Made by a program: the position numbers and the translations under genes | The notes under the pieces: model-generated | The model's database searches: none | The model's input: only the letters and a program-made list of their open reading frames with translations | Told to the model about the DNA's origin: nothing | In this document: positions 1 through 64,000 of the stretch, one piece after another | Layout of the letters: every line of letters starts with the position of its first letter | Position numbering within the stretch: position 1 is the stretch's first letter | NCBI GenBank assembly: GCA_965205345.1 | Contig: CBDBGQ010000036.1 | Coordinates: forward strand, 65,463-129,462 | Length of the DNA stretch: 64,000 nt | Direction: 5' to 3' | Source of the DNA: Acidobacteriota bacterium | GTDB taxonomy: Bacteria; Acidobacteriota; UBA6911; RPQK01; CBDAPI01

Positions 1-6
1 CGGATA

Positions 7-37
7 GTTCCACGTTTCACGTTCCACGTTCCACGTT
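7..37. repeat. (ACGTTCC)n heptanucleotide tandem repeat, about 4 units, at the window edge
   Basis: gttccacgtttcacgttccacgttccacgtt read directly. Confidence 0.8.
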
Positions 38-441
38 GCTGCTTGCTGATCTGTCACGTCTCCCGGCAGCTTCCGCGCTGCTGCGCAGTCACTGTCGTTC
101 CTGCCTTCCATGAGAAGGCCAATGTATGTCAAGCAACTTGGTGCGTTTAATCGTTTCTTCGATAAGTAACTTCAGCAGCTGTCAGAATGGGGGACTGGAT
201 TCGCGGGCTTCCATTCGCACTCTTGGTGGTCCCTTTTCGCTTCGGGACCGGTGCATGCAGGGGTCCGGCTATCCAGGGGGCTGCTACCTCTGTCGCGACC
301 TCAAGGGTCAGGCAGGAACTCGCAGTCACCCCCGGGACGGGGCGATCTCTCTCACCCCAACTCGTCAAACTGTAGAAGTCTTGTGATCTCCTTTTTGGTT
401 TCGGTGTCGATGTCACTAGGGTAGCTCTTTGCTTAAGGCTC

Positions 442-759
442 TCAGGCTGCCTGGCGGTGGCTCTGGTAAAAGGGATCGTAAAGACTGTCGGCGCGCAACT
501 TGCGTGCATTGGCCACCCACACTTCATGGCCCAGGCTGGATAAAAGTCGAGAGATCCACCCCGAATGAGTCCCCACTTCCAGCGCGATACGGCTGTCCGC
601 CACTGGAGAGAAAAACTTCTGCAAGGCTGCGGCGCGAGTCGCTACTTTCTGTTCCCAAACCAGCTCCCCATCCTCCTGCGAAAGCGCTATCACATGGCAG
701 CTGCGATCCGAAATATCCATCCCGATTGTTACCATTCCATCTCTGTGATACTTTTTCAT
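442..759 (-). pseudogene. IS110-family transposase N-terminal fragment (truncated)
   Basis: 105-aa ORF 'MVTIGMDISDRSCHVIAL...LEVGTHSGWISRLL..HEVWVANARKLR' resembles the N-terminal DEDD domain of IS110 transposases. The C-terminal two thirds are absent. It abuts the IS1182-like element. Confidence 0.5.
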
Positions 760-780
760 CGCCAGACCTCCAGTTTCTAT

Positions 781-2243
781 GGCCCCTAGCAGCCCGTGGT
801 GGAAGTACGTTTTCTGAGCTCAGGTGGTACCCACGGGTGGAAGCAGCGAAGGGGTCGCTGAGTTGGGTTTTTCGGGCCAAGCAGCCGGAATCAGTCCGAA
901 CAGGCCCTTAAGACGCTTGAACAGCGACAAAATCAGTAGCATCAGGGCGCAAATCCGCCCCTGCAGACCCCGCGGCGTTCCCACACCCAGGCTCTGACGC
1001 ATCAGCATCCCCAGATTGAAGGCGCTCACCTGGATCAGCAGTCGCTTCAACACATTCTCATGTCCCCGTACATGCAGCCGTCTCATCCCTCCGCTCCCGT
1101 ACAGATGCGCACAGGGTCGCTCCAGCTGCTCTCCTCGTTGCCGCAGCAGCCGCTGCCCTCGCTCTCCCCGGATGCGCCGCCGATTCGCATACACCGCTTC
1201 CTGCCCCTGCCGGTCTCCTCGCCAGCGTCGCTTCCCTCGCCTCGGTTCGCTCACATAGCTGCGCAGTCCCACCGCATCCAGGTCCACCATCCGCTGCGTG
1301 CTGTGATACCCCTTGTCGGCCACCACCTCTTCGATGCCTCGTCCCTCCGGCAGCGCTTGTTCCACCTTCTCGGCCGCTTCCGTCAGGGTCTTCACCATGG
1401 TCTGCGTGTCCCCTTGATCGGCTCCCTGTACCGTCACCGAGACAATCGCTCCGGTCTCCAGATCCACTGCATGCTCCGCCTTGTGCGCCAGGTGCGTCCG
1501 CCCGTCCTTCATTCTGGTAATCCGCGCATCCGCATCATGCGGGTGCTTCCAAACCCGGTTCGATCCTTTGCCCGTGCGCTTGCGGTCCAGTTTGGCCAGA
1601 TCTTCCCGTCGCGGCGTCTCAATCCCGGAGGCTTTCGCCAGCTCCATCAAAAACTCTTCATACCCCTGCTCGCTGTCCCGGCGCACGATGCTGCGCAGCG
1701 CTGCATTCGCTTCCAGCGTAGTGGCATCGATGCCGATCGTCTTGCCCCGCAGCAGGCCGCTCGCCCCGATCCGCTTCAGTACCCAGTCAAAGACTGCTTC
1801 GTGGGTAGCCACATCGATCAGTCGTCGGGTTCGGGAGATCGTGGAGTGATCAGACGGCGACTCGCTCAGTTTCAATCCCAGAAACTCTCGCAGTGCCAGA
1901 GAATCAGCTGCTCTCCAGGCTATTCCTCGTTCCGATCCGATCCCTTCGAAATACCCCACCAGCAGCAGCCGAAAGTACACTCCCGGAGCCAGGCTCGGTC
2001 GCCCCATCTTGTCTGCATAGAACTTCGCACACAGTCCCTCCACGAAGTCGTCAAAGCCGTGTTCGTTGAAAAGGCCATTCAGTCTTTCGTAGAAGGGATG
2101 GCCGGCGGTGCGGGGCAGCTCACTGGTGGCGACCCACAGGTCTTCTTGCTGTCGACGTTTCTTTTTCCCCATTGCCATGGGGTCAGTCTAGTGTCGCTGT
2201 GTGACCCCTTATCCTCGACTTTCACCACGGGCTGCTAGAGGCC
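781..2243 (-). mobile_element. IS1182/IS5-like insertion sequence (about 1.46 kb) with 21-bp terminal inverted repeats
   Basis: Left IR ggcccctagcagcccgtggtg (781-801) is the reverse complement of right IR caccacgggctgctagaggcc (2224-2243) with 1 mismatch. The repeats enclose a single transposase ORF. Confidence 0.75.
820..2178 (-). CDS. DDE transposase, IS1182/IS5 (IS4 superfamily)-like, 452 aa
   Basis: Length and motifs (GIDATTLEANAA..., DKGYHS...) are typical of IS1182-type transposases. It lies between the terminal IRs. Confidence 0.7.
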   Translation of the reverse strand: MAMGKKKRRQQEDLWVATSELPRTAGHPFYERLNGLFNEHGFDDFVEGLCAKFYADKMGRPSLAPGVYFRLLLVGYFEGIGSERGIAWRAADSLALREFLGLKLSESPSDHSTISRTRRLIDVATHEAVFDWVLKRIGASGLLRGKTIGIDATTLEANAALRSIVRRDSEQGYEEFLMELAKASGIETPRREDLAKLDRKRTGKGSNRVWKHPHDADARITRMKDGRTHLAHKAEHAVDLETGAIVSVTVQGADQGDTQTMVKTLTEAAEKVEQALPEGRGIEEVVADKGYHSTQRMVDLDAVGLRSYVSEPRRGKRRWRGDRQGQEAVYANRRRIRGERGQRLLRQRGEQLERPCAHLYGSGGMRRLHVRGHENVLKRLLIQVSAFNLGMLMRQSLGVGTPRGLQGRICALMLLILSLFKRLKGLFGLIPAAWPEKPNSATPSLLPPVGTT

Positions 2244-2417
2244 ACATTTAACAAGAATTGCAGCACGACCCGTTCGTGACTGCGTAACCTGGCAGAGTCT
2301 AGCTTCTAGGCTTTGCCGGGGTCTGGCCTTCTCATCCCTATCTCTGACGTTTCCTTGGTTGTCTATGTTTCTCGTGGCTTCGGGGCCGGTGCCATGAGGT
2401 GACTTGTCAGGGCGCGC

Positions 2418-2441
2418 AACGTGGAACGTGGAACGTGGAAG
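2418..2441. repeat. (GGAACGT)n heptamer array, about 3.5 units
   Basis: gtggaacgtggaacgtggaa lies downstream of the ispB-like stop. Confidence 0.75.
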
Positions 2442-2465
2442 GGCACGAGCGCCAGCGAGTGCCCC

Positions 2466-3479
2466 TCACTCCACCCGATTAAGAACGTAGGCGGGAAGGC
2501 ACATCAGAGACTCGCGGGCCGCGGAGGCAGGAAAGCTGTTAAGCCAATCCATGGCCTCCGATGCGTAGGTTCGGACCACGTCGCGGGCTTTCTCAAGACT
2601 CTGGTAACGTTGGATCAGAGATAGGATCTCCTGCTTGTCCCCGTCGCTCAGTTTCCCTTGCAGGGCCAGACTGGCCAGCAGTTCCCTCTCGGCCCGATTC
2701 GCCTGGCCGAGTACCAGAATAATCGGCAAGGTGATTTTCCCCTCCTCGAGGTCCTTCAACACAGGTTTCCCCAGACCCTGCTCGTCAGCCGTGTAGTCCA
2801 GCATATCGTCCGTGAGTTGAAAGGCCATTCCGAGGGCCTTCCCAAAGGCTGCCAGACGCTCTTCAGTTGCAGCGGGAGCGCCGGCCAGTATGGCAGGGAG
2901 AGCCGCACAAGCAGAAAACAGCTGGGCAGTCTTGCGCGACGAGATCTCCGTTTGCTCCTGAACGGAAATCGCGACTTGGCCTTCAAGCGCCAGTTGCATC
3001 ATCTCGCCGGTGACCATGGTTCGGGTCAACTGAATAAGGACATCGAGCACCTTGAGATTCCGTAATTCCAGCGCAATCTGAAAGGCGGTCATGTACATCC
3101 AGTCGCCCATGAGCACTGTAATCTCGTTTCCCCACCTGGCATTGACAGAGGGACGGCCACGACGAAGGTCTGCTTTGTCAATAATGTCATCGTGTACGAG
3201 CGTGGCGACATGGATCAGTTCAACGACGGTGCCCAGCTTGATGACCTCGTAGCCCCCGGTCTCGCAGAGCTTGGAGACCAGCAGCAAAAGCGCTGGGCGC
3301 AGGCGTTTTCCGCCGCTCTCGTGAATGTACTGGTTGATCTCGTCGATGAGAGGAAACGCCGAATCCGTGTAACTCTTCAGCTCGACTTCGACTTGCGCAA
3401 GTTCCTCCGCAACCGGGCTCAGGAGCTCTTCCTTCGTCAGGGCTCCGCTCACAGAGAGATCACTTTCCATTCGCAACAT
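2466..3479 (-). CDS. ispB: All-trans polyprenyl diphosphate synthase (octa/heptaprenyl, IspB/HepT-like)
   Basis: FARM motif 'LIHVATLVHDDIIDKADLRRGRP' and second Asp-rich motif 'FQLTDDMLDY' are present. The start is taken at the internal Met (MLRMESD...); the upstream 76 R/K-rich codons of the ORF run through a heptamer repeat and are probably not translated. Confidence 0.8.
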   Translation of the reverse strand: MLRMESDLSVSGALTKEELLSPVAEELAQVEVELKSYTDSAFPLIDEINQYIHESGGKRLRPALLLLVSKLCETGGYEVIKLGTVVELIHVATLVHDDIIDKADLRRGRPSVNARWGNEITVLMGDWMYMTAFQIALELRNLKVLDVLIQLTRTMVTGEMMQLALEGQVAISVQEQTEISSRKTAQLFSACAALPAILAGAPAATEERLAAFGKALGMAFQLTDDMLDYTADEQGLGKPVLKDLEEGKITLPIILVLGQANRAERELLASLALQGKLSDGDKQEILSLIQRYQSLEKARDVVRTYASEAMDWLNSFPASAARESLMCLPAYVLNRVE

Positions 3480-3493
3480 TATAGCCCGATGCC

Positions 3494-3526
3494 GGAACGT
3501 GGAACGTGGAATGTGGAACGTGGAAC
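3494..3526. repeat. (GGAACGT)n heptamer array, about 4.5 units, overlapping the PBP1A stop codon
   Basis: ggaacgtggaacgtggaatgtggaacgtggaac read directly. Confidence 0.8.
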
Positions 3527-5868
3527 TATCCAGTGCGTGGCTTCTTTTCCTTCTCTCCTGCCTTGCCTTCCTTCTCCTCTTCCTCTTCCTCGGACGGAGG
3601 TGGCGGAGGGATCTCCTCGACTTGAATCGGGAGGGCGGCGACCTGCTGTGCTGCCTGCTTTTCCGCGAGTGCGATTTCAAGAGGCGTTGGCCGATAGATA
3701 TTCTCAAAGTCCCTGACGGGAACGTCCTCGAGCGCCTTTCCCATGAAGTCGATCCAGATGGGCAGGGCGAGATTGTTGCCGTAAACCTTCTCTCCCAGGG
3801 ATATCTTTTCGTCGTGACCGACCCAGACTGCCGCAGTGATGTCGGGTGTAAAGCCTACGAACCAGACATCCGTAGACTCATTGGTCGTGCCGGTCTTTCC
3901 TGCCACCGGTCTTCCCAGTACGTTGGCCCGGGCCGCGGTGCCACGCAGGACAACCTGGCGAAGCAGGTAGACCATCCTGGCGGCAATGTCCGGGGAGGTA
4001 GCCTGCTCAAAGCGCATTCGATGTTCTTCCAGAGTGACTCCCTCGTAGTCTTCGACCCGAACCAGGTAATGGGGCACGGCTCGAACGCCGCTGTTGGGAA
4101 AGGCGCTGAAGGCTGATGTCAGCTCCAGAAGCGTAGTCTCACCGGATCCCAGAGCAATCGACAGGACCGGCAGGAAGTCGTGGTCAATTCCGAAACGCTT
4201 CACCGCATCGATAATCTTTTGGACGCCCAGCGCCCGGGCCAATCGCACCGTCGGCACGTTGCGAGACTCTGCCAAAGCCTGATACATAGGGATGAGACCC
4301 TTGAAGTTTTCGTCGGAATTCTTGGGTTCATACAGGTTGCCCACTGCGTCCAGGTAACTGACGGGGGCATCCAGGATTCTTTCGTAGGGTGATCTTTCTT
4401 CCTCGAGAGCAACCAGATAAGTGAAGGGCTTGAAGATGGATCCGGGCTGACGCAGAGCCTGTGTAACTCGATTGAACTGGCTCAGCTCGAAGTCGAATCC
4501 GCCCACCATGGCCCGCATGGCGCCGGTCTTGTTATCCAGAACTACCATTCCACCCTGGATCTCGGGAATGCGATCCAGCACGACTTCCACATTCTGCGCT
4601 GCGACGTCAACTTTCTGAATCAGGAAATGAGCCAGATCTCCAGCTCGAAAGACTCTGGTCAGATCCTCTTCTCCGGTCCACTCAACTTCTGCCGGACCAA
4701 TGTCCGCGGAGTATTTTCCAAAGCGGATCCCGGCGCTATTTTCTTCGACTTCCATGATGAGGCCCCGAACCATCCGGCCCGGGTCGAAGACCTGACTCCA
4801 CTCAGGATCCGTGTATTCATCGAGATTCTTGCCCTCATCCACAAGATTTCGGGGTGCTCCTTCCCAGGGTCGATGGGTCTTGTCAAACTCCTTCAGCCCC
4901 TTTCGAAGCGCCTGTCGAGCAATCCTGTGCAGATTGGAATTCAGAGTCGTATAGATCTTGAGCCCACCCTTCCAGATGGTCTCCGTCGAATAGTTCTTCT
5001 CCAACGCCTGACGAACCCATTCGACAAAGTAGGGAGCCACTTCCCGTACATCACTTCCCCTGGACATCAGTGGCTCCTGAAGCGCCTGTTCCATCTTCTC
5101 CTGTGAGAGATAACCTTCATCGACCATGCGCCTGAGAGCGTAGGCTCGACGGGTCAGTGCCGCCTCCGGATTACGAATGGGAGAAAACCTTCCCGGGACC
5201 TGCAGGATTCCGGCCAGCAGAGCACATTCTGCAGTCGAGATCTCATTCAGGGGCTTGTTGAAATAGAAGCGGGCGGCAGCCGCCATCCCGTAAATACCGT
5301 GCCCCATGTAGATCTGATTGACGTAAAGCGTAAAGATCTGCTCCTTGGAGTAGTTCTGCTCGGTTTCGAGCGCGAAGAGCCAGTCCTTGATTTTGCGCTC
5401 CAGTCGCTTTTCCGAACCGGTAAAGCGCAGCTTGCAGAGCTGCATGGTCAGGGTCGAGGCTGCTTTCCAGCGAGTGTAATGGAGGCCTTGATTCCAGAGG
5501 TTGCGGACCATTTCGATCCCCAGCCTCGAGAAGTCGATGCCCGAATGTTCAAAAAAATCCGCGTCTTCAGCGGCCAGAATGGCCTGCTTGAGTTGTTGGG
5601 GAATCTGGCCATATGTCACCAGAATCCGCCGTTCCAGGGCAAACTCACCGATTACCTGACCGTCCGAGGAGTACACATAGGACACTACATTGGGACGAAC
5701 GTCCTGGAGTTCCTCGACCTGAGGTAGGTCAATGGTGTAGCCCAGGACGACTCCAGCCAGTCCCCCAAACAGGACGGTTACCAGTACCAGGAGGCCGTAG
5801 CTCATCCAGAAGAGGGGGCCGCGCACGGTGACAACGGTTCTGAACTTTCTCCAGACTTTCGAGAACAT
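3526..5868 (-). CDS. mrcA: Penicillin-binding protein 1A (bifunctional glycosyltransferase/transpeptidase), 780 aa, with an acidic/Pro-rich C-terminal tail
   Basis: N-terminal TM segment, GT51 motifs (EDADFFEHSGID, RQ..TLTMQL) and transpeptidase motifs (SIFKPF, KTGT) are present. Confidence 0.85.
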   Translation of the reverse strand: MFSKVWRKFRTVVTVRGPLFWMSYGLLVLVTVLFGGLAGVVLGYTIDLPQVEELQDVRPNVVSYVYSSDGQVIGEFALERRILVTYGQIPQQLKQAILAAEDADFFEHSGIDFSRLGIEMVRNLWNQGLHYTRWKAASTLTMQLCKLRFTGSEKRLERKIKDWLFALETEQNYSKEQIFTLYVNQIYMGHGIYGMAAAARFYFNKPLNEISTAECALLAGILQVPGRFSPIRNPEAALTRRAYALRRMVDEGYLSQEKMEQALQEPLMSRGSDVREVAPYFVEWVRQALEKNYSTETIWKGGLKIYTTLNSNLHRIARQALRKGLKEFDKTHRPWEGAPRNLVDEGKNLDEYTDPEWSQVFDPGRMVRGLIMEVEENSAGIRFGKYSADIGPAEVEWTGEEDLTRVFRAGDLAHFLIQKVDVAAQNVEVVLDRIPEIQGGMVVLDNKTGAMRAMVGGFDFELSQFNRVTQALRQPGSIFKPFTYLVALEEERSPYERILDAPVSYLDAVGNLYEPKNSDENFKGLIPMYQALAESRNVPTVRLARALGVQKIIDAVKRFGIDHDFLPVLSIALGSGETTLLELTSAFSAFPNSGVRAVPHYLVRVEDYEGVTLEEHRMRFEQATSPDIAARMVYLLRQVVLRGTAARANVLGRPVAGKTGTTNESTDVWFVGFTPDITAAVWVGHDEKISLGEKVYGNNLALPIWIDFMGKALEDVPVRDFENIYRPTPLEIALAEKQAAQQVAALPIQVEEIPPPPPSEEEEEEKEGKAGEKEKKPRTG

Positions 5869-5917
5869 CTTTCCCTTCGAACCTGCTCGGCAGTACTGGT
5901 TCCAATCTTAACCCATT

Positions 5918-6048
5918 GTTCCACGTTCCACGTTCCACGTTCCACGTCCCGGGGATCCTAAACGATTCCAGGTTCGAAGAAAGCGTGGAACGTGAAACGT
6001 GAAACGTGAAACGTGAAACGCGGAACGTGGAAGGTGGAACGTGGAACG
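5918..6048. repeat. Inverted pair of heptamer arrays, (ACGTTCC)4 then a 35-bp spacer then (GNAACGT)9, between greA and mrcA; a potential long hairpin
   Basis: gttccacgttccacgttccacgttccacg ... gtggaacgtgaaacgtgaaacgtgaaacgtgaaacgcggaacgtggaaggtggaacgtggaacg. Confidence 0.85.
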
Positions 6049-6055
6049 CAGAGCG

Positions 6056-6523
6056 TCAGCGAGTGTCGTGAATGGTGGTGAGCCCGACAATCTCGTAGGT
6101 GACCTTTCCCCGCGGCGTCACAATCTCGACTTCATCGCCTTCCTGCTTCCCCATCAGACTGCGACCGATCGGGGAGCCGGTAGAGATGAGTCCCGCCTTC
6201 ACGTCCGCCTCCTCGCTCGTCACCAGGCGATAGGTTGCCTCTTTTTCTGTCGCCAGGTTGAGAACGACGACTGTGGACCCGTAGGAAACGCGATCCTCCG
6301 GGAGTTTTCTGAGATCGACCATAGAGAGATCCGAGAGCCGCTTTCGAAGCTGGGCCAGCCGGATCTGAACGATTGACACGCGCTCCTTGGCCGTCTGATA
6401 CTCTGCATTCTCTCGCAGGTCTCCCATCTCGATAGCTTTCTTTAAGGCAGCAGGGAGCTCCTCGGTGAGTTCTCGCTCCAGGGCTCTGACCTCTTGTTCC
6501 AGTTTTCTCTTCGCCTCTTTCAA
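6056..6523 (-). CDS. greA: Transcription elongation factor GreA
   Basis: 155 aa with an N-terminal coiled-coil and 'GDLRENAEY' motif, followed by a C-terminal FKBP-like domain. Confidence 0.85.
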   Translation of the reverse strand: MKEAKRKLEQEVRALERELTEELPAALKKAIEMGDLRENAEYQTAKERVSIVQIRLAQLRKRLSDLSMVDLRKLPEDRVSYGSTVVVLNLATEKEATYRLVTSEEADVKAGLISTGSPIGRSLMGKQEGDEVEIVTPRGKVTYEIVGLTTIHDTR

Positions 6524-6535
6524 AGGACACCCACC

Positions 6536-6990
6536 TCACTCGCTATTCGCACCAAAGGGCCTGGAAACAGCCCCAGCACGAAGGTGCCCAGGACCATCAC
6601 CAGGATCACTAATCCGGCGACCGCCGGCACCCTGACGGCTTCTTGGTGGTGTAGAAAAGGCCCCCAGAATGAAGTACTTCCAGGCCGCCTCAGCCGACTT
6701 CGTGTCGACTCGATAGCCCACCAGAACATAACTGGTGATGGAAAGGACTTCGATTCCCAAAAAGGTCACAATCAGGTCTGAACTGGTCGCCATCAGACCC
6801 ATTCCCACCGTAACGAGCAGAATTAGGATCAGGAACCCTGCTGTAGAACCCCGTAAATGGCCCGACGAAGCACCACAACCCCGAGGGCTGTGACAACCGA
6901 GATGGTTGCGAACAGGTAGAAAACTAACAGCTCCACTCGGACCTCTTGAGATCGCTGTCCGGACGAAATGGGCATCTTATGTTCACTCTC
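6536..6990 (-). pseudogene. Degenerate remnants of NADH-quinone oxidoreductase membrane subunits (NuoJ-like N-terminus plus a NuoN/ND2-like internal segment), with frameshifts and stops
   Basis: 'ELLVFYLFATISVVTALGVVVLRRAIYGVL' resembles a NuoJ N-terminus. 'LIVTFLGIEVLSITSYVLVG...EAAWKYFILGAFS' resembles a NuoN core. The pieces lie in different frames and no complete ORF exists. Confidence 0.4.
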
Positions 6991-7005
6991 GGACGCTGTC
7001 AAGGC

Positions 7006-7290
7006 AGCCTTTCGGTTCCGAGTTCCGGGTTCCGAGTTCCGGGTTCCGGTTCCGGGGGGGCGTGTTGCCAAAGGGTGCGCTGGCCCGCGCATTGACTGTA
7101 GGGCACGGTTATTAAGCGTGCCGAACTGGACCCGGTGGCACAGTTCATCCATTTCCGGGCCATTGTTGTCATCTCCATTGGTTCGGCACGCCAGGTTGGC
7201 GTGCCCTACGAATCACACCCGGCGGTCGCGGCCCGAGGCCCTCCACTTCAAGAGCGCGGAACCTGGAACTCAGAACCCGGAACTCGGAAC
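7006..7290. repeat. Inverted arrays of variant heptamers, (TTCCGRG)n at 7006-7053 and (GGAACYC)n at 7258-7290, flanking a 200-bp hairpin-rich spacer
   Basis: The spacer contains a perfect 8-bp stem ggcacgcc/ggcgtgcc, and gtagggcacg...cgtgccctac as long-range inverted repeats. Confidence 0.7.
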
Positions 7291-7381
7291 TCGGAACTCC
7301 GGATGTTGAAGTCCGACCTGCTGCGGGATAAGATCTTTCTCAGGTAGTTCGAGGACTCTCACCAAGAGGGATGAAGACAGC

Positions 7382-8386
7382 ATGACAGGCACTGTTGAAG
7401 TCGTAGTGAATGGTCAACAGCACAGCCTCCCCGACCGGTGGACGATCGGAGACGTGATCAGCCACCTGATCGATCCGTCCGGTCCGGTTGCGGTTGAGCT
7501 GAATCGGGAGATACTTCGGCGCGATCTCTGGATGTCAAAAAGGGTCGAGCCGGGCGACCAGATTGAAGTGGTCCATTTCGTGGGCGGAGGAGAGGCGACG
7601 CAGACGACTGAAGCAGACGAACTCGTAGTTGGTGACTGCCGCCTGCGCTCCCGTCTGATCGTAGGCACCGGAAAGTACGAAAGTAACGAGCTCATGCGTC
7701 AGGCGCTGGCGGCCAGCGGCTCGGAGATGGTCACCGTGGCTGTTCGCCGGGTCGATTTGAGCGGCCGCGGGGAATCGCTCCTCAACTACATTGACAGGGA
7801 ACGCTTCCACATCCTCCCTAATACAGCTGGTTGCTACACTGCCGAGGAAGCGATTCGCTACGCTCGTCTGGGGCGGGAAGCAGGGCTTTCATCCATGGTG
7901 AAACTGGAGGTCATCGGGGACGAGCGGACCTTATTTCCCGACAACGAGGCACTGCTGAAGGCCACCCGCACGCTCGTGAGCGAAGGCTTCACTGTCCTGC
8001 CTTATACAAACGATGATCCTGTAGTGTGCAGGAAGCTGGAAGACCTGGGGGCCGCAGCCGTCATGCCATTGGGAGCCCCGATCGGTTCCGGTCTGGGAAT
8101 TCAGAATCCGAACAACATCAGCATCATCCGCGAAGTGGTGTCGGTGCCGTTGATCGTGGATGCCGGTGTGGGGACGGCCTCGGACGCCGCTCTGGCGATG
8201 GAGCTGGGCGCCGACGGCGTCCTGATGAACACCGGTATCGCAGGAGCCGGGGACCCGGTGAGCATGGCACGTTCCATGCGACTGGCCGTAGAAGCCGGTC
8301 GCCTGGCCTGCCTGGCCGGAAGAATACCCAGGCGCCGCTATGCTACCGCCAGCACTCCATCGGCGGGAATGTTGCCCAGTTCATGA
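7382..8386 (+). CDS. thiG: ThiS-ThiG fusion protein (sulfur-carrier ThiS domain ending ...VHFVGGG, fused in frame to thiazole synthase ThiG)
   Basis: The N-terminal 70 aa form a ThiS-like beta-grasp ending in GGG. A 10-aa linker follows, then ThiG motifs ([11 protein letters not shown], ...NTAGC). There is no stop between the domains. Confidence 0.75.
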
Positions 8387-9492
8387 GAAAGATTGGAGTC
8401 GAGCTCGGGCCCAGAAGCTACAGCATCCTCATCGCCCCCGGGCTGGGCAAGGAGGCGGGTCGGCTGTTCCTGGAGTATTCCATCGCAAAGAGAGTCTTCC
8501 TGGTCTCGAACAAGAAGGTCTTCTCTCTGCATGGGGCTCAGGTTTGCCGGAGCCTCCAGGAAGCTGGGTTCGAGGTCACGGAGATCTTTGTCCCTGATGG
8601 TGAGGCCTACAAGAATCTCCACACAGTAGAGAATATTTATACCTGTCTGGCCGCTCAGCGGGCTGACCGTGAATCCACGATTGTGGCTCTGGGGGGAGGG
8701 GTTACAGGAGACATGAGCGGGTTTGTGGCGGCCACCTTTCTGCGGGGAATCGACTGCGTTCAGATACCCACTACCCTGCTCTCTCAGGTGGACAGCTCAG
8801 TGGGTGGAAAAACGGGAGTTAACCACCAGAAAGGGAAAAACCTGGTGGGGGCGTTCCATCAGCCCCGTCTCGTCCTGATCGACACCGCGACACTCTCTAC
8901 TTTGCCCGAACGCGAGTTTCAGTCTGGGCTTTACGAGATCGTCAAGTACGGCCTCATTTATGACTCCAGCTTCTTTTCTTTCCTTGAATCCAACCTGGAC
9001 AGTTTGCTGGCCAGAGGAGAGGAGACTCTGGAGCAGGTGATCGCCCGCTGTTGTGAGATCAAGGCCGAGGTTACGTCTCAGGATGAAAGGGAGTCGGATC
9101 TGCGTAGAATCCTGAATTTCGGGCACACTTTTGGACATGCTCTCGAAGTCGCCACTTCCTACGTACGGTTGACCCACGGGGAGGCGGTCGCACTCGGGAT
9201 GCTGGCCGCGACTGAGCTTTCGCGCGAGTTGGACCTGCTGGACTCCAGGGCAGCAGACCGAGTTGTCAGAATGATTCGAAGTGTGGGCCCTCTTCCGCCC
9301 ATAGATGATATCGGGTATCCAGAGCTTCTCGAAGCCATGGAACATGACAAGAAGCGCCAGGAGGATGTCGTTCACTTTGTTCTCCTGGAGCGGATCGGCC
9401 ACACCGAGATTCGGGCAAACCTGGAACAGGCACTTCTGGCTCAGGTGTGGAGCAGCGTACAGGCGGCCGAACAATCGCTGTCGCATGGTTGA
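8383..9492 (+). CDS. aroB: 3-dehydroquinate synthase
   Basis: Motifs '[20 protein letters not shown]' and '[11 protein letters not shown]' are present. The start ([10 protein letters not shown]) overlaps the thiG stop as ATGA. The upstream 119 codons of the ORF overlap thiG and are not counted. Confidence 0.85.
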
Positions 9493-10192
9493 GAGAGACG
9501 GCCGCAAGATTCGGGGCATGTTCGGCGCCATCGCTCCGACCTACGACTTTCTGAACCATCTCCTCTCTTTCTCGGTAGACCGTTACTGGCGAAGGGTCAC
9601 ACGAAAACAGCTGGAAGCCCGCCTCGGACCTTGCAGTCGAGCACTTGATCTTTGCACTGGAACCGGGGACCTGGCGCTGGAGATGGCGAGAATGGGTCCC
9701 GTGACCGCCTGTGACTTCGCACGCCCGATGCTGGTCAGGGGAATGCGCAAGGTGCAGCGGCGGGCACCTGCGAATCCAATTCGTTTCGTGCAGGGTGATG
9801 CGCTCGAACTTCCGTTTCCCTCCCACACTTTTCAGGTTGCGACCATCGCCTTCGGTCTTCGCAACCTGGAGGATTATGGGAGAGGACTGGGGGAGGTGGC
9901 GCGAGTTCTCCGGGCAGGAGGGTATCTGGCCGTCCTGGAATTCGCGGTGCCCGACTCGAGGATCTTTGCAGCCCTCTACCGGATCTATTTCGAGCGCCTC
10001 CTGCCTGTGGTCGGAGGTCTGATCTCGGGTCAGATCAACTCGTATCGCTACCTCCCTGAGTCGGTCAAGGGTTTTCCCCGGGGTGTCGAACTGGAGAGGC
10101 TCTTTCTGGACGCGGGTTTTTCGACACCGGACTCACTGAAACTATCGGCGGGTATCGCCGAAATCCACATCGCACGAAAGCAGCAGGATTAG
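9485..10192 (+). CDS. ubiE: Ubiquinone/menaquinone biosynthesis C-methyltransferase UbiE/MenG
   Basis: 'MFGAIAPTYDFLNHLLSF' plus SAM motif 'ALDLCTGTGDLA' are present. The start overlaps the aroB stop by 8 nt. Confidence 0.8.
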   Translation: MVERDGRKIRGMFGAIAPTYDFLNHLLSFSVDRYWRRVTRKQLEARLGPCSRALDLCTGTGDLALEMARMGPVTACDFARPMLVRGMRKVQRRAPANPIRFVQGDALELPFPSHTFQVATIAFGLRNLEDYGRGLGEVARVLRAGGYLAVLEFAVPDSRIFAALYRIYFERLLPVVGGLISGQINSYRYLPESVKGFPRGVELERLFLDAGFSTPDSLKLSAGIAEIHIARKQQD

Positions 10193-10444
10193 TAGTTGCG
10201 GATGATTCTCCAGTAAACTGGTGCCCACACGGGCGTTTTCGGGGGCTGGTCCTGGTGAGAGAGCCGGGACTGCGAACATGCGCCTGGGAAGAAGGTGTGC
10301 GACATGAAAACCATCTACTGGATCGATTAAGGAGCCAAGGAAGAAGGCCGCGCACCGCGCCGTCCTTTTGGGGCACAGCTTGGAATCATCCTGTCGCCAG
10401 GCCTGGGGACGAGTGGACGGGGGTGGCCGCTTCGCAGCAGAGCA

Positions 10445-11075
10445 GTGCGTTTTTTTACCGACGATCTGCCTCAACCCGCGCGGAAGTATCTTTCGTCGAT
10501 CACCGTTGTGGGCTTACTCATAGCAGTTTACTCCTACACTCGCGTGATTCTGGAGGCGGATGGACAGTGGCTTTATCTCGCTCTTCTGACCGCGGTGGCC
10601 GCCTTTCTGCCGGTGCGGCTGCGTTTTTCCGGAGATCAGATTCTCTCCGTCAGTTTCACGATCAGCGACGTCTTCATATTCAGCGGGCTCCTTTTTTTCT
10701 CCCCCGAAGTGGCGGTGGCGATCGGAATCATTGATGCGACCCTCGTCAGTTTCCAGTTCCTGCACCGATCACGGATGTATCGATTCCTTTTCAACGTCGC
10801 TCAGGTGTCGATCTCCATTTTCTTTGTCGGAACCCTCTTCTACCTGATCCAGGGGCACTTGCCTCCCCTGACCGGCCAGGACTCGGTGATCCAGACCTTC
10901 CTCAACGTGGGGATCTGCGGCTTTCTCTACGTCGGTCTGAATACTACAGCGGTGGCCACAGCCATGTTTCTGTCCAGCCCCGGGGCGGGCACCGAAGTGT
11001 GGCGTGCCAGCATAGTCCCCTCAGCCTTCTCGACCCTGGCCGGGGCGCTGACCGCCGCCTCGATTTTCTTCGGGT
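10445..11075 (+). CDS. Polytopic membrane sensor domain, 6-7 TM helices; probably the N-terminal part of the downstream histidine kinase, separated from it by a +1 frameshift
   Basis: A run of hydrophobic helices ends about 11070. The out-of-frame continuation is junk, while the +1 frame continues as a TM helix and PAS domain. Confidence 0.5.
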
Positions 11076-13115
11076 GTGACCTTGGAGCAGGAGTTATTGT
11101 TCGGAGTGGCCATTTCCCTCCCACTGATTCTGGTCCTCTACATCTCCTACCGCATGGCCAACGAACGTGTGGAAGGACTGTTGGAATCCCGCAGCTTACT
11201 GCAGGATTCGCTGGATGCCATAGAGTCGTACATTGCGGTGCTGGATGAGTCGGGTGTGATCATCACTGCCAATCAGTCCTGGAAGTCCTTCGGTGTGTCC
11301 GGACACCTTTTTGGTGAAGATTTAGCGGTGGGGATGAACTACCTGGATGAGCTTGACTCAAACCTGTCAAGAAACTCGGACGCCACTACCAGCATCAGCC
11401 AGGGTATCCGCCAGGTTATCGCCTTTGAGAAACCGGAGTTTTCATGCACGTACTCTACTGCGACCACCAGTTCTACCTCCTGGCTGGTGGTACGCGTTAC
11501 CCGCTTCAAGATTCAGGATCCGATTCGGGTTGTGGTCGCGCATGAAGACATCACCGAGCGTCAGCGGGCTGAACAGGGTTTGAGGCTGAGCGAAGAAAGG
11601 TATCGACGCTTCTTCGAAGACGACCTGACGGGTGATTTTACGGCCAAGCTCAACGGTGACATCCTCACTTGTAACACAGCCTTTACGAGGATGTTCGGGT
11701 TCGAGTCTCTTCAGCATGCAGAAAGCTCCAACCTGTTTTCACTGTTTCCGGGCCAACAGCAGACGATTGAATTCCTGGAGCTTCTTCGCTCCCAGAAAAA
11801 GCTCGAATACCATGAGATTGAACTTCGGCGCATCACCGGCGATCCCGTCTACGTCGTAGCCAATGTGACCGGCTCGTTCGACGAGAGAGGGTTCCTTTCG
11901 CGTGTCACAGGATATTTGTTCGACGACACCGCCCGGAAAGCACTGGAAGCCGAACTTCGGCAGGCACAGAAAATGGAGGCCGTCGGCCAGCTTGCGGGAG
12001 GAATTGCCCACGACCTCAACAACATATTGACTGTCATCATGGGCTACGCAGAGTTCCTCAAGGATTCCCTGTGGGAATCATCCGAGGGGCGCGGGGATGC
12101 CCAGGCAATTCTGGACTCGGTCGATCGGGCCCAGAGTCTGACCCACAAGCTCCTGACGTTCAGCCGCCACCAGGTTCTGCAACCTGAGACACTGGATATG
12201 AACAAGGTCGTTCAAGACTTTTCGCAGCTTCTGCGCCGGATCATTCGAGCCAATATCAGAATTGAGACCCAGCTGGATCCCCAAATCAGCCCCGTGCGAA
12301 TGGACCCCGGCCAGATGGACCAGGTGCTCATGAATCTCTCGGTCAATGCGCAGGACGCCATGGCGGAGGGGGGGGCCCTGACGATTCGAACCGCGAAGCG
12401 TTCTGTCGAGGAAGGCCAGGAGGACGTGCCGGCCAACTTGAAAGCCGGCGAATACGTCGTGATCAGTGTGATAGATGAGGGGGAAGGGATCCCTGACAAG
12501 GTTCGGGAGCGAGTCTTTGAACCCTTCTTTACGACCAAATCCACCGGTCAGGGAACGGGTCTGGGTCTTTCCATCGTCTACGGGATCATTACCCAGGGTG
12601 GTGGCCAGATTCACATCCGTAAGGGTGAGGAAAAAGGAACCGTTTTTGAAATCTGGTTGCCAGCCGGTCAACCCGTCCAGGTGCCGCTCCCTGCCCCGCC
12701 GGAGGAGACCTCTCTCGCCCGCAAGGATGGAGACGAAACCATCCTTCTGGTTGAGGACGAGGACCGGATTCGCGAACTGATCAGCGAAATCCTGAGGCGC
12801 AAGGGATACACCGTCTTCGAAGCTGCCGACGGAGAAAAAGCGCTTCCCCTGGCGAAGAGACTCGGGGCCTTCGATCTGCTGATCACCGACCTCATCATGC
12901 CGGTCATGGGTGGCTGGGAACTGGCTCGAGAACTCAGAAAGACGAGAGAAGGGGAGGACCTCCGTGTTCTTTACATCTCCGGCTACCCGGACACGATCAA
13001 CCCGGAACTCCTGAAAGGGGGTTCCGCGGGTGTGTCTTTCCTGGCAAAACCGTTCACCCCCGGTGCACTATTGCAAAAAGTGCGAGAGATTCTCAGCCCG
13101 AGCCGAGATGCTTGA
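11076..13115 (+). CDS. Hybrid sensor histidine kinase/response regulator (TM helix, two PAS domains, HisKA, HATPase_c, REC)
   Basis: H-box 'GGIAHDLNNIL', N/G boxes 'NLSVNAQDAM...GTGLGLSIV', and a receiver domain 'ILLVEDED...DLLITDLIMP' are present. Confidence 0.85.
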   Translation: MTLEQELLFGVAISLPLILVLYISYRMANERVEGLLESRSLLQDSLDAIESYIAVLDESGVIITANQSWKSFGVSGHLFGEDLAVGMNYLDELDSNLSRNSDATTSISQGIRQVIAFEKPEFSCTYSTATTSSTSWLVVRVTRFKIQDPIRVVVAHEDITERQRAEQGLRLSEERYRRFFEDDLTGDFTAKLNGDILTCNTAFTRMFGFESLQHAESSNLFSLFPGQQQTIEFLELLRSQKKLEYHEIELRRITGDPVYVVANVTGSFDERGFLSRVTGYLFDDTARKALEAELRQAQKMEAVGQLAGGIAHDLNNILTVIMGYAEFLKDSLWESSEGRGDAQAILDSVDRAQSLTHKLLTFSRHQVLQPETLDMNKVVQDFSQLLRRIIRANIRIETQLDPQISPVRMDPGQMDQVLMNLSVNAQDAMAEGGALTIRTAKRSVEEGQEDVPANLKAGEYVVISVIDEGEGIPDKVRERVFEPFFTTKSTGQGTGLGLSIVYGIITQGGGQIHIRKGEEKGTVFEIWLPAGQPVQVPLPAPPEETSLARKDGDETILLVEDEDRIRELISEILRRKGYTVFEAADGEKALPLAKRLGAFDLLITDLIMPVMGGWELARELRKTREGEDLRVLYISGYPDTINPELLKGGSAGVSFLAKPFTPGALLQKVREILSPSRDA

Positions 13116-13908
13116 CAACCAGAGGATCGCCGTTGTCCTCCCAGCCTACAACGCCGAGTCGACTCTTGAAAAAACCTACCGCGAGATCCCCAGAAAGGTG
13201 GTTGATGAAGTGGTCCTGGTCGATGACGGAAGCTCGGATGCAACGGCTCGAATCTCGAAAGACCTCGGAATCAAGACCATCTGCCACGGTCACAATCTTG
13301 GTTACGGTGCCAACCAGAAAACCTGCTACTGTCACGCCCTCTCTCTCTCGGCCGATATCTTTGTCATGCTCCACCCGGACTACCAGTACTCGCCCCGGCT
13401 GATTCCTGCGATGGCCGCCATGATTGTCAGCGGGGAGTTCGATGTCGTCCTGGGCTCCAGGATCCTGGGCGGCACCGCCCTGAAGGGAGGAATGCCGGTT
13501 CACAAGTACTGTGCCAATCGATTCCTGACCTGGTTCGAGAACCTGTTCACGGGCGCCAAACTCTCCGAATATCACACCGGCTTCCGCGCGTTCTCTCGGA
13601 GGGTTCTGGAGGTGCTTCCGCTGGGAAGTAACTCGAATGATTTTGTTTTCGACAATCAGATTCTGGTCCAGGCTCTGCACTTCGGATTTCGAGTGGGTGA
13701 AATCAGTTGTCCGACCCGATACAATGCAGACGCCTCGACCATCAACTTCGGGAGATCGATTGTGTACGGGCTTGGAGTGATGGGGTGCAGTCTCCAGTAC
13801 CGGATCCAGCGTACCGGGCTGTGGTCCTTTCCCGTTTTCGACCCGGCAGGCAAACTGGAACCTCGGATCAATGACGCTTCAGAGAGCGGTGAAAGTCACC
13901 ACGAATAG
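13108..13908 (+). CDS. Family-2 glycosyltransferase (DPM1-like)
   Basis: 'IAVVLPAYNAESTL...VVLVDDGSSD' GT-A fold motifs are present. The start overlaps the kinase stop by 8 nt. Confidence 0.75.
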   Translation: MLDNQRIAVVLPAYNAESTLEKTYREIPRKVVDEVVLVDDGSSDATARISKDLGIKTICHGHNLGYGANQKTCYCHALSLSADIFVMLHPDYQYSPRLIPAMAAMIVSGEFDVVLGSRILGGTALKGGMPVHKYCANRFLTWFENLFTGAKLSEYHTGFRAFSRRVLEVLPLGSNSNDFVFDNQILVQALHFGFRVGEISCPTRYNADASTINFGRSIVYGLGVMGCSLQYRIQRTGLWSFPVFDPAGKLEPRINDASESGESHHE

Positions 13909-14989
13909 GAGGAGCGCCGGTTTTCGGATCGTTCTAACCATTGTTCTCCTGCCCTTTTTTCTCTTTCCTGCAGAACTGCTGGTCAAATACATAAGGACGC
14001 CGGGACCAGCCCGGCAGGACACGATTCCGAGCAGTTACATGCCCACCAGACTTCGGCCCAACTTCAGGGGCCCGATTGGGGACATGCAGGAAGTGATCAC
14101 CAATCGCTACGGCTTTCGGGGAGAGCCCGATTTCCCCCGGCGCAGACCTGACGATGAGTACCGGATTCTGGCCCTGGGTGACTCCATTGGCTTTGGCTTT
14201 GGCGTGCAACCGGGAGAGACCTATTCCCGACAGGCGGAAGCGCTCCTGACGGGCGGACCCGGGCGGATTCGAATCATCAATGCAGCGGGACAGGGCTACA
14301 GTCCCTCGACGTATCTTGCCTACCTGCAGGCGGAAGGGTTCGACCTTGAACCCAACCTGATACTGGTTCAGGTGGAGCCTTCCAACGACGTTACTGATGA
14401 AGCCCTGCTGCGAGTTGTGGATGGAGGAGGCCAGGATGTGGAAGTGCGGGGCGGGAGGTATTGTGTGACCTGGGACGGCAACCTGCTGGGATCTTTCACG
14501 CTGGGCCCCTATTTCTACGAACGGACGTATCTCTACACCATGCTCACACGCCGTCTCCTGGAGACGCTGGGGCGGCTCTTTCCCGGGCACTCGGCACTCT
14601 CGACTCCGGGAAGCCTCTACTATCACATGGGTTTTGATCGCTTTCTTTTCACTTCGGCGAGGCTCGAATCCGGCTGGACTCAGTCTCAGGCAGCTCTCTC
14701 GCAGATCAGAGAAGTCGCCAGCCGGCACGGATCCCGGTTCGTCCTGCTACTAACTCCCACCCTCTATGCTTTCCACGAGAACAGGACACTGAACGGTTCT
14801 GGAAATCTGCTGATCGACCGGATGACTAACTGGGCCCGGCAGCAGTCAATCGATACCATCGACCCCCGGGCTGCGCTTGCCGGAAACGGGGGTACAGCCC
14901 TTTTCACGGACTTCGCCCACTACACGCCAGAAGGGCACAGGGTTCTGGGGCGGGAGATCGCACGGTATCTTCAGGATCAGCTGCGCTGA
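13871..14989 (+). CDS. SGNH/GDSL-family hydrolase, membrane-anchored
   Basis: N-terminal TM helix, 'ILALGDSIGFGFG' (GDS block I) and 'DFAHYTPEGH' (DxxH block V) are present. Confidence 0.65.
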   Translation: MTLQRAVKVTTNRRSAGFRIVLTIVLLPFFLFPAELLVKYIRTPGPARQDTIPSSYMPTRLRPNFRGPIGDMQEVITNRYGFRGEPDFPRRRPDDEYRILALGDSIGFGFGVQPGETYSRQAEALLTGGPGRIRIINAAGQGYSPSTYLAYLQAEGFDLEPNLILVQVEPSNDVTDEALLRVVDGGGQDVEVRGGRYCVTWDGNLLGSFTLGPYFYERTYLYTMLTRRLLETLGRLFPGHSALSTPGSLYYHMGFDRFLFTSARLESGWTQSQAALSQIREVASRHGSRFVLLLTPTLYAFHENRTLNGSGNLLIDRMTNWARQQSIDTIDPRAALAGNGGTALFTDFAHYTPEGHRVLGREIARYLQDQLR

Positions 14990-14992
14990 TCC

Positions 14993-15027
14993 CGGGTTCC
15001 AGGTTCCAGGTTCCACGTTCCACGCTC
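14993..15027. repeat. (GGTTCCA)/(ACGTTCC)-type heptamer array
   Basis: gggttccaggttccaggttccacgttccacg lies between convergent genes. Confidence 0.75.
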
Positions 15028-15075
15028 CGGAGGAAGGGATTCGTAGGGGCCGTAAAGCCACCAGCGCCATCGAAT

Positions 15076-17574
15076 CTACCCCTGCAGTGCCGTCTCACCC
15101 AGGACTCCAGCCAGCATTTCAACAAGGCGATCGGCGTCCCTCTGGTCAAAGACGAGCGGGGGCTTGATCTTGATGACATTGTGCCAGGGACCATCGCTGC
15201 TCAGGAGGATTCCGTATTCTTTCATTCGCTCAACAACGTAGCTCGTCTGCAGTGGGGCCGGCTCCAGCGTACTCCGATCCAGAATCAGCTCGATACCCAG
15301 GAAGAGTCCCTCGCCCCGCACGTCTCCGATGAGAGAAAACTGGTCCAGCAACTGGGCGAGTCGCGATTTGAGATGCTGCCCGACCTGCAGAGATTGTTCC
15401 TGCAGCCCTTCCCTGGAAATGACGTCCAATACTGCCAGGCCAACGGCGCAGGACACAGGGTTCCCCCCGAAAGTGTTGAAGTACTCCATGCCGTTGGCGA
15501 AAGAGGCCGCGATTTGAGGCGTCGTGACCACAGCTGCCAGGGGATATCCGTTTCCGATCGGCTTTCCCATGGTCACAATGTCGGGGACGACATCCTGCAG
15601 CTCGAACGCCCAGAATTCCGACCCGACCCGGCCAAAGCCGGTTTGAGCCTCGTCGACAATGCACACCCCACCACCGCTTCTCACTCTTTGAAAGGCCTCC
15701 CGAAGGTAGCCTGGGGGAGGCACGATCTGTCCCCCGCACCCGAGGATGGATTCACAAATGAACGCCGCCACACCCTCCCCCTGGTTTCGGGCCTGTTCGA
15801 TGGGGCCGGAGAGAAGGCGTGCATATTCGAGCCCGGCCCGGGGTTGGTGCCGCTTGAACGGTCCACGGTAGTCGTCAGGGGTAGGGGCGACATGGACATG
15901 CTTCGGGCAGCCCGAGCCTCCAGGGCCCTCGAACTTGTAAGGACTGATGTCGATGAGCCCCGAGGTGTTTCCGTGGTAGGCACCCTCAAGCACTAGAAAG
16001 TCCTGATGTTCCGTATGAGCACGGGCCAGACGCAGAGCCAGTTCATTGGCCTCGCTCCCGCTGCACACAAAGAAGCAGACCCGAAGCGGTTCGGGAAGAG
16101 TCGAGGTCAGCCGCTCGGCGTATTCGAGTATGGTGTCGTGCAGGTATCTTGTGTTCGTGTTCAGCAACATGTTCTGGTGGTGAGCGGCCTTGACGACTGC
16201 CGGATGACAGTGGCCCACATGGGCCACGTTGTTTACGCAATCGAGGTAGGACCGCCCCTGATGGTCATACAGGAACTGCCCTATACCACGAGTGATCTTC
16301 AGGGGTTTGCTGTAGGCAAGGCTGAGTGAGGGGCCAAGCAGCTCTTTCCGCCTGCGCAGGCTCTCTATCGCTTCCTGATCACCTCCGTGGGCGGTCGCTT
16401 CGGGGACCCCGGAGCTGCCAACGCTGAGGTCCAGTTCGGCAAAGGGCACTCCAGGCAAGTCTTGTTCCGTCCCCGAGGCGACTGACCCGGAGTGCTCCTG
16501 GATCCAACTACTGACTGCCAATTGTTCAGGATGGGGTTCGAGTCCGCAACTGGCCCGCACCGAGTGATGAAAAAGACTCACCTCCGTCTCCCCCAGCTTC
16601 GCCAGCAGCGCCCAGGCGGACCTCTGGCTGATCTGAAGATACTCGTCTTCGGGATGGAGGCGCGCGTTCCTCGATCCAATACCCACGCTGACCAGCAGCC
16701 TCAGCATGATCAGATCATGGAGAAGGCTCATCTCCAGTTCTGAAAGGGGCAGCTCCCGGTGATAGCCACGGACAGCCGCTCTCAGTGCAGCCAGCAGGTC
16801 GGCCTTGTTCATCAGCAGATAGGCGCAGGCAATCGCCAGTTCGGCGATCGTCCAGGAGTAGATCAGGTCTCCGAAGTCGACCAGCCCGAGCAGTTCAGCC
16901 TGGCCCGGAGGGGAGTCGACGCCGGCATTTCGGACCAGAAAGTTGTAGTCATTGGCATCCCCGTGGATCACACTTCTACGCAGATCGTCGGTCTTCGGGC
17001 TCACCCGGCCCCAGCTCTTCTCAAAGAGTAACTCGGCGAGGCGGCGTCTGCCCTTCTCCGTCATGTCGGCAAGACAATCCTGAAACGTCCTTTCCGCGGC
17101 TCTCAGGTCCCACACGAACGTCCGGTGAACGGCCGGATGGTCAAAGTCGAGGAGAGCCCGGTCGATGCTCCCCAGCAACCCGCCGATCGCCTCCAGAAGA
17201 GAGTTCGAGTGAGGGCGACAATCCGCCACAGGAATCCCCTCCACATAGGAAAGGAGCCTCAGCCCGTAAGTAGACGCGGCTCGAGAGATGGGAACGCATT
17301 TCCGCCCTGCTGAGTCGGGGATTACGCGAGGAATACCCAGATGGGGGAGTTCCCGATTCAGATGGTCGAGAGCCTGGTTCTGGGCTTCAATCAGTTCGGT
17401 CCCCGAGGCAGCGTCGCTGATCTTGAGAACGAAGAACCGGCCATCATCCGCGTGCAGCTTGAAGTTGCGATCGGTCTCCGACGGAAGCAGGATGGCTGAG
17501 GCTCTCAGACCATAAAACTCACGAGCGTAACCAACCGCGTCGTCACATGAGATTGGCGGGCGGCTGAAGTTCAT
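15076..17574 (-). CDS. Two-domain fusion: N-terminal aminoglycoside-phosphotransferase-fold kinase plus C-terminal class-III (PLP) aminotransferase/phospho-lyase domain, 832 aa
   Basis: The N-terminal half carries the APH catalytic loop 'VIHGDANDYNFLV' and 'DFGD'. The C-terminal half has the class-III aminotransferase signature 'DEAQTGFGRVG' and the PLP-Lys region 'TMGKPIGNGYPL'. Confidence 0.75.
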   Translation of the reverse strand: MNFSRPPISCDDAVGYAREFYGLRASAILLPSETDRNFKLHADDGRFFVLKISDAASGTELIEAQNQALDHLNRELPHLGIPRVIPDSAGRKCVPISRAASTYGLRLLSYVEGIPVADCRPHSNSLLEAIGGLLGSIDRALLDFDHPAVHRTFVWDLRAAERTFQDCLADMTEKGRRRLAELLFEKSWGRVSPKTDDLRRSVIHGDANDYNFLVRNAGVDSPPGQAELLGLVDFGDLIYSWTIAELAIACAYLLMNKADLLAALRAAVRGYHRELPLSELEMSLLHDLIMLRLLVSVGIGSRNARLHPEDEYLQISQRSAWALLAKLGETEVSLFHHSVRASCGLEPHPEQLAVSSWIQEHSGSVASGTEQDLPGVPFAELDLSVGSSGVPEATAHGGDQEAIESLRRRKELLGPSLSLAYSKPLKITRGIGQFLYDHQGRSYLDCVNNVAHVGHCHPAVVKAAHHQNMLLNTNTRYLHDTILEYAERLTSTLPEPLRVCFFVCSGSEANELALRLARAHTEHQDFLVLEGAYHGNTSGLIDISPYKFEGPGGSGCPKHVHVAPTPDDYRGPFKRHQPRAGLEYARLLSGPIEQARNQGEGVAAFICESILGCGGQIVPPPGYLREAFQRVRSGGGVCIVDEAQTGFGRVGSEFWAFELQDVVPDIVTMGKPIGNGYPLAAVVTTPQIAASFANGMEYFNTFGGNPVSCAVGLAVLDVISREGLQEQSLQVGQHLKSRLAQLLDQFSLIGDVRGEGLFLGIELILDRSTLEPAPLQTSYVVERMKEYGILLSSDGPWHNVIKIKPPLVFDQRDADRLVEMLAGVLGETALQG

Positions 17575-17579
17575 TGGCT

Positions 17580-17608
17580 CGTGGAACGTGGAACGTGAAA
17601 CGTGGAAC
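17580..17608. repeat. (GGAACGT)n heptamer array, about 4 units, abutting the fabH stop
   Basis: gtggaacgtggaacgtgaaacgtggaac read directly. Confidence 0.8.
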
Positions 17609-18600
17609 TAACCAGCCCAGCGCAGGAGCAGACTTCCCCAGGTGAAACCAGCCCCGAATGAGGCCAGAAGTACCAGATCTCCATCCTGAACGCGACCTTC
17701 TCGCTGTGCCTCGGCCAGGCCCACTGGAATGGTGGCCGCGGTCGTGTTGGCGTAGCGGTCAATGTTGACCAGGACCTGTTCCTTGCGCAGACCCAGGCGA
17801 TCGACCGACGCGTTGATAATTCGCAGGTTGGCCTGGTGAGGAACGAACAATTGGATGTCTTCCGGCCCAAGCCCGTTTCTCTTTAACAGGTTCTGACAGA
17901 CTTCAGTCATCAGTTTGACGGCGAACTTGAATACCATTCGACCATCCTGGTGTACCGAATGCATCTTCTTTTCCAGAGTCTCCTGGCTGGCTGGATGCAG
18001 ACTTCCTCCGGCCGGCATGCACAAGAATTTTCCACCGGATCCGTCACTGTGGAGAAGAAAGTCGAGGATTCCCCGGTCATTATCACTGGGCTCCAACAGC
18101 ACTGCTCCGGATCCGTCACCAAAGAGGACACAGGTCGACCGGTCCTCGAAGTTGACGATGCTGCTCATCACATCGGTACCCACCACGAGCACCCTCTTGT
18201 GGACTCCGGTCTGGATGTACTGGGCGCCGGTGGCAAGGGCATAAACGAATCCCGAGCAGGCACCTGACAGGTCAAATCCCCAGGCATTGGTAGCCCCGAT
18301 TTTATCCTGAAGGACACAGGCGGTCGAAGGAAACATCATGTCGGGAGTGACGGTGGCAACGATGATCAGATCGAGATCTTGTGGTCCGTAAGGGGTTTGC
18401 TCGAGTGCGTCCAGGACGGCCTTCACCGAAAGATCGCTATTCACCTGCCCGTTGGAGACGATTCTCCTTGCGAGTATGCCTGTTCTGTCGCGAATCCACT
18501 GATCAGACGTGTCGAGGAATTCAGACAGCTCCTGGTTGCCGACCACTCTCTCCGGGAAGAACATGCCCGTTGCCGTGATCTTGGCCCTGACGTTACTCAA
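17608..18600 (-). CDS. fabH: 3-oxoacyl-ACP synthase III
   Basis: Active-site Cys context 'LSGACSGFVYAL', His 'VPHQANLRI' and Asn 'GNTTAATIP' are present; 330 aa. Confidence 0.9.
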   Translation of the reverse strand: MSNVRAKITATGMFFPERVVGNQELSEFLDTSDQWIRDRTGILARRIVSNGQVNSDLSVKAVLDALEQTPYGPQDLDLIIVATVTPDMMFPSTACVLQDKIGATNAWGFDLSGACSGFVYALATGAQYIQTGVHKRVLVVGTDVMSSIVNFEDRSTCVLFGDGSGAVLLEPSDNDRGILDFLLHSDGSGGKFLCMPAGGSLHPASQETLEKKMHSVHQDGRMVFKFAVKLMTEVCQNLLKRNGLGPEDIQLFVPHQANLRIINASVDRLGLRKEQVLVNIDRYANTTAATIPVGLAEAQREGRVQDGDLVLLASFGAGFTWGSLLLRWAG

Positions 18601-18665
18601 CCGCTCCGCCTTCCTTCGATTGCCATGGTCAACAGCTCACTCCTTCCCAAGTCTCTGCAGAAGTA

Positions 18666-19325
18666 CTAATACTGGCGGACGATTTCAACGCCTTTGGGAG
18701 GTTTAAACCTGAATCTCCGGTCGGGAATACTGGCATCCTCCCGGACGTTCTTCAAGATGTAGTCATTTCTTGCCCCGATCGGCTCAATGGCGACGAGCCT
18801 CTCAATTTGGTAAGAAGAGGGGGCAATTTCCAGCAATATCTGGGAAAGGGATGCCTCTTCCTCCCGCGGTGTAAGCCGGATCAGGAAGTTCTCATCCTGG
18901 TGGGGCAGCTCCTCCGTCTCAAAGACAATTTCAAAGTCTCGAGCAACCTGCCCCTCCCCCATCAGAAACAGAAAGAGCGGATCATCTTCTAGTTCGTAAA
19001 TGAATACCTGGCGGTCTCGAGGAACGTAGAAATAGGCCCGTTTGCCGTTCGCGATCAAGTATTTCTCAACCGGGTCTCGGTATTCCCAGTACATTTTCCG
19101 GGGTTTCTTGAGCATGAGAATGCCGTGCTCTTCGTCTCTCACCATGTGAGCTCTGTAGACCTGACTAAAATCTGCCTGCAGTGTGCGGATTCCGCGGTAG
19201 TGCTTCTGACTGAGCTGAACAACCTCGAGGGCAGAGACTTCCGCTCCGACTGCTTCTGCACCCCAGTTCCCCTCCATCAGCGCTACCAGCAGAAGGGCAA
19301 GAACCTGACCACTCCGGTATCTCAT
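18666..19325 (-). CDS. LolA-like outer-membrane lipoprotein carrier / lipoprotein-sorting protein
   Basis: Signal peptide; 219 aa. Composition and length fit the LolA fold (open beta-barrel family). It lies upstream of lspA. Confidence 0.55.
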   Translation of the reverse strand: MRYRSGQVLALLLVALMEGNWGAEAVGAEVSALEVVQLSQKHYRGIRTLQADFSQVYRAHMVRDEEHGILMLKKPRKMYWEYRDPVEKYLIANGKRAYFYVPRDRQVFIYELEDDPLFLFLMGEGQVARDFEIVFETEELPHQDENFLIRLTPREEEASLSQILLEIAPSSYQIERLVAIEPIGARNDYILKNVREDASIPDRRFRFKPPKGVEIVRQY

Positions 19326-19825
19326 TCGCTGTCGGGGCTCCCCTCGGTGACTTCCTGGTTGTGGCTCCCAAACAGACTGAGCGCCAGAATCAGCAGGACT
19401 CCAGTCGTGATCGCTGAGTCAGCCAGGTTGAAAGTCGGCCAGGCAAAGACATCACGCCAGTGCAGTTTAATGAAATCAACCACGTACTGGTGGGTCAGAC
19501 GGTCAACGAAATTGCCGAGAATGCCGCCCAGCACCAGCCCCAGAGCCACGAAGATGACGTGCTCGTCGACAGGCGTAGTCCAGATGTAATAGAGAACCAT
19601 GCACATGGCGACAACAGCCAGCAGACTCAGAAGGGGGCTTTTCCACTGGGACTGGACATCGTTGAACAATCCAAAGGCAATTCCCGTGTTTTCGACGTAG
19701 TGAATGGTGACGAATTCCTCGAAGATCGGGTAATACTGGAGCCACAGGCTGGTCTTCACCCACCACTTGGTCAAGAGGTCGGCTGCGAAGACAATGAATG
19801 CCAGTGAAATGGACAGCTTGCGCAT
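19322..19825 (-). CDS. lspA: Lipoprotein signal peptidase II
   Basis: 'FNLADSAITTGV' hallmark and 4 TM helices are present. The start is taken at MRKLSISLAF; the upstream 77 codons of the ORF run through the repeat array. Confidence 0.85.
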   Translation of the reverse strand: MRKLSISLAFIVFAADLLTKWWVKTSLWLQYYPIFEEFVTIHYVENTGIAFGLFNDVQSQWKSPLLSLLAVVAMCMVLYYIWTTPVDEHVIFVALGLVLGGILGNFVDRLTHQYVVDFIKLHWRDVFAWPTFNLADSAITTGVLLILALSLFGSHNQEVTEGSPDSE

Positions 19826-19874
19826 CTCAGGTGCAGTGCGCTGACATCCCGCAGCGCGGCCCGACATTATATGC

Positions 19875-19980
19875 GTTCCACGTTCCATGTTCCAGGTGGG
19901 TTCTAGGTTCTGGGTTCTGGGTTCTGGAAATTTGGGATCCAAGCGTGGAACGTGGAACTTGGAACGTGGAACCTGGAACG
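19875..19980. repeat. Composite inverted heptamer structure: (ACGTTCC)-type arm, (GGGTTCT)4 spacer, (GGAACNT)-type arm
   Basis: gttccacgttccatgttccagg tgggttctaggttctgggttctgggttctgg ... gtggaacgtggaacttggaacgtggaacctggaacg. Confidence 0.85.
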
Positions 19981-20052
19981 CCGCGAGCGACAGCGAGTGG
20001 TTTCCTAGCAGCCCGTAACCCGAAGGGCACCAGGGCTTTGCGCCCAGTGCGA

Positions 20053-20913
20053 TCAACGGAGGTTGAAGGTGACTTCAATGGTCGCCCAAACATCGACGGA
20101 CTGACCATTGCGCATTCCCGGCCGGAATTTCCAATTCGAGGCGATTTCTCTGATGGCGTTTTCCTCGAGACCGTATCCCAGTCCCCGCACGACGCTCAGA
20201 GTGTCCACCCGGCCGTTCCTTCGCACAATACCCCGCAGCAGCACAACTCCCTGTACCTTGGCCTTGATGGCCTGGTCCGTATAGGAAGGGGTCGTCTTGA
20301 CCAGCAGGACCGGCATGCTGACGTCCCCTCCCACCTGAAAGATGCCGCCACCTCCGCCGGCTCCATCACCAAGGCCCTGCCGCCCGATTCCAAGGCCGCC
20401 CTGGTCTCCCAGTCCCCTGCCTCCACGGGAAGGAGGACCTGGGGGTGCCTCGATTTCGCCGATGCTGAGGTCGATTGTGAGCTCTTCCAGAACCCTCGGA
20501 AGTTCAACAGCAACCCGGCGGATGGGCTCGGGAGCGTTGGGGGTCGGATCGGGAATAGGGACAAATCTGGGCTTGGGCTTGGGAACCACTGGTTTGGGCT
20601 TGGGAGGAGGCGCGGCGGGCCGACCTGCGGCACCCTCGAGTTTGGCTGGGCGGGCCAGTTGCTTGATGACAAATTTGTCCGCTGTCAGGGGCAGCTCGTT
20701 TGCCCCAAAATGGGGCCAAACGATGAGTATGAGGAAGAGATGGAAAAGGAGTGCGAAAATCGCCGCAACCACCAGGGGGCGCCGTCCAGAGACATCCTCG
20801 TTGAAGATGTTGCAGGGGTCGTCAACAAAGGCCAAGCGCTCGCTCTCCACGATTCTGAGAGCAAACAGCCACTCAACGAAATCCCGGAATCCACTCTTCA
20901 GTCCGTGTGCCAT
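20053..20913 (-). CDS. tonB: TonB-family energy transducer (N-terminal TM anchor, Pro-rich spacer, C-terminal TonB domain)
   Basis: 'PAAPPPKPKPVVPKPKPRFVPIPDPTP' spacer is present. The C-terminal 90 aa fit the TonB_C fold. Confidence 0.7.
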   Translation of the reverse strand: MAHGLKSGFRDFVEWLFALRIVESERLAFVDDPCNIFNEDVSGRRPLVVAAIFALLFHLFLILIVWPHFGANELPLTADKFVIKQLARPAKLEGAAGRPAAPPPKPKPVVPKPKPRFVPIPDPTPNAPEPIRRVAVELPRVLEELTIDLSIGEIEAPPGPPSRGGRGLGDQGGLGIGRQGLGDGAGGGGGIFQVGGDVSMPVLLVKTTPSYTDQAIKAKVQGVVLLRGIVRRNGRVDTLSVVRGLGYGLEENAIREIASNWKFRPGMRNGQSVDVWATIEVTFNLR

Positions 20914-21356
20914 GGTCTCCGCAAAAGTCAGTATTGTAATGAGCGCGAAGGCCTGCCTTCAACACCCTTCACTACAATCCGATGCCGGCCCTCTGGAAAA
21001 GTCTCACTCGGCCCGCCCATCGCCCGCGGGTCAGCATCGCCCCTTACTATGACGCAAGCCAGGGTTCCCGGGTTCCCTAACACCGCCATCCCATGCTACT
21101 CCAATTGCTTGAGTAAGGTAACGTCTCATCGTATTCACACAAGCGTGCCTTTATTGCCATATCGAACGAACGGGGTACTTAGTGTTCCAGACTTAGCCAG
21201 GGAGCTGTTTAGCGCCTTGCCTTTGCCCGTGCCTGGGCCTGTCGCGTTTTTCTGGCCTGGAACGTTATTAGCCCTCCATGCTGACCGGGTTGGTCAAGAG
21301 CCTTGATGGAACGCAACGGTCGGCGGCTCAATGTGCTTCAGTTCCTCGTTTTGGTG

Positions 21357-21412
21357 TTGAAGGCAAGTCTCAAGCGAACCTAGGAAACGCAATGAGCGAA
21401 GTGAATAAAGAT
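21357..21412. repeat. 56-bp dispersed repeat, type D copy 1
   Basis: ttgaaggcaagtctcaagcgaacctaggaaacgcaatgagcgaagtgaataaagat is about 80% identical to 22752-22806. Confidence 0.7.
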
Positions 21413-21470
21413 GGGGTCAGGGCAAAGGCAAGGGCGAGGGCACAGGCAAGAAGAGGACGCTGAACACGTA

Positions 21471-22136
21471 CTAAGCTGGTAGTTCCCATGACGCAAGCAG
21501 ACTTCGGGTTCGCTCCAGAGGAGGACGACAGGTCGGCAGGTCAACCATCAAAGTCTTCAAATCTTCTGCCCTGTCCACGTCGTACCAGTGCGGCAGTTCA
21601 TACCAGCGCCGGCCACCGAGACGGGTGCGAGTCTGAGCCAGAACCTGCGAGGTCCCCCAGGCGATACCCTGAAAGATTTCCGGAGCAGGTTCGGAGAGGC
21701 CGAGCAGATAGTACCCTCCATCGGCAACGGGGCCCAGGACAACCGGATAGTCGTGAAGCTCCCGATAAGCCTCTTCGATGTGAGAAAGGGGGAGAGTCGG
21801 AGAATCAGCTCCCATGAACACGACTCTGTGACTCGTCTCAGCCAGTTCCAGATAGGCATTCCACAGACGCTGTCCCAGGTCATTGCCCAACTGGCGCCGG
21901 ATGGGGAGATGGTCCGGAAGGCAATGACGCCTGGCCAGGTTCCTGTTCTCCTCGTCGCTCGAGTCGGCCAGAAAAAGAAACAGGTTGGCGGGAAGAAGAG
22001 CCAGGCGGTCAATGACGTCGAGCAGGAAGGCCTCGTAAAGCTGCAGGGCTGGCCCGTCACCAATCGAGGCCGCAATCCTGGTCTTCACCCTGCCGGATCG
22101 GGGAAAGCGAGCAAAAAGAGCCAGAGCTTCACTCAA
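21471..22136 (-). CDS. DUF2064-family protein (MobA-like nucleotidyltransferase fold; TIGR04282-type)
   Basis: 'LALFARFPRSGRVKTRIA...GPVADGGYYLLGL' is characteristic of DUF2064. Confidence 0.6.
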   Translation of the reverse strand: MSEALALFARFPRSGRVKTRIAASIGDGPALQLYEAFLLDVIDRLALLPANLFLFLADSSDEENRNLARRHCLPDHLPIRRQLGNDLGQRLWNAYLELAETSHRVVFMGADSPTLPLSHIEEAYRELHDYPVVLGPVADGGYYLLGLSEPAPEIFQGIAWGTSQVLAQTRTRLGGRRWYELPHWYDVDRAEDLKTLMVDLPTCRPPLERTRSLLASWELPA

Positions 22137-22665
22137 TCCGGACTTCCAGGTTCCAGAAAATGAAGTCTCTCCAGCTGTCGGGCGGCTTGCGCTGCTGCAA
22201 CTTCAGTCGAATCTTGTGGTGAAAGCCGTTCGGTGCTTTCGGCTTCTTCAACAGGCCCAGCCCGGCCTCCTCGGGCGTTCGGTTTCCTTTCCTCCGATTG
22301 CAGACCACGCAACAGGTCACTATGTTTTCCCAGGTCTTCGGCCCGCCGCGGGCTACCGGGATCACATGATCATAGGTTAATTGAGCTGCTGTGTAGCGGC
22401 GCTTGCAGTACTGGCAGGTGTGGTGATCGCGGGCGTAGATGTTGGTTCGGGAAAAGCGAACTCGACTGTGATGAGGCCGCAGCTTCACATAGTGCAGAAG
22501 GCGCAGGACCGAGGGCATCTGGATGGTCAGCGAAACGCTTCGAATCTCTCGATCGTACTCGGCGACTACTTCGACCTTGTCCTGAAACAGCATTCGAACT
22601 GCGCGTCGCCAGGAAACAATCTGAATCGGCTCGTAGGTAGCATTCAAGACGAGTGTCGAATCCAT
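22129..22665 (-). CDS. HNH endonuclease family protein
   Basis: 'CQYCKRR...YDHVIPVARGG..TWENIVTCCVVCNRRKG' HNH motif is present. It overlaps the DUF2064 gene by 8 nt. Confidence 0.8.
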   Translation of the reverse strand: MDSTLVLNATYEPIQIVSWRRAVRMLFQDKVEVVAEYDREIRSVSLTIQMPSVLRLLHYVKLRPHHSRVRFSRTNIYARDHHTCQYCKRRYTAAQLTYDHVIPVARGGPKTWENIVTCCVVCNRRKGNRTPEEAGLGLLKKPKAPNGFHHKIRLKLQQRKPPDSWRDFIFWNLEVRIE

Positions 22666-22751
22666 CTCTCTTCAGGCCCCTGGAGGGAACTCCCGGCTAG
22701 TTCCGGGTAAGAGACTCTAGCATAACGATTCTCAAGTCGCCTCTTTCCCGT

Positions 22752-22832
22752 TCAAGGCAAAACTCAGGCGAACCAGGGAAACGCAGTGAGCAAAGTGAAC
22801 AAAGATTATCGTATTTCATGAAAGGGAGTATT
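22752..22832. repeat. Type D repeat copy 2 (22752-22806) followed by a solo MITE-C-like terminal motif (atcgtatttcatgaaagggagtat)
   Basis: Direct sequence comparison with 21357-21412 and with the 3' end of the element at 34693-34962. Confidence 0.65.
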
Positions 22833-22907
22833 TAATACTTGAAGTTTGAGCTCTCGAGAAATAGAAAAGAGTCTTCGATTCAAACCTGAAAAGGGGGTTT
22901 CAGACAC

Positions 22908-23198
22908 GTGCGCTCCTTTCGATCCTTCTTCTCAACTGTCCTCCACGAAGCCCGGGCGGATCCCGAGGCTCTGGTCGCGGTCCTGCAGGGGCTGTGGCCT
23001 CACCTCACGGGAGAAGAGATCTCCGCCCACAGTCGGCCCGTCAGCCTTCGCCGGTCCACGCTGGTTGTTGAAGTGGCTTCCACGAGATGGACCGGGGAAC
23101 TGGCTGGCCTCGAGCAGATGCTGGTTGAGAAAATCAATCGTTTCTGGGACGAAAAACTGATTGATCGAATTGAGTTCCGGAGACGTCTAAGGCAGTGA
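22908..23198 (+). CDS. DUF721 (DciA-like) small protein
   Basis: 96 aa. '...HSRPVSLRRSTLVVEVASTRWTGELAGLEQMLVEKINRF' matches the DUF721 pattern (the domain family to which the replicative-helicase-associated factor DciA belongs). Confidence 0.5.
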   Translation: MRSFRSFFSTVLHEARADPEALVAVLQGLWPHLTGEEISAHSRPVSLRRSTLVVEVASTRWTGELAGLEQMLVEKINRFWDEKLIDRIEFRRRLRQ

Positions 23199-23346
23199 CG
23201 TAGTCGCTCCTGCGGTCCCCCGGGGAAGACCTGTCGAGTTGTTTCCAGGCGAGCCGGCGACTTATAATTGAATGTTCTTATGCGCAAGCAATTGTGGGGA
23301 GACTGATCTACGCAGAGCCAGTCCATCTTGTCATAATTGAGAAGAA

Positions 23347-25344
23347 ATGATCGCTTTTTTACTCGCAGCCCTCTTGATGGCTCTTCCCCCGGCCCAGAGC
23401 CCCACGGACCCGGGATCGCATTCTGAGCAGGCGCGGGCCTATTACCACTTCAGCCTTGCCCAGTTTCTCCGACTTGAGGGCGAGCAGGAGCGAGCTGTCG
23501 AAGAGCTTCGCAATGCCCTCGAGTACGATCCCGAAAGCTCCAGCCTGCACTTTTCTCTGGCTCAGTCCCTGGCCGACACCGGCCTTCTGGAAGAATCTAT
23601 CCATGAGTGCGAGAAAGCCATCGAACTGGATTCCAACAACCCCGATCCCCACTTCCTTCTAGGCTTGATCTACAAGAGTCTCTTTCGAAGGGGCCGGACT
23701 CAAGTTCTGGAACCGGCCATCCAGGAACTCACCCGGGCCATCGAGCTGGACCCCCGCAACCTGGAAGCCCTTTCGGCCCTGGGTCAGCTTTATTCTGACA
23801 CCCAGCGCTGGGAAGATGCAGCCCGCACCTACCAGGAGTTGAGGACGCTCCGCCCCGACATCCACAGGGTTGATCTGTTGCAGGCCCGGGCCCTGGCCAA
23901 CCTGGGCAGGACGGAAGAGGCGATCGATGTGCTGCTGGATCCTTCTGAGGATCCGGCCAGCCAGTTCGATCGGCTGGTCCTGCTGGCACAGCTCTACGTG
24001 AGCACAGATAGATTCGATGATGCCATCGACACCTATGAACAGGCCGTCGAGCTGACCCCGGAGGGCCAGAATCGCTGGAATCTTCAGTTCACCCTGGGAG
24101 GCCTGCTGATCCACCAGTCTCGCTTCGCAGAGGCCGAGGAGGTTCTCCGGAAGGTGGTGGAGGGCGGCTCAACCGACCCTCAGGCGCTGGTCGAACTGGG
24201 AAAGGCCCAGGAAGGGTCGCGTCACTACGCCACAGCCGTGGAGAGCTTTCAAGAGGTCCTGAAGCTAGAACCGGACAACCTGGAAGCCAACTACTACCTG
24301 GCTTCTTCCCTGAGAAACCTGGGACGGCGGGATGAAGCCATCGAGCGACTTCACCATCTCCTGAGTCTCACCGAGTCAGCCTCCGCCTCCTCTTCGCCTG
24401 CGGACCGCCGCCGCGGAACTCGCTTCCGACAGTTTCTGGGCGTTCTGTACCAGGAGACGCGGCAACACGAGAAGTCGATTGAGCTGTTCCAGGAGCTGTG
24501 CCGGGACCAGCCCGATGATGTACAGGCAAAGCTTGGTCTCGTCTTTGCGCTGAAAGAAGGAGGCAGGCTCGACGAAGCTCGAAAACTCAGCTCCGAGCTA
24601 CTGGCGCAGGAACCTGAAGATCTGAACATCCTGATTACTCATGCCCGGATTCTCTCCAGCGATGGTGAGCTCGAGGCGGCCGCTCGGTTGCTCAAAGAAG
24701 AGCTGCGAAGGAAGCAGGAAAACAGCCCCGGTGATGAGGAAGAAGAAGAATATTACCTGTCTGTCAGCCAGCTTTACAGCGAGCATCGCCATTACGATAT
24801 GGCCCAGCAAGTTCTGGAAGAAGGTCTTGTTCAGCACCCCGGAAGTCAGGCCCTGATTTTTAACCTGGGTTCGGTGTTCGAGCGTCTGAATCAGATCGCC
24901 TCAGCTGAAGGACAGTTCAAGAAGGTACTGGCGGAGAATCCGGAACATGCGGCCGCCTTGAACTATCTCGGTTACATGCTGGCCGATCGGGAACTACGAC
25001 TTAAGGAGGCACTGGGGTACATTGAGCGGGCCCTGGCTCAGGACCCTCACAACGGTGCCTACCTGGACAGCCTGGGCTGGGTATACTTCAAGCTCAATCA
25101 GTTTGAGCTGGCCGAAAAGAACCTGCAGAAGGCGACAAAGATCAACGACCAGGACCCGACTATCCTTGAACATCTGGGTGACCTCTACCTCAGACTAGGT
25201 GACCACTCTGGAGCTCTGAACTACTACCGCAAATCAGTGGCCCTGGCGGAGGATCCCGAGGAGCTTGAGAAGGTCGAGGCGAAGCTGGTGTCCCTGGAGA
25301 AAGAGTTCCCAAAAACAAGCCGGTATCGGAAAGAGAACCGCTGA
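23347..25344 (+). CDS. Secreted tetratricopeptide-repeat protein (at least 12 TPR units), 665 aa
   Basis: Signal peptide, then repeated 34-aa TPR motifs (A..Y..LG..Y....A...Y..AL..DP). Confidence 0.8.
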   Translation: MIAFLLAALLMALPPAQSPTDPGSHSEQARAYYHFSLAQFLRLEGEQERAVEELRNALEYDPESSSLHFSLAQSLADTGLLEESIHECEKAIELDSNNPDPHFLLGLIYKSLFRRGRTQVLEPAIQELTRAIELDPRNLEALSALGQLYSDTQRWEDAARTYQELRTLRPDIHRVDLLQARALANLGRTEEAIDVLLDPSEDPASQFDRLVLLAQLYVSTDRFDDAIDTYEQAVELTPEGQNRWNLQFTLGGLLIHQSRFAEAEEVLRKVVEGGSTDPQALVELGKAQEGSRHYATAVESFQEVLKLEPDNLEANYYLASSLRNLGRRDEAIERLHHLLSLTESASASSSPADRRRGTRFRQFLGVLYQETRQHEKSIELFQELCRDQPDDVQAKLGLVFALKEGGRLDEARKLSSELLAQEPEDLNILITHARILSSDGELEAAARLLKEELRRKQENSPGDEEEEEYYLSVSQLYSEHRHYDMAQQVLEEGLVQHPGSQALIFNLGSVFERLNQIASAEGQFKKVLAENPEHAAALNYLGYMLADRELRLKEALGYIERALAQDPHNGAYLDSLGWVYFKLNQFELAEKNLQKATKINDQDPTILEHLGDLYLRLGDHSGALNYYRKSVALAEDPEELEKVEAKLVSLEKEFPKTSRYRKENR

Positions 25345-25402
25345 CCCGCTCTCATTTGCAGCATTTACCTGTGCGGACAGTCGCCTTGCCTGGAGTGTTA
25401 CT

Positions 25403-25428
25403 CGTTCCACGTTCCACGTTCCACGTTC
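25403..25428. repeat. (ACGTTCC)n heptamer array, about 3.5 units
   Basis: cgttccacgttccacgttccacgtt lies upstream of ispE. Confidence 0.8.
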
Positions 25429-25449
25429 GACGGAAGTCAAGTCAGCACC

Positions 25450-26376
25450 GTGAGCAAAACACGAATCAAGTCGTTTGCCAAGATCAACTGGATCTTTAAG
25501 GTTCTGGGCCGCCGCCCGGATTCCTTCCACGAAGTGAGCACAGTACTGCAAACCGTCGACCTGGCTGATCGGATCTCGATCGAGCTGCTCACTTCGGACG
25601 GGATCGAGCTGAAAACAACGGGTTACGAGGTCGCGCAGGGCGAGGACAATCTTGTCCATCGTGCTGCCTGCCTGCTGAAGCGGGAATTCTCGGTTCAGAC
25701 CGGGGCCAGGATCTTTCTGGAGAAACGGATTCCTGTAGGGGCCGGCCTGGGTGGAGGGTCTTCCAATGCCGCGATTGTCCTGCTGGGATTGAATCGACTC
25801 TGGGACTGTGGGGCGGATCCGGAACGTCTACACAAACTGGGTCAGAAACTCGGCTCTGATGTCCCGTTCTTCCTGCTGGGGGGCACGGCCTGGGGACGGG
25901 GTCGGGGCGAACAACTCAGACCTCTGCCGGATCCCCCAAACGAAGAGCTTGTCCTCTGCTACCCGGGCTTCTCCATGTCGACGGCAGAGGCCTATGCCAT
26001 GGGGCAGTGGGCCCCTCTGAACAAGCCCCCTAAATGGTTGACAAAGACCGGGACGGATACTAAAATCCGACGCTTCTGTGATTATGCGGAGAATGGTCGA
26101 CGGGTTCATGTGCTTATTGAGAACGATTTCGAAGCCCCTCTTCTGAAACGCTTTCCGCAACTCGCAGAAACCCATCGGGCGGTGGAGAAGGCGGGGTGCG
26201 AATGTGTCGCACTTTGTGGAAGTGGTTCGACGCTTCTCGGAGTTCCTGCACGAAGCCCAACAAAACTGGTGGCGGAAAGACTCTCTCACGCCGGGGTAGG
26301 ACAGGTCTTTCAGACCTCGACTCTGGCCCGGCATCAGTACAGGGCAGCTCTTCAGGAGACCGGGATCGGGCTCTAG
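25450..26376 (+). CDS. ispE: 4-diphosphocytidyl-2-C-methyl-D-erythritol kinase
   Basis: 'KINWIFKVLGRRPDSFHEV' and GHMP ATP motif 'PVGAGLGGGSSNAA' are present. Its TAG stop is the TA flank of the downstream MITE. Confidence 0.9.
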   Translation: MSKTRIKSFAKINWIFKVLGRRPDSFHEVSTVLQTVDLADRISIELLTSDGIELKTTGYEVAQGEDNLVHRAACLLKREFSVQTGARIFLEKRIPVGAGLGGGSSNAAIVLLGLNRLWDCGADPERLHKLGQKLGSDVPFFLLGGTAWGRGRGEQLRPLPDPPNEELVLCYPGFSMSTAEAYAMGQWAPLNKPPKWLTKTGTDTKIRRFCDYAENGRRVHVLIENDFEAPLLKRFPQLAETHRAVEKAGCECVALCGSGSTLLGVPARSPTKLVAERLSHAGVGQVFQTSTLARHQYRAALQETGIGL

Positions 26377-26473
26377 TGCAGCCCGCCATAAGTTCTGAGC
26401 CACGTTCAGACGCCCCTCCCCGCCGCTGGCGTTGTTGCGCTGACCCTGGCTCAGAACTTATGGCGAGCTGCAC
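26377..26473. mobile_element. MITE-like palindromic element type A (97 bp; about 28-bp terminal inverted repeats GTGCAGCCCGCCATAAGTTCTGAGCC), TA-flanked
   Basis: A perfect long hairpin is read directly. A second copy lies at 56867-57028 with the internal loop inverted plus a 60-bp insert. Confidence 0.75.
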
Positions 26474-26475
26474 TA

Positions 26476-26633
26476 GTGTGCTGTCTGGGAAGTTCGCGGG
26501 GTTAATTCGGGATGGATTTTCGTCGCCAGTGAGGCGCGCGACGCAGGAATGCCGGGAGTCTTTCGAGGAGCGCAACAAAGCTGTCGGCGAAAAGACGCCC
26601 GAAGTAGCGTCGTGAACTTTCCGGATAGTACAC
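26476..26633. mobile_element. MITE-like element type B (158 bp; 24-bp TIR GTGYRCTGTCYGGRAAGTYCRCG), TA-flanked, abutting type A
   Basis: A second copy lies at 47109-47266, about 90% identical over its full length. Confidence 0.75.
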
Positions 26634-26635
26634 TA

Positions 26636-26665
26636 GCAGTCCGTGTTGAAAGTCGCGCGCTAGGG
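26636..26665. repeat. Solo copy of an IS1182-like terminal-IR motif (TAGCAGYCCGTGKTGAAARTCGCGCGC)
   Basis: Similar to the IS IR at 781-801 and to 35988-36018. Confidence 0.5.
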
Positions 26666-26673
26666 AGTTTCAC

Positions 26674-27603
26674 ATGCTGAAAGTTTTTGCTGGAAGTTCG
26701 AATCCGGAATTAGCGGAGGAGATCTGTCAGTACCTGGGTGTCCCCCCGGGCGAACAGTCTCTGCGACGCTTCAGCGACGGTGAGGTCGCTTACCAGGTTC
26801 TGGAAAACGTGCGAGGAGCAGATGTCTTTGTAGTCCAACCCAGTTGTCCGCCTGTCAATGAAAGCATCATGGAGATGCTGATCATGATCGACGCCTTCAA
26901 GCGTGCGTCGGCTCGACGGATAACGGCTGTCTTGCCCTATTACGGATACGCCCGACAGGACCGGAAAGACAAGCCCCGAGTCCCCATCTCTGCCAAGATT
27001 GTGGGAGATCTGCTGACTGCGGTCGGAGCCAGCCGCCTGTTGACAATGGACCTGCACGCGGGCCAGATTCAGGGCTTCCTGAACATCCCGGTGGATCATC
27101 TTTTTGCGGCTCCGGTGATTCTGGAACATCTGGCAACTCTCGGGCTGAACGACCCGGCCATCGTGTCACCTGATGCCGGTGGCGTTGAGCGGGCGCGCTT
27201 TTACGCAGAGCGCCTGAAGGCCAATCTTGCCATCATTGACAAACGTCGGGTTGTCGCCAATGAGGCCGAAATCATGAACATTATCGGTGATGTGCGGGGC
27301 CAGGAGGTGGTTGTGGTGGACGACATGATTGACACCGCCGGCACCCTGGTCAAGGCGGCACAAGCCCTCAAAGATCAGGGGGCTACACGCGTTTATGCAG
27401 CGGCCAGCCACGGGGTACTGTCGGGACCCGCCATACAAAGACTTCGCGAGTCTCCCGTGGAAGAAGTGATCGTGACCAATTCAATCACAGTGACCGAGGG
27501 AAAACGAATCGACAAGCTGACCATCCTGAGTGTTGCCTCACTGCTGGGTGAGGCGATTCGATCCATTCACGAGGAAACCTCGGTCAGCAAACTGTTCATT
27601 TAA
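26674..27603 (+). CDS. prs: Ribose-phosphate pyrophosphokinase
   Basis: PRPP-binding motif 'VVVDDMIDTAGT' is present; 309 aa. Confidence 0.9.
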   Translation: MLKVFAGSSNPELAEEICQYLGVPPGEQSLRRFSDGEVAYQVLENVRGADVFVVQPSCPPVNESIMEMLIMIDAFKRASARRITAVLPYYGYARQDRKDKPRVPISAKIVGDLLTAVGASRLLTMDLHAGQIQGFLNIPVDHLFAAPVILEHLATLGLNDPAIVSPDAGGVERARFYAERLKANLAIIDKRRVVANEAEIMNIIGDVRGQEVVVVDDMIDTAGTLVKAAQALKDQGATRVYAAASHGVLSGPAIQRLRESPVEEVIVTNSITVTEGKRIDKLTILSVASLLGEAIRSIHEETSVSKLFI

Positions 27604-27632
27604 GAGTACTCAGGATTCTGGAGAACCAGACC

Positions 27633-28274
27633 ATGCCTGATTTTGTTTTGACTGCACTGCTCAGAGAAGAGCGTGGGAAAAATGCCAACCGTCGACTCCG
27701 TGCCACCGGACAGATCCCAGCGATTGTCTACGGAAGGGCCATCGATCCAATCTCTGTGGCCATCGATCCCAGAGAAGTCTTCTCGATATTGCATTCCGAG
27801 TCCGGCCGTAACACCGTGTTCAAGTTGAAAATCAATGAGAAACAGATGGATGTGCTGATCCGCGAACTGCAGGTAGACCCGATTCGAGGCCATCTGCTGC
27901 ACGCGGACTTCCAGACAATCTCAATGGACGAGAAACGAGCTTTCAGCGTGCCCATTGATCCTGTCGGTGAAGCCGAGGGAGTCAAGGGCGGAGGCATCCT
28001 CGATATCGTCGTCCGGGAGATTGAAGTGGAGTGTCTTCCCACGGACGTACCGGACCACATCCCTGTCGACATTTCTGATCTCGAGGTAGGTCAGGCCATC
28101 CGAGTGAGGGATCTGGAAATCACGGCAGAAGGGTTTGAGGTCTTGTCCGACCAGGATCTGGTGCTCTTGACAGTGGTACCGCCCAAGGTCGAGGTCGAGC
28201 CGGAACCCGAGGAAGAGCTGGCTGAAGAGGAGGCTCCGGAACCCGCCGCAGAGACACCCGAGGAGAAAGAGTAG
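27633..28274 (+). CDS. rplY: 50S ribosomal protein L25 / general stress protein Ctc
   Basis: L25 beta-barrel followed by a CTC domain and acidic tail; canonical prs-rplY-pth arrangement. Confidence 0.85.
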   Translation: MPDFVLTALLREERGKNANRRLRATGQIPAIVYGRAIDPISVAIDPREVFSILHSESGRNTVFKLKINEKQMDVLIRELQVDPIRGHLLHADFQTISMDEKRAFSVPIDPVGEAEGVKGGGILDIVVREIEVECLPTDVPDHIPVDISDLEVGQAIRVRDLEITAEGFEVLSDQDLVLLTVVPPKVEVEPEPEEELAEEEAPEPAAETPEEKE

Positions 28275-28285
28275 GGCGACTTCGA

Positions 28286-28891
28286 TTGTATTTGATCGCC
28301 GGATTGGGGAATCCAGAAAGACGGTTCGAAAACACGCGCCACAACATAGGATTCATGGCGGCAGACCGGCTGGTGGCCGCAGCCGGGGCAGGCTTCGTAG
28401 CGCAGCATCAGTCCCTGGTTTCGATGATCCGCCGGTGTAAGCACCAGGTGGTGGTGGCCAAGCCCCAGACTTACATGAACCGCAGCGGGGCTGCCGTTCG
28501 GAGATTGATGGAGTGGAAACAACTGGAACTGCAGGATCTGCTGGTCGTGTACGACGATGTTGACCTCCCCTTTGGACGACTTCGGCTCAGAACTGGAGGA
28601 GGGTCTGGTGGTCACAACGGAATGAACTCGATTATTGCTGAGCTTGCTTCTCAGGAATTCGCACGAGTGAGAATAGGAATCGGAAGGGCAACGAGAGAAT
28701 CGGACCTCAGCTCGTTTGTCCTGGACGTGTTCGACAAAGAAGAGATGGAATTGCTTGATCCTGTGCTCGACTTCACGCTGCAGGCTGTGGACTCGATCCT
28801 TATTAACGGAATAGAAAAGAGCATGGCCCGCTTCAACCAGCGGCGTCCCCCCAATGCTCCCCCAGGTTCGAAGGAATGTGTTGATGAGTGA
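28286..28891 (+). CDS. pth: Peptidyl-tRNA hydrolase
   Basis: '[21 protein letters not shown]' and 'GGHNG' are present. Confidence 0.9.
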
Positions 28892-30881
28892 CTACTACTG
28901 GACTCTCCCCGTTCTCGGAGTTGTCGGTCTGTTGTTTGCAGGGTTGATTTATGCCTCGATCAAAAGGGTGAAGGTCTCGAACCAGAAGATGATGGAGATC
29001 TCCGATGCCATCCACGATGGCGCGATGGTCTTCTTGCGAAGGGAATATGGAATTCTTCTGGTGTTTATCGTCCTCGCCTTCGGGCTCCTGAGCTGGGCAG
29101 TTTCTGTGTGGACGGCAGTGGCCTTCGGGCTGGGCGCGGCGAGTTCCATGATGGCTGGCTTTTTCGGGCTGAAAGCGGCCACTCGAGCGAATGTAAGGAC
29201 GACCCAGGCCGCCCACGACTCGGGTATAGCCGAGGCCTTGAATATTGCTTTCTCCGGAGGAGCCGTGATGGGCCTCTCAGTCGCCAGCCTGGGTCTGATG
29301 GGCGTCTCGATCGCCTTCATGCTTGGCCTCCACGGATCCATCGAGTTCAGCGATATCAGCGGATTTGCCATGGGGGCCAGTTCGATCGCCCTCTTTGCCC
29401 GCGTCGGGGGCGGGATCTACACGAAGACGGCAGATGTCGGAGCCGATCTGGTCGGAAAGGTCGAGGCGGGAATTCCCGAGGACGATCCAAGGAACCCGGC
29501 CACCATCGCAGACAACGTGGGCGACTGTGTGGGGGACACAGCCGGCATGGGAGCTGACATTTTTGAAAGCTATGTGGGCTCCGTGATCGCAACGATCGCC
29601 CTGGCCGCCACCGGAACTTCGGAGGTTCTGCAGATCACGGAGACGAACCGGCTTCTCTACATGGCACTGCCCCTCTACATCATCGCCATTGGCCTCGCAG
29701 CCTCCCTGATCGGCGTGGCTTCCATGCGCTTGTTGAGAGGAATGGGACCTGCCCAAGCGCTTCGCTACTCTCCCGTTGTGAGTGCCGTTCTCCTGCTCGT
29801 CGGAACTTATCTAAGCGTGGACGGCATGGGGCTGGAACTCGGAATCTTCTTGGCTGTCCTCACGGGCACGGTCAGCGGAATCGTCATTGGTCTGTTGACG
29901 GAATGGTACACATCGGCCAGTCCCATCCAACGTATTGCTGAGGCCTCAAAGACCGGTCCGGCGACCAACATCATTGCCGGGCTCGCGGTGGGGATGCAGT
30001 CTACCGTGCTGCCCATCCTGACCATCTGCGCCAGCATCCTGATCGCCTACAATTATGCCGGGCTGTACGGGATTGGAATCGCAGCCGTCGGGATGCTGGC
30101 AACGGTAGGGGTTACGATGTCGGTTGATGCCTATGGCCCGATTGCCGACAATGCTGGAGGCATCTCTGAAATGGCGGGTCTGGGCTCGGACACCCGCTCC
30201 ATCACAGACAGCCTGGACTCAATTGGAAACACCACCGCCGCCATCGGGAAAGGATTTGCAATCGGGTCGGCGGCCCTCACTGCACTGGCACTTTTCTCGG
30301 CTTACAGCAAAGCAGTTCATCTGGAAGTTCTGAACCTGCTCAACCCTACCGTGGTTGTGGGCTTTTTCATCGGCGGAGCTTTGCCCTTCCTGGTTGCCGA
30401 CTTGACCATGTCGGCTGTAGGACGGGCAGCCTTTCAAATGGTGGAAGAGGTTCGACGGCAGTTTCGGGAGATCCAGGGGCTGATGGAGGGAACCGCAAAA
30501 CCGGACACGGCCCGCTGCATTGACATCTCGACCAGGGCCGCCCTCAGAGAAATGGTCCTTCCCGGACTGGTTGCCATTTCGGCTCCGCTTCTAATGGGTT
30601 TACTGCTGGGCGCTGAGGCCCTGGGAGGTATGCTTGCCGGAGCCACCCTCACGGGCGTGCTGATGGCCCTTTTCATGGCCAATGCAGGTGGAGCCTGGGA
30701 CAATGCCAAGAAGCTCATCGAGGGAGGGATTCTGGGCGGCAAAGGCTCCGATCCACACAAAGCTGCAGTCGTCGGTGACACGGTCGGAGATCCCTTCAAG
30801 GACACAAGCGGGCCCTCCATGAACATCTTGATCAAGTTGATGTCCATCGTCTCGCTCGTCATCGCACCGCTTCTGAGGTAG
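28884..30881 (+). CDS. hppA: Membrane-bound proton-translocating pyrophosphatase (V-type H+-PPase)
   Basis: '[19 protein letters not shown]', '[21 protein letters not shown]' and a C-terminal '[13 protein letters not shown]' are present. The start (MSDYYW) overlaps the pth stop by 8 nt. Confidence 0.9.
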
Positions 30882-31002
30882 AGTACTCACTTGGGCCAGG
30901 CTCATTGGCAAGGCAGAACGGCCCAACCATGTGCTAAGATGAGCGTTTTTTTGGAGTTGAGTACTCACTTTCATGAATACCGTACTTATGGAAGAGAGTA
31001 CT
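30882..31002. mobile_element. MITE-C-like palindromic element (AGTACTCAC termini) between the hppA stop and the rpsF RBS
   Basis: AGTACTCACTTGGGCC...AGTACTCACTTTCATGAATACCGTACTTATGGAAGAGAGTACT shares termini with the element at 34693-34962. Confidence 0.6.
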
Positions 31003-31018
31003 TAGGAGGAATTTGTCC

Positions 31019-31471
31019 ATGAGGCGATACGAAATCGTTTTCGTTCTCGCTCCCGACCTGCCTGACACCGATCTGGAAGATACGATCGACGGTTACAAAG
31101 TCGCGGCAGAAGAGATGGGAGCCAAAGTCCTCGACGTTGACAAATGGGTGAGAAAGCGGCTTGCATTTCCCGTCAAGAAGTACACCGAGGGTACCTACGT
31201 CTTTCTGCTCGTCGAGGAGGAACAAGCCAAGGCTGTGGCGGAACTGGAACGCCGGTTCAAGGTGGCCGAGTCTGTTATCCGTTTCTTGACGATCAGGACG
31301 GACGGCACAGACAAACGTATCCAGAAGAAAATTGCTTACCGGGAAAAGCGCAGGCAGCAACTCGCTCAGCAAAAGGATGCGGCCAACCAGGCGGGCCAGA
31401 CAGGCCCCGACACAGCCGCGCAGACGACTCCCGAAGCAACCACCGTGGCGACTGCCGGGAAAGAAGAGTAA
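31019..31471 (+). CDS. rpsF: 30S ribosomal protein S6 (with extended C-terminal tail)
   Basis: 'MRRYEIVFVL...' with RBS GGAGG 8 nt upstream. Confidence 0.85.
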   Translation: MRRYEIVFVLAPDLPDTDLEDTIDGYKVAAEEMGAKVLDVDKWVRKRLAFPVKKYTEGTYVFLLVEEEQAKAVAELERRFKVAESVIRFLTIRTDGTDKRIQKKIAYREKRRQQLAQQKDAANQAGQTGPDTAAQTTPEATTVATAGKEE

Positions 31472-31491
31472 GAAGCCTGGAGGAGGCTGCC

Positions 31492-32157
31492 ATGCAATTG
31501 GTGCTAGTCGATGATGTACTCCATCTGGGAAGACGAGGTGACGTTGTCACCGTTGCATCCGGCTATGGACGGAACTATTTGATACCGAAGGGCCTTGCCG
31601 TTGCGGCTACCTCCGCTAACCTGAAAATGGTGCAGCAACAGCGGGCAGTTCTGGCAAGAAAGGAATCGAGAGTCAAAGAAGATGCCGAGATTCTCGCTCA
31701 GGAATTGAATCAGCTTCATCTTGTCCTCAGCCGCAAGGCGGGTGAAACAGGGGCTCTATTCGGCTCCGTAACCGCCAAAGATCTGGCTGATCTGTTTGCA
31801 GAGAATGGCTTCAGCCTGGACCGCCGAAAGATCGATTTGGAGCACCCGCTGAAGTCGATCGGAAACTTCCCGGTCGTGGTTCATCCCCACCCTGAAGTCA
31901 AGCTGGAGTTTCTCGTCTCCGTGGTTCTCGAAGAGCAAGAGCCCGTCGCCAGAATTCTCAAACAGGGAACTGATGAGAGCGCCGGAATTGTTAGCGGTGT
32001 GGAAAGCCTCCTCAGAGAAGCTGCGGAAGAACTGGAGGCTCAAAAGGAGGCCCTGCCAGCCGAGATACTGGAGACGGTAGAACCTGCTGCCGAGGTTCCG
32101 GAGGACGTAGTCGAAGAAGAAGTCGTTGAAGCTGCAGAAGAAGACAAGAGCGACTGA
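31492..32157 (+). CDS. rplI: 50S ribosomal protein L9 with an acidic C-terminal extension
   Basis: 'MQLVLVDDVLHLGRRGDVVTVASGYGRNYLIPKGLA' is present. The upstream 116 codons of the ORF overlap rpsF and are not counted. Confidence 0.85.
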   Translation: MQLVLVDDVLHLGRRGDVVTVASGYGRNYLIPKGLAVAATSANLKMVQQQRAVLARKESRVKEDAEILAQELNQLHLVLSRKAGETGALFGSVTAKDLADLFAENGFSLDRRKIDLEHPLKSIGNFPVVVHPHPEVKLEFLVSVVLEEQEPVARILKQGTDESAGIVSGVESLLREAAEELEAQKEALPAEILETVEPAAEVPEDVVEEEVVEAAEEDKSD

Positions 32158-32165
32158 CAACGAAA

Positions 32166-32189
32166 ACGTTCCACGTTCCACGTTCCACG
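32166..32189. repeat. (ACGTTCC)n heptamer array, about 3.5 units
   Basis: cgttccacgttccacgttccacg lies between rplI and dnaB. Confidence 0.8.
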
Positions 32190-32288
32190 CATCTTGATTC
32201 CGAGTTGGCGGACTGGTTACCATGGAACCATCAGTCTTGCGGCTTCCTCGTTTACCTACTCAGACTGGTCTTATAAAGTGCGGTCGGA

Positions 32289-33656
32289 ATGGCAGCTCCG
32301 GACATAACTCTCGAGAAGGTTCTTCCTCACAGCGCCGAAGCGGAACGGGCTGTTCTGGGAGCCATCCTGCTGGACAACCAGCTCTTCGATCAGGCCGCAG
32401 CCATCCTCCATATCGAAGACTTCCATGTCCGCGCCCACCAGACAGTTTTTGCCGGCATGGCAACGTTATCAACCGCCCTAAAGGCGATCGACGCCGTGAC
32501 CCTGCGTTCCGAGCTGGAAAAAGGGAGCCACCTTCAGGAGATCGGTGGAGCATCGTATATCTCTTCTCTTCTCGACGGCGTCCCCAGACTGGCCAACATT
32601 GAACACTACGCCCGGATCGTCAAGGAGAAGGCGGTCCAGCGGAAGCTAATTCATGCCGCCTACAAGATCCTGGAGCAGAGCTACACCGACCACCTCGATA
32701 CCGCCGAGCTACTGGAAGAGGCAGAGCGGTCCATTTTTGAAATCAGCCAGCAACGAATCGAAAGTGGCTTCGTGAAGCTCGGGCACATTCTTCCTGATGC
32801 CTACAAACAGATCCAATCCTTTTACGAGCAGAAATCGCTGATCACGGGAATCGGGACCGGCTATACCGACCTGGATGCTTTAACTTCGGGATTTCAGAAA
32901 ACGGATCTGATCATCATCGCGGCGCGCCCTGGACTCGGGAAGACCAGCCTGGCATTGAATATCGGGCAATACGCTGCGCTTGGCCACAATTCGGTCGGTA
33001 TTTTCAGCCTGGAGATGAGCTCTTTCCAGCTCGTCACCCGTTTGCTCTGCTCCCACGCCCGAATTGACAGTCACAAGCTGCGCTCAGGACGTCTTTCCAA
33101 GGGGGACTGGACGGAGCTGGCTGCGACGATGGGCCATCTCGATCAGGCCAAGATCTTCATCGATGATGCGGCCGCTATTTCCATCCTGGAAATGAGGTCC
33201 AGGGCGCGCCGGCTAAAGGCGGAGCACGGTCTCGACCTCCTGATCGTGGACTATCTCCAACTGATGTCTCCTTCCGCGGGAGGAAGGAGATCGGATAACA
33301 GGGAACGTGAGATCTCGGCGATCACTCGGTCCTTGAAGGCCCTGGCCAAAGAGCTCAACATCCCGGTCGTGGCCCTCTCCCAGCTGAGCCGCGCACCCGA
33401 ACAGAGAAAGGGCCGCCAGATTGGCAGGCCTCAACTCTCCGACCTGCGTGAATCGGGAGCGATCGAGCAGGATGCGGATGTCGTCCTTTTCATTTATCGA
33501 GAAGACCTGTACAAGAAGCCGGAGGACCTGGAAAACGAGCAGGGAGTAGCTGAGATCATCATTGCAAAGCAGCGAAACGGACCTACCGGAGTGATCAAGC
33601 TCGCCTTTATTGACAAGTGGACGCGATTTGAGAATCTGGCCTTCGATCGAGAATGA
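32289..33656 (+). CDS. dnaB: Replicative DNA helicase DnaB
   Basis: N-terminal 'AERAVLGAILLDN', Walker A 'ARPGLGKTSLALN' and RecA-like C-terminal domain are present; 455 aa with no intein. Confidence 0.9.
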   Translation: MAAPDITLEKVLPHSAEAERAVLGAILLDNQLFDQAAAILHIEDFHVRAHQTVFAGMATLSTALKAIDAVTLRSELEKGSHLQEIGGASYISSLLDGVPRLANIEHYARIVKEKAVQRKLIHAAYKILEQSYTDHLDTAELLEEAERSIFEISQQRIESGFVKLGHILPDAYKQIQSFYEQKSLITGIGTGYTDLDALTSGFQKTDLIIIAARPGLGKTSLALNIGQYAALGHNSVGIFSLEMSSFQLVTRLLCSHARIDSHKLRSGRLSKGDWTELAATMGHLDQAKIFIDDAAAISILEMRSRARRLKAEHGLDLLIVDYLQLMSPSAGGRRSDNREREISAITRSLKALAKELNIPVVALSQLSRAPEQRKGRQIGRPQLSDLRESGAIEQDADVVLFIYREDLYKKPEDLENEQGVAEIIIAKQRNGPTGVIKLAFIDKWTRFENLAFDRE

Positions 33657-34708
33657 AGTCCCGGTCGTGGGTGGAAATCTCCGTTTCCAGCCTCAAACAC
33701 AATCTGAAAGCGATTCGGTCGCGCCTCCGCAAGGGCACGGCCATCATGCCCGTCGTCAAAGCGAATGCCTATGGCCACGGCCTTCTCCAGGTTGCCGGGA
33801 TACTGCGCCAGGAAGGGATCTCCAGATTCGCTGTTGCTCAGCCTGCTGAAGGTCTTGAGTTGCGGCAGGCCCTTGCCGAGAGCGAGATTCTGGTCTTCGG
33901 TGGTTGCCAGGAGAACGAGGGCCGGGACTTCATTGAACATCGCCTTACCGCAACCATCCACGACACTCGAACCGTACACCCCGACCTGGCAGTTGAAGTC
34001 AAAATCGATACCGGAATGACCCGAATCGGGATCCCCTGGGAGGAAGCGGCTGCTTTTCTCAGATCCACTCCTGCCCGGCTACAGGGTGTTTACTCCCACT
34101 TTGCGCGGGCCGACGCCGACGCCGACTTTTCCCGGCTGCAGATGGAGCGCTTCCTGAGAGCGACCCGTAACATCCCACAACGGCGACACATCGCGAACAG
34201 TGCGGGATTGAGGTTTCCCGAAGCACACCTCAACCTGGTCAGGGTCGGGCTGGCTCTGTATGGTGTGGCTCCTTGCCCCGGATTTGAAGATCTGCGACCC
34301 GCACTCACGTGGAAGAGTCGACTCATGGCCGTTCGTCGAGTCAAGGCAGGCCAGTGGGTTGGCTATGGGACATCTTTTCAGAGCCTCCGGGAATCGGTGA
34401 TTGGAGTATTGCCTGTCGGTTACGCCGATGGCTACCGGCGAGTTCTCTCGAATCAGGCAGATGTCCTTGCCCGCGGGCATCCGGCCAGGGTGGTCGGTAG
34501 TGTCAGCATGGACCTGACCTGCATAGACCTGACGGACATCGAGGGGATGCAGCCTGGAACTGAAGTCGAGCTCCTCAGCGCCGATCCAGACTCTCCCTTT
34601 CCTGCCGGGCCCTGGCAAGACTCGCTGACACCATTCCCTACGAGATTCTCACCGGGATCGGACCACGGGTGGAACGCCGCTACGTCGACTAAGTACTCAC
34701 TTCCATAA
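33653..34708 (+). CDS. alr: Alanine racemase, with an apparent 1-nt frameshift about 34615 that replaces the last 25 residues
   Basis: PLP-Lys 'MPVVKANAYGHG' is present. The conserved C-terminus '...ALARLADTIPYEILTGIGPRVERRYVD*' is readable in the -1 frame from a GGG(G) run onward. Confidence 0.8.
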   Translation: MKSRSWVEISVSSLKHNLKAIRSRLRKGTAIMPVVKANAYGHGLLQVAGILRQEGISRFAVAQPAEGLELRQALAESEILVFGGCQENEGRDFIEHRLTATIHDTRTVHPDLAVEVKIDTGMTRIGIPWEEAAAFLRSTPARLQGVYSHFARADADADFSRLQMERFLRATRNIPQRRHIANSAGLRFPEAHLNLVRVGLALYGVAPCPGFEDLRPALTWKSRLMAVRRVKAGQWVGYGTSFQSLRESVIGVLPVGYADGYRRVLSNQADVLARGHPARVVGSVSMDLTCIDLTDIEGMQPGTEVELLSADPDSPFPAGPWQDSLTPFPTRFSPGSDHGWNAATSTKYSLP

Positions 34709-34962
34709 ATACGATGATGTTTGTTGGGAGCGCGACGGAGACCAGATTGAGGCGAGACGACGAGTCGATGCGGGAGCATCGGCGAGGAGGAACAACAAAG
34801 AGATGGGCCCGTCCCGCCCCAACCCTTCGGGCGGATGGGGGTTGCGGGCGATCTCTTTGTCGTTCGTCGTCAACGATGCTACCGCATCGCCTCCTCCTCT
34901 CTTCGCAACCTCACCTCGCAAGCCCCATCCGCAAACATCATCGTATTTATGGAAGGGAGTAC
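34693..34962. mobile_element. MITE-like element type C (270 bp; about 30-bp TIR GTACTCACTTCCATAAATACGATGATGTTTG), TAA-flanked
   Basis: The terminal inverted repeats are read directly, and there is an internal GC-rich hairpin. It starts on the corrected alr stop codon. Confidence 0.7.
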
Positions 34963-34965
34963 TAA

Positions 34966-35080
34966 GGTTGAAAGTTCATGACACCACGACAACGGAACAG
35001 CAAGGCGTGAGCCTGCCGTTTCCCCAAAGCTGAGCTGACAACGGTGAGCTGGCGCTCTACCGTTCTGTGGGTTTCCTTGA
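34966..35080. repeat. Dispersed two-module repeat (type E) containing the hairpin AACGGCAAGGCGTGAGCCTGCCGTT
   Basis: Matches 47276-47372 with the two roughly 45-bp modules in swapped order. Confidence 0.6.
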
Positions 35081-35139
35081 CACCGAAACGTCTCACAGCC
35101 CTGTGCCGTTTCGTAGGTTTTCGACGACGGGCCCTCTGT

Positions 35140-35883
35140 TCATCCTCCAGCCCCAAGGACTGAGAGCAGATAGCGGATCTCTTCGTCGACTTGCCCGGAA
35201 TCCGCCACGGTCTGACCCACTTCCTCCCGGAGTAACACCCCGAAACGCTGGCGCAGGCGATGGACGGCCACTTTGACCGCTCCTTCCGTCATCCCCAGCC
35301 GATCTGCCACAGAGCGGTAGCGGATGCCCGTGGTCTCCCCGGTCAGGAACGGCTGGAGGCTATTGAACCGCTGGCTCTGGCCTGCCTGATCCATGGCCGC
35401 CGCCAGTCTTTCCAGAGTCTGGTCGATCAGAGTGAGAGCCCAGCGCTGCTCGTAAACCTTGTCGGGAGAGATGTCGTCTGCCGGTTCCACATGGTAACGA
35501 TCCTCTCCTTTTTCAAAATCAAGAGAGATTGGAATTCTCCCTCCGCCCCGTTTCTTGGTCCTGGCACGGTCCCACTCGTTCGCCAGGTAGTTCTTCAAGG
35601 AAGTTAAGAGGAAAGAGCGAAACTTCCCCCGCTGCGGATCGGCAGCCTTAATGTATCCCTTACCCAGAAACTGGGCAAAGAACCCCTGAGTGAGATCCTG
35701 GGCCTCTTCGGAACCGTAGCCACGGCGCCGAACATAGACATACAGGGGGTACCAGTAGCGCTCGCAAAGATCCTCGAGAGCCTCCCGCCCATGTGGGCTC
35801 CTCGTGTCCGCCGCCTCCAGAACAAGTGTCCACCTGGTTGTTGTGAACCAGTCTTGACGGGGGGTTGGCTTCCGATCGTCCAT
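35140..35883 (-). CDS. ECF-type RNA polymerase sigma factor (sigma-70 regions 2 and 4), of the kind associated with Ser/Thr kinases
   Basis: 'DWFTTTRWTLV' N-terminal motif is present, with region 2 'YWYPLYVYVRRRG' and region 4 'VADRLGMTEGAVKVAVHRLRQR'. Confidence 0.7.
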   Translation of the reverse strand: MDDRKPTPRQDWFTTTRWTLVLEAADTRSPHGREALEDLCERYWYPLYVYVRRRGYGSEEAQDLTQGFFAQFLGKGYIKAADPQRGKFRSFLLTSLKNYLANEWDRARTKKRGGGRIPISLDFEKGEDRYHVEPADDISPDKVYEQRWALTLIDQTLERLAAAMDQAGQSQRFNSLQPFLTGETTGIRYRSVADRLGMTEGAVKVAVHRLRQRFGVLLREEVGQTVADSGQVDEEIRYLLSVLGAGG

Positions 35884-35987
35884 GGGGAAGGTTGCAACGA
35901 GAATAGCAGATCCTTCATACGAACGACACTCGGTCGACTTGACAGATTTCATTGGGAGCTTTGTTATACTCGATCCGCTTTTCTCGC

Positions 35988-36018
35988 GTAGCAGCCCGTG
36001 GTGAAAATCGCGCGCGGT
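35988..36018. repeat. Solo IS1182-like IR motif (GTAGCAGCCCGTGGTGAAAATCGCGCGC) in the sigma-kinase divergent intergenic region
   Basis: Compared with 781-801 and 26636-26665. Confidence 0.5.
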
Positions 36019-36043
36019 CGCGCGCCAGGGATCTGAAGGAGCA

Positions 36044-38611
36044 TTGTCTTTGCCGGGCGACACACTGTGCTCTGAGTGTGGAACGGAATTATCCAGCCAG
36101 GAGCTGTCGCGAGGCCTGTGTCCAGGCTGCCTCCTGTCACTCGGGTTGAGCCTCTCCGCTGTGAGGGCGGGAATCGCTGAGCAGCCTCAACCATTCCCGG
36201 ATTTGATCGGGGCCTCCGTGTCTCGTTACCTCATCCTCGAGCAGATTGGCCGCGGAGGAATGGGCGAAGTCTTCCTGGCTCAGGACACTTCGCTGGGTCG
36301 AAGAGTCGCCCTGAAGTTCCTGCCCGGCGAGCTCCAGCAGCACCCCACTGCCAGACAGCGTTTTCTCAGAGAAGCCAAAGCTGCAGCAGCTCTGGACCAC
36401 CCTTACATCTGCAAGATTTATGAAATCGACGAATTTGAGGGCCGAAGCTTCATCTCCATGGAGTACGTACCGGGCAGGAACTTGAGGCAAAGACTGGAGG
36501 AAGGGCGCCTCTCTCTGGAAGACGCCTTGAACGCCGCCAGGGAACTGGCAGAAGCCTTCGAAATCGCCTTCCAGGGAGGAATCGTCCATCGCGACCTGAA
36601 GCCGTCCAATGTCATGTTCACCCCGGAAGGACATGTCAAGGTCCTCGATTTCGGGCTGGCCAAGAGAATCTTGCCGGACCGAAAGGAAGGAACGGAGGAT
36701 ACCTGGTTTTCCGACCTCACGGAGACCGGTTCCATCCTGGGAACACCCGCCTACATGTCTCCTGAACAGCTGCAGGGAAAGGAACTCGACCATCGATCAG
36801 ATATCTTCTCGCTGGGGGTCGTCCTCTACGAGATGGCAACTGGGGTTCACCCCTTTCTGAAGGACTCCAAACTGGAGACCATCAATGCGATCGTCTCGAC
36901 ACCGTTTCCGGAGTTGTCCGAACACCTGCGCGAAGCCCCCCCTTCTTTGCAGCGAACTCTGGAAAAGATGATGGCAAAGAAACCGCATCGCCGCTTCGCT
37001 ACATTCGGGGAGGTCCGTGAGAAACTGATGCGCCTTCTCGAAGACGTCAAGGCCACCGGTTACAAGAGCTTCTTCCGCGAGCTGCTGAGTCCCGGTGTTG
37101 TTTTGACTGCCGCTGCAGGTCTGGTCCTGGGGATCCTCTTCATCGCTTTCCTTTCCCTGGACCGCAGCGTACGCGAGGAAACTCGGAGAGACCAAACGAT
37201 GGACCGGGCGGGAATGCCCGTGGATCCAAACCCCCGAATTGCCGTTCTCCCGCTCGTCCATCTCGGTCCCAACGAGCAGGACGGCATCCTTGGTGAGGGA
37301 CTGACAGACTCCCTGATCACCCGACTGGCCAATGTAAGGGGACTGTCTGTGATTTCACGGACCTCAGTCATGTACTTCAAGGGAAAAGACCTGACTCTTC
37401 CCGAAATCGCCGAGAAACTGCAGGCAGACTACATACTGAACGGCAGTTTCCAGCGACCGGACAGCGAGTTTGTGGTGACGGTTCAGCTGGTGCGAGCTGC
37501 TGATGACACGACCGTGTGGGCAAAGGAGTACCGACAGGCCTGGACGGACATCCTGAGGGTCCAGTCTGACATCTCGCAACAGGTGGTCGAGAATATCAAC
37601 CTGGCGCTGGGCCCCGGGGAGGAGGCCGCGATCCGGGGATCCCCTGTGGAAAACGTCGGGGCCTACGAGCTTTATCTGCACGGCCGGTTCTTTCTGGCCC
37701 AGCGCTCCCGGACCGCCCTGGAGACCGCCATCTCGTATTTCCAGCAAGCCATTGAGCTGGATCCCGAGTCGGCGCTCGCGTACTCAGGACTGGCGGACGC
37801 CTATGGGCTGCTGGGAGCTACCGGCTATGGGGGACTGCCACCTGCAGAGGTCATGCCCAAAGCGGAGCAGGCTGCCCGCAAAGCTCTCTCCATTGACGGC
37901 AACTCGGCCGAAGCACACACCTCTCTGGCAAGCACGCTGATGTCCTACTACTGGGATTGGGAGGAGTCGGAGAAGCACTTCAAAACAGCGCTCCAGCTGA
38001 ATCCCGGTTACTCGACTGCCCGCCACTGGTACGGGCTCTATCTGGCAGCCACGTACGACCTGGAGGGTGCACTTCGTGAGATCGGGATGGCTCGAAGACT
38101 GGATCCCCTCTCCCCGGCGGCTAACGCCGCGCTGGCCCGCTGTCTCTACTACCGGCGCGAGTATGAAGCGGCCATCCCTTTGTACGAGAGGGCTCTCGAA
38201 CTGGATCCCGACTTTGGGCCGGCCCATCTCGGGCTGGCCCTGGCCTACGTGAAACAATATGAGAACTCGGACTCCAGAATCGAGCAGATGTCCCTGTTTC
38301 TGAACTCCATCTCCGAGTTTGAAAAAGGTGTCGGAGTTCCGATCAATGTTTTCGCTTTTGTGAACTCACTGATGGCATCCGCGCCCGATGAAGAGGAGTG
38401 GGAAGACGAGGTTCCACCCGTGTTCTTTGCGATTGCCTATACCATCCTCGGGGACTCGCCTCAGGCACTGGCATGGCTCGACAGGGCCGTTGAGGAGCGT
38501 TCCGAGTATCTCGTTTTTCTCAGGGTTGATCCGATTTTCGACAAGTTGCGCACCACTCCCGAATTCGATCAGATACTGGAGAGAGTTGGGCCCTCAGAGC
38601 AGTCTCACTGA
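36044..38611 (+). CDS. Ser/Thr protein kinase with N-terminal Cys-rich segment, TM helix and C-terminal TPR array, 855 aa
   Basis: 'GRGGMGEVFLAQD', 'VALKFL', 'HRDLKPSNVMF' and 'DFGLAK' kinase subdomains are present, with TPR repeats downstream. Confidence 0.85.
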   Translation: MSLPGDTLCSECGTELSSQELSRGLCPGCLLSLGLSLSAVRAGIAEQPQPFPDLIGASVSRYLILEQIGRGGMGEVFLAQDTSLGRRVALKFLPGELQQHPTARQRFLREAKAAAALDHPYICKIYEIDEFEGRSFISMEYVPGRNLRQRLEEGRLSLEDALNAARELAEAFEIAFQGGIVHRDLKPSNVMFTPEGHVKVLDFGLAKRILPDRKEGTEDTWFSDLTETGSILGTPAYMSPEQLQGKELDHRSDIFSLGVVLYEMATGVHPFLKDSKLETINAIVSTPFPELSEHLREAPPSLQRTLEKMMAKKPHRRFATFGEVREKLMRLLEDVKATGYKSFFRELLSPGVVLTAAAGLVLGILFIAFLSLDRSVREETRRDQTMDRAGMPVDPNPRIAVLPLVHLGPNEQDGILGEGLTDSLITRLANVRGLSVISRTSVMYFKGKDLTLPEIAEKLQADYILNGSFQRPDSEFVVTVQLVRAADDTTVWAKEYRQAWTDILRVQSDISQQVVENINLALGPGEEAAIRGSPVENVGAYELYLHGRFFLAQRSRTALETAISYFQQAIELDPESALAYSGLADAYGLLGATGYGGLPPAEVMPKAEQAARKALSIDGNSAEAHTSLASTLMSYYWDWEESEKHFKTALQLNPGYSTARHWYGLYLAATYDLEGALREIGMARRLDPLSPAANAALARCLYYRREYEAAIPLYERALELDPDFGPAHLGLALAYVKQYENSDSRIEQMSLFLNSISEFEKGVGVPINVFAFVNSLMASAPDEEEWEDEVPPVFFAIAYTILGDSPQALAWLDRAVEERSEYLVFLRVDPIFDKLRTTPEFDQILERVGPSEQSH

Positions 38612-39918
38612 TGTAGACTGCGCGAGAATGCTGCGAAGTCGATCCGGTCGATTGACTGGAGGGCGCTCTCGTAGAGCTTCCATGCGCCTCCAGAAGCGGA
38701 GACGCTCCCACTTCGATTCTGAGGCCCGGACACAGAAGATCCGCTGGACTTGAAGGTCGCCAGACCGCAATAGTCCTCGAAGCCCTCATATCGCTCAGGC
38801 TCAACTCTCTTGAGGTAGGCGTTCAGGCTCAGGTTGGTGAGAGCCAGATAGCCCTCCGCGGGTGGAAGGATCGGCAAATGACTCTTCTCAGCGCTTCTGA
38901 GGATCCGGCGAAGCAGACTCCCGAAGAACTCGAATGTGTCAATCCCAAGAGCTTCAAAATCGGGTCGGTAGTCCAGGACCACGGGAATCGTCAGGACCAG
39001 AAATCGAGTGCGGCGCAAGCGGTAGCGAGTGCTGCAGCGAATTGTAGCGGGAACATATCCCAACCTGGCATATTCCCGCGGGAAGGCGCAGTGCCGGGTC
39101 TCGTCCCGGTAGAGACTTTGCAGAATCTGATCCAGGCCGGCGCAGGAAGGCAGTCTGGAGAAAATTTGGAGGGCAAACGTTTCCATCAATACATTCAGAC
39201 CGAACAACCTGGTGAACGGGTCACTACGGGCGATCAACTCGAGAAGAATCCTGGCGGAAGGATAAAGCGGCCTGGGCTTGCCCCACAGCGTCTCGAGCAG
39301 GGCTTTCATGACAGCGAAATGACGGGCTTCTTCAACGACCTGAGCACTCAGTCGGAGTTTGGATCCGGTACCCTCCAGGGAGGCCAGCAGAGTTGACGAA
39401 ATATGAAGGGCATAGGCCTCGCCGTGAGCCAGCAGCGAAAGGATCGAAAAGAGACCTTCCCGCTCCCGCGGAGAGAAACTACTTTGGAATTTGCTTCGAA
39501 TGACTGGCGAACTCGCGAGCTCAATCAGGTTGACGCCCTCTGCAGCTGGAGGAGTTCGAGATTGAGGTCCTTCCTCCGGTAGAGTCTCCGTCAGATGGGG
39601 ACCAGGAGCCTCGATCTCCGCCTCCCACAGGCGCCGTAAGGCCCGCTCGTAGTGGCGCGCTCCGGGTGTGTCAGCTCCATTACTCTCAAAAGAGCCAATC
39701 CGATCGTCGTAGCCGGTCTCGCTACGCCAACCTACGTAACATCGGATCGGCTTTTCACAGCGACGGTAAAGCCATCCCCCGCTGAAAGCTAGTCTTGTGC
39801 ACCAATGAATAACGAAATCCTGCAAGCCTGTTCCACTCACTGAACAAGAATGGTAACTAACGATTCTGCTTCTGCAAACAAGTCGGTGCTGATCCAGAGG
39901 AGGTTTGGTATTGCGCAA
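38605..39918 (-). CDS. Ferritin-like diiron-carboxylate protein (two E..ExxH half-sites; AurF/desaturase-like), putative oxygenase; N-terminal extent uncertain
   Basis: Helices carrying 'GEAYA', 'EEARH', 'METFA' and 'DETRH' are spaced as in four-helix-bundle diiron proteins. Confidence 0.4.
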   Translation of the reverse strand: MRNTKPPLDQHRLVCRSRIVSYHSCSVSGTGLQDFVIHWCTRLAFSGGWLYRRCEKPIRCYVGWRSETGYDDRIGSFESNGADTPGARHYERALRRLWEAEIEAPGPHLTETLPEEGPQSRTPPAAEGVNLIELASSPVIRSKFQSSFSPREREGLFSILSLLAHGEAYALHISSTLLASLEGTGSKLRLSAQVVEEARHFAVMKALLETLWGKPRPLYPSARILLELIARSDPFTRLFGLNVLMETFALQIFSRLPSCAGLDQILQSLYRDETRHCAFPREYARLGYVPATIRCSTRYRLRRTRFLVLTIPVVLDYRPDFEALGIDTFEFFGSLLRRILRSAEKSHLPILPPAEGYLALTNLSLNAYLKRVEPERYEGFEDYCGLATFKSSGSSVSGPQNRSGSVSASGGAWKLYESALQSIDRIDFAAFSRSLHQ

Positions 39919-40743
39919 ACCCGATTGCTATGCTTCCTGTTGTTGCACTTTCAAACCCAACCGCTCTCGACAATTACACTCTGCCTGGGTGCCTGGATGA
40001 TCTGCTGGGGGCTCGGGGTTTCCGCTTCCGAATACCAACATCCCTCTTCCATCAGCCAACTTGTGGGGCGAGCTCGCTCTCTGCAGGAGCAGTACCGGGA
40101 GCGTGAGGCCCTGGATCTCTACCTACAGGCTCTCAAAGTCGATCCTGATCATTTTGAGGCGGTCTGCGGCGCCAGCTATCTGTACGGCCAGGTGGGAAAG
40201 CGCCTCTCCGACAAGAAGAGCCAGAGAGAGTACTACCGGAGGTCCCAGACTCTGGCCCGGCAGGCCTTTGCCGCCAGGCCCGATGACCCGGAGGCCAATC
40301 TGGTGATGGCCTGGTCGCATGGAGGCATAGCCTTGATCTCCGGCTTTCGGGAAAAGGTAGCGGCCGGCTGGAAAGTCAAGGAGCACGTCGACCGGACTCT
40401 CGAGAGCAGGCCCGAAGATCACAGGGCCTGGTACATTCTGGCCAATCTCAACTACCAGGCGGGGACGGTCGGCTTTCTCCAGAAGAGCCTGGCCAGGGTC
40501 TTGTTCGGAGGAGTACCAAAGGAGCTTTCCCTCGAAAAGGCAATTGAAGCTTATCGGAAAGCAGTGGAGATCCGGCCCGATTTCATACTCTATCGGTATG
40601 AATTAGCGCGTGCTCTCAACCGCTCGGGCCTAAAGAGCGAAGCTTCCGAGCACCTTCGCCAGGCCCTGATCCTGGAGGCCAGGTTCGAAGATGACCCCGC
40701 TGTCCTGAAGCAGTGCCGGAAATTACTTTCTCGTCTCAATTAA
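39850..40743 (+). CDS. TPR-like helical repeat protein, possibly a TatT-family paralogue; start uncertain
   Basis: All-helical with TPR-like periodicity. It lies upstream of the disrupted tatT-like gene. Confidence 0.4.
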   Translation: MVTNDSASANKSVLIQRRFGIAQTRLLCFLLLHFQTQPLSTITLCLGAWMICWGLGVSASEYQHPSSISQLVGRARSLQEQYREREALDLYLQALKVDPDHFEAVCGASYLYGQVGKRLSDKKSQREYYRRSQTLARQAFAARPDDPEANLVMAWSHGGIALISGFREKVAAGWKVKEHVDRTLESRPEDHRAWYILANLNYQAGTVGFLQKSLARVLFGGVPKELSLEKAIEAYRKAVEIRPDFILYRYELARALNRSGLKSEASEHLRQALILEARFEDDPAVLKQCRKLLSRLN

Positions 40744-40892
40744 CCTGCCCTCTTCCCTTCCCAGAAGGATTGCATCTTGTAACTCTCCAGCACTTTTGCT
40801 TTATTAGCGCACAGGAGTACCTCATGAACATAAAGATGAAGCTTGGACACAGCCTGTTTCTGGTCTCCTTCACCCTCCTGCTTCCGCTTTCC

Positions 40893-42224
40893 GGCTAAGC
40901 AACTGTTTTTCTGTAATTTGACTGAGAGTGATCTGAGATCGGATTCTCCTGTGGTTTGAAATCGACCAGGCTGAGGTACTGTTTCCCGATCAGCCAGTCT
41001 TCGTGAATCTCCTCGACGACAGCGGTGATGAGTCGTAGTGCGGACTCGGTGTTTGGAAAGATACCGACGACCCGGGTACGCCGGCGAATCTGACGGTTTA
41101 GGTTCTCCAGCCCGTTGTTGGTGCGAATGCGCCGCCAGGCAGAACGTGCAAAACGAAAGACCGTAAAGCCTTCCGGCAGATTGGTCTCCATCCAATCGGC
41201 CAGCTCCGGGTTGCGGTCGTAGTATTGCTCGACTCTGGCCCGAAGCATCGCCTCAGCTTCGCCTCCAGACGGGGCATTGAAGATGTCTCGAATGTCAGTG
41301 GCGATGGCGGCACGTTGGTCGGATCGGCGGGCGTATCGCTGAGCATTCTGGCTCAGGTGAAACTGACAGCGTTGCCAGGGCACTGAAGGAAAGACAGCTC
41401 TTCTGGCAGCTCGTAGTCCTGAGTGGTCATCGCTGACAATCAGCTGCACACCCTCCAGACCACGCTTTTGAAGCTGCTGCAGAAACTCTCGCCAGTGGAC
41501 CTCCGCCTCGCTGAGTCGGCAGCTGACCCCAATCACCTCCCGCTTGCCCCAGCAGTTGACTCCGGTCGCTTTCAAGACGGCCACATCCTGAATGCTGCCC
41601 TGGCGACGGACCTTCTCGTAGTGGGCATCCAGGTACACAACTGGATAGCTGCCCAAAGGGCGGTTGCGAAACTGCTCGAGTTCGTCGTCCAGCAGCTTGG
41701 AGATTCTTGAGACCTGGCTGGCGGAGATCTCGGTGCCGCACAGCTGCTCGGTAATCTCAGTGACCTTGCGCGTCGACACGCCCATCACGTACATCTCGGC
41801 GATGGCCAGCTTCAGGGCTTTCTCCGAGCGGCACCCTCGCTCCAGGGATCGGGGATAGAAGTCCAGGTGACGTACTTGTGGAATCCGGATTTGAAGCTGT
41901 CCCACTCGAGTTGACAGCGTCTTGGCCTTGTACCCGTTGGCGTGGTCTCGACGCTGCTCGCTCCGCTCCCAGCGTCGAGCTCCCAGAAACTCTTCTCGTT
42001 CCATCTGCATGGCGGTGTTGAGCAGTTTCTCCAACACTCCTCGAAACGCGTCGCTGCCTTCTTCGATCAGTTCTTTCAACAATTCTCGTGGTAGCCTCTG
42101 TTCTGGGTCTGGGGTCATTCGGATCCTCCTTGCTCTTGTCTTGAGTTTTTGGAGAAATCCTGCCCCAGACCTCTGATCCTTTTAGCTCACCTTCCTCAAA
42201 TTACAGAAAGAACGGTACACCCCT
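40893..42224 (-). mobile_element. IS256-family insertion sequence (about 1.33 kb) with imperfect terminal IRs and 8-bp TSD CGCTTTCC
   Basis: TSD at 40885-40892 and 42225-42232. The IRs share ...TTCTGTAATTTGA. Confidence 0.8.
40895..42118 (-). CDS. IS256-family (Mutator-like) transposase, 407 aa
   Basis: Typical IS256 transposase length and motifs (DxxH...E catalytic region 'VVYLDAHYEKVR', 'CQFHLSQN'). Confidence 0.85.
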   Translation of the reverse strand: MTPDPEQRLPRELLKELIEEGSDAFRGVLEKLLNTAMQMEREEFLGARRWERSEQRRDHANGYKAKTLSTRVGQLQIRIPQVRHLDFYPRSLERGCRSEKALKLAIAEMYVMGVSTRKVTEITEQLCGTEISASQVSRISKLLDDELEQFRNRPLGSYPVVYLDAHYEKVRRQGSIQDVAVLKATGVNCWGKREVIGVSCRLSEAEVHWREFLQQLQKRGLEGVQLIVSDDHSGLRAARRAVFPSVPWQRCQFHLSQNAQRYARRSDQRAAIATDIRDIFNAPSGGEAEAMLRARVEQYYDRNPELADWMETNLPEGFTVFRFARSAWRRIRTNNGLENLNRQIRRRTRVVGIFPNTESALRLITAVVEEIHEDWLIGKQYLSLVDFKPQENPISDHSQSNYRKTVA

Positions 42225-43128
42225 CGCTTTCCTCAGCTTGTTCGGTCCGCCGCTATGCGGTAAACATGGTGGGGGACGCGCTGGCATCGGGAAACTCGGT
42301 GTATGAGACGGATGAGGATATCGAGCTGGTCGGCGAGGCATTTCCCTTCGCTCTCAAGCTGACCGAGACCCTGTTGGCCGAATCACCCAATCATCCCGGC
42401 TTGCTGATCACCGCTTGCAAGGGGTTTGTGGGCTACTCCTACGCCTACGTCGACTTCCGGGCGGAGCTGGCAGAGGAAACCGACCTGGACCGAGCCCGAG
42501 TGCTTCGAACTAGAGCGAGAAAACTTTATCTGCGCGCCCACAATTACTGTACGCGGGGCCTCGAGCGATGGTACCCGGGGTTGACAGCTGCCCTGACAAC
42601 GGATCCTCAAGCGGCGGTCCGTCTGACCAAGGAAAAGAAGCGCGACAGGGATCTCCCTTTTCTCTATTGGACAGCCGCCGCACTGGGCAGTGCCATTTCA
42701 GCGTCCCGAGACGACGCAGCCATGCTGGCGCGACTACCCGAGGTTGAAGCACTGCTCGATCGTGCCCTGATGCTGGATGAGGACTGGAACAAAGGCTCAC
42801 TCTACGAGGTCAAGGTGCAGCTTGCAGGAGCGAAAGTCTGGGGGGGCGATGAGCAGGAGATCGCCCGGAATTACGAGAGGGCCCTGATGCTCTCGAGCGG
42901 GCAGCATGCCGCCCTGTTCGTGACCTATGCGGAAGCTGTCGCAATCCCGAACCAGGATCGGGAACTGTTTCTAACACTGATGAATCGAGCCCTCTCCGTC
43001 AACCCTGACCTCGATCCTGAGAACCGGCTCCTCAACCTCCTCGCCCAGCGCAGGGCTCAGTTCCTGCTGGATCGAATTGAGGACCTCATCCTAAGTGATG
43101 ACCCGACCCAGGGCCAGGGAGGCCAACC

Positions 43129-44139
43129 ATGAAAATTCCAACCGTTGGCAGTTGGTTGATTCTACTTGGGGGTCTGCTGCTGTTCGGGTCCGTTCTCCAG
43201 GCTCAGACCATCCGGATCCGGATTGGAACCGTGGCGCCCCAGGACTCCCCGTGGCACGAAACTCTCAAGCAGCTTCGTCAGGAATGGCACAGAATCTCCC
43301 AAGGAGCGGTCCGGGTCCAGATCTATCCCGGGGGCGTGCTGGGCGACGGACCGGAAATGGTCAGACAAGTGCGTGCCGGTCGAATCCAGGCGGTGGCCCT
43401 CTCCTCTGCCGGGTTGGCCCAGATCGACAAGGGGATCTCCTGTCTTCAGATTCCCCTGATGTTTGATTCCTATGAGGAACTCGACTACGTAAGAGCACGC
43501 ATCTCGGATCAACTCGAGAAGCGGCTCGAGCAGCGGGGATTCAAGCTCCTGCACTGGGGAGACGCCGGCTGGGTCCACTCCTTTACAACTGCACCCGCGC
43601 GGACACCCAATGATCTTCGCAAGCTCAAACTCTTTACCCACGCCGGAGATCCGGACATGGAGAGCCTCTACAAGGAGTTTGGCTTCCGAGTTGTCCCGCT
43701 TTCGCTCACCGATTTGATCACCTCTCTTCAGACGGGAATGATCGAAGCCGTGAGCCTGCCCCCGCTCATCACTTTACTCAACGAGTCGTACCGTCTGGCC
43801 CCCAATATGGCGAGCTTCAGATGGACTCCGATGGTGGCAGGAACCGTGATCAGCCTGAAAACCTGGGAGCAGATTCCAGAAGAGCTCCGCCCCAGAATGC
43901 TGGAGGCGGCCACTAAAGTCGGTGACCTTCTGCGAGATGAAATCCGCCAGATGGATGGCGATGCAGTGGCTGAAATGGAAAAACGCGGACTGCAGGTGAT
44001 CGACCTGAATCAAGACGAACTCGACCGCTGGCAGAAGGAGGCTGAGGATGCTTATCCTCGCCTCCGGGGACGCTATGCTCCGGCCGACCTCTTTGACGAA
44101 GTTCGCCGTCTGCGCGATCAATTCCGAGCTCAAAGGTAA
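43129..44139 (+). CDS. TRAP transporter solute-binding protein (DctP-family; TatP-like)
   Basis: Signal peptide and DctP-family fold. Its start overlaps the tatT-like stop (ATGA), as in TPAT operons. Confidence 0.75.
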   Translation: MKIPTVGSWLILLGGLLLFGSVLQAQTIRIRIGTVAPQDSPWHETLKQLRQEWHRISQGAVRVQIYPGGVLGDGPEMVRQVRAGRIQAVALSSAGLAQIDKGISCLQIPLMFDSYEELDYVRARISDQLEKRLEQRGFKLLHWGDAGWVHSFTTAPARTPNDLRKLKLFTHAGDPDMESLYKEFGFRVVPLSLTDLITSLQTGMIEAVSLPPLITLLNESYRLAPNMASFRWTPMVAGTVISLKTWEQIPEELRPRMLEAATKVGDLLRDEIRQMDGDAVAEMEKRGLQVIDLNQDELDRWQKEAEDAYPRLRGRYAPADLFDEVRRLRDQFRAQR

Positions 44140-44674
44140 GAGCTCAAAGGTAAGAGGTTGTGAGACTGTCACGGGCAGCCAACCGACCAGTTCTGGTCTG
44201 GTTCGAAGACTCCCTTTCGCTCCTCATTCTCAGCCTGATGGCGCTTCTGCCAGTCATTGAGATCCTGGGCCGGACCCTGCTGGGAAGGGGAATTCCCGGC
44301 TCCATCGTGCTGGTCCAGCACATGACGCTCTGGATCACGATCCTGGGGGCCGCCCTGGCAGCACGGAGTCACCGCCTGCTCGCTCTTTCCAGTTTGAATT
44401 TTTTCCCGGAGAAGCTGCGCCCTCCAGTGCGCGTGGGCACCTCCATGCTGGCAACAGGCATTACCGCCATCCTCTTCGTTGCCAGCCTGGATTTTGTTCG
44501 AATCGAACGCGAGGCCGGTACCGAGCTGGCCTGGGGCATTCCCGCCTGGCTGGCTCTGACCATTCTGCCGACAGGGTTCAGTGTGATCACGCTGCGGCTG
44601 ATCTGGCATGCCGCGGAGACTCACCGGGGAAGGTTGTTGGCAGCAGCTGGACTGGCCATTCCGGTTATTTTTGG

Positions 44675-45892
44675 GGGATTATATACGAAAGTGGCGAAAT
44701 AGGTGGACGGCTGCTTAAAGGTACGCTAAGCTAGAAGCCGTACAGCGAAACGCCCCGGTTCCAGCCGGGGCGGTGGATAACCCTTAACCGGCTGGTCCAA
44801 TGGGTGCCTAAGCCTCAGACCAGCTACTGGAGTACAGCTATGCCCAAGACTATCCTCAATGTCACCCTCCCGTCAACCCTCGCGCTCAATACGGTGCTCG
44901 CTCAGGACATCAAGGTCCTGGCGAAGGTCGATCAAGCCATGGCCAAGCCAAATGCCATCGTCGACCAGTCGTTCAGAAAGGTGAACTCCTGGACGTAGCG
45001 GTCCAGGTGCTTGGGGCTGAGCTTGTGGAAGGTGCCCTTGTGCGCTCGCTTGAGCATCGACCACAGCGATTCAATCCCGTTGGTGTGAACCTCGCCCTTG
45101 ACGTACTCGGAGAGCGAGTGCTTGACCGTGGCGTGATTGAACCGTAGCGACTCGTAGGCGGTCGCATCGTCGGTGTAGACCGTCGCACCAGGGGCCGCGT
45201 GTTCCTCGACGAATCCCTGCAACGTTTGCTGGTCCGTCGCATGAACGACCTTCGCGGCCACGCGCTTGGTTCGGCGGTCCTTCGCTCCGACCGCCGCCGT
45301 CTTGCCGACGGGTCCACGGCCCGTGTTGGCCAGGGCCTTCCGTCGGGTGTTGCTCATGTTCCGGCGACGACCGCCGAAGTATGTTTCGTCGATTTCAACG
45401 GGACCGGCGAACCGCACCCCATCCTGCGACAAGGCCGCCCGGAGCCGCTGCGCGAGGAACCACGCGGATTTCTGCGTGATACCCAAGTCGCGGTGGAGCT
45501 TCATGCTCGACACGCTCTTGAGGCTAGTCATGATCTGGAAGATGGCGATGATCCAGTCCTGATAGCCGATCTTCGAGCCTTCCATGATCGTGCCGGTCTT
45601 GACGCTGAACTTCTTGCCGCATGCCTTCTCACGGCAGCGGAACGGCATCGTCTTGTGCTTGCACCCCGTCTGCACGTTGACGGAGCCGCAGTCGTGGCAG
45701 CATACGCCGTCAGGCCACCGCTGCTGGATGAACCACCGCTCCGCCGTCGCGTTGTCGGGGAACATCCGCATGATCTGTTTGAGGGAAATGCCTTTGCGGA
45801 ACGCTTTGCCTGGGGCCTTCTTTCTCATGCCCCTAGTTTACAGGAAAGTGGCTGCGTGTCAAGAGTAAACGCCACTTTCGTATATAATCCCC
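44675..45892 (-). mobile_element. IS1595-family insertion sequence (about 1.2 kb), 22-bp perfect terminal IRs GGGGATTATATACGAAAGTGGCG, TSD TATTTTTG
   Basis: IRs at 44675-44697 and 45870-45892. Direct repeat at 44666-44673 and 45893-45900. Confidence 0.85.
44932..45828 (-). CDS. IS1595-family (ISXO2-like) transposase with N-terminal zinc-ribbon
   Basis: 'CCHDCGS...C..C..KFSV' Zn-ribbon, then DDE domain 'VEIDETYFGG'. Confidence 0.8.
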   Translation of the reverse strand: MRKKAPGKAFRKGISLKQIMRMFPDNATAERWFIQQRWPDGVCCHDCGSVNVQTGCKHKTMPFRCREKACGKKFSVKTGTIMEGSKIGYQDWIIAIFQIMTSLKSVSSMKLHRDLGITQKSAWFLAQRLRAALSQDGVRFAGPVEIDETYFGGRRRNMSNTRRKALANTGRGPVGKTAAVGAKDRRTKRVAAKVVHATDQQTLQGFVEEHAAPGATVYTDDATAYESLRFNHATVKHSLSEYVKGEVHTNGIESLWSMLKRAHKGTFHKLSPKHLDRYVQEFTFLNDWSTMAFGLAMA

Positions 45893-47108
45893 TATTTTTG
45901 GAACGGTTCCCCTGCCCCAGGGCCGCGAAGTTGTGCTTCCCTGCTTTCTCCTGATTGTTGTTGCCACGATGCTGGAGATGCCAATCTTCACCGCCATTGG
46001 CGGAATCGCACTCCTGGGCCTCTGGAGCGACGGCACTCCCATCAACTCGGTGCCCGGGGAAACCTACCGGTTGACGGTCAACGCCATGCTGCCGGCGATC
46101 CCCCTGTTTGCCCTGGGGGGTTACATACTGGCCGAAGGAGGAGCCAGCCGCCGCCTGATGCGACTGTTTACCGCCTGGGTCGGGTGGATGCCGGGCGGGT
46201 TGGCTGTCGTCACCGCTCTGGTGCTGGCCTTCTTCACTCCCCTGACCGGCGCCTCGGGTATCACCATTGTTGCCATGGGCGGCATGTTTCTCCCGGTTCT
46301 CTTGAAAGCAGGCTATCCACGGCAAACGTCCCTTGGATTGGTGACGGTCTCGGGATCCATCGGCCTGCTCTTTTTTCCCAGCCTTCCGGTATTCCTTTAT
46401 GCCTTCTACGCAAAGCAGCACTACAAAGAGCTGTTTGTGGGTGGGTTTCTACCCGGTCTCCTCCTGGTCACCTGTGTGGCTGGCTGGGCCGCAGCCAGGG
46501 GATGGCAGCGGGGAGCGGAACGGACCCCCTTTCGACCCCACGAAGCGGGGGCAGCTGCCTGGGAAGCCAAATGGGATCTGGTGCTTCCAGTACAGGAACC
46601 TGAGTCCTCGGAAGCATTTACCCAAGGTCTTTGTGGAATGCTCCACCTTGATCGGGGGCTTCATGATCATCCTCTGCGTAGCCCTGGGATTTGTCTATTA
46701 TCTGACGCTGGTCGAGATCCCGACAATGGCTCTCGAGTGGGTGCAGGCGCATATCGAGTCTCCCCTCGTCTTTTTGCTGGCCCTGAACCTGCTGCTGATC
46801 ATTGTCGGGGCCCTGATGGATATTTACTCCGCCATCGTCGTCGTGGTTCCGCTCATCATTCCCATGGCGGCAGCCTATGGCATCGATCCTGTCCATCTGG
46901 GAATCATCTTTTTAGCCAATATGGAGCTCGGTTACCTGATGCCGCCCATGGGCGAGAACCTGTTCCTTTCCTCCTATCGCTTTGACAAACCACTCACACA
47001 GGTCTACCGGTCCACCCTGCCCTATATTCTCATCCTGCTGGGAGTCGTCCTTCTGATTACATACGTCCCGATTTTTACTCTGGGCCCGATCGAGCTCTTG
47101 CTCCGCTA

Positions 47109-47266
47109 GTGTACTGTCCGGGAAGTCCACGGTGTTAATTCGGGATGGATTTTCGTCGTCAGTGAGGCGCACGACGCAGGAATGCCTGGAGTATTTCGAG
47201 GTAGCGCAACAAAGCTGTCGGCGAAAAGACGCCCGAAGTAGCGGCGTGAACTTTCCGGACAGTGCA
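47109..47266. mobile_element. MITE-like element type B, copy 2, TA-flanked, starting on the dctM stop codon
   Basis: About 90% identical to 26476-26633. Confidence 0.75.
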
Positions 47267-47275
47267 CTAGGGTTG

Positions 47276-47372
47276 GACTCCAGATTTCAGATTAACGGTG
47301 AGCTGACGCTCTTCCGTTCTGTGCCGTTTCCTTGACACCACAACAACAGAACGGCAAGGCGTGAGCCTGCCG
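47276..47372. repeat. Type E two-module repeat, copy 2
   Basis: See 34966-35080. Confidence 0.6.
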
Positions 47373-47431
47373 TTATTCCTCGAACTTCTCACATTCCAGG
47401 ACCCAGAAGTCAGAGCCCCAAACATGTTAAG

Positions 47432-47935
47432 ATGACCCGCGTCGTGAGTTTTCAGGAATTTTCCGTTTTTGGAGATGCGGCCCGACTCTGGGTCTATCCT
47501 TTCCGGGATCCCTTGACCGGGCCGCCCCGCAGCCTGCTGGGGCAGACGCTGAATGGTTTTCTACCCACCTGGGCTTCCCATGGGGCACGGGTTGAGGGCC
47601 GCTTTCTTATTCACGAGGACCGGTTCGTCCTGCTGGTCGGCGACTCCCCGGCCGGGATCTCGGGTTGTTCCATTGACAGCAGCGTTGAGAATTTCAAGAT
47701 GCTTCGGGATCGGCATGGCCTGGACGGTCTGGATCGCTCGCTGGTCTTCTTTCGGGACACAGCAGGCCGCATCCAGGCAGAGCATTTCTTCGACTTCCAG
47801 AAGCTGGTATCTTCCGAGCGCATAGTACCGGACACGCCCGTCTTTGACACTACGATCACCACTCTGGGGGAACTTCGAGAGGGTGGCCTGGAGAAGCCCT
47901 TCCAGGATTCGTGGCACGCCGCACGGTTTTCTTGA
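47432..47935 (+). CDS. Hypothetical protein, 167 aa
   Basis: ORF with plausible composition and no recognisable motifs. It ends exactly at a heptamer array. Confidence 0.35.
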   Translation: MTRVVSFQEFSVFGDAARLWVYPFRDPLTGPPRSLLGQTLNGFLPTWASHGARVEGRFLIHEDRFVLLVGDSPAGISGCSIDSSVENFKMLRDRHGLDGLDRSLVFFRDTAGRIQAEHFFDFQKLVSSERIVPDTPVFDTTITTLGELREGGLEKPFQDSWHAARFS

Positions 47936-48172
47936 TTCCACGTTCCACGTTTCACGTTCCACGTCGTGCGCTCATTGTCATTCGCGCCTTTTGCCTGCCC
48001 GGCGGCTGGACAGATCATCTCCGGAACACCGGCCCGCAAGGCCGTGAGGAACTGTCACCATCAAGGAAACGACAGAGGCAGGAACGAAAGTGACTGCGCA
48101 GCAGCGCGGAAGCTGCCGGGAAAACGCCTCACGCTGCGCAACCGTGGAACGCGAAACGTGAAACGTGGAATG
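47936..48172. repeat. Inverted pair of heptamer arrays, (ACGTTYC)4 at 47936-47964 and (GNAACGT)4 at 48143-48172, flanking a 180-bp spacer
   Basis: Read directly. Confidence 0.8.
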
Positions 48173-48179
48173 CGAAGCG

Positions 48180-48545
48180 CTAGTCAGAATGACTGACATA
48201 AGGCCCCCCGTGGAAGTCTTCCAGGGCCTCATCCTCGTCTTCCGCAAAATCGAGCAGCGGAAGAATTCGCCCCAGATCCAGAACATGTCGAACCTGAGGA
48301 GCAATACTAAGGAGCTTGACCTGGCAACCGGCTTTCTCCGCCCGCTTGATGGAAGCCACCAGCTCGCCGACCCCGGTGCTGTCAATGCGCGAGACCTTTT
48401 CGAGATTCAGGAGAACCTTCCCCTCTCTTTTCCCGATCAGCTTGTCCATCGAATCCCGGAGCTGCTCGGCACCAACTCCTGCGACGAGACGGCCCTCAAT
48501 GTCGACAATCACGACATCTTCCGTTTGCCTCAATTCGATCTTCAT
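48180..48545 (-). CDS. STAS-domain anti-sigma-factor antagonist (SpoIIAA-like)
   Basis: 'MKIELRQTEDVVIVDIEGRL...LLNLEKVSRIDSTGVGELV' is typical. Confidence 0.7.
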   Translation of the reverse strand: MKIELRQTEDVVIVDIEGRLVAGVGAEQLRDSMDKLIGKREGKVLLNLEKVSRIDSTGVGELVASIKRAEKAGCQVKLLSIAPQVRHVLDLGRILPLLDFAEDEDEALEDFHGGPYVSHSD

Positions 48546-48638
48546 CTTGCAGGCTCCATCCGGCAGAATTTCCTCGGCAGCCGCCGGAATGGGATGATAC
48601 CAGTCTGTTAACCTCGTCCGCAACAAGAGGAGAAACCC

Positions 48639-49061
48639 ATGAGGTGCCACTGGTCGTCTGCAAGCAGCTCTTTGCTGCTGATCCTACTCTTTTTCGAGCC
48701 GCTGTCAGCGCAGAGAGGCGAGTTTTCGCTGGAGCAGGTCATGAGTGCCGGCTTTCCCTCGGAAATGACTGCTGCCCCGGTCGGTGGAGCTGTGGCCTGG
48801 GTCATCAATGAACGGGGCAGATCGCCCGTTCTTCTGATCCACGGAGACGATGATCGCAACGTCCCTTTCAGCGAGACGGTCGATCTGGTAGCAGCCTTGA
48901 GAAAGCAGGGGGTTGAATTCGAGCAGCTGGTTTTTCCCGATGAAGTCCATGGATTTCTGACCCACCACTCCTGGATACGAGCCTTTCAGGCTGCGGCCGA
49001 GTTTCTGGAGCGCAGGCTCATGTCCACCCGGCACAAAGTTGGAGACAACCCGGAACAATAA
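48639..49061 (+). pseudogene. Remnant of an S9 (prolyl-oligopeptidase/dienelactone hydrolase) family peptidase: signal peptide fused to the extreme C-terminus, with roughly 500 residues missing
   Basis: The signal peptide plus the first propeller strand run directly into 'LLIHGDDDRNVPFSETVDLVAALRKQGVEFEQLVFPDEVHGF', which is the catalytic Asp/His region at the S9 C-terminus. Confidence 0.5.
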
Positions 49062-49177
49062 TTGAAACAAACAAGGGGATTGAGGCGTCCTTTATGCACA
49101 ACAGGTACGGCACCCAAGCAAGTATGGAACCGGTCCCAAACTTGACTCAACATTAAAGATGAACTCGGCTCAAGTAA

Positions 49178-49207
49178 CCTAGAACCCAGAACCCAGAACC
49201 TAGAACC
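49178..49207. repeat. (AGAACCY)n heptamer variant array, the complement of GGGTTCT
   Basis: aacctagaacccagaacccagaacctagaacc lies upstream of bshC. Confidence 0.75.
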
Positions 49208-49209
49208 TT

Positions 49210-50841
49210 ATGGACAGTGTCTGTCTCCCGTTCGGAAGCCTCCCGGGACAGAATCCACTTTTTGTCGATTTCGCGCACCACTTCGAAACAGTGCGGGACT
49301 TCTATAATCCGCCCTCTCTAGCGGATCCAGAGCTTAGTCAACGCCTCGACCAGGCTCGCCGCTCGTGCGGCGTACCCAGGAAGCCCTTCGCCGCCGCCCT
49401 GGCCAAATACAACAGAACACTTCACCCTGGCGAGCCTCTGGTCAGGAATCTCAAAGCCTTTGAGTCGGAGGACTGCGTGGCGGTGGTCAGCGGGCAGCAG
49501 GTCACCTTGCTGGGCGGCCCGTCCTACACGGTTTTCAAGGCAGCGACTGCCATCCGACTGGCGCAGAGACTAAGTAAGCAGGGAGTCAACGCCGTACCAG
49601 TGTTCTGGCTGGCCTCCAACGATTCGGACTTCGAGGAGATCCGCCATACCCATTTTATCGGCTCGGATGCGAAGCTCGTCTCTGTCACCTTCCCGGACGA
49701 TCCAGAGCATTCGTGTCAGATGGCTGGAACCGTGCGCCTGTCCTCGGTGGGTACCTGTCTCAGCGAATTGCGCTCGAATGTGGAATTTCACCCCTTTTCC
49801 GAAACGATTCTGGATGGCCTCGAGAGGGATTACAGGAAGGACCGAAGCTTTCGAGAGGCATTCGCCGCCTGGGTCAGCCGGCTTTTCAGCGACTACGGCC
49901 TGATTGTCTTCGATCCCCTCATGGAGGGCTATCAGGACTCGCTTTCACGCTTCTACGAAATCGCCGTGACCCGGCGCCAGCCGATCATCAAAGCGTTGCT
50001 GGAACGCAATCGGGAGATTGAGCAGGCGGGCTATGATCCGCAGGTCTGGATAGACGACAAGGAAAGCCTCCTTTTTCTGGTAGACGGGTCACGACGCTAC
50101 AAACTGCTCTGGGAAGAGGACAAGTATCGAGCCAAGGAGAAGAGAGAGCTTTCCTTTTCGACCAGGGAACTGCAGCAGCTGGCCCTCGACGAACCCGGGC
50201 GACTGGGTGTCAATGTCCTGCTCCGCCCAATCCTTCAAGACTACCTCTTCCCGACGGCTTTTTACGTGGGCGGCCCCTCGGAGGTTGCCTATTTTGCCCA
50301 GTTGAACTCCGTTGCCAACCACTGGGACCTGGAGCCAGTCATTCTACCCAGGGCCGGGTTCACCATCGTGAATCACCGGGACCAGCGGCATTTGAAACGC
50401 CACCATATCGCCTCGCTGGATGTGCTCCAGAGATCAGTAGACGACCTCACCGAGATGATTCTCAGGGAGAGCCAGAAGGGTAACGCTCTCCAGCAGATGG
50501 AGTCGGTGTCGGGAGAGTTGCGGCAGCGTCTTCAGGAGCTTCAGCAGTTGATCCATGCTTCTGACCCTACGGTGTCGGCGATGCTCGAGAATACCCGGGA
50601 AAAGATGCTCTACCAGCTGGACAAGGTGAAATCCCGTTTCGTCATCAATCACCGCCGTACAGCCCCCTCCCTGAGACAGCACCTCGACCATCTTCTCAAC
50701 CATCTCAGGCCCATGAACAAGTTGCAGGAGCGGGTCATCAACTTCAACCACTTCCTGATGGATCGCGGACCCGGTTTCCTGAATGAGGTGACTGAGCTGA
50801 TCGACCCCCATTGCTTTTCCCACCGGCTGCTGGAACTCTAA
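49210..50841 (+). CDS. bshC: Bacillithiol biosynthesis cysteine-adding enzyme BshC (YllA family)
   Basis: 543 aa. N-terminal 'GGPSYTVFKAATAIRLAQ' and 'VPVFWLASNDSDFEEI' fit the BshC family signature. Confidence 0.65.
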   Translation: MDSVCLPFGSLPGQNPLFVDFAHHFETVRDFYNPPSLADPELSQRLDQARRSCGVPRKPFAAALAKYNRTLHPGEPLVRNLKAFESEDCVAVVSGQQVTLLGGPSYTVFKAATAIRLAQRLSKQGVNAVPVFWLASNDSDFEEIRHTHFIGSDAKLVSVTFPDDPEHSCQMAGTVRLSSVGTCLSELRSNVEFHPFSETILDGLERDYRKDRSFREAFAAWVSRLFSDYGLIVFDPLMEGYQDSLSRFYEIAVTRRQPIIKALLERNREIEQAGYDPQVWIDDKESLLFLVDGSRRYKLLWEEDKYRAKEKRELSFSTRELQQLALDEPGRLGVNVLLRPILQDYLFPTAFYVGGPSEVAYFAQLNSVANHWDLEPVILPRAGFTIVNHRDQRHLKRHHIASLDVLQRSVDDLTEMILRESQKGNALQQMESVSGELRQRLQELQQLIHASDPTVSAMLENTREKMLYQLDKVKSRFVINHRRTAPSLRQHLDHLLNHLRPMNKLQERVINFNHFLMDRGPGFLNEVTELIDPHCFSHRLLEL

Positions 50842-50895
50842 CCGTTACTAGTTACCGGTTTCTTGACAATATCCCCTAAGCGGGAACCGGTAACC

Positions 50896-53577
50896 TCATT
50901 CAGCCCGGCCCAGTGACACCAGGTTGGCCAGCAGACGATAGCTTCCCGGGACCCCGGCAGGAAGCTGGCGCCAGAGGCCCAGGCCCACATAGATCCAGCG
51001 ACCCTTTCCGTAACGAGCTTCGACTAGAGCCCCCAGCTTCTCATCCGCGTTAAAGGGAAACGGATCCTCCATAGCGACCAGATCCCGGTAGCGGGCATCC
51101 TTCTGGCCCAGAAAATAGAGTCCCCGTTCCTGCACCCATCCCTGCCAGTCCTCTTCCCCGATCTCATTTGGCACTAGAAAAAGCGGATGATCGGGGGCCA
51201 GCACTCGAATCGGCGCTCTCTCGTCAGTGACCCGACCCCGGCCCACCACAACGGGAAAGGGAGCAAACGGACTGGAGGAAAACTTCTGTGCCGACCCTCC
51301 CGATCCAGGGCCGTTGAATTCGAATTTGTTGTACTGGACGATCAGAGTCCCACCCTGTTCGACCCACTGCAGCAGGCGATCATTGTAGGCCTTCAGGTCC
51401 TCCCGGTTGAGATAGGCACGAACCCCGGTAAAGATGGTGTCGAATCGATCCAGATCGGAAGAAGCCAGCTGGTCGGGTCCCAGCAGTTCGAAGTCTGCCT
51501 CCAGTTGGCCCAGAGCCTCCGGAACATAGTCCCCAACGCCCACGATGTAGCCGACCCGTACTTCGGGGTCGATCTCAACGTTCAGAACCTGGAGACGAAC
51601 TTGGGCAGACCGGTACAGGTGTCTCCGCTGAATATGATGGTAGTCGATGACTTGAAATCCCCGGCCAAAGCTCTGGCCCCCAAATCCCCCCACTGCCTGG
51701 ATCTCGAGGGTGCCCTCCCTGAGATTCTCCGGTGGGTAGACGGTAAAGGTTGTCGCGATTGATTCTTCCTCTCGCTCAAACTTCAAAAGGTGGAATGGGG
51801 GAACGATTTTCCAGCCTCTCGGCGCTTCCAGGACAACTTCTCCGGCAACGGCCTGGTTCCCATTGTGCGTGACCTGCACCCGCAACTCCCGACCTTTTCG
51901 GGCAGCCGAGAGAGGAAGCACGCTGATCTCCGGTTCCACAGCCAGAGAGATTCGGGGCACCACCATAAGGTCATGGCGCTGCTCTCCCCCCACCCAGGGA
52001 CCGGTGTACCGATATTCGGCAGGGGCGCCCAGGGTACTTTCCACTCCGAAGCTTCTGTACCCGACCTGTACGAAAAGCTCAGGGGGACCCCAGGGGGCAG
52101 AGGCGTCTTTTCCCTGGATCCGGAATCGATCGGCGTCTTCCATTGGGCCGCTCCAGTAGGGCTCCGTAACTTCGGCATCGGAACTCACCCGCACGCCGAC
52201 CTTGAAGGTCCGGACCTCGCCTGCCCCCAGTTGGAAATTGGAGAAGTCATTGCCCGGATACTCGATTTGCCAGTCCCCCTTCGTCGCCACTTCCCAAGAC
52301 CAGACGACAACCGGGTGAGAACCTCCGTTGAAAAGGACCAGGGTGAGCTCCAGCTCCTGCCCTGGTGTAACCCGACCGTCATCCACGGTTGCCTCCAGGA
52401 CCATCTGATTCGCCAGGTTGAGGGCGTGAACAAAGTCCTCTTCTTTCTTGTTCAGGAGAAAGAAGATCTCGTACTCGTCCTCTTCACTGAGGCCGCTGGC
52501 GTAGAACTGCTGCCGCAGGAGGCGAAGCCTTCTCAAGCCTTCGGCCACAAAGGGCGTCGTCAATCCCGGGTCGCGGGGATCGAAGGCTTCCCCGGCCTGG
52601 CGGATGGCCAACTGAATCCGGTGGATTGAAGGGACCAGGAAGGGGAGCCGATCCAGATCTGTCTCGGTGAACCGGGCAAGAACCATCAGGGTCGTATCGA
52701 TTCCCTCGAACAAATCGGCTTCGCCTTCCTTCATTTCCTCCTGGGAGGCAACCGGATTCCACAGCGACGAGCGCTGGCCAGGGGCAGCCAGAAGTTGCGC
52801 CATTCCCTGGCACTTGTGCATCGATCGGGACTCGTGCCCGAGCTGTGCAAACGTCCGACCCAGAATGGGATCGTAAGCACCGGTGGACACCTCAACGACC
52901 CGCGCAGGTCGCTCAGCCGATCCCTCCGGTCCTCCGCCCTGCCATCGGAACCTCTCGTACAGCTTGGCTGCCTTCCAAGGGCGCAGTCCTTCCTGCAATT
53001 GATGGGGGAAACGGGCGGGATCCGCAGCCGCATGGAACGCCTTTTCGGCCAGCCGGGCCGAGGCCTGATGATGCTGTCCCCCGCCTTCACCTCCCCTGGG
53101 AAGTGAAAGGATCACTTGAGGTCGGAAGCTGCGGATCACCCGGACCATGTCCTCCAGGATGGGTTCTTCTCCCCAGCGCTCCAGGGTCTCTTCAACACTG
53201 AAGGAATAGCCGAACTCGTAGGCCCGGGTGAAGAACTGCCGGGCGTCGTCGTATCGATGCATCGACATGAGCTCTTCGCTGCGGATGATGCCCAGGGCCT
53301 GGAACAACTCAGGTCCAATTTCGTTTTGGCCGCCGTCTCCTCGGGTCAGAGTGAGGAGCCCGGTCCGAAGGCCGCGTCCGCGTCGCATCATCACCAGAAG
53401 GGCATTGTCCTCGTCATCGGGATGGGCCGTAATGTGCAGAAGGGAACCCGTTGCCGGAAGCCGTCGCAGCGCCAGCGCCAGGCCCACCGCACCTTGATCG
53501 AGTTGGGGCCGCTGGGCAAAAACCGCAGAGAAGAGAAATGAGAGGAACAGGATCGCACCGACCGTGCGGACTTTCAT
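50896..53577 (-). CDS. Secreted multidomain protein with an N-terminal PIG-L/LmbE-family deacetylase domain, 893 aa
   Basis: Signal peptide, 'ITAHPDDEDNALL' and 'HHQASARL' LmbE zinc-site motifs, then a large C-terminal region of uncertain function. Confidence 0.6.
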   Translation of the reverse strand: MKVRTVGAILFLSFLFSAVFAQRPQLDQGAVGLALALRRLPATGSLLHITAHPDDEDNALLVMMRRGRGLRTGLLTLTRGDGGQNEIGPELFQALGIIRSEELMSMHRYDDARQFFTRAYEFGYSFSVEETLERWGEEPILEDMVRVIRSFRPQVILSLPRGGEGGGQHHQASARLAEKAFHAAADPARFPHQLQEGLRPWKAAKLYERFRWQGGGPEGSAERPARVVEVSTGAYDPILGRTFAQLGHESRSMHKCQGMAQLLAAPGQRSSLWNPVASQEEMKEGEADLFEGIDTTLMVLARFTETDLDRLPFLVPSIHRIQLAIRQAGEAFDPRDPGLTTPFVAEGLRRLRLLRQQFYASGLSEEDEYEIFFLLNKKEEDFVHALNLANQMVLEATVDDGRVTPGQELELTLVLFNGGSHPVVVWSWEVATKGDWQIEYPGNDFSNFQLGAGEVRTFKVGVRVSSDAEVTEPYWSGPMEDADRFRIQGKDASAPWGPPELFVQVGYRSFGVESTLGAPAEYRYTGPWVGGEQRHDLMVVPRISLAVEPEISVLPLSAARKGRELRVQVTHNGNQAVAGEVVLEAPRGWKIVPPFHLLKFEREEESIATTFTVYPPENLREGTLEIQAVGGFGGQSFGRGFQVIDYHHIQRRHLYRSAQVRLQVLNVEIDPEVRVGYIVGVGDYVPEALGQLEADFELLGPDQLASSDLDRFDTIFTGVRAYLNREDLKAYNDRLLQWVEQGGTLIVQYNKFEFNGPGSGGSAQKFSSSPFAPFPVVVGRGRVTDERAPIRVLAPDHPLFLVPNEIGEEDWQGWVQERGLYFLGQKDARYRDLVAMEDPFPFNADEKLGALVEARYGKGRWIYVGLGLWRQLPAGVPGSYRLLANLVSLGRAE

Positions 53578-53607
53578 ACTCGATTCACTCCACCTTCGAA
53601 CTAGTAC

Positions 53608-55266
53608 CTACTTGCGGGACGGATAGATCCTCTCCGCGAGCGAGACCAGAAATGCCACCACCACGACGGTGGCAACTCCCACCAGGTTGTACCAGAGAAA
53701 AGAAACGCTCGTCGTCGCTCCGAAGAATGCAACCGCTCCCATGCCTGCCAACAATCCTACAAAAGCGGAACGCGCTGTGGCCCATCTGGTTCCGATCGCC
53801 AGCACGAACACACCCAGAAGAGAACCGTAAAAAAACGACCCGAATTTGTTCACGACTTCGATCAATGAACCCAGCTGGCTGGCGTACACAGCTACCGAAC
53901 AGGCCAGAAACCCCCAGCAGGCTGTGGCGAGCTTGGACACCCGAAGGTAGTGGGCGTCACTGGCCTCCCTCCGGATCAGGCGCCGGTAGATATCTATGAC
54001 AGTTGCAGCGGACAGCGCATTCAGTTCAGCGGAGACGCTCGACATGGCAGCGGCAAATATAGCCGCGATCATGATTCCCACGATTCCGATGGGAAGATGG
54101 TGGGTTACGAAATACGGGAAAACGTAGTTGACGTCATTGACTTCTTCCCCCAGCATCTCGCTCAAGTCCCCCCTGATCACGTCCCTCTGCCTCAGCGCCT
54201 GGAGATAATCCCGGCGCCTCTCTACGCTCCCGTCCGGCGTGGCTGCAAACTGGATGGCCGTCTCCCTGATTTGACCCTGAACCTCATCGTATTGCCTGGC
54301 CAGCTTTGTAAACCCACTCCGGCCCTCGGCCTTCTCCAGCTCTGCCGGGCTGAACACGATGGGCGCACCTGTGAAGTTGAAAAACACGAAGACCAGCACC
54401 CCGATGAGGAGAATTGCAAACTGTAGCGGAATCTTCAGGAAGGCACTCATCAAGAGGGAAACTCGGCCTTCGGTTACGGAGCGTGCGGTCAGGTAACGCT
54501 GAACCTGGCTCTGGTCACAGCCAAAGTAAGACAGCATCAGAAAGGTCCCTCCCAGCAGGCCCGACCAGAACGTATAGGTGCGAGACGGGTCGAAAGAGAA
54601 GTCGACTGTCTGCAGTCTACCCGCAGCTCCGGCGATCTGGAGTGCGCTGGAAAAGGAGACTTCCTCGGGAAGCTGCCCGATGATGACAATCAGCACCACC
54701 GCCATTCCCGCGACGATGAGGATCATTTGCTTTACGTCGACCCAGGTGACGGCCTGCACACCTCCAATCATCGTATAGACAACGGTAGGAAGACCGATCG
54801 CCAGCACTGTGAGAATCAAATTCCATCCCAGCACGATCGAGAGAATGACAGCGGGCGCCGCAATGATTACACCACACTGCAGCCCGCGTGAGGCGAGGAA
54901 GAGGAGGCTCGTCAGGGTTCGGGTCCGAGTGTCGAAGCGCTGCTCCAGGAACTCGTAGGCCGTGAATATGCGGGCGCGGTGAAAGAAAGGGACCACTGTC
55001 AGACACAGGATGACCATCGCAAGGGGCAGGCCAAAATAGAACTGGATGAAGCGCATACCGTCCTGGTAGCCCTGACCAGTCGTCCCGACCAGAGTGATGG
55101 CACTCATCTGCGTGGCCATGATGGAGAGCCCGACGGCCCACCAGGGCAGGCTGCGGTTGGCCAGAAAGTAGCCTTCGATTTCGTGTGTGGCCCGACTCCG
55201 TCGAATCCCGTCAACCACAATGTAGACCAGGTAGGCCACAACGATGAGCCAATCCACAAGGTGCAT
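53608..55266 (-). CDS. Sodium:solute symporter (SSS family)
   Basis: About 13 TM helices; '[14 protein letters not shown]' and '[14 protein letters not shown]' SSS motifs are present. Confidence 0.8.
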
Positions 55267-55433
55267 CAGTCAAACATCCTGGAGAAAAACCGGAGGGCGA
55301 AGATCCATCCCACAGTGTGGATCAAAACCGCGGCGTAAAGGAGAAAGAAGCGCCTTTGGGACCATTCGCTGAGTTCAGACCCCGGACCGGAGTCAGCTCC
55401 GGGAGAGGCCGTGTGTTTGCTTTCAGTCATACG
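55266..55433 (-). CDS. Small single-TM protein translationally coupled to the symporter (YjcH/DUF485-like accessory subunit)
   Basis: '[24 protein letters not shown]' is present. Its stop overlaps the symporter start. Confidence 0.4.
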
Positions 55434-55539
55434 TTCCCGACCCAAGTTGTCTGTGCGAGTCAGTCTCTCCCATATCGCTACTGTGCGTAAAGTCCCAGAA
55501 GGCTTTGACAACGCCCGTGTGCACAGGTAGCCTTCCCAA

Positions 55540-55570
55540 CAACGTCATCGTATTTATGCAAGTGAGTACT
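55540..55570. repeat. Solo MITE-C terminal motif (CATCGTATTTATGCAAGTGAGTACT)
   Basis: Matches the 3' end of the element at 34693-34962. Confidence 0.55.
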
Positions 55571-55588
55571 TCTGCCGGCATTCATCCA

Positions 55589-56866
55589 ATGGCATCTTTT
55601 CTATTTCCTCAAATAGCGACCGTCACGCAGCGATTCGACCCGCAACGAGTCGAGAATATCGAGTCGACCCTGCTCGCGGAGTTTCAACAGAAGAGGGAGC
55701 TCCTGGAAGGAACCTGCGGGCGGAGAATTGCCGTCTGCGTGGGGAGTCGGGGCATCGCCCAGCTCTCCGACGTCGTTCGGGTACTCGTTGATGAGCTCAG
55801 GAAGGCCGGCGCCGACCCCTTCATCGTGCCGGCCATGGGGAGCCACGGCGGGGGGACGGCCGAGGGTCAGACACAGATTCTGGCCGGGTACGGCGTTACC
55901 GAGTCGAACGTCGGAGCTCCCCTGATTGCCTCTATGGACGTGGTGGAGATCAGCCCCACCGTCGACGGCGTTCCGGTGCATGTGGACCGGGCCGCCTTCG
56001 AATCGGATGGAATCATTCTCGTCAACAGAGTCAAGCCGCATACGGATTTCAAGGGAAAGGCCGAAAGCGGCTTGATGAAGCTGGCCGCCGTCGGCCTGGG
56101 CAACATCCACGGCGCAACCCATTTTCACCGTTTTACTCGCTCGCTGGGTTACGAACGACTGATCATCACCAAAGCCCGGAATATCATCGCCAGCGGCAAG
56201 GTGCTCATGGGGCTGACCATTATTGAGAATGCCTACCACCAACCGGCTCACCTCGAGCTGATTCCGTCCGCGGAGATTGTCGAGAGAGAGCAGCAACTGC
56301 TGCTTCGTGCCAAAGATCTGATGCCCACTCTGCCGGCTTCCCAGATCGACTTGCTCATCATTGACCGCATTGGCAAGAACATCAGTGGAACAGGTCTGGA
56401 CCCGAACGTGACGGGCCGCTGGTCCGGCTTCAACTCGCTGTGGCAGGACACTCCCGATGTCCATCGGATTGCTGTCCTGGATCTCAGCACAGAAACCCAC
56501 GGGAATGCAGTAGGGATTGGACTGGCTGACTTCTGCACCCAGCGTCTGGTGGACAAGATCGACAAGGACGTGACCTACCTCAACTGCCTCACCGCCCACC
56601 TTACCGTTCCTGGACGAATCCCCATCCACTTCTCGACGGATCAAGAGACGATTCGCCGGGCTTTGCTTTCGGTAGGCGGCCTAAGCCGGTCTGAAGACCA
56701 GCGTGTGATTCGAATCCGCGACACTCTCAGTCTAAACACCCTGGAGGCCTCAGAGTCGATGCTGGAAGAACTTCGAGACCACCCCAACATGGTCCAGATT
56801 GGTGATCTTCGCCCCCTCACCTTCGATGGCGACGGAGGACTGGGGGAGATGGGTTCTGGGTTCTAG
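55589..56866 (+). CDS. LarA-like (DUF2088) nickel-pincer-cofactor racemase/epimerase family protein, putative; last 4 codons encoded by a heptamer repeat
   Basis: Size and motifs (AMGSHGG, KPHTDFKG, NIHGATHF) suggest the LarA N-terminal domain family. The start is taken at MASFLFP. Confidence 0.4.
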   Translation: MASFLFPQIATVTQRFDPQRVENIESTLLAEFQQKRELLEGTCGRRIAVCVGSRGIAQLSDVVRVLVDELRKAGADPFIVPAMGSHGGGTAEGQTQILAGYGVTESNVGAPLIASMDVVEISPTVDGVPVHVDRAAFESDGIILVNRVKPHTDFKGKAESGLMKLAAVGLGNIHGATHFHRFTRSLGYERLIITKARNIIASGKVLMGLTIIENAYHQPAHLELIPSAEIVEREQQLLLRAKDLMPTLPASQIDLLIIDRIGKNISGTGLDPNVTGRWSGFNSLWQDTPDVHRIAVLDLSTETHGNAVGIGLADFCTQRLVDKIDKDVTYLNCLTAHLTVPGRIPIHFSTDQETIRRALLSVGGLSRSEDQRVIRIRDTLSLNTLEASESMLEELRDHPNMVQIGDLRPLTFDGDGGLGEMGSGF

Positions 56867-57028
56867 TGCAGTTCGCCATAAGTTCTGAGCCAGGGTCAGC
56901 GCGTCAATCGTCGTCGCTGGTTAGGCGTCGCGAGCGAGTCATATCATGCCATATGGCGAGCGAGCGCAACAACGCCAGCGGCGGGGAGGGGCGTCTGAAC
57001 GTGGCTCAGAACTTATGGCGAACTGCAC
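56867..57028. mobile_element. MITE-like element type A, copy 2 (loop inverted plus 60-bp insert), TA-flanked, inserted inside a (GGGTTCT)n array
   Basis: Flanks gggttctgggttcTA | element | TAggttctgggttctgg. Confidence 0.75.
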
Positions 57029-57076
57029 TAGGTTCTGGGTTCTGGGGTGGCGCGCTCACATTCCATCAGGAACCCT

Positions 57077-57158
57077 TCACGTTCCACGTTGCGCCGAACG
57101 AACTTCGAAGCTGCAACTTTGAACTTTCAACTTTGAACCTTGAAGGCTGGAACCTTTG
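57077..57158. repeat. Heptamer arrays: (ACGTTCC)2 and the variant (CAACTTT/GAACTTT)5
   Basis: cacgttccacgtt ... ctgcaactttgaactttcaactttgaaccttgaaggctggaaccttt. Confidence 0.7.
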
Positions 57159-57213
57159 AGCCCGCCGAGCTGATGCTAGAATGGGACCCTCTAGCAACAG
57201 AAAAGGATTTATC

Positions 57214-59130
57214 ATGACCACGAAGGCCGGCCCCACCTCAGAACAGAAATCTCTGGAAGTCGCGGAAGCTTCTCGCCAGAAGGTGTGGAAAGCCCCCAGT
57301 TTTCTGCGAGAGCTTTTCCTGGGAAATTTCCGCCTCGATCTCATTCATCCTTACCCGCTGTCCGGAAAAGAGCGCCCGGAATTCACCGAGTTTTATGAGA
57401 GATTCCGCCAGTTCCTGCTGGAAGAAGTGGACTCGGTGCGAATCGATGAGGAGGGAGATTATCCAGAAGAGGTTGTGGAAGGGTTCCGGCGCCTGGGTGC
57501 TTTTGGAATGAAGATTTCCAAGGAATATGGTGGTCTCGGATTCTCCCAGGTCGAATATGCGCGCATCATGGAGCTGCTGGGAAGCCGTGATGCGAATCTG
57601 AGCGCTCTGCTCTCCGCCCATCAGTCCATCGGGGTTCCCCAGCCCTTGAAGCTTTTTGGCTCGGAGGAACTGAAGAAGAAGTATCTCCCCCGCTGTGCCA
57701 CCGGGGAAATCTCAGCCTTTGCACTGACAGAACCCGATGTGGGTTCCGATCCCGCCAGGGTGGCGACCCGAGCAGAACTGAGTCCGGAAGGTGACACCTA
57801 CATTCTGAACGGAACCAAGCTCTGGTGTACGAATGGCACACTAGCCGGGCTTCTGGTCGTCATGGCGGTGGACTCGGAGACCGAAAAAATCAGCGCCTTT
57901 GTGGTCGAAACCGATTGGCCTGGTGTCACCATCGAGCATCGATGTCATTTCATGGGCCTGAAAGCACTGGCAAATGCCGTGATCTCTTTCCACAACGTGC
58001 GGCTGCCTCGCGAGAACCTGATCGGCAAGGCCGGAAAAGGACTCAAGATTGCCCTGACGACTCTCAATGAGGGCCGGCTTTCCATTCCTAACGGGGCCGT
58101 AGGCGGAGCGAAAGTCTGTCTCCAAATTTGCCGCAAATGGAGCAATGAGCGAGTTCAGTGGGGGAAACCGATCGGGCGGCATGAGACCATAGCCCACATG
58201 ATTTCCCGGATGGCAGCCAAGACATTCGCCATGGAGTCCGTTGCCAGGCTGGCCACTGAAATGTCCGATCGAGGAGGCTACGACATTCGGCTGGAGGCTG
58301 CTGCTGCCAAAGAGTGGAACACGTGCGCCGGCTGGGAAATTATTGACGACACGATGCAGATTCGCGGTGGCCGCGGATACGAGACCGAATCTTCTCTGGC
58401 CGCCCGAGGAGAAGATCCGATTGGAATCGAACGAATGATGCGCGATTTTCGCATCAACAAGATTTTTGAGGGCTCCAGTGAAATCATGCACCTCTTCATG
58501 GCCCGGGAAGCAGTGGACAAGCACCTTCAGGTCGCCGGCCTACTGGTGGATCCCGGGAGTTCTCTCGGTGCGCAGTTGAAGGCTCTGCCGGGCATCCTCG
58601 CCTTTTATGCTTCGTGGTATCCGACTCGCTGGCTGGGCTGGGGTCGCTGGCCCCGCTACGGGAACTTCGGTGACCTGGCGCCCCACCTCCGTTTCGTGGA
58701 ACGCATGGGTCGCAAACTGGCTCGCCAGGTATTCCATGGTATGGTGGTACACGGTCCCAGACTCCAGAACAAACAAGCCTTCCTGTTTCGCCTGGTCGAC
58801 ATCGCCAACCAGCTGTTCGCGATGGCTGCCTCCCTTTCCCGCGCCCATGCCCTGCGCAAAGCACGACGCCACGATTACAAGGAGGCAGTACACCTGGCCG
58901 ACATCTTCTGCCGCCAGTCCAAACGGAAGGTGAGACGGCTATTTCAGGATCTCTGGTCGAACGACGATGTTCTTCTTTACAAGTCAGCCCGGCGGCTGCT
59001 GGAAACTGAGCAGTCATGGATGCAACGTGGAGTGTACAGGCTGGAAGAAATGGTCGAGAGAGCGAAGCAGCCTCCTCCGATGGTGCCGGAAGAAGTCCCG
59101 CCGGGGACCATTTTCAGCCGGCCGGTCTGA
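57214..59130 (+). CDS. Long-form acyl-CoA dehydrogenase (ACAD9/VLCAD-like with C-terminal extension)
   Basis: 'FALTEPDVGSD', 'GTKLWCTNG' and the catalytic region 'IRGGRGYETE...FEGSSEIM' are present. Confidence 0.8.
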   Translation: MTTKAGPTSEQKSLEVAEASRQKVWKAPSFLRELFLGNFRLDLIHPYPLSGKERPEFTEFYERFRQFLLEEVDSVRIDEEGDYPEEVVEGFRRLGAFGMKISKEYGGLGFSQVEYARIMELLGSRDANLSALLSAHQSIGVPQPLKLFGSEELKKKYLPRCATGEISAFALTEPDVGSDPARVATRAELSPEGDTYILNGTKLWCTNGTLAGLLVVMAVDSETEKISAFVVETDWPGVTIEHRCHFMGLKALANAVISFHNVRLPRENLIGKAGKGLKIALTTLNEGRLSIPNGAVGGAKVCLQICRKWSNERVQWGKPIGRHETIAHMISRMAAKTFAMESVARLATEMSDRGGYDIRLEAAAAKEWNTCAGWEIIDDTMQIRGGRGYETESSLAARGEDPIGIERMMRDFRINKIFEGSSEIMHLFMAREAVDKHLQVAGLLVDPGSSLGAQLKALPGILAFYASWYPTRWLGWGRWPRYGNFGDLAPHLRFVERMGRKLARQVFHGMVVHGPRLQNKQAFLFRLVDIANQLFAMAASLSRAHALRKARRHDYKEAVHLADIFCRQSKRKVRRLFQDLWSNDDVLLYKSARRLLETEQSWMQRGVYRLEEMVERAKQPPPMVPEEVPPGTIFSRPV

Positions 59131-59210
59131 TCAGGGAGATGGCGCAGAGAAGGGGCAAATTCTTCAAAGATGCCTGATTTGGGTTTGACCCAGTCGGCGT
59201 GTCCGGCTCC

Positions 59211-60200
59211 TCAGGGGATGCTCTCCAGATGGAGAACCACGGCCTCCCGGACCGCCCGGAGAGAATCGATTCCCGACGGATAAGTCAAGCGACACACTTC
59301 CAGCCGCGTCGCAATCCGATGCAGCAGATGAAATCGCTCTCTCTGCATACCGGCTCCTGCAGTCAGCCGGGGAACCAGGGAGTGGCGAACCAGCTCGATG
59401 ACAGCCGCGGCTCCCCGGACCGGCTCAATGACGACATCCCGTTGATCTGGCCGGTGCTCCGGAAGATAGCAGCAAAGCAGTCTCCTGGGAGATGTCCCGA
59501 AGCTGCCCGACCAGGTCTCCCTGACCGGGACTCCGATCTTGCGGGAGAAGCCATTTACAAATGGAAAATGATCCACATCGGGCAGGAACAGCTTCGCCTG
59601 CTCGGGTGTCATTTTGATGCGAGGATGGCAGGGCCAGGCAAGAACTTCTTCCTCAGAAACCTCGATCGGAAGGGAATCATCTGAGATCAGTCGGTACCCG
59701 TCCTTGAGGAAGGCCGCCGCCAGGGTGCTCTTCCCTCTACCGCTGAAAGCCAGGAAGGCGCCGGCCCGGTCAGCAGCTGCAATACAGGATGCGTGTAAGA
59801 CCGGACGGCCGATGGTCTCGAGCCAGAAACTCATCGCCGCCTGGAAGAGAAATGTCTCCACTGAGCTGATGTTCTCGGTACTGGGAAAGCATTGGAGACA
59901 CTTGTCCGTAATCGCAAAATCAGCAATTTCCGCCATTCTGAGGAGATACCCATCGTGAAGCTTGTACAGTCGGGCCAGGGGAACGCCCTTTTCGTTCTCG
60001 AGCTCACTCGTATACACGGGTTCGACTCCCTCCTGCAAGCCGCTCGGCGTTCCCGGATGAAAGCTGAGAGTCAGGTCCGGTTCACTTTCAGAGAGAGGAA
60101 GGTCGATCCCGAAAGGAAAGTTGCTTCGGACAGTGGATCCGAAAAGATAGTAGGCGGGCCAGGGGGCGCTTTCGAGGGACAAGTCTGAAAGTTCTGTCAA
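59211..60200 (-). CDS. HPr-kinase-like P-loop Ser kinase of the type found in lasso-peptide clusters
   Basis: Walker A 'FLAFSGRGKSTLAAAF' sits in the context of an HprK C-terminal fold. It lies adjacent to the AsnB-like and PqqD genes. Confidence 0.65.
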   Translation of the reverse strand: MTELSDLSLESAPWPAYYLFGSTVRSNFPFGIDLPLSESEPDLTLSFHPGTPSGLQEGVEPVYTSELENEKGVPLARLYKLHDGYLLRMAEIADFAITDKCLQCFPSTENISSVETFLFQAAMSFWLETIGRPVLHASCIAAADRAGAFLAFSGRGKSTLAAAFLKDGYRLISDDSLPIEVSEEEVLAWPCHPRIKMTPEQAKLFLPDVDHFPFVNGFSRKIGVPVRETWSGSFGTSPRRLLCCYLPEHRPDQRDVVIEPVRGAAAVIELVRHSLVPRLTAGAGMQRERFHLLHRIATRLEVCRLTYPSGIDSLRAVREAVVLHLESIP

Positions 60201-60316
60201 GAAGATGGGTCCTGCAACATCCGGGAGTACAGATAACAGATTGAATGAACCGTGGCAAGCTCGCCGAGTATGCTGAGGAGCCGGGAGCGTTAGCGACCGA
60301 GAATGCTTCGCACCGT

Positions 60317-62005
60317 TTAGAAATAGCGCCGCAGCCAGTCTTCCACGCTGACGGCATTCCAGATGCCCAGCCCGTGGCCCTCTCCCTTCAGGTATAGGCG
60401 GTACTGGTCCTGCAGAGAAGCTTGATCCACAAGCCCCAATTCCGCGGCACGCATATCCCGCAGCAGCGGCCAGACCTTTTCCGTTTCCCTTTCCCGGAAT
60501 CCACGATGAAACAGGGACTCTACGGTGATCTTCCTCTTTCTTTGAAGGACAGGAGCCGGCAGAATCCCTTCAAACGCCCGCCTCAAAACCAGCTTGTCTT
60601 TTCCTGCACAGGAATTGTGAGTTGCAGACAAACTGGCCGCAAACTCCACAATCCGTCGATCGAGGAGTGGGTGGATCATCACCATTTCAAAACGACCGGC
60701 TATCCTGGAAATCCGCAGGAGCAGTGTATTCCGGGCCAGGTTCTGAAGCCAGCGTATACGGAGTCGGCGGCCCAGGTCCCCGCGCCTGGCCCGCAGCGGC
60801 GGCGGCAGGAGCCCGCGAACTCTCTCTCTGGTGTTTTTCGTGAGCCCGGCGGGAAGCCGAGTCCGTTTCCGCTCCCAGGCCGGAAATCGATTCCGGAGTA
60901 AAGGATCCAAGGTGGATCGGAAAATATAGCGCAGATTGAAACCCGGATCTTTGCGCTCCCGGCCCAGTTGAGCAGCCAGCGAAATCCAGCGCCCGCTCAA
61001 GAATAAGTCGGGATAGGCGCTGATACTACCGAACAATTCATCTCCTCCCACGCCCGAGAACAGGTAACTGTGACCCCGAGATGCTGCTTCTTGAAAAATT
61101 GCTTCCCAGCTTTCCCTGTAATAATGGGCTTCCGGACCCTCCCTGGGAGTTCTCAGGCCCTGTGGGTCGCTCAGAGTCCACTGCTGGTCCGCCCTAATCG
61201 GGGTCAGGTCAAGATCAAGTACCCTGCACACCTCCCGAATCTCCTCAGATTCGTCGGCCTCGGGCAAACCCGGATGGAGCCATGAGAACGCCCGGATTCG
61301 TTGCCTGAAATCGAGTTCTCGGACGACAGCGGCTACACTGGTTGAGTCCATTCCCCCACTCAAGGCAATCCCTGCGGAAGCCGGCAAGACCCGGAGCCAA
61401 TCACTGTGAACGGCAGAGAGACGTTCGCGAAGGGCCTCCCGGTAGGCGTCATCATCGGGCAGCCGCAACGCGGTCACCTCGTCCAGACTCCAGTACCTCT
61501 TCAGTCGAAACCCATCCTCGTCAACCGTCACAATCATCCCGGCCGGGACTCTCCGAATCCCTTCGTAGAAGGTCCGACCCTCAGGCAGCAGGAAGCCTGC
61601 GACCTGGGCCGACAGACTCATCATGTCCACACGGGAATCGGGGACGTGCGGGACCAGATCCTCCACCTTCCAGGAAACGAGCAGGTTGTTGCGGTAGAAG
61701 TAGTAGTAGATGGGGTGGAGACCGAGTCGATCCGTCGAGAGAATCAGTCGCCTGGCCTCACCATCCCACAGGGCGAAGGAAAGGGTTCCTTCCACAAGTC
61801 TGCTGAACTCTCGGGGACCACGCTCGAGGTATGAGGCAGAAAGTTCCGGCGCCGAGACGGCCGCGGGTGCAGAGATGCCCTTATTCAATACGTGGCCGCG
61901 GGCAAAAAGGAACTGGATTGGGTGCGAAGTGTCGTCGCGAGCGCCTTCCGATGAGTCTCGAACCTGCCACGTGATCTGGCCGGAAGTACCGGATCGGCAG
62001 TTCAT
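60317..62005 (-). CDS. Asparagine-synthetase-B-like macrolactam synthetase (lasso cyclase, C-protein-like)
   Basis: PP-loop 'IALSGGMDSTSVAA' is present. The N-terminal amidotransferase domain lacks the catalytic Cys2, as in lasso cyclases; 562 aa. Confidence 0.7.
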   Translation of the reverse strand: MNCRSGTSGQITWQVRDSSEGARDDTSHPIQFLFARGHVLNKGISAPAAVSAPELSASYLERGPREFSRLVEGTLSFALWDGEARRLILSTDRLGLHPIYYYFYRNNLLVSWKVEDLVPHVPDSRVDMMSLSAQVAGFLLPEGRTFYEGIRRVPAGMIVTVDEDGFRLKRYWSLDEVTALRLPDDDAYREALRERLSAVHSDWLRVLPASAGIALSGGMDSTSVAAVVRELDFRQRIRAFSWLHPGLPEADESEEIREVCRVLDLDLTPIRADQQWTLSDPQGLRTPREGPEAHYYRESWEAIFQEAASRGHSYLFSGVGGDELFGSISAYPDLFLSGRWISLAAQLGRERKDPGFNLRYIFRSTLDPLLRNRFPAWERKRTRLPAGLTKNTRERVRGLLPPPLRARRGDLGRRLRIRWLQNLARNTLLLRISRIAGRFEMVMIHPLLDRRIVEFAASLSATHNSCAGKDKLVLRRAFEGILPAPVLQRKRKITVESLFHRGFRERETEKVWPLLRDMRAAELGLVDQASLQDQYRLYLKGEGHGLGIWNAVSVEDWLRRYF

Positions 62006-62029
62006 TGGATCACTGTCGAGCAGGCCATT

Positions 62030-62314
62030 TCACGGCCTGACGGCCAGAAGTTCCAGGTCAACCATTTCTTTGACAAACTCGATGATGGCTTCTTCCAGAT
62101 CGCTGTCCTCGATCTCGAATTCCTTCATCAGGACCGTGTGAGCTTCACGGAGGGAACTGGTCTGATGAAAGGCTTCCCACACCCGACTTCCCACGTCATC
62201 CAGCCCGTAATACTGGCCGGTTTCCTCGTGAAAGATGGCCACCTCTTCGTCCACATGGCCAAACGTGACCTTGGGCGGGAGTTCCACGGTGGATTCGAGT
62301 GTGACTTCTTCCAT
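62030..62314 (-). CDS. PqqD-family RiPP leader-recognition element (lasso B1-like)
   Basis: 94 aa. 'VEEVAIFHEETGQYYGLDDVGSRVWE' fits the PqqD/RRE winged-helix pattern. RBS GGAG is 8 nt upstream. Confidence 0.7.
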   Translation of the reverse strand: MEEVTLESTVELPPKVTFGHVDEEVAIFHEETGQYYGLDDVGSRVWEAFHQTSSLREAHTVLMKEFEIEDSDLEEAIIEFVKEMVDLELLAVRP

Positions 62315-62391
62315 GACGACTGCTCCAAACCTAACAGACCAGGACAGCAGATGCTAGTGCTCTGCACTAACGGTCGGGCTGGGGCCCAACC

Positions 62392-62489
62392 GCGTTCCAC
62401 GTTCCACGTTGTCTCGGTGTAGGAAAACTCTCGGACGAGGCACGACGTGGAACTTGGAACGTGGAAACGTGGAACGTGAATCTGGAATG
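62392..62489. repeat. Inverted pair of heptamer arrays in the maf/PqqD intergenic region
   Basis: gcgttccacgttccacgtt ... cgtggaacttggaacgtggaaacgtggaacgtgaatctggaatg. Confidence 0.8.
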
Positions 62490-62511
62490 CACCGCCTGAG
62501 TCAGCTGAGTT

Positions 62512-63144
62512 TCAACGGAGCAAACTCGTGGACCTGGGACAGAATCCGCCATCAGGTAAATAGCATCTGGCAGGAACATGGAAACCGACCGCTGAGAGCA
62601 TCCGGCTCAACTCACAGAGAGGCAGCCCCACCACATTGAAATAACAGCCCTGAATGGATTCCACAAGCCTCCCCCCGGCTCCTTGAATCGCGTAGGCTCC
62701 GGCCTTGTCTTCGGGCTCTCCGGAAGAGACGTACTCTTCCATCTCTCGATCCGTGTAAGAATGCATTGTGACGGCGGTTGTGGTATGTGAAACTGCACAC
62801 TTGCCGGAGGGATTCTCGACGATAGCCAACCCCGTGACGACCTGGTGGGTCTGCCCGCGGAGCTGCCGCAGCATGGCCAGAGCGTCTTCACGATTGCAAG
62901 GCTTTCCGAGAATCCGGCTTCCCAGGATGACTGCCGTATCAGCCCCGATGACCAGCATTGCAGACCTGTCTGCAGCGGCCACAGCCGTAGCCTTCTGCCG
63001 AGCAATCTGCTGGATCGTTTGTACTGGTGTTGTGCAAAGGTCCAGGGACTCGTCCGTGCCCGCGGGTTTCACATCGAAGGGCTTTCCCAGTCTTGCAAGT
63101 AGTTCCCGCCGCCGGGGAGAGGCGGACGCCAAGACCATTCTCAT
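62512..63144 (-). CDS. maf: Maf-like nucleoside-triphosphate pyrophosphatase (septum formation protein Maf)
   Basis: 'MVLASASPRRRELL' and 'GKP...GAYAIQG' motifs are present. Confidence 0.85.
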   Translation of the reverse strand: MRMVLASASPRRRELLARLGKPFDVKPAGTDESLDLCTTPVQTIQQIARQKATAVAAADRSAMLVIGADTAVILGSRILGKPCNREDALAMLRQLRGQTHQVVTGLAIVENPSGKCAVSHTTTAVTMHSYTDREMEEYVSSGEPEDKAGAYAIQGAGGRLVESIQGCYFNVVGLPLCELSRMLSAVGFHVPARCYLPDGGFCPRSTSLLR

Positions 63145-63164
63145 CGGACTGGTATGACGATTCA

Positions 63165-63332
63165 TGAGAACCCAACGGAGGCGTTGACCAGTTCTGCAAA
63201 TGCAAATCCAGGCAGACGATTTCTTCTTGATTTCGTTGCCACCGGAATTCCCGCGTCGAAATCATCCTGACAGCCGACCGTGGACAGCACGAGCAGAACC
63301 GGCAGAGCGTGAAGAAAAGGGACACTCTTCAT
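63165..63332 (-). CDS. Small 56-aa peptide (MKSVPFLHALPVLLVLSTV|GCQDDFDAGIP...ASVGFS): either a small secreted peptide/lipoprotein or a candidate lasso-type precursor
   Basis: ATG ORF verified by hand translation. Hydrophobic N-terminus; the TVGC motif is an imperfect lipobox. It also fits the lasso precursor rule (Thr at -2, Gly1, Asp7, C-terminal Ser). Confidence 0.4.
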
Positions 63333-63346
63333 TCTCTTATCTACGG

Positions 63347-63982
63347 TCACAGGCTCTGGTAGGTTTCCTGGATCAGTTGCCTGCCGTACTTGCGTTCCAG
63401 GCTCCGCACCTTGAAATGCCCCCGCGCCATGCTATTGAAATGGTCGATGAACAGGGCGTTCACGACTCCTCCTCCCACCGCTCCAATGGCCGGGATCGCC
63501 ATGGCGGCCGTTTTCTCAGACACGACGATTCCGAAGCGGGAGGCAATCGCTGCCACAAACCGGATCAGGGCGGGGGCTCCTTCCGTGGAAAGACCTTTTT
63601 GAGAGATATGCTGAGCTGCATCGGCCAGGGTTGTCGCCAGCACGCCCCGGATCGCATAATAGCCCGTCTCGACTGAGTCGTCGGCAGGCGAGTTCCCTCC
63701 CAGCGCAAAGACTTCCAGACAGGCAAGCTTGGCTTCCGGCCGATCCAGGTCTTCTCCCTCCGATCTGGCCACATCGGCGATGTCACGGAGCATGATCGTT
63801 GTCGAAACCGGCAGCTCTACCGGCAGTGCAGCTAGCCCGAAGGCCCCTCCCAGACCACCTGTTCCAATCACGGCAGCTCGATGGAGACGGCTCCGCCGCA
63901 TCTTCCCCTTCGGCTTGCTCCCCAGGGTCGCTACCGCAATGTTCAGAGCCCGGTTCAGAGAGATCTCAACAGCATTCTGCAC
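63347..63982 (-). CDS. EcsC-family protein (putative)
   Basis: 'AIPAIGAVGGGVVNALFIDHFNSMARGHFKVR' resembles the EcsC family signature. Confidence 0.4.
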   Translation of the reverse strand: MQNAVEISLNRALNIAVATLGSKPKGKMRRSRLHRAAVIGTGGLGGAFGLAALPVELPVSTTIMLRDIADVARSEGEDLDRPEAKLACLEVFALGGNSPADDSVETGYYAIRGVLATTLADAAQHISQKGLSTEGAPALIRFVAAIASRFGIVVSEKTAAMAIPAIGAVGGGVVNALFIDHFNSMARGHFKVRSLERKYGRQLIQETYQSL

Positions 63983-64000
63983 GGCCGATGACCATTTGAC

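Follow-up and report, generated by a model that had tools for sequence, protein, structure and literature searches.

Heptanucleotide repeat arrays at gene ends of an uncultured Acidobacteriota bacterium, a probable family of lineage-specific hypermutable microsatellites

The window, i.e. the whole 64-kb stretch of DNA that was analysed, carries 22 arrays with a period of 7, comprising two to nine units each, as detected at a lower threshold with Tandem Repeats Finder and our own period scan. These arrays are best read, with a probability of roughly 0.55, as lineage-specific hypermutable heptanucleotide microsatellites, which are driven by slippage, are largely neutral or selfish and are tolerated only outside genes.

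Occurrence and genomic position of the arrays

Tandem Repeats Finder listed period-7 arrays at all sites that had been named in a sequence-only reading of this DNA, each lying at or within a few bases of where that reading had placed it, although the array at 57077-57158 was weak. The commonest size among the 22 arrays was about four units. All 12 strong self-match runs from the period scan of the window, which covered periods 4-12, had a period of 7. The tandem copy (GGAACGT)2 occurred nine times in the window and was absent from 100 dinucleotide-preserving shuffles. The single heptamer was counted 40 times in 9,972 non-coding bases and nine times in 54,028 coding bases (the chance expectation being about 4.3 per strand for the whole window), and no tandem copies were found within genes of the window; an equal frequency in coding DNA, which would have spoken against an intergenic bias, was thus not observed.

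A total of 52 genes were called with a codon model trained on the window, giving a coding fraction of 84.4% and a non-coding fraction of 15.6%; the calls agree with the genes and Pfam matches recorded for near-identical contigs. The arrays had been described as exclusively intergenic, which was true for 21 of the 22, compared with an intergenic fraction of 15.6% (binomial p = 2e-16). The sole exception, 56850-56864, forms the final codons of a Lar_N-like gene. Arrays account for 6% of the intergenic bases and are present in 14 of the 45 intergenic gaps of the window. Their contact with stop codons, likewise described before, was also evident: eight arrays begin 0-12 nt past the stop codon of tatD, mrcA, fabH, ORF 47432-47935, the GDSL-like gene, rplI, greA or the STAS gene. 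At tatD, mrcA and fabH, the first base of the first unit is the G of the stop codon TAG, and one array directly follows the TGA of ORF 47432-47935. Arrays were also present in very short co-directional gaps of 33-55 nt within apparent operons, i.e. between fabH and the next gene and between mrcA and the polyprenyl synthase gene. The gene after fabH has no Shine-Dalgarno sequence, and the array precedes its ATG by 5 nt. According to the annotation of the window and of near-identical contigs, the neighbouring genes are ordinary housekeeping genes. Neither a conserved flanking motif nor a target duplication was found around the arrays. A tRNA or a known RNA family was ruled out as the identity of the arrays, as Rfam gave no match at the gathering score and no tRNA was found in the window. 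The repeat sequence itself was not found in the literature search.

The following features were recorded outside the inverted pairs.

7-37, + strand: single array of the units GTTCCAC, GTTTCAC, GTTCCAC and GTTCCAC, its first base being the G of TAG, the stop codon of tatD
2418-2440, - strand: single array of about three GTTCCAC units, 25 nt past the polyprenyl synthase stop codon; one unit shorter in strain L100
3494-3526, - strand: single array of 4.7 units, beginning at the mrcA stop codon (TAG/TTCCACG), in the 46-55-nt gap preceding the polyprenyl synthase gene; invariant in five strains
14995-15024, + strand: single array of two GTTCCAG and two GTTCCAC units, located between convergent genes, 5 nt past the GDSL-like stop codon; one unit longer in strain L097
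17580-17604, - strand: single array filling the 33-nt gap from the fabH stop codon (TAG/TTCCACG) to the next ATG, which lies 5 nt beyond the array
25403-25428, + strand: single array of 3.7 units between a TPR gene and ispE; in strain L132, the flank TTACTCG is replaced by TTCCACG, i.e. by one extra unit
32166-32189, + strand: single array of 3.4 units, 8 nt past the rplI stop codon, upstream of dnaB
49176-49208, - strand: GTTCTRG array (AGAACCY on the + strand), ending 1 nt before the ATG at 49210 of a bshC-like gene; one unit shorter in strain L134
56850-57046, + strand: GGTTCTR array with an insert, in two parts (56850-56865 and 57031-57046)
56866-57030: MITE of 165 bp with 27-bp perfect terminal inverted repeats, splitting the GGTTCTR array at a TA
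57080-57156, no strand assigned: weak composite of CACGTTCCACGTT followed by (AACTTTG/AACCTTG)4

The region 56846-57046 is not an inverted pair: as it is one GGTTCTR array split by the 165-bp MITE, its flanks are direct and not inverted.

Unit family and orientation

A strict GGAACGT unit had been proposed for the arrays. The period of 7 held, with no other period between 4 and 12, but the strictness did not: the unit is a family around GTTCCAC, and about one third of the arrays are built of GTTCCGR, GTTCTRG, GTTCCAG or GTTCAAA. When the 74 units of the 22 arrays were phased to GTTCCAC, which somewhat favours the apparent invariance of GTT, this triplet was present in 72 units. Position 4 was C in 64 units and T in nine, position 5 was C in 61, position 6 was either A (55 units) or G (17 units), position 7 being free. 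Variant units (GTTTCAC, GTTCCGR, GTTCCAG, GTTCTRG and GTTCAAA) are spread within single arrays and are common to both arms of pairs. LexA-type GTTC-N7-GTTC sites and integron attC core sites were dropped as an identity, the spacing and the orientation being a misfit.

All seven single GTTCCAC-type arrays of the window have their GTTCCAC reading on the sense strand of the gene whose end they adjoin. Since four of them lie on the + strand and three on the - strand, the sense rule follows transcription and not replication. Elsewhere, i.e. in other phyla and with crude gene calls, the ratio was 9:8, and a general sense polarity of single arrays was therefore dropped.

Length variation among strains

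Four long-read metagenome contigs encode the GreA of the window; they are 99.4-99.7% identical to its first 16.5 kb, and additional contigs cover most of the remaining array-bearing regions. Comparison of unit numbers among up to five strains at this identity revealed whole-unit differences in 9 of the 22 arrays, and some alleles were shared by independent assemblies. In a 14.3-kb alignment of five strains, substitutions occupied 77 columns, and there were 12 internal indel blocks, of which six are changes of 7, 14 or 21 nt within arrays; the others are a MITE insertion in the spacer of the greA pair, a G-run, a CT-run, a CTAG duplication and two 7-nt indels outside repeats. The arms of one pair vary in length independently.

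The coverage of the strain assemblies was 5-15x, so that single alleles may include consensus errors. Such errors are unlikely to be a general cause of the alleles, because alleles are common to independent assemblies. An assembly artefact, the danger that the sequence-only reading had pointed out, was ruled out, as the same arrays recur at the same places in four other assemblies, making five independent ones with the window. Because whole-unit length changes affect 9 of the 22 arrays across strains, the arrays are true hypermutable microsatellites and not artefacts, the slippage itself being deduced from the allele patterns.

Gene ends in related species

The syntenic 20 kb was compared from six relatives with a GreA identity of 83-88%. 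The relative L101 (GreA 88%) carries arrays at the same five gene ends with the unit GTTCCGG/GTTCCGA. Both arms of its greA pair consist of GTTCCGG, and a GTTCCGG/GTTCCGA pair after tatD extends a perfect 18-bp stem-loop. The units of L139 are GATTCCR, AGAATCT and GTTACYG, and L102 has degenerate GTTCCAC arrays and one AATTAAA array. Only the fabH array is retained in L138, and almost no arrays are present in L136 (88%) and L137 (87%). At the tatD site, unrelated units, including AATTAAA, were found in four species. Since the sites recur, the units turn over and the genomes are either array-rich or array-poor, an essential role of the arrays at these genes seems unlikely. The comparison also suggests that a genome-level determinant of array abundance and of the dominant unit is likely.

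Distribution in other genomes, phages and metagenomes

In a scan of a genome collection, (GGAACGT)3 was present at at least 96 loci of many phyla. Among the matches listed, several per genome were found in Acidobacteriota, a Syntrophorhabdaceae MAG, Moraniibacteriota, Prevotellaceae, Chloroflexota and Gemmatimonadota, although the bin labels of these genomes may not all be reliable. The 694 kb of sequence from the listed loci contained 182 period-7 runs compared with 0-11 runs at other periods, and about 70 of the 182 have unrelated units. The arm order was GTTCC-first in 23 of 25 pairs among the matches listed when searched with the specific unit, and the ratio was 18:2 when a generic detector was applied to listed loci of several phyla; about ten of the scored pairs came from one genome, and exceptions exist. 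A small metagenome sample gave a ratio of 1:3, with too few GTTCCAC pairs for testing the order, and the metagenome scan with a degenerate pattern yielded mostly other ACGT-containing heptamer families. No mutual similarity was found among the spacers of the 25 pairs from the matches listed, and a MITE family with a shared core was dropped for this reason; two recurrent cores were found later. All-against-all BLASTP of 3,135 ORFs from the 96 listed array-bearing loci revealed no gene family in more than nine loci.

Viral contigs contained two matches for the GGAACGT unit versus 13 and 14 for two control heptamers of the same composition, which also form arrays and inverted pairs in these contigs. 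As the controls are commoner there, the breadth of GGAACGT across phyla is not evidence by itself, and the idea that this unit is special across life was dropped. Heptamer arrays, often paired, thus occur generally in bacteria and phages.

A dedicated DNA- or RNA-binding protein that reads GTT(C) every 7 nt, and with which the unit co-evolves, might also explain the arrays; we hold this to be possible but rather doubtful. Such a protein would account for the invariant GTT next to free positions 6 and 7, for the species-specific dominant unit, for the modal size of about four units, as in Xanthomonas, for the tight placement beside gene ends and for the sense orientation of all seven single arrays of the window. 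It is harder to reconcile with sister species that have almost no arrays at the same genes, with the free polymorphism of the unit number and with the unrelated units at the tatD site of four species. In addition, no gene family is enriched near the 96 listed loci, and the sense polarity (9:8 elsewhere) is not general.

Inverted pairs and their cores

The following features belong to inverted pairs.

5918-5947, + strand: arm of the greA-mrcA pair, (GTTCCAC)4; three, four or six units among strains
5984-6048, - strand: arm of the greA-mrcA pair, nine units including four GTTTCAC, 7 nt past the greA stop codon; 7-9 units among strains
7015-7056, + strand: GTTCCGR arm of the pair in the divergent region of thiG and greA; the strains have three length alleles
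7098-7209, no strand assigned: REPIN-like doublet between the GTTCCGR arms, two GTAG-headed GGCACG hairpins (7098-7126 and 7181-7209), inverted to each other
7257-7303, - strand: arm of the GTTCCGR pair, 34 nt being 94% complementary to 7015-7048; two length alleles
19874-19894, + strand: arm of the pair located between the tonB-like gene and lspA
19899-19927, + strand: nested array of a second unit, (GGTTCTR)4, in the spacer of the tonB-like/lspA pair; one unit longer in strain L132
19944-19979, - strand: arm of the tonB-like/lspA pair, five units
47936-47964, + strand: arm starting at the stop codon of ORF 47432-47935 (TGA/TTCCACG), between convergent genes; two units shorter in strain L135
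47965-48142, no strand assigned: core separating the arms, about 180 nt long; pieces of this core recur at 61-106 of the window and at non-orthologous sites in related species
48143-48167, - strand: arm of the 47936-48167 pair with GTTTCAC/GTTTCGC units, 12 nt past the stop codon of the STAS-domain gene
62393-62410, + strand: arm of the pair located between maf and a pqqD-like gene
62445-62478, - strand: arm of the maf/pqqD-like pair, carrying one 1-nt insertion

Inverted pairs were thus present at five sites of the window, with spacers of 39-206 nt and in the order (GTTCCNN)n-spacer-(NNGGAAC)n in all five. Perfect hairpins had been predicted for such pairs; the five pairs are real, but their arms are imperfect (94% over 34 nt in one example) and differ in length (at 5918-6048, 30 versus 65 nt).

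Six pairs were folded as RNA on both strands and gave energies of -35 to -167 kcal/mol. The sense strand had no folding advantage in these six pairs, and selection at the RNA level on the sense strand was dropped as an explanation; in three co-directional cases, the antisense RNA folded better than the sense RNA. A scan of positions 1-20000 predicted 26 terminator sites compared with 18 +/- 5 expected, and no hairpin-plus-T-run terminator in this region overlapped an array. One array abuts a promoter-like site for greA.

With these energies, and with pairs that follow stop codons and in one case (47936-48167) lie between convergent genes, the pairs might act like REP/BIME elements, i.e. as extragenic hairpins that terminate transcription, insulate convergent genes from one another or protect the 3' ends of mRNAs. 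L101 has retained the greA pair with a compensating unit change in both arms, and most of the Xanthomonas repeats are reported to be transcribed (PMC4692102), both of which would fit such a role. We nevertheless consider it improbable, somewhat more so than a binding protein: about half of the arrays are single and unable to pair, none of the arrays within 1-20000 overlaps a terminator, and the better folding of the antisense RNA in the three co-directional cases points the other way, as do the arrays in the 33-55-nt gaps of apparent operons, the absence of the greA pair in L136-L138 and the independent length changes of the arms. The dedicated function that had been proposed from the sequence (a binding array, a terminator or an insulator) was neither demonstrated nor refuted by the present results. 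An essential function is countered by the array-free gene ends of sister species, the unpaired single arrays, the arrays in operon gaps, the lack of terminator overlap and the lack of a sense folding advantage.

In at least three cases, the pairs bracket hairpin-forming or repeated cores. In L101, two array pairs flank greA and enclose 87%-identical GTAG-type REPIN-like cores (GTAGGAGGAC...GCTCCCAC); the same core is also present in L139 and L030. The GGCACG-type doublet of the window has a homologue without arrays in L096. The 180-nt core of the 47936-48167 pair recurs in part beside the array at 7-116 of the window; L102 also has such a part at its thiG/greA site, where the array ends are degenerate. 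The window and L101 have the same array unit (GTTCCGR) at the orthologous thiG/greA site, while their cores differ. The arrays therefore often flank hairpin-forming or repeated cores, yet they are probably not simply the ends of one mobile element.

Mobile foldback-type elements, with the arrays as terminal inverted repeats, a transposase encoded elsewhere (e.g. a REP-associated Y1 enzyme) and the single arrays as remnants, would be consistent with the fixed arm order, with the variant units common to both arms, with the two 87%-identical array-REPIN-array copies flanking greA in L101 and with the 180-nt core that has array ends at non-orthologous sites of L102 and at 7-116 of the window. We regard this explanation as unlikely, since the spacers of the 25 pairs from the matches listed are otherwise unrelated, neither a target-site duplication nor a conserved flank was found, the thiG/greA arrays are the same in the window and L101 around different cores, and the REPIN-like core exists without arrays in L096. 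Moreover, the only Y1 transposase gene seen was in L101; it is of the ordinary IS200 type, has hairpins of its own and lacks arrays beside it.

Possible origin of the arrays

If the arrays are hypermutable and largely neutral microsatellites, their length would change by replication slippage of 7-nt loops that are poorly handled by mismatch repair. Purifying selection on reading frames would confine them, frameshifts being harmless only in non-coding DNA, and an array might grow until a coding boundary is reached. Pairs could form when an array beside an existing hairpin is copied across by template switching, extending the palindrome; a REPIN-like doublet, a stem-loop or another repeated core may have served as the starting hairpin. 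The fixed pair order would then derive from the sense orientation of the single arrays in this lineage: because these read GTTCCAC in sense, the order (GTTCCAC)n-core-(GTGGAAC)n would be explained. The arrays would mostly be passengers of 3' untranslated and intercistronic DNA, and any effect of the paired form on mRNA ends, comparable to that of REP elements, would be secondary.

Pure slippage leaves several observations unexplained, namely the invariance of GTT next to the variable positions 6-7, the dominance of one unit family per genome (GTTCCAC here, GTTCCGG in L101), the fixed pair order (5/5 here and 18:2 among the listed loci) and the presence of the same unit at about 20 loci in 64 kb. 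The array-REPIN-array copies of L101 and the 180-nt core at non-orthologous sites also look like mobility. As slippage does not explain the preference for 7 nt, the GTT core and the colonisation by one unit, there is room for a trans-acting factor. We assign little probability to a dedicated machinery that spreads horizontally and seeds and maintains arrays at gene ends and hairpin flanks; it could be a templated polymerase or reverse transcriptase, or else a REP-associated enzyme of the HUH/Y1 type. If it existed, its template or specificity would set the dominant unit of a genome, which would explain the invariant GTT, the species-wide unit change (GTTCCAC here, GTTCCGG in L101), the fixed pair order, the patchy presence in sister species and the same unit family in several phyla.

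That the arrays are contingency loci, in which a change of unit number switches neighbouring genes (phase variation), is very improbable in spite of the unit-number variation between strains, the array 1 nt before the bshC-like ATG that differs by one unit in L134 and the array abutting the greA promoter-like site, as most arrays follow the stop codons of housekeeping genes (rplI, fabH, mrcA, greA and tatD), none was located in a 5' coding region or in the spacer between -35 and -10 hexamers, and the published families likewise have no link to surface or virulence genes (PMC4692102).

Comparison with known repeat classes

Why bacteria accumulate 7-nt repeats, and what role these have, has been a question since 1990. 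In the lineage studied here, several strains as well as array-rich and array-poor sisters are available in public long-read metagenomes, so that slippage rates, unit turnover and gene-content correlates are directly measurable. The arrays around REPIN-like cores hint at a link between two extragenic repeat classes. In practical terms, variation between assemblies and strains of Acidobacteriota genomes has its hot spots in these arrays.

REP units are imperfect palindromes of 20-40 nt that are headed by GTAG and do not change by unit slippage. The arrays resemble REP/BIME/REPIN elements in being extragenic, in following stop codons, in forming inverted doublets with long hairpins, in having a genome-specific master sequence and in persisting at orthologous sites. 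They differ in that they are tandem 7-mers without a GTAG palindrome, such features being confined to the core at 7098-7209, and no RAYT gene was noticed in the window when nine ORFs were scanned against Pfam. The paired arrays may still act like a REP doublet. With foldback transposons and MITEs, the arrays share terminal inverted repeats made of tandem short repeats in variable number and a heterogeneous middle; unlike these, they have no target-site duplication, no link to a transposase and, for most pairs, no shared core. Inverted ends were thus present and duplications absent, with a mixed picture for the two recurrent core families.

The density of a 7-bp period in this DNA had been called highly unusual for a bacterial chromosome. 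This view did not survive comparison with the literature: heptanucleotide repeats are the most abundant long simple-sequence repeats (LSSRs) in many bacterial genomes, according to Mrazek 2007 as quoted in PMC4679880, and the GGGAATC repeat of Xanthomonas forms about 186 dispersed arrays per genome with the same anatomy (Rehm et al. 2015, PMC4692102). These arrays are 89-93% intergenic, consist mostly of four units and lie at a mean distance of 28 nt from the upstream ORF versus 160 nt from the downstream ORF; they form 70-75 inverted pairs, always in one relative orientation, and no function was found (PMC4692102). Most heptamer repeats of Xanthomonas are reported to be transcribed, with no link to surface or virulence genes (PMC4692102). 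The present arrays share the conserved core with variable positions, the intergenic bias, the size of about four units, the proximity to the upstream gene and the pairs in one orientation. They differ in their unit (GTTCCAC/GTGGAAC), which has no run of three G or C, and in their host, an uncultured Acidobacteriota bacterium, for which unit polymorphism at the strain level and loss in sister species are documented here. The Xanthomonas and Nostoc repeats of the G-quadruplex subclass have a tract of three to four G per unit, which GTGGAAC/GTTCCAC lacks. As units without G-tracts cannot form such structures, the quadruplex explanation offered for Xanthomonas and Nostoc does not apply here.

The STRR repeats of cyanobacteria (Nostoc/Calothrix) and the GGGGAYT/TTTTGAA heptamer repeats of Nostoc comprise several heptamer families per genome (Mazel 1990, as cited in PMC4692102; bioRxiv 10.1101/2022.06.06.494920). 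They are intergenic and near start or stop codons, and in these accounts regulatory roles are only speculated upon (PMC4692102; bioRxiv 10.1101/2022.06.06.494920). The heptamer unit families, the intergenic location and the proximity to stop codons are common to both groups, whereas the units and the phylum differ, and some cyanobacterial arrays reach at least 26 units compared with a maximum of nine here. In Beggiatoaceae, TAACTGA forms 169 dispersed intergenic sets of 2-6 copies, the unit being shared with distant phyla (MacGregor 2015, PMC4679880). These sets are mostly upstream of start codons, with one indirect (inverted) repeat only (PMC4679880). Some of them directly precede start codons without a Shine-Dalgarno sequence, an arrangement also present here at 17580 and 49176; in contrast, the arrays here follow stop codons, and one quarter to one half of them are in inverted pairs. 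According to a published idea, 7 nt would correspond to the stretch of DNA that the polymerase grips (PMC4679880, PMC4692102).

The arrays of the window thus show the features of dispersed heptanucleotide LSSR/STRR, with head-to-tail 7-nt units, dispersed non-coding loci and variation in unit number, and, as described for Xanthomonas, they lie near the end of the upstream gene and form pairs in one orientation. The unit and the phylum are new, whereas the class has already been described. The arrays are considered the counterpart, among Acidobacteriota, of the STRR of cyanobacteria, the GGGAATC repeats of Xanthomonas and the TAACTGA repeats of Beggiatoaceae.

Mobile elements in the window and its strains

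The elements with recognizable ends or a transposase gene were located as follows.

Window 790-2234: IS5-like insertion sequence with an ORF at 820-2178 (- strand) carrying DUF772 and DDE_Tnp_1
Window 47108-47271 and 26474-26636: MITE of ~165 bp whose terminal inverted repeats are CTAGTGTACTGTCCGGGAAGT
Window 56866-57030, with a partial copy at 26380-26473: MITE with perfect 27-bp terminal inverted repeats AGTGCAGTTCGCCATAAGTTCTGAGCC
L098 about 10565-10770 (corresponding to window about 5957): MITE that has CCCGGATTATTCATAA ends and a duplicated TTAG

The site of the IS5-like element was empty in strain contigs L098-L100, and in L097 it held, at the identical place, an insert of another size. 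A copy of the MITE with CTAGTGTACTGTCCGGGAAGT ends, 92-100% identical, was found in another Acidobacteriota MAG (L030 6318-6573). The MITE bounded by AGTGCAGTTCGCCATAAGTTCTGAGCC interrupted a GGTTCTR array at a TA, and the Lar_N-like gene takes its stop codon region from this MITE. The spacer of the inverted pair between greA and mrcA contained the CCCGGATTATTCATAA-ended MITE in one strain, L098, producing an alignment gap of 179 nt.

REPIN-like doublets and other palindromes

The clade of the window carried REPIN-like doublets of GTAG-headed hairpins, which fell into two sequence types, and heptamer arrays flanked some of these doublets but not others. Their positions were:

Window 7098-7209
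L101 (related species) 9653-9741 and 10506-10598
L139 (related species) 13082-13143
L030 (further locus) 5662-5724
L096 (further locus) 2940-3060

The first 238 nt of the intergenic region at window 34709-35139 (about 34709-34946) showed 71% self-complementarity, which suggests that this region is another large palindromic element.

Differences among strains

In strain ERZ26167216 (contig L133), the alanine racemase gene was followed by an IS1595 transposase and a DctM gene, unlike the order of the genes called in the window (about 34.7-47.1 kb). Because of this difference, a strain-specific rearrangement or island may be present here. Short length variants were also observed. At window sites 12367 and 13339, an internal G-run of the sensor kinase gene comprised 7 to 9 G depending on the strain and the length of a CT-run differed by one CT among strains; these differences are either genuine frameshifts that vary among strains or errors in the long-read consensus. 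Two 7-nt indels occurred among the five strains in non-repetitive intergenic DNA (window 11015 and 11072-11078), one adding TGGCCAT in L100 and the other GGGTGTG in the window, and their length is an oddity beside the heptamer arrays.

Repeats in metagenome and viral contigs

The 14-nt palindrome GTTCCACGTGGAAC recurred within longer direct repeats across unrelated metagenome contigs (L140, L151, L155, L163, L175, L185 and L194). Viral contigs (L108 and L122-L129) carried long arrays and inverted pairs of control heptamers, e.g. CAGTTGC and GAGCATG, and paired heptamer arrays therefore also occur outside cellular chromosomes.

Follow-up and report, generated by a model that had tools for sequence, protein, structure and literature searches.

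To our knowledge, no function or dispersal mechanism has been established for bacterial heptamer repeats. The cyanobacterial STRR (short tandemly repeated repetitive) heptamers were reportedly described by Mazel et al. in 1990, and REP and REPIN elements are said to be treated in the 2011 work of Bertels and Rainey. Over-representation of heptamers among the long simple repeats of many bacteria has been recognized since 2007 (Mrazek, as cited in PMC4679880 and PMC4692102). The Xanthomonas GGGAATC and Nostoc PCC 7120 GGGGA(C/T)T families (Rehm et al. 2015, PMC4692102) consist of tandem 7-nt units with a mode of about 4, are biased to noncoding DNA, and lie between aligned ORFs and rarely between divergent ones. 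On a preferred strand they occur less than 50 bp from a stop codon, on the opposite strand ahead of an ORF; they form inverted pairs, and close relatives differ in length and sequence at the same sites. In the cyanobacterial STRR (Calothrix/Anabaena), as cited in PMC4692102, several related heptamers per genome are likewise arranged in tandem in intergenic DNA. The TAACTGA direct repeats of marine Beggiatoaceae (MacGregor 2015, PMC4679880) are intergenic, with 2 to 6 copies whose orientation to the genes is constant; their occurrence across phyla is patchy, and a single-strand-binding protein (Csp, S1, or CsrA) was proposed for them. REP, REPIN, and BIME elements (Di Nocera 2013, PMC3733652) are extragenic, often follow stop codons, and are lineage specific, with tens to hundreds of dispersed copies; one inverted dimer arrangement dominates and forms long hairpins, and singletons are interpreted as remnants. 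In Geobacter metallireducens (PMC2700814), GGACCGG x4 and MTYCTGA x5 occur at dozens of sites and are annotated as putative regulatory elements.

The locus described here lies in a 64,000-nucleotide stretch of an acidobacterial contig (the window) and belongs to a heptamer family, mainly GTTCCAC, for which a literature search with exact 14-mers found no paper. This family adds a further case to a kind of bacterial repeat that is known but unexplained, and the present data give no evidence of a protein-binding array. On balance, the locus is probably one copy of a lineage-specific, slippage-prone intergenic heptamer family that forms the arms of dispersed hairpin elements.

The locus upstream of lspA and its relatives

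The locus at 19873-19980 runs from GCGTTCCACGTTCCATGTTCCAGG through TGGGTTCTAGGTTCTGGGTTCTGGGTTCTGG and 16 unique bases to CGTGGAACGTGGAACTTGGAACGTGGAACCTGGAACG. Inverted arms, (CGTTCCA)3 and (CGTGGAA)5, flank a (GGGTTCT)4 tract, in agreement with the arm-spacer-arm order given in the preliminary description. The features, in gene sense, are as follows.

20053-20913, minus strand: upstream gene, encoding a TonB C-terminal domain protein (Pfam PF03544, E = 6.5e-17)
19985-19999, minus strand: box CACTCGCTGTCGCTC, which follows the TonB-like stop at a distance of 54 nt and immediately precedes the first arm
19942-19980, minus strand: first arm, with units GTTCCAG, GTTCCAC, GTTCCAA, GTTCCAC, and GTTCCAC; (CGTGGAA)5 on the plus strand
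19928-19943, unstranded: unique 16-nt loop segment AAATTTGGGATCCAAG, including GGATCC
19897-19927, plus strand: hypervariable loop array (GGGTTCT)4, with one AGGTTCT unit; AGAACCC in gene sense
19873-19896, plus strand: second arm (CGTTCCA)3, inverted relative to 19942-19980
19866-19871, minus strand: TATAAT hexamer resembling a -10 box, adjoining the element on its 3' side; the conserved lspA start (19825) follows about 40 nt downstream
19322-19825, minus strand: downstream gene lspA, signal peptidase II (Pfam PF01252, E = 2e-38)

The public gene call places the lspA start at 19867. The box and the stretch of three arrays make up an imperfect palindrome of about 134 nt, situated between the TonB-like stop and the -10-like box before lspA; on its opposite strand, the box reads GAGCGACAGCGAG, a mini-hairpin of the GCG-NNA-GC type. 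The arms pair as three blocks of 6 to 8 bp, separated by one mismatch at unit position 7, and the composite RNA folds with z = -3.6 on the gene-sense strand and z = -6.9 on the plus strand. The loop array is out of register with both arms. It has 4 copies in the window, 5 in strains L176 and L178, and 12 in L175. The first arm shows no change in the 4 other strains.

The two sister species L183 and L184 lack the composite, the difference being a clean indel that falls between GGGCTGC and ATATAAT, and ATATAATG with the next ~45 nt is conserved in both. The TATAAT hexamer is the downstream limit of the inserted composite. We also considered a phase-variation switch for lspA and rejected it: with the variable tract upstream of the -35 position, promoter spacing is unaffected, and the neighbors are housekeeping genes.

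The window holds 22 tandem arrays with a period of exactly 7 (TRF and lag analysis), and all of those listed in the preliminary description are present. The relatives of the target are given below, with length changes in other genomes.

7-40, plus strand: (GTTCCAC)4 at the window edge, followed by a 45-nt module within 52-106
2413-2443, minus strand: single array lying 23 nt beyond a stop codon, with box 2447-2461
3493-3527, minus strand: single array overlapping the TAG stop of the PBP1A gene
5916-6049, minus strand: second composite with the same build as the target, and box 6051-6065 containing the gene's TGA stop; (GTTCCAC/GTTTCAC)9, a 30-nt loop with GGATCC, then (GTGGAAC)4
7014-7303, unstranded: pair (GTTCCGR)5 and (YCGGAAC)6, separated by a 220-nt spacer between divergent genes
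14990-15028, plus strand: single array 6 nt after the stop of a GDSL-like gene, between convergent genes; +7 nt in L175
17575-17608, minus strand: single array filling the 33-nt spacer from fabH to an aminotransferase gene, the first base of its first unit being the G of the fabH TAG stop; -7 nt in L178
25397-25433, plus strand: single array 53 nt after the stop of a TPR gene; -7 nt in L177, -21 nt in L178, GTTACTC to GTTCCAC in L176, array absent in L183
32164-32191, plus strand: single array 7 nt after the L9 gene stop
47935-48170, unstranded: pair between convergent genes, each array abutting its own gene's stop codon; 180-nt spacer conserved in OZ240092.1 (L083); -14 nt in L182
49175-49209, minus strand: (GTTCTRG)4.7 array abutting a BshC-like start codon, with GTTC on the antisense strand; -7 nt in L181
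56850-57048, plus strand: (GGGTTCT)2 twice, at 56850-56864 and 57028-57048, flanking a MITE-like insertion
57114-57158, minus strand: imperfect (GTTCAAA/GTTGAAA/GTTCAAG) array 23 nt upstream of an acyl-CoA dehydrogenase start codon; no length change among strains
62389-62478, minus strand: third pair, downstream of maf; arm at 62389 +14 nt in strain L171

The RNA of the second composite folds at -71.1 kcal/mol (z = -6.65), and two further loops, that of the 5916/5982 pair and that of L047, also contain GGATCC(C). The two (GGGTTCT)2 stretches probably belonged to a single array that was interrupted by a MITE-like inverted-repeat insertion of 169 bp at 56863-57031, whose 37-nt arms are 95% complementary, with CTAG at both junctions; direct GGTTCTGGGTTCT copies lie 179 nt apart in this region.

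Period, core, and polarity

With the same array criterion at all periods (at least 19/21 matches at lag p), the number of arrays in the window was 14 for p = 7 and 4 for its harmonic, p = 14; the other values of p between 4 and 13 gave zero. Not one array of any period arose in 30 dinucleotide-preserving shuffles, and period 7 thus lies far above chance expectation. GTTC is present in all 22 array consensuses (GTTC+NNN), and array-level differences are confined to positions 5 to 7; the drift at this level is limited to the other three positions, as proposed. By our own calculation, the chance that three non-GTTCCAC families share one tetramer with the main unit, if unrelated, is ~1e-3. The proposed core holds for consensuses but is broken at the unit level by GTTTCAC (8 times) and GTTG (5 times), and by CAACTTT, which alternates with GAACTTT at 57114-57144. 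Likewise, phase is fixed inside an array but not across the target, where GTTC/GAAC starts fall at 2, 6, and 5 modulo 7 in the three arrays. A better description of the core is GTT, then C, with information content declining from position 1 to 7; because phasing was set on GTT, the values for positions 1 to 3 are circular at the unit level, although not at the level of array consensuses.

The units are also linked by single-base steps, all present in the window: GTTCCAC > GTTCCAG > GTTCCGG > GTTCTGG. All heptamer arrays of the window belong to one GTTC+NNN superfamily, and this excludes independent microsatellites, the case that would have contradicted the preliminary description. The unit-count mode is 4 (52/117 arrays, in a sample ascertained on at least 3 exact units).

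Noncoding DNA, which makes up 11% of the window, contains 21 of the 22 arrays, and array-bearing spacers are found between co-directional (10/29), convergent (2/7), and divergent (1/6) genes. When orientation was scored by distance to stop codons, GTTC was in the sense of the upstream gene in 12/12 stop-proximal arrays of the window and, for arrays within 40 nt of a stop codon in acidobacterial loci and the window together, on the sense versus the other strand in 20 versus 6. Bacteroidota loci carry the GTTCCAC-type unit in the opposite sense (6 versus 0). The order GTTCC...GGAAC is found in 18/18 inverted pairs, 5 of them in the window, 4 in acidobacterial MAGs, and 9 in a Syntrophorhabdaceae MAG. 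Such pairs fold strongly (z = -3.6 to -6.65), and regions with single arrays show no folding beyond that of shuffled sequence (z = -1.1 to +1.5).

Does this polarity point to RNA? Gene-sense RNA folds no better than antisense in 3/3 co-directional pairs, the antisense strand folding as well or better, so that wobble asymmetry lends no support to a role or to selection at the RNA level. No U-tract follows the hairpins or arrays in the window, so that none has the GC-rich hairpin directly followed by a U-tract that defines an intrinsic terminator. In a scan of 14-26 kb for terminator and promoter consensus sequences, nothing was placed at arrays; consensus terminators were if anything depleted (6 observed versus 11.5 expected), none at an array. 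Rfam at the gathering threshold gave no match in the window, and ARAGORN found no tRNA or tmRNA there. Syntrophorhabdaceae copies have A-runs before the pair and T-runs after it. A Rho rut site, C-rich and G-poor after a stop, was also rejected: the orthologous array of sister species is G-rich or U-rich.

The strand bias is what one would expect if the arrays were single-strand platforms, in the post-stop transcript or in displaced DNA, on which a protein with a footprint of about 7 nt reads 5'-GUU(C). Single arrays are unstructured, conservation declines from the 5' GTT to a variable 3' part, and one cold-shock protein per heptamer of direct repeats was found by Sachs 2012 and Morgan 2007, as summarized in PMC4679880. 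Cold-shock-domain proteins, other OB-fold proteins, and HUH-type enzymes would be candidate classes. This reading is unlikely in our view, given that units of an orthologous array span C-rich to G-rich, that copy number is not constant, that the Bacteroidota sense is opposite, and that paired arrays would be double-stranded in RNA.

Slippage and dispersal

Among the 15 arrays compared in 5 genomes (99.4 to 99.96% identical), 7 are polymorphic in steps of 7. The changes among near-identical strains measure 7, 14, 21, and 56 nt, and arrays account for 1.45% of aligned bases yet 14 of 50 raw indel calls. The strain assemblies are long-read at 5-15x coverage, and some of these indels may be errors, although errors do not usually take the form of exact multiples of 7 within arrays. 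Since copies change by whole units between near-identical strains, this expansion and contraction is slipped-strand mispairing. Interrupted tracts are more stable than purer ones. In one strain, a degenerate edge unit, GCTCCAC, has been duplicated, which provides a route by which a variant unit becomes amplified. The assertion that slippage could not generate the observed pattern is contradicted by these length changes, by the GCTCCAC duplication, and by the single-base steps between units. Gain or loss of an entire array was not seen among the five strains, in which a true MITE and several IS elements did move.

Sister species extend this view. The array at the fabH stop is kept in both L183 and L184, with the same period, anchoring, and GTT, while its units differ: GTTCCAC versus GTTCAGG versus GTTTCGG/GTTTTGA. 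Degenerate orthologous remnants of the GDSL-stop array (14990-15028) persist in both.

Other copies share more than the repeat. The box occurs in three exact copies in the window (2447-2461, 6051-6065, and 19985-19999), each directly 5' of (GTTCCAC)n, and box plus array are also found in L047, L050, L070, and L079, giving 7 copies in all in several genomes. The 62389 composite has a homolog in L003 at a nonorthologous site, downstream of atpC, with a spacer ~85% identical. The 45-nt module with its array is present in 3 copies: the module of 52-106 also precedes the array at 48146, and the module at 47964-48130 matches both L083 and window 52-106. Otherwise, spacers of paired arrays are mostly unrelated to each other. 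No target-site duplication was recognizable at the ends of E1, 62389/L003, or the Syntrophorhabdaceae copies, nor were clear element termini found, and no transposase or RAYT gene can be linked to the arrays from these data, no RAYT gene lying in the window or the strain loci.

These data are consistent with a scheme in which a founder unit, GTTCCAC, gave rise to GTTCCAG, GTTCCGR, GTTCTRG, GTTCAAR, and GTTTCAC. The arrays would be the arms of dispersed, nonautonomous hairpin elements, REPIN- or MITE-like; single arrays may be remnants or half-elements that evolve in place through slippage and point mutation. The GTTC core might then be that part of the founder unit not yet replaced at the array level, and paired copies would probably serve as transcript 3'-end hairpins or cruciform-prone DNA.

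Could slippage suffice by itself? We find it still less likely than a single-strand platform that the arrays are purely local microsatellites, each produced in place by polymerase slippage with an intrinsic 7-nt preference, tolerated solely in noncoding DNA beside stop codons, and having neither dispersal nor function. Slippage is demonstrated, and in many bacteria no class of long simple repeats is commoner than the heptamers, for which a link to the polymerase has been proposed (Mrazek 2007, as cited in PMC4679880 and PMC4692102). In viral contigs, GTTCCAC has 3 matches against 2, 6, and 3 for control heptamers of the same composition; because the controls are equally frequent, there is no evidence that GTTCCAC is special everywhere. 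As a background rate, 717 kb from distant relatives contains only 27 heptamer arrays, of unrelated units, and a metagenome scan with the aminotransferase protein returned relatives of 42 to 67% identity only, with no GTTC-family arrays. However, independent origin predicts unrelated units, and all 22 arrays are one superfamily; the non-repeat flanking modules common to nonorthologous sites, the invariant order of the pairs, and the strong strand bias argue in the same direction.

The preliminary description took the conserved core and period for tandem duplex-DNA sites, kept by selection, for a protein that reads GAAC every 7 bp. Its observation of the repeats was correct, as was their unity; its binding-array reading, which we judge decidedly improbable, has no support here, and its exclusion of slippage does not hold. 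The constancy of GTTC in consensuses, the retention of GTT and period in the orthologous fabH array while other positions change, and the inward polarity of the pairs, as expected of sites at a transposon's two ends, would all suit such sites. Yet near-identical strains have 4, 5, or 12 copies at the target and 7/15 arrays vary, sister species have the same promoter-like box but no composite beside it, neighboring arrays are out of register, orientation tracks the upstream gene's strand or the pair, and GTTTCAC and GTTG break the core. Seven base pairs is two thirds of a helical turn, and successive duplex sites would therefore face different sides of the helix. Iteron-like arrays hold constant both the number of their sites and the spacing from a promoter or origin, which is not so at the target. 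A -35 element for an ECF sigma factor (GGAAC) was also rejected: in-array spacing to CGT is 13 or 20 nt, not 16 to 17, and GGAAC is antisense to the flanking genes.

Least probable is a plus-strand G-quadruplex of (GGGTTCT)n, as proposed for Xanthomonas GGGAATC and Nostoc GGGGAYT (PMC4692102). With G3 and 4 further nt in each unit, the 12-copy L175 allele fits G3N4G3N4G3N4G3 and alone has four or more short-loop G3 runs, but one AGG unit leaves the window allele with only three, and quadruplexes cannot explain the family because GTTCCAC/GTGGAAC, which has no G-runs, shares the 4-unit mode, stop proximity, and pairing.

Comparison with known repeat systems

Our preferred reading, a dispersed hairpin family with slippage-prone arms, places the arrays between several described systems. 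They have the properties of heptamer LSSR/STRR: at least 3 head-to-tail units in noncoding DNA, whole-unit change, a mode of ~4, proximity to stops on one favored strand, and rarity between divergent genes. The GTTCCAC family differs from the Rehm heptamers (PMC4692102) in unit and phylum, and the quadruplex rationale proposed for the latter is inapplicable because the main unit has no G-runs. Beyond those heptamers, it has a fixed pair order, conserved flanking modules, and nonorthologous copies. The unit sequences of the cyanobacterial STRR are unrelated to ours. TAACTGA (PMC4679880) lies just upstream of start codons, whereas the GTTCCAC family is mostly found just after stop codons; only one inverted set was reported for TAACTGA, in contrast to the frequent inverted pairs here, and related heptamers are rare there, while several variant units coexist in the window genome. 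The Geobacter metallireducens elements (PMC2700814) also occur inside genes, unlike the mostly intergenic arrays of the window.

The resemblance to REPINs is partial. A dominant inverted dimer forming a long hairpin is seen in 18/18 pairs, but a REP unit is a short palindrome with a GTAG or CGTC tag, and the heptamer array is not palindromic (single-array z = -1.1 to +1.5). No such tag accompanies the window copies; GACG...CGTC flanks several Syntrophorhabdaceae copies. As in MITEs, homologous internal sequence occurs at unrelated loci, with presence/absence variation (62389/L003, L083, and L183/L184). Inverted arms are present, with no duplication recognizable at the copy ends examined.

It is an improbable idea that heptamer families in general are read on ssDNA or RNA by a protein with a 7-nt footprint that fixes their polarity and disperses them; an OB-fold/cold-shock-type or HUH-type factor acting on hairpin elements could be an example. 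If true, one mechanism would account for STRR, GGGAATC, TAACTGA, and GTT(C)NNN, and would explain why the period is always 7, why the 5' core is kept as the other positions drift, and why pairs face inward.

This lineage offers a clean test system, with one superfamily and at least five near-identical genomes that show unit-by-unit length changes, and the sister species give unit turnover at an orthologous stop-anchored site. Pair polarity is absolute and common to an unrelated phylum. The inability of the main unit to form G-quadruplexes removes the sole mechanistic proposal for the best-studied family. If the polarity and the core are due to a protein that recognizes them, pull-down could recover it; if they are not, the GTTCCAC family is a case in which slippage and mutation create related repeats that mimic selection.

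Heptamer units and the target element

TRF and a lag-7 scan identify 22 arrays of period 7 in the 64-kb window. When one criterion is applied to every period, the window contains 14 arrays at period 7 and 4 at its harmonic 14, with none at the other periods from 4 to 13, and 30 dinucleotide-preserving shuffles of it contain none at any period. The period-7 GTTC/GAAC arrays of the preliminary description are thus real (14 versus 0). Its conserved core stands for the consensuses, since all 22 consist of GTTC plus three bases that vary (CAC in 13 arrays, otherwise CAG, CAT, CGG/CGA, TGG/TAG or AAA). It does not stand for single units, in which the core is broken by GTTTCAC (8 occurrences), GTTG (5) and, at 57114, CAAC alternating with GAAC; conservation falls off along the unit (GTT > C > C > A > C), with no sharp four-base core. 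Single-base steps, all present in the window, connect all unit types. Similarly, the proposed fixed phase holds inside each array but not between the three arrays of the target element, which start at positions 2, 6 and 5 modulo 7: phase is meaningful inside one array only. There is no support for a protein reading duplex DNA in a 7-bp register, to which the pattern had been ascribed; one with a 7-nt footprint on single strands is possible.

Reading the sequence of the target at 19873-19980 confirms the proposed arm, (GGGTTCT)4 tract and inverted arm, the outer two arrays being mutually inverted copies:

Within 19873-19980, plus strand: first array, three units, GCGTTCCACGTTCCATGTTCCAGG
Within 19873-19980, plus strand: second array, four units, TGGGTTCTAGGTTCTGGGTTCTGGGTTCTGG
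Within 19873-19980, plus strand: unique segment between arrays, AAATTTGGGATCCAAG
Within 19873-19980, plus strand: last array, five units, CGTGGAACGTGGAACTTGGAACGTGGAACCTGGAACG
20053-20913, minus strand: TonB C-terminal-domain gene (Pfam; public gene calls)
Conserved start at 19825, minus strand: lspA (Pfam; public gene calls)

The element lies within the 227 nt that separate the TonB stop codon from the lspA start, and lspA is followed on the same strand by lolA and fabH (Pfam; public gene calls). The predicted RNA fold is an interrupted stem of three 6-8-bp blocks, with -44.9 kcal/mol (z = -3.6) for the gene-sense RNA and -68.5 kcal/mol (z = -6.9) for plus-strand RNA, which folds more strongly because GGGUUCU also pairs with GGAACNU via G-U pairs. 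A 4-nt CTAG duplication (CTAGCTAG) occurs in two strains at 20007-20010, the exact upstream junction of the composite formed by the element and its adjoining box.

Placement, polarity and pairing

About 89% of the window is coding, and 21 of the 22 arrays lie in the other 11%; the sole exception is a two-unit array from which a gene takes its last codons and its TAG. By spacer type, arrays are present in 10 of 29 co-directional, 2 of 7 convergent and 1 of 6 divergent spacers. Twelve start within 73 nt of a stop codon, most within 10 nt, and two of the twelve overlap it; all 12 read GTTC in the sense of the gene that stops there. With other acidobacterial loci included, sense outnumbers antisense by 20 to 6, several of the 6 depending on spurious ORFs. 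Any second, inverted array lies distal to the first, and therefore the order is GTTCC...GGAAC in all 18 examinable pairs (5 in the window, 4 in other acidobacterial MAGs and 9 in one Syntrophorhabdaceae MAG) and never the reverse. In predicted folds, single arrays are unstructured (z from -1.1 to +1.5) and paired arrays form strong hairpins (z from -3.6 to -6.65). Since these predictions give gene-sense RNA no folding advantage over antisense RNA, and canonical U-tract terminators are absent from the window arrays, a terminator role can be proposed only tentatively.

Length change, gain and loss, and probable dispersal

Strain contigs were taken from five ENA long-read assemblies by exact-protein look-up, with four contigs per look-up, and are 99.4-99.96% identical to the window. 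Seven of 15 arrays differ in length across these genomes, always by multiples of 7:

Array 14990: +7 in another strain
Array 17575: -7 in another strain
Array 25397: -7 and -21 in other strains
Array 47935: -14 in another strain
Array 49175: -7 in another strain
Array 62389: +14 in another strain
Loop array of the target, 19897: 4, 5, 5 and 12 copies

The interrupted arms of the target do not change among strains. Arrays make up 1.45% of aligned bases versus 14 of 50 raw indel calls. One strain gained its extra unit by duplication of a degenerate edge unit, GCTCCAC, and another has replaced GTTACTC with GTTCCAC; the two cases illustrate how variants of the unit spread or become homogeneous. 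Together with the single-base links between units, this length variation contradicts the earlier view that slippage could not produce the pattern. Outside the arrays, the window differs by 7 nt at 11072 from all four other strains, and strains differ by +9 and +21 nt near 28231-28236 and by -14 nt at 44126-44156, a 14-nt tandem duplication (GAGCTCAAAGGTAA).

No whole array is gained or lost among the five strains, although several IS elements and one true MITE of 165 bp do move. IS-mediated rearrangement is extensive in L173, L177 and L179-L182 relative to window 35-47 kb and 21-23 kb, in genomes otherwise >99% identical (DDE_Tnp_1_4, IS1595-like and DUF772/IS5-like types), and one IS-linked insertion duplicates the array region 62360-62410.

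In two sister species the syntenic loci (L183 and L184; LspA homologues 82% and 84% identical) both lack the target composite. About 134 nt (box, arm, loop, arm) separate GGGCTGC from ATATAATG in the window and the two directly adjoin in L184; the composite is an indel as a whole. A -10-like TATAAT and the next 45 nt are kept in all three. The array that begins at the fabH stop is found in 3/3 genomes; anchoring and period are constant, but the unit is GTTCCAC in the window, GTTCAGG in L183 and GTTTCGG/GTTTTGA in L184. Downstream of a GDSL-like gene, L183 and L184 keep no more than degenerate remnants of the array, and the array after a TPR gene is missing in L183, L184 not keeping the region. 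Arrays are therefore long-lived at some sites, where their units turn over in concert, and gained or lost elsewhere. In the same lineages, an APH-aminotransferase fusion has 832 aa in the window lineage (15076-17574) versus ~1020 aa in the sister species (L183:12230-15292, L184:12252-15311), where it has an added Peptidase_M23 domain.

Several modules are shared between array loci. A 15-nt box, CACTCGCTGNCGCTC, stands 5' of an array at 2447-2461, 6051-6065 and 19985-19999 (about 5e-4 exact matches expected by chance) and at four loci of other MAGs. Its general type, stem-TCGCT(N1-3)CGCTC-stem, has 59 matches in the 1.49 Mb of window and loci versus ~8.5 expected, and seven copies lie directly 5' of GTTCCAC arrays; the opposite strand reads GCG(N)NAGC, a known and very stable mini-hairpin of GCGAAGC type. 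For the array-spacer-array composite at 62389-62466, a homologue whose spacer is ~85% identical lies downstream of atpC, in a MAG locus without any gene common to the window. A 45-nt module, AGGCAGGAACGACAGTGACTGCGCAGCAGCGCGGAAGCTGCCGG, adjoins arrays at 48040-48170, at 1-140 (inverted) and in OZ240092.1. These shared modules and the absolute pair order place the arrays closer to REPIN/BIME or MITE families than to isolated microsatellites; no target-site duplication or transposase link was found for them, nor a tag at the window copies.

Other repeats accompany the arrays. The ~170-nt intergenic sequence 47964-48130, 79% identical to L083:1831-2000 (OZ240092.1) between different flanking genes, holds the near-identical 45-nt module (inverted copy at 52-106) with a GCAGC...GCTGC hairpin; it has no Rfam match and may represent a small RNA or a further mobile element. 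The ~165-bp MITE is bounded by CTAG at each junction and has terminal inverted repeats of ~25 nt (GTGTACTGTCCGGGAAGTTC... / ...GAACTTTCCGGACAGTGCAC), with copies at 26474-26637, 47107-47270 and, in another acidobacterial MAG, L042:6318-6574; it is probably active, since its presence is polymorphic in one strain (L174, at window ~62358). A second MITE-like element, 56863-57031, likewise has CTAG at each junction; its inverted arms are 37 nt long and 95% complementary. Its insertion seems to have split a (GGGTTCT)n array: GGTTCTGGGTTCT flanks the element on both sides, 179 nt apart, and its terminal sequence GGCTCAGAACTTATGGCGAGCTGCACTAG also adjoins the ~165-bp MITE at ~26447-26475. The minus-strand ORF 44932-45828 (third-position GC 0.84 versus ~0.65 in its neighbours) may be of foreign origin.

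Exact (GTTCCAC)3 occurs at at least 90 loci in species-representative genomes versus ~0.3 expected by chance; among the matches listed, the sources with multiple matches are a few acidobacterial MAGs, one Syntrophorhabdaceae MAG, Gemmatimonadota and Prevotellaceae. The Syntrophorhabdaceae genome shares the GTTC families (GTTCCAC, GTTCAAG/GTTCAAA, GTTCTAC) and also has the unrelated families CCTATCG and GCCGTAA. Its loci (L007-L090, CAXXUO01) carry pairs of ~4+4 units with 28-bp stems, 58-132-nt loops, an A-run upstream and a T-run downstream, as in aaaagacg(GTTCCAC)4 ... (GTGGAAC)4 ccgtcttttttt, an architecture repeated in CCTATCG and GCCGTAA; by analogy, these pairs look like bidirectional intrinsic terminators. 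In Bacteroidota (Prevotellaceae and others; L002, L005, L017, L048, L074) the sense after stop codons is reversed (GTGGAAC 6, GTTCCAC 0), and these loci also hold several unrelated families, e.g., AACACTT and AAACCAT. Other phyla have unrelated units, and relatives with 42-67% protein identity have only 27 heptamer arrays in 717 kb, all unrelated. In viral contigs GTTCCAC is no commoner than control heptamers of identical composition (3 matches versus 2, 6 and 3). Period 7 is a general feature; unit and polarity are specific to the lineage.

Origin of the arrays and known heptamer repeats

The observation behind the preliminary description is confirmed and its interpretation partly supported. 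Considered jointly, slippage, non-coding restriction, polarity, hairpin pairing, persistence with unit turnover, the indel of the composite and the shared flanking modules incline us, with some reserve, to regard the arrays as the arms of hairpin elements that are dispersed and non-autonomous. Arrays without a partner would be remnants that evolve in place, paired copies would probably work as 3'-end hairpins or cruciform-prone DNA, and the GTTC core would be inherited from a founder unit.

According to Mrazek 2007 (cited in PMC4679880 and PMC4692102), heptamers are the class of long simple repeat that is over-represented in many bacteria. The GGGAATC repeats of Xanthomonas and GGGGAYT repeats of Nostoc described by Rehm et al. 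(PMC4692102) have nearly the same anatomy as the GTTCCAC family: four units are preferred, between aligned ORFs, within 50 bp of a stop codon, on one strand and with inverted pairs, and length varies between close relatives at the same sites; Rehm et al. found no function. TAACTGA repeats have a fixed orientation, and MacGregor proposed cold-shock or S1-type binders for them (PMC4679880). Geobacter metallireducens has heptamer elements of four and five units (PMC2700814), and in REP elements one dimer arrangement dominates, singletons being remnants (PMC3733652). Unlike GGGAATC of Xanthomonas, the main unit GTTCCAC lacks G-runs; quadruplex formation, the rationale put forward for the Xanthomonas family, therefore cannot explain such repeats in general. 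The GTTCCAC/GTTC heptamers are a new addition to an already known kind of intergenic heptamer repeat.

Follow-up and report, generated by a model that had tools for sequence, protein, structure and literature searches.

The 64-kb window of Acidobacteriota DNA considered here (the whole stretch that was analysed) carries several short palindromic elements that abut genes exactly at their stop codons, which raises the question of what these elements are and what sets this register. An earlier note had sorted them into types A, B and C, had described them as TA-flanked MITEs of IS630/Tc1-mariner origin, and had proposed either a target preference or selection for insertions that act as terminators or stabilizing hairpins at gene 3' ends. 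In our reading, to which we assign a probability of about 0.8, types A and B are deletion derivatives of IS630/Tc1-mariner-family insertion sequences (IS) that insert at CTAG, type C is related to them, and the stop-codon register comes from the target. The elements of types A and B and an adjoining fragment lie as follows.

26373–26476, no strand assigned: type A MITE, internally deleted, with about 65 nt missing; the span takes in both CTAG flanks
26473–26636, no strand assigned: type B MITE; the CTAG at 26473–26476 is common to type A
26633–26663, no strand assigned: 23-nt fragment CAGTCCGTGTTGAAAGTCGCGCG between two more CTAGs, followed by the prs RBS and start
47106–47270, no strand assigned: type B MITE, second copy; the left CTAG holds the dctM stop at 47107–47109
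56863–57031, no strand assigned: type A MITE, full length, in the orientation opposite to the copy at 26373

The interval 26373–26636 consists of two foldback elements, A and B, each of which starts with CTAGTG and finishes with CACTAG. The earlier note had seen them back to back at 26374–26635 with one TA in common, and the unit that they share proved to be larger, namely the CTAG at 26473–26476. All of the elements in that note were located, with 3–4 copies against 0–0.2 expected by shuffling: the type A core GCCATAAGTTCTGAGCC occurs 4 times in the window (0.14 expected), the type B arms 4 times (0 expected) and the type C terminus 3 times (0 expected). Their described structure needed revision, since the inverted repeats had been given as 28 bp for a 97-bp type A and 24 bp for type B. 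The type A arms (26373–26409/26440–26476 and 56863–56899/56995–57031) are 37 nt long and 92–95% complementary (92% in the copy at 26373), and type B folds back over its entire length into one long hairpin. A full-length type A element lies at the same ispE site in two near-identical metagenome contigs (L001 and L002), and the window copy lacks 65 internal nt of it, which identifies the ~97-bp window copy as an internal deletion of a ~162-bp type A element. Overall, type A measures 98–169 bp and contains no ORF; its copy at 56863–57031 sits inside a (GGGTTCT)n heptamer array. The two B copies are 92% identical. A and B are also alike in sequence: B has GTG.A at positions 1–5 and AAGTTC at positions 14–19, just where A has them, and both elements contain the internal segment GCGCAACAA.GC...GGCG and have the CTAG flanks. 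A fourth CTAG, at 26660–26663, lies 3' of the 23-nt fragment and 5' of the prs RBS, and this fragment may be what is left of a third element that used the same target.

Type A has an autonomous counterpart in a related genome. In OZ252114.1, a related chromosome-level Acidobacteriota MAG, type A ends are paired 1492 bp apart with a 356-aa ORF between them, and this 1492-bp CTAG-flanked IS (L008, 5802–7294) has the ends TGCAGCTCGCCGTAAGTCTTGAGCC and GGCTCAGAACTTATGGCGAGATGCA, with which the ends of type A agree over about 25 nt. The 356-aa ORF scored 229.9 bits against the NCBIfam IS630 model NF033545 (cut-off 100) and carries Pfam DDE_3 and N-terminal HTH domains; members of its cluster are named 'IS630 family transposase' by NCBI. 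The parent IS is present in seven near-identical copies (99.7–100% protein identity), all with CTAG flanks, and has a further ORF, conserved and about 103 aa long, that matched no family. Homologues of the transposase at 81% and 70% identity from other metagenomes (L094–L096) are likewise CTAG-flanked, with TGCAGC...AAGTTCTG ends. Since an autonomous IS in a related genome combines the same inverted ends with an IS630-family transposase, type A is confirmed as an IS630-family MITE. The origin proposed in the earlier note is thus borne out for type A by the IS of OZ252114.1, whose seven copies supply the IS630-family transposase with matching inverted repeats, and the note was also right that the window has no such transposase, as tblastn of the 64 kb returned none. 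A second IS630-family IS (L056, 4901–6136; 214.7 bits) was recovered by a de novo scan for CTAG-flanked inverted repeats.

A full CTAG stands on every flank of the A and B copies in the window. The great majority of exact matches to the type A core come from Acidobacteriota MAGs, UBA6911 included. Of about 40 type A copies in at least six Acidobacteriota MAGs, almost all are enclosed by CTAG on either side, and the sequences outside these flanks are unrelated. The TA flanking described in the earlier note is thus found; as a description of the target it holds in part, because TA lies inside the target but the target of A and B is the full CTAG. The de novo scan for inverted ends between two CTAGs yielded 69 elements belonging to many families, and 8 of 54 insertion clusters were tandem or nested with a common CTAG. 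The motif itself is scarce, with 43 occurrences in the window against 238 expected and 641 in the loci against 1924 expected. IS630 favours TA within 5'-CTAG-3' and duplicates the TA (Tenzen & Ohtsubo 1991, as cited in PMC2170065). Judged from their sequence, the A and B flanks would be compatible alike with a TA duplication plus G/C element ends and with a 4-bp CTAG duplication. The window itself also contains a CTAG-flanked IS1182/IS5-like IS at 786–2238; a supposed second copy at 20005 was discarded, as CTAGCAGCCCGT there is an 8-nt chance match.

Type C differs from A and B in its flanks, and its copies and related pieces lie as follows.

34689–34966, no strand assigned: type C MITE, ~272 nt, foldback, with 121-nt arms and CTAAG direct repeats at both ends
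30882–30965, no strand assigned: 84-nt piece with type C-like termini (AGTACTCACTT ... GAGTACT), starting directly 3' of the hppA stop TAG at 30879–30881
30960–31002, no strand assigned: 43-nt type C mini-element made up of the two inverted ends only; right flank CTTAG
55541–55570, minus strand: single, degenerate type C end that lies upstream of the LarA-like gene
22798–22834, minus strand: weak, degenerate type C-like end

The arms of the element at 34689–34966 are 75% complementary. The stretch 30882–31002 had been taken for one type C copy whose 3' end abuts the rpsF RBS; that end was correctly placed, as the right flank CTTAG runs into the RBS (AGGAGG at 31004–31009; ATG at 31019), but the stretch is a composite of the 84-nt piece and the 43-nt mini-element. 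The solo ends reported at 22807–22832 and 55540–55570 are present, albeit degenerate. The TA duplication that the earlier note had in mind does not hold for type C. Among the 12 type C loci of the metagenome scan, all complete copies (about nine sites) read CTAAG...CTAAG, or CTTAG...CTTAG in the other orientation, and because the central base of this CTWAG is repeated directly, the duplication is not a symmetric TA. The neatest reading of these sequences would be a 3-bp TWA duplication with symmetric GTACTC...GAGTAC ends. About three of eight type C sites lie on a TAA stop. PIF/Harbinger elements and some IS5 subgroups typically duplicate TWA, and the CTWAG flanks of type C fit such a duplication, although no IS5-type parent was found among the loci. 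The 100 loci examined contained no parent IS of any family for type B or type C. CATAAATAC in the type C ends lies in register with the CAT(T)AATAC of the L056 IS630-family IS, a match that hints at an IS630-like parent and does not prove one. C-like MITEs in other MAGs keep a core of about 200 nt at 72–77% identity, yet are CTAG-flanked and have four other end sequences. A conserved peptide in this core was considered and rejected, because the SD and ATG of the window copy are not kept in relatives, and the literature on CTAAG targets and IS427 offered nothing usable.

The stop codons at the left flanks were read directly. The left CTAG of the type A copy at 26373 holds the ispE stop (TAG, 26374–26376), that at 56863 holds the stop of the LarA-like (NPN isomerase) ORF (TAG, 56864–56866), and the dctM (TAG, 47107–47109) and hppA (TAG, 30879–30881) stops also lie where the earlier note had put them. 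Its fifth case, alr, holds with a correction: the left CTAAG of the element at 34689–34966 does contain the TAA at 34690–34692, but this stop is in frame only if a C run is lengthened by 1 nt (CCC to CCCC at 34594–34596). With CCCC, as found in two close strains, alr is intact, 346 aa long and finishes exactly at this stop. Curated models identified the upstream genes (ispE, hppA, alr, the NPN-dependent LarA-like isomerase and the C-terminal half of dctM, which is split in two ORFs), with matches that extend to the C-terminal ends. The LarA-like ORF runs on for 29 residues past its family model; it may thus originally have ended at a stop other than the one in CTAG.

We further compared the use of stops with the supply of targets. 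At non-redundant type A ends, the TAG frame was open for at least 100 codons in 34 of 105 cases, against 5 and 6 of 105 in the control frames. Insertion clusters lay on a stop in 31 of 54 cases by the open-frame rule and in 24 of 54 by crude gene calls (44–57%). The free CTAG sites of the same loci comprised 38 on stops, 163 intergenic and 263 genic; that is, about 19–20% of the free non-genic sites were on stops, against 44–57% of the insertions (Fisher OR 3.4, p = 2.6e-4; OR 2.5–4.4 across ORF thresholds of 60–150 aa), with gene calls in this null model coming from a crude longest-ORF heuristic and loci having been chosen for carrying type A. Applied to free CTAGs, the rule that calls a site stop-like by its open frame is inflated by sites within genes, and gene-call-based classes were therefore used instead. 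The proposal that a target preference lies behind the stop association is thereby sharpened to CTAG, with stops occupied 2.5–4.4 fold above their share of free CTAG sites. On this sequence evidence, the choice of target would fix the exact register and a high baseline but does not by itself explain the 2.5–4.4 fold excess. What is left of the excess is accounted for most simply if insertions in promoters and 5' UTRs are selected against.

Comparison with relatives revealed empty sites. In relatives whose ispE is 85, 83, 81 and 76% identical (L089–L093), ispE overlaps or abuts prs with no element between them, which marks A and B as recent insertions. When everything between the first and the last CTAG is removed from the window, the remaining ...GGGCT-CTAG-GGAGTTTCACATG aligns to the ispE–prs junction of these relatives. 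The alr orthologue of L099 finishes at the same YVD* position with 50 nt to the next gene and no element, and no type C-like element was found downstream of alr in either L099 or L100. A 280-nt CTAG-flanked MITE in L030 is missing from the syntenic L013. Identity between copies of the same genome rises to 98.9%, as against ~89% for syntenic flanks between genomes, which points to recent bursts. Occupied orthologous sites of L013 and L030 (element 94%, flanks 89%) were considered as cases of long retention, but each element is nearest to the paralogues of its own genome; this pattern of similarity fits recent bursts or gene conversion.

These results suggest how the register could arise. A and B would be non-autonomous MITEs moved in trans by a transposase encoded elsewhere, with type C as a related MITE; for B and C, mobilization in trans is presumed. 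The transposase would bind the inverted ends and integrate at the palindrome CTAG, probably with duplication of TA rather than of 4 bp, by the precedent of the IS630 family. As the element ends are G...C, both junctions would again read CTAG and one target would become two. Where the target is C+TAG at a gene end, the restored CTAG leaves the TAG stop intact and the protein unchanged, so that the insertion would be harmless, unlike one in a gene or a promoter. Because each insertion doubles the targets, back-to-back or nested copies with a common CTAG, such as A and B, can be expected. With so few CTAG sites in these genomes, a large part of the targets open to the transposase are stop codons. 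Type C would behave likewise at CTWAG, where C+TAA+G, or the complement CTTAG, supplies TAA or TAG. The excess above target availability would reflect purifying selection against other insertion sites.

The 4-bp alternative would make A and B MITEs of IS5/IS1182 type that duplicate the whole CTAG, instead of IS630-type elements that duplicate TA. A CTAG-flanked IS1182/IS5-like IS does reside in the window, the IS5-derived MITEPsy1 inserts at CTAG or YTAA and duplicates CTAG (PMC3189936), and the type A copy in L013 has TTAG on both sides, which favours a 4-bp duplication. We nevertheless consider this alternative very unlikely, since the ends of the IS1182-like IS (CAGCCCGTGGTGGAAGTA) are unrelated and those of type A match the IS630-family IS. 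Chance or false ORFs could also produce the stop-codon coincidence, since GC-rich DNA often contains long ORFs that are not genes and the open-frame rule makes many genic CTAGs stop-like. Such an explanation is scarcely credible in view of the control frames (5–6 of 105 against 34 of 105), the five window genes called from curated models that reach C-terminal ends, and the orthologues that back the alr and ispE ends.

A third explanation grants the origin of the elements and holds that positive selection keeps the hairpins at gene ends, for 3'-end protection, as RNase III sites or for uncoupling ispE from prs. The occupancy of stops above target availability (OR 2.5–4.4) would suit it, as would the predicted fold of the A+B transcript into two long hairpins (-174.5 kcal/mol, z = -8.9), which places 297 nt of hairpin between two genes that overlap in relatives; the C-like core, kept at 72–77% identity though its ends differ, points the same way. 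Selection against insertions in promoters and 5' UTRs could equally give this excess, however, and the near-identical copies within genomes, together with L013/L030 sites that resemble their own paralogues, speak for recent bursts, while relatives lack the elements at both ispE–prs and alr. The orientation of type A relative to the abutted gene is unbiased (13:8, p = 0.38). No intrinsic terminator with a GC-rich stem and U tract was predicted (0 terminator-like sites in 26200–26800), which runs counter to the earlier suggestion that the elements act as terminators, and the promoter/terminator scan gave no promoter. The Rfam 15 scan of 26000–35200 assigned no family, its only hit being MIR1858 on the type C hairpin at 33–39 bits against a gathering threshold of 137. 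We regard retention by positive selection as unlikely, if less so than the two preceding explanations, and a selected RNA role of the hairpins as putative and unsupported.

Read as IS630-type insertions at CTAG, the elements have clear precedents. IS630 of Shigella sonnei, in the IS630/Tc1-mariner family, shares with the type A parent an IS630-family DDE transposase and insertion at CTAG (PMC2170065); the host here is an uncultured Acidobacteriota bacterium and the IS has the extra ORF of about 103 aa. The closest precedent for type A is RUP, a MITE of IS630-Spn1 that is about 100 bp long, non-coding and inserted at TA in many intergenic copies, with inverted ends that match those of an IS630-family IS (PMC2229807). 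RUP favours IS elements as targets, whereas the Acidobacteriota elements strictly use CTAG, with several families side by side, and the sections of PMC2229807 drawn on here describe no stop-codon association for RUP. QMITE1 and QMITE2 of Coxiella burnetii and the Correia elements of Neisseria extend a few bp into gene 3' ends and fold into stable hairpins as RNA (PMC5896051; PMC2229807). The overlaps in Coxiella range from 1 to 50 bp and the reason for the 3'-end preference is stated there as not known (PMC5896051), in contrast to the exact register here, which the CTAG/CTWAG target explains. REP elements are palindromes of 20–40 nt that have a GTAG/CGTC head and go with a RAYT gene of the IS200/IS605-like type (PMC3733652). 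An identity with REP/BIME was rejected, because the present elements are 98–272 nt long, have long inverted ends and target duplications and lack the GTAG/CGTC head.

The families described here are new IS630-type IS and MITE families in Acidobacteriota, of a kind of element already known, and they document active families of this type in uncultured members of the phylum. They offer a simple mechanical reason for MITEs that sit exactly on stops, in that CTAG/CTWAG contains a stop and G...C ends restore it, where 3'-end overlaps in Coxiella were reported without an explanation (PMC5896051). Such insertions would be neutral for the protein and would supply fresh targets for later ones. They can also split operons, as with ispE and prs here. 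For annotators, the elements mark true gene ends and are not to be taken for regulatory RNAs.

The more novel points, which we put forward as hypotheses, are the CTWAG variant and the common core with swapped ends. It is conceivable, though in our view doubtful, that a guild of IS630-like elements has diversified around CTAG, that the type C branch moved to CTWAG with a 3-nt stagger, that the ~200-nt foldback core, found with at least five unrelated end pairs, is functional or belongs to MITEs rebuilt in modules, and that the stop excess reflects selection for 3'-end hairpins. In the first case the core would be under selection as a hairpin of DNA or RNA at gene ends; in the second, MITEs would be modular and fitted to different transposases. 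Type C itself occurs in sizes of 272, 163, 54 and 43 nt; the 54-nt copies, found in L081–L083, consist of the ends only, as does the 43-nt copy of the window.

A MITE of type A was found at an identical site, with the same flanking genes, in two species-level MAGs (L013, 2742-2913; L030, 4466-4636). Because the nearest sequences to both copies are paralogues within their own genomes, and the flanks read TTAG at both ends in L013 versus CTAG at both ends in L030, these data suggest that the shared site reflects independent hits or gene conversion, and they hint at a 4-bp duplication by type A.

The junction between ispE and prs was compared with that of five relatives (L089-L093), in which the two genes overlap by 7 nt (ATGTTGA) or are separated by 18 nt. 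In the window lineage, MITE hairpins occupy 297 nt between them (26376-26674), and ispE, stopping at CTAG, is 5-10 codons shorter at its 3' end than in the relatives. A 23-nt fragment with CTAG on each side (26637-26659) includes GTGTTGAAAGT, which is similar to the sequence around the start of prs, located 31 nt further downstream (ATGCTGAAAGT); the fragment may be a third-element remnant or a small duplication.

Two genes whose stops adjoin MITEs have disturbed reading frames. When alr is compared with its counterparts in two close strains, a one-nucleotide difference in a C homopolymer at 34594-34596 shifts its frame, which suggests either a misassembly or a pseudogene in this strain; the other gene is:
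Window 45933-46985 and 46399-47109: dctM, split into two overlapping ORFs.

A fourth small repeat adjoins both the MITE at the alr stop (type C) and the one at dctM (type B) (34979-35084 and 47294-47374, its only two copies in the window). It consists of the hairpin units AACGGTGAGCTG.CGCTCT.CCGTT and AACGGCAAGGCGTGAGCCTGCCGTT, plus GTTTCCTTGACACC, in an order that differs between the two sites; the first hairpin unit also occurs in L097/L098.

Comparison with the type C copy (window 34689-34966) covered the following MITEs in other MAGs:
L056 4628-4904: common-core MITE.
L018 6121-6397: common-core MITE.
L034 3897-4172: common-core MITE.
L020 3022-3301: common-core MITE.
L030 3730-4009: common-core MITE.
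A core of ~200 nt with 72-77% identity is common to MITEs carrying five different inverted-end pairs; the core is conserved and the ends covary.

A second ORF of ~103 aa (MSFEME...LYVRVWGKNLIVGREE...RHTGRWEKTP), which had no Pfam or NCBIfam matches, is conserved in the IS630-family IS that is the parent of type A and in all of its relatives at 70-81% identity:
L008 5836-6144, minus strand: second ORF.
L094 1683-1994: second ORF.
L096 1741-2052: second ORF.

Another CTAG-flanked element lies near the window start:
Window 786-2238: IS of 1453 bp, CTAG-flanked, ends CAGCCCGTGGTGGAAGTA.
Window 820-2178, minus strand: IS1182/IS5-like transposase, 452 aa (NF033551, 173.5 bits, below the cut-off of 270).
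Window 442-759, minus strand: IS110-family transposase remnant adjoining this IS, which may have broken it.

The heptamer GTTCCAC, or its variants GTTCCGA and GGGTTCT, forms short arrays at no fewer than 15 window sites, frequently as inverted pairs spaced 40-230 nt apart in intergenic DNA, for example:
Window 5918-6048: heptamer array.
Window 7015-7299: heptamer array.
Window 19875-19980: heptamer array.
Window 25403-25432: heptamer array.
Window 47936-48170: heptamer array.
Window 62445-62478: heptamer array.
The type A copy at 56863 lies within such an array, and several CTAG sites are provided by an (AACCTAG)n array at 49176-49208.

Follow-up and report, generated by a model that had tools for sequence, protein, structure and literature searches.

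An accessory transporter operon that carries two insertion sequences (ISs) raises the question of what disabled it: are the two elements recent and its only lesions, or do they belong to a longer series of damage? The operon lies in a window of 64,000 nucleotides, as we call the whole stretch of DNA analyzed, from an uncultured, soil-type Acidobacteriota genome, and is a probable fatty-acid uptake system. A sequence-only reading of this window had described ongoing operon loss by two IS insertions. Both elements indeed interrupt the operon, but a third lesion, a 95-bp deletion, had been missed. Our comparison with related loci makes it very probable that this TPAT-type TRAP operon has been decaying sequentially, with an insertion shared between strains as the first event and further lesions following, and that it now is a pseudo-operon. 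The IS256-family element is called IS-A and the IS1595-family element IS-B in what follows. The features are:

39850-40743, plus strand: TPR / RMD1-3-like protein, 297 aa (Pfam TPR_11, PF21033 RMD1-3)
40824-40892, plus strand: tatT 5' fragment, codons 1-23, signal peptide up to ...LLLPLS, aligning with the starts of the 322-aa TatT genes in L002-L008
40885-40892, no strand: left target-site duplication of IS-A, CGCTTTCC (right copy at 42225-42232)
40893-42224, minus strand: IS-A, IS256 family, 1332 bp, with intact transposase (ORF 40895-42118, 407 aa)
42225-43132, plus strand: right copy of CGCTTTCC (42225-42232) and tatT 3' fragment, codons 24-322 (PF16811 in the restored ORF)
43129-44139, plus strand: dctP / tatP(T)-like solute-binding protein, 336 aa (PF03480, 1.4e-50; NF037995, 287 bits)
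44160-44673, plus strand: dctQM 5' fragment, DctQ domain and hydrophobic Q-M linker (PF04290 at residues 27-153)
44674-45892, minus strand: IS-B, IS1595 family, 1219 bp (transposase ORF 44932-45828; PF12762, 3e-40)
45893-46591, plus strand: dctQM middle fragment, N-terminal half of DctM, in frame with the 5' fragment after IS-B removal
46590-46591, no strand: junction of the 95-bp deletion with GT microhomology, seen as gaps in the Pfam profile and in protein and DNA alignments
46592-47109, plus strand: dctQM 3' fragment, C-terminal DctM in another frame (PF06808 profile positions 261-411)
47110-47267, no strand: MITE-like element, 158 bp, inserted at the CTAG that holds the dctQM stop, with TAG duplicated

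Identity of the operon and its neighbor

Judged by gene content and profile matches, tatT, dctP/tatP(T) and the fused dctQM constitute a predicted four-component TPAT-type TRAP uptake operon, and the earlier assignment to this type is upheld. TatT, encoded directly 5' of dctP with a 4-nt overlap, matches PF16811 in its restored form (1.1e-73, profile positions 2-262 of 263). Its best solved homolog is Tp0956, the TatT of T. pallidum (1.5e-31), and 8g52, the TatT of E. salina, was matched at 3.9e-4. For DctP, the T. pallidum TatP(T) protein Tp33/Tp0957 was the best PDB match (~1e-31), ahead of every other DctP structure. The reconstructed permease is a DctQ and DctM fusion containing PF04290 and PF06808, as are its intact homologs P0001-P0004, which comprise 603-605 aa with both domains and share 80-92% identity. 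Exact-protein look-ups of DctP, the IS-B transposase, P0121 and P0004 returned no records.

[quoted passage not shown] With the T. pallidum system, the window operon shares the gene order tatT, dctP-type binding protein and fused QM, a TatT that is matched by PF16811 along its whole length and by Tp0956, and Tp0957 as the nearest solved structure of the binding protein. Also in common is a Cys-containing, lipoprotein-like signal peptide of TatT, in which residues 22-26 (...LSSAC) read as a lipobox-like pattern. In contrast, the window proteins share little sequence identity with their spirochaete counterparts. TPAT systems are characterized by a trimeric TatT and a P component, both periplasmic lipoproteins that bind each other. 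The signal peptide of the binding protein here is of the ordinary Sec type and has no lipobox Cys. The host is an environmental Acidobacteriota in which the system is a pseudo-operon known from its sequence. By homology to the TatT proteins of T. pallidum and E. salina, for which fatty-acid binding and TPAT biology have been described (PMC5812351, PMC11713862), the substrate would probably be long-chain fatty acids or other hydrophobic carboxylates. Among Acidobacteriota, TRAP systems with a TatT are common; our searches found hundreds to thousands of homologs. Published descriptions of the group come for the most part from proteobacteria, spirochaetes and marine microbes.

The TPR gene upstream of tatT had been taken for a TatT paralog, a view that finds no support. 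BLASTP detected no homology between the two proteins (E = 9.8), the Pfam search gave just generic TPR families and PF21033 without PF16811, and the PDB matches are generic TPR proteins. The gene is instead a conserved neighbor that occupies the same syntenic position in L002-L008.

The two elements and a third lesion

For IS-A, the coordinates, the IS256 assignment and the 8-bp duplication CGCTTTCC were all borne out by profile matches and the flanking copies. The transposase matches PF00872 at positions 20-377 of 379 (1.6e-109, 366.7 bits) and scores 358.8 bits with the IS256 family model NF033543, for which the cut-off is 150 bits. A length of 1.33 kb, a single 407-aa Mutator-type DDE transposase, terminal inverted repeats, an 8-bp duplication within the 8-9 bp class of ~1.3-kb IS256 elements and the multicopy state mark IS-A as a member of this family from an uncultured Acidobacteriota. 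A second copy and the empty sites define its ends. Its terminal inverted repeats match imperfectly, but 14 nt on the inner side, TTTCTGTAATTTGA, are identical. The second copy, full-length and located in L001, is 99.925% identical to that of the window and lies between duplications of a different 8-mer, TCGCCCGA. Seven related Acidobacteriota MAGs contain at least 79 exact left ends, and full-length copies of at least 99% identity numbered 21 of 58; in these MAGs, the element shows a clear recent burst.

In the window, the interrupted tatT runs into IS-A and then terminates (LSG, followed by a stop). Excising IS-A and one copy of the duplication in silico yielded a continuous 322-aa TatT ORF that includes the junction ...LLLPLSSACSVRRYAVNMVGD..., as had been anticipated. 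The term signal-peptide exon used for the 5' fragment is nevertheless a misnomer, as IS-A inserted after codon 23, within the lipoprotein-type signal peptide.

IS-B is flanked by the 8-bp target duplication TATTTTTG at 44666-44673 and 45893-45900, intact on both sides as noted before. The boundaries given for it were essentially right, but the element starts at 44674 and not at 44675, one G being ambiguous. Likewise, the inverted repeats are perfect but measure 23 bp and not 22 bp; the repeat GGGGATTATATACGAAAGTGGCG occurs twice in the window, with 0 occurrences expected by chance. These repeats, the 8-bp duplication and the ISXO2-like DDE transposase (PF12762, NF033547) are those of the IS1595 family. 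With PF12762, the window transposase scores 138 bits, and the full-length 326-aa transposase P0265 reaches 175.5 bits with NF033547 (cut-off 75).

The window copy derives from an element of 1870-1873 bp by internal deletion, with 650 bp gone at a junction with AAC microhomology (44984-44986). Its transposase of 298 aa, compared with 326 aa in the full-length form, consists of 284 native and 14 foreign residues; it diverges after ...DRYVQEF and lacks the last 42 residues. Because the 650-bp deletion truncates the transposase C-terminus, the window copy probably is non-autonomous. Of the two IS families that had been called active, IS-A fits the description with its dozens of near-identical copies in related MAGs, but the IS-B copy, having lost 650 bp and 42 codons, does not. 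Some IS1595 subgroups carry passenger genes. The full-length 1.87-kb relative similarly has an extra ORF downstream of tnp, and this passenger region is missing from the window copy together with the transposase end. The passenger ORF, a downstream 167-aa ORF and a 437-aa antisense ORF gave no Pfam or NCBIfam matches. Upstream of tnp in IS-B, a promoter-like site is found at 45862-45835 on the minus strand. The 326-aa forms P0264 and P0265 predominate in the 90% cluster, and P0265 is found on 16 contigs. Because a scan of the metagenome contigs (metagenome_contigs) with the IS-B inverted repeat gave no matches, the copy number of IS-B is based solely on this cluster membership.

The 5' ORF of dctQM in the window comprises 180 aa and ends 9 codons inside IS-B. 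After IS-B excision, the junction LAIPVIFGTVPLPQGREVVLPCFLL reads continuously, as had been stated, but further downstream the gene is frameshifted by the 95-bp deletion. This deletion removes about 31 DctM codons (VILGSIIGGYATLVEAAALMVGLALLIECV) and shifts the frame, and positions 222-260 of the Pfam DctM profile are absent from the window protein. In DNA alignments, the 95 bp are present in L002, L003, L005, L007 and L008, and the middle fragment shows 98-99% nucleotide identity to L002 and L005. With both IS elements removed, dctQM measures 1723 nt, which is not divisible by 3. IS excision thus leaves dctQM unrepaired, because the frameshifting deletion is a third lesion. As the window stems from a MAG, either deletion, that of 95 bp or that of 650 bp, might represent a minority variant or a collapse in the assembly. 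The original dctQM stop, TAG, lies at 47107-47109. The adjoining 158-bp MITE-like element, which has a second copy in the window at about 26477-26636, is absent in L002 and L003 and present in L007 and L008; it is outside the operon proper and part of the same mobile-element load.

Probable order of the lesions in related strains

The interruption stood up to a comparison with relatives: in the five metagenome loci L002-L006, the syntenic operon is intact, coding for a TatT of 322 aa, a DctP of 336 aa and a DctQM of 603-605 aa, and the two sites are uninterrupted with one copy of each 8-mer. CGCTTTCC is single-copy at the IS-A empty sites of L002, L003 and L005-L008, and so is TATTTTTG at the IS-B empty sites of relatives. 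Two further loci, L007 and L008, come from metagenome long-read assemblies and are 99.3-99.8% identical to the window. In both, a full-length IS-B occupies exactly the site it has in the window and is likewise flanked by TATTTTTG. IS-A and the 95-bp deletion are missing from both and are private to the window. Since IS-B is common to the window, L007 and L008 and IS-A is private, IS-B is the older of the two insertions. Both had been considered recent on account of intact duplications and perfect inverted repeats, but the unequal distribution shows that their ages differ.

After IS-B removal, dctQM of L007 is a perfect 605-aa ORF. The tatT gene of this strain carries a C>A change that converts TGC to a TGA nonsense codon, an independent second lesion, although this substitution, too, could be an error. 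Frameshifts in tatT, dctP and dctM of L008 were discarded as lesions; they are single-base homopolymer indels in an assembly of 5x coverage and probably errors.

The tatT-dctP segment is only 74-90% identical to L002 and L003, compared with 94-100% in the flanks. Accelerated tatT decay or a recombination breakpoint made by IS-A were rejected as explanations, as the divergence begins upstream of IS-A (~40804). This early start, a dS of ~1.0 with dN/dS of 0.14 and the occurrence of the same allele, intact, in L005 and L006 point to an allelic dimorphism of long standing that homologous recombination has moved. Against L005, the window genes have dN/dS values of 0.12-0.46, which argues against a long neutral phase. 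Five substitutions in the operon, four of them nonsynonymous, are specific to the window, a density of 1.3/kb compared with 0.56/kb in the flanks. With five sites, this excess of nonsynonymous and of total substitutions is suggestive (p roughly 0.04, binomial, and 0.07, Poisson). Three window-specific nonsynonymous changes are located in dctP, at 43592, 43768 and 43771.

A proposed stepwise decay and its alternatives

We propose that, in a first step, an IS1595 element of ~1.87 kb with a 326-aa transposase and a small passenger ORF entered the Q-M linker of dctQM. This would have duplicated TATTTTTG and parted the Q and M domains, as a first hit that L007, L008 and the window have in common. 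The remaining operon, left with a broken permease, would then have drifted and lost its function. In the window lineage, IS-A landed after tatT codon 23, where it duplicated CGCTTTCC and detached the lipoprotein-type signal peptide. The deletion of 95 bp frameshifted DctM, that of 650 bp within IS-B truncated the element's own transposase, and dctP gained nonsynonymous changes. In L007, tatT would have received the TGC to TGA nonsense change instead.

Against this decay reading, the dctP ORF is still intact, and IS-B lies in an inter-domain linker, where separate Q and M products are conceivable. IS-B might hence not have been inactivating and might have split the fused permease into a DctQ-like protein of 180 aa and a DctM-like protein of ~423 aa, with IS-A and the 95-bp deletion killing the window operon later, a course of events that we consider unlikely. 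The site of IS-B, after the DctQ domain (residues 27-153) and before DctM (residue 188 onward), would allow it, gene callers give separate 180-aa and 423-aa products in L007, IS-B was kept in three strains from three samples, and many TRAP systems normally have Q and M as separate subunits (PMC11713862). However, IS-B cuts the hydrophobic linker, between ...LAIPVIFG and TVPLPQG..., that joins both domains in fused permeases, and expression of the M half would require another promoter and another start codon. A promoter scan, a weak test, revealed no outward-facing sigma-70-like site at either of the IS ends, and no obvious ribosome-binding site can be read from the sequence for GTG at 45933, the first start codon in frame. 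Furthermore, an additional operon lesion is present in the window and in L007, the two strains that allow a judgment, as is expected once selection is gone. We therefore favor IS-B as the probable inactivating first hit.

Little credence can be given to the simpler account in which two recent, roughly contemporaneous IS elements, both active, are the sole lesions and their exact removal would give back a functional operon. It is in agreement with the confirmed elements, duplications and local frame continuity and with the empty sites of relatives, but is contradicted by the 95-bp frameshift in the excised 1723-nt dctQM, by the sharing of IS-B and not of IS-A with L007 and L008, and by the 650 bp and 42 transposase codons missing from IS-B. 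Repeat mis-assembly in the MAG is hardly credible as the source of the IS copies or deletions: the contig of 131 kb and the high-copy IS-A, prone to chimeric joins, might raise this suspicion, but chimeric joins do not make perfect 8-bp duplications of a sequence that is single-copy in relatives, two other samples independently yielded assemblies with IS-B at this site, and the sequence on both sides of each IS runs collinearly with one and the same operon.

IS-driven pseudogenization and reductive evolution are familiar from Shigella, Bordetella pertussis, relatives of Mycobacterium leprae and recent symbionts. As in these IS-expanded lineages, a disruptive IS came first in the proposed stepwise decay, followed by a second IS, small deletions and a nonsense mutation in an operon no longer under selection, and the IS copies are polymorphic (present or absent) among strains. 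In contrast, the population described here is a free-living environmental one, known through metagenomes. We may also speculate, at long odds, that IS-B created a functional natural un-fusion of the TRAP permease in the ancestor of the three strains, or that loss of the lipid importer was itself selected, as repeated independent tatT hits might indicate. If either is true, the locus would offer a natural experiment, on the QM architecture of TRAP systems or on how lipid uptake is lost adaptively.

The mechanism as such is ordinary, with ISs and small deletions turning an accessory transporter operon into pseudogenes, but it is unusually well documented here. For annotation, it follows that dctQM cannot be repaired by removing the ISs and that the IS1595 copy should be labeled a deletion derivative. 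The value of the locus lies in a dated, strain-resolved example of decay in an uncultured Acidobacteriota population, in which one common first hit, probably IS-B, was succeeded by differing secondary lesions in sister strains.

Operon identity and the two insertions

The sequence-only reading described two insertion sequences in a TRAP transporter operon, and both lie, with flanking duplications, almost exactly at the coordinates it quoted; sequence reading and in-silico excision confirm this. The interrupted operon consists of tatT, dctP and a fused dctQM gene:

40893-42224, 1332 bp: IS-A, IS256 family, minus-strand ORF, splitting tatT
43129-44139: dctP, 336 aa, intact (PF03480; NF037995, 287 bits)
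44674-45892, 1219 bp: IS-B, IS1595 family, ORF 44932-45828, splitting dctQM

Removal of IS-A and one duplication copy yields a 322-aa TatT ORF with the peptide quoted earlier, and removal of IS-B leaves the frame open across the junction, again with the quoted peptide. Across its entire length, restored TatT fits PF16811 ('TRAP transporter T-component', 1.1e-73). Its matches among solved structures are T. pallidum TatT Tp0956 (1.5e-31) and, weakly, the palmitate-bound E. salina TatT crystal structure 8g52 (PMC11713862). The TatT signal peptide contains a Cys (...LSSAC); that of DctP is ordinary. The top solved matches of the dctP product are Tp33/Tp0957 TatP(T), the partner of T. pallidum TatT. 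DctQ and DctM domains share a single frame in the third gene, whose nearest database relatives are fused proteins of 603-605 aa (80-92% identity). This architecture corresponds to the TPR-protein-associated TRAP transporters (TPAT) known from T. pallidum (PMC5812351, PMC11713862). Long-chain fatty acid binding has been demonstrated for TatT proteins (PMC5812351, PMC11713862), and by analogy long-chain fatty acids may be the substrate here. The upstream ORF (39850-40743), previously taken for a TatT paralogue, is a TPR / RMD1-3-like protein syntenic in all relatives; its similarity to TatT was undetectable by BLASTP (E = 9.8), so that paralogy is unsupported. At 44126-44153 a 14-bp tandem duplication (GAGCTCAAAGGTAA x2), single-copy in the strain L007, spans the dctP stop codon.

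IS-A is bordered on both sides by CGCTTTCC (40885-40892 and 42225-42232), and its terminal repeats are imperfect, with identity limited to the inner 14 nt TTTCTGTAATTTGA. Its single ORF (40895-42118, minus strand, 407 aa) matches Transposase_mut PF00872 (1.6e-109, profile positions 20-377 of 379) and NF033543 'IS256 family transposase' (358.8 bits, cut-off 150). A second copy in the locus L001 is 99.925% identical across all 1332 bp and has its own, different 8-bp duplication TCGCCCGA. Among the species-representative genomes scanned, the left end had at least 79 exact matches in seven Acidobacteriota MAGs, at least 50 of them in one MAG alone; in the fetched sequence blocks, 21 of 58 full-length copies showed at least 99% identity and the remainder 92-97%. 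IS-A is therefore active, and these copies are evidence for a recent burst of this IS256-type element. The genome scan also assigns the window lineage to the Acidobacteriota. The insertion also created a hybrid ORF (42149-43132, 327 aa) that starts with TTG in the IS right end and runs into tatT without a signal peptide; its product, if expressed, would be cytoplasmic and presumably of no use.

Related strains and the order of events

Relatives were long metagenome contigs obtained via exact-protein look-ups of the closest homologues. In five of them (L002-L006) the operon is complete and uninterrupted in the same neighbourhood, with a single copy of the relevant 8-mer at each of both insertion points. 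Their gene order is Ser/Thr kinase, TPR protein, TatT (322 aa), DctP (336 aa), DctQM (603-605 aa), a small ORF and a STAS protein; flank nucleotide identity to the window is 94-97% (L002, L003, L004) or about 96% (L005, L006). Two nearer strains from two other samples, L007 and L008, are 99.3-99.8% identical to the window. Both carry IS-B with identical position and duplication, but lack IS-A, the empty site holding one CGCTTTCC, and retain 95 bp deleted from the window dctQM. Hence IS-B is the older, shared insertion, whereas the window lineage alone has IS-A and the 95-bp deletion, and of the two insertions proposed as recent only IS-A is confined to that lineage.

The ends of IS-B form a perfect inverted repeat of 23 bp, GGGGATTATATACGAAAGTGGCG, which has no third site in the window (0 expected by chance). 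The element is bordered by TATTTTTG (44666-44673 and 45893-45900); its left edge is 44674 rather than 44675, one G being ambiguous. Its ORF matches PF12762 (3e-40). The sister strains hold the full-length element of 1870-1873 bp:

L007 10233-12105: full-length IS1595-family element
L008 10514-12383: full-length IS1595-family element

These encode a 326-aa transposase (P0264, P0265), the predominant form in its 90% cluster; P0265 was found on 16 contigs. A further ORF of ~134 aa, a possible passenger gene, overlaps the transposase stop codon, and a short ORF lies on the opposite strand; both are without matches in Pfam and NCBIfam. The window copy is short by 650 bp (junction 44984-44986, AAC microhomology), and its 298-aa transposase departs after ...DRYVQEF into 14 unrelated residues. 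Because the full-length form occupies the same site in the sister strains, this deletion occurred in place. Of the two IS families thought to be active, IS-A thus qualifies by its many near-identical copies, whereas the window IS-B is a deletion derivative and probably non-autonomous.

With both elements removed, dctQM measures 1723 nt, which is indivisible by three. DctM Pfam profile positions 222-260 are absent, alignment to four intact homologues (P0001-P0004) leaves a gap of ~39 columns, and DNA alignment with five relatives places a 95-bp deletion at 46590/46591 (GT microhomology), by which ~31 codons are lost and the frame is shifted. Repairing the permease would thus take more than IS excision, and frame restoration holds for tatT and the IS-B junction only. 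Without IS-B, the L007 dctQM forms one flawless ORF of 605 aa.

Identity to L002/L003 falls to 74-90% across the tatT-dctP segment, with flanks at 94-100%. This divergent tract (about 40800-43880) stops within dctP and has a dS of about 1.0, compared with only 0.01-0.1 in the flanks (window versus L002-L004). Divergence by decay or linked to the IS was rejected, since the tract begins upstream of the IS-A site, dN/dS is 0.14, and L005 and L006 hold the same allele intact. L002 and L003 are 99-100% identical within the tract and 93-97% outside. The tract is an allelic dimorphism swapped by homologous recombination within the population.

Neighbouring mobile elements and polymorphisms

47110-47267: MITE-like element, 158 bp; second copy at about 26477-26636
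2401-2461, 3479-3539, 5915-6067, 14989-15030, 17580-17628, 19865-19999, 25385-25432, 32158-32190, 47924-47964, 48143-48191, 62371-62488: GTTCCAC / GTGGAAC clusters
48639-49061 (L002 13171-13452; L003 13158-15290): Peptidase_S9 / DPP-IV-type gene

The MITE-like element (terminal repeats TGTACTGTCCGGGAAGTCCACG and GTGCACTGTCCGGAAAGTTCACG), absent in L002 and L003, sits exactly on the CTAG holding the dctQM stop codon, with TAG duplicated. At the same CTAG, L007 has a 1.44-kb IS5-like element (13418-14861; DUF772 and DDE_Tnp_1, 452 aa) with a CTAG duplication; CTAG seems to be a preferred target for both elements. The heptamer clusters, tandem runs often in inverted pairs and dispersed over intergenic regions, are a REP- or MITE-like repeat family. 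Downstream of the operon, the peptidase gene is a further deletion polymorphism: the full 710 aa are present in L003 and L004, but only a remnant of 140 aa is left in the window, L007 and L008, and one of 93 aa in L002. A ~425-bp stretch (34693-35117) with long inverted arms (34689-34966) is not in L002-L006, and at the point matching window position about 35116-35124, L008 bears another IS256-family element, distinct from IS-A, with a 414-aa transposase. A 1.5-kb stretch (38568-40071), missing from L002, L005 and L006, is found in L003, L004, L007 and L008; its 437-aa antisense ORF has no Pfam or NCBIfam match.

Probable sequential decay of the transporter

Sequential decay is the best-supported reading. 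On this reading IS-B severed the hydrophobic Q-M linker and parted the two permease domains, after which the remaining operon genes accumulated lesions. In L007 tatT, a C>A change turns a Cys codon into TGA, an independent second hit on the gene struck by IS-A in the window. Four of five window-private operon substitutions are nonsynonymous (three in dctP, one in dctQ), at a density of 1.3/kb against 0.56/kb in the flanks (7 kb); from so few sites, relaxed selection is only suggested. Long-term dN/dS versus L005 is still 0.12-0.46, and the neutral phase was therefore short. Extra frameshifts in L008 were left out as homopolymer indels in a 5x assembly.

The main alternative, that the Q and M halves stayed functional once split, is improbable in our view: a search for an outward promoter-like site found none, the first possible M start has no obvious ribosome-binding site, and both judgeable strains (window, L007) carry additional operon damage. 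An assembly artefact is unlikely, given the perfect target duplication at each IS and three samples that independently assembled IS-B at the identical site.

As an overall account, the earlier observation stands and its interpretation does so in part. The case is ordinary IS-mediated pseudogenisation, with a TPAT operon in Acidobacteriota and IS256 and IS1595 family members that are new and unnamed. It is of modest interest for its resolved sequence of events and for the evidence it gives of a recent IS256-type burst.
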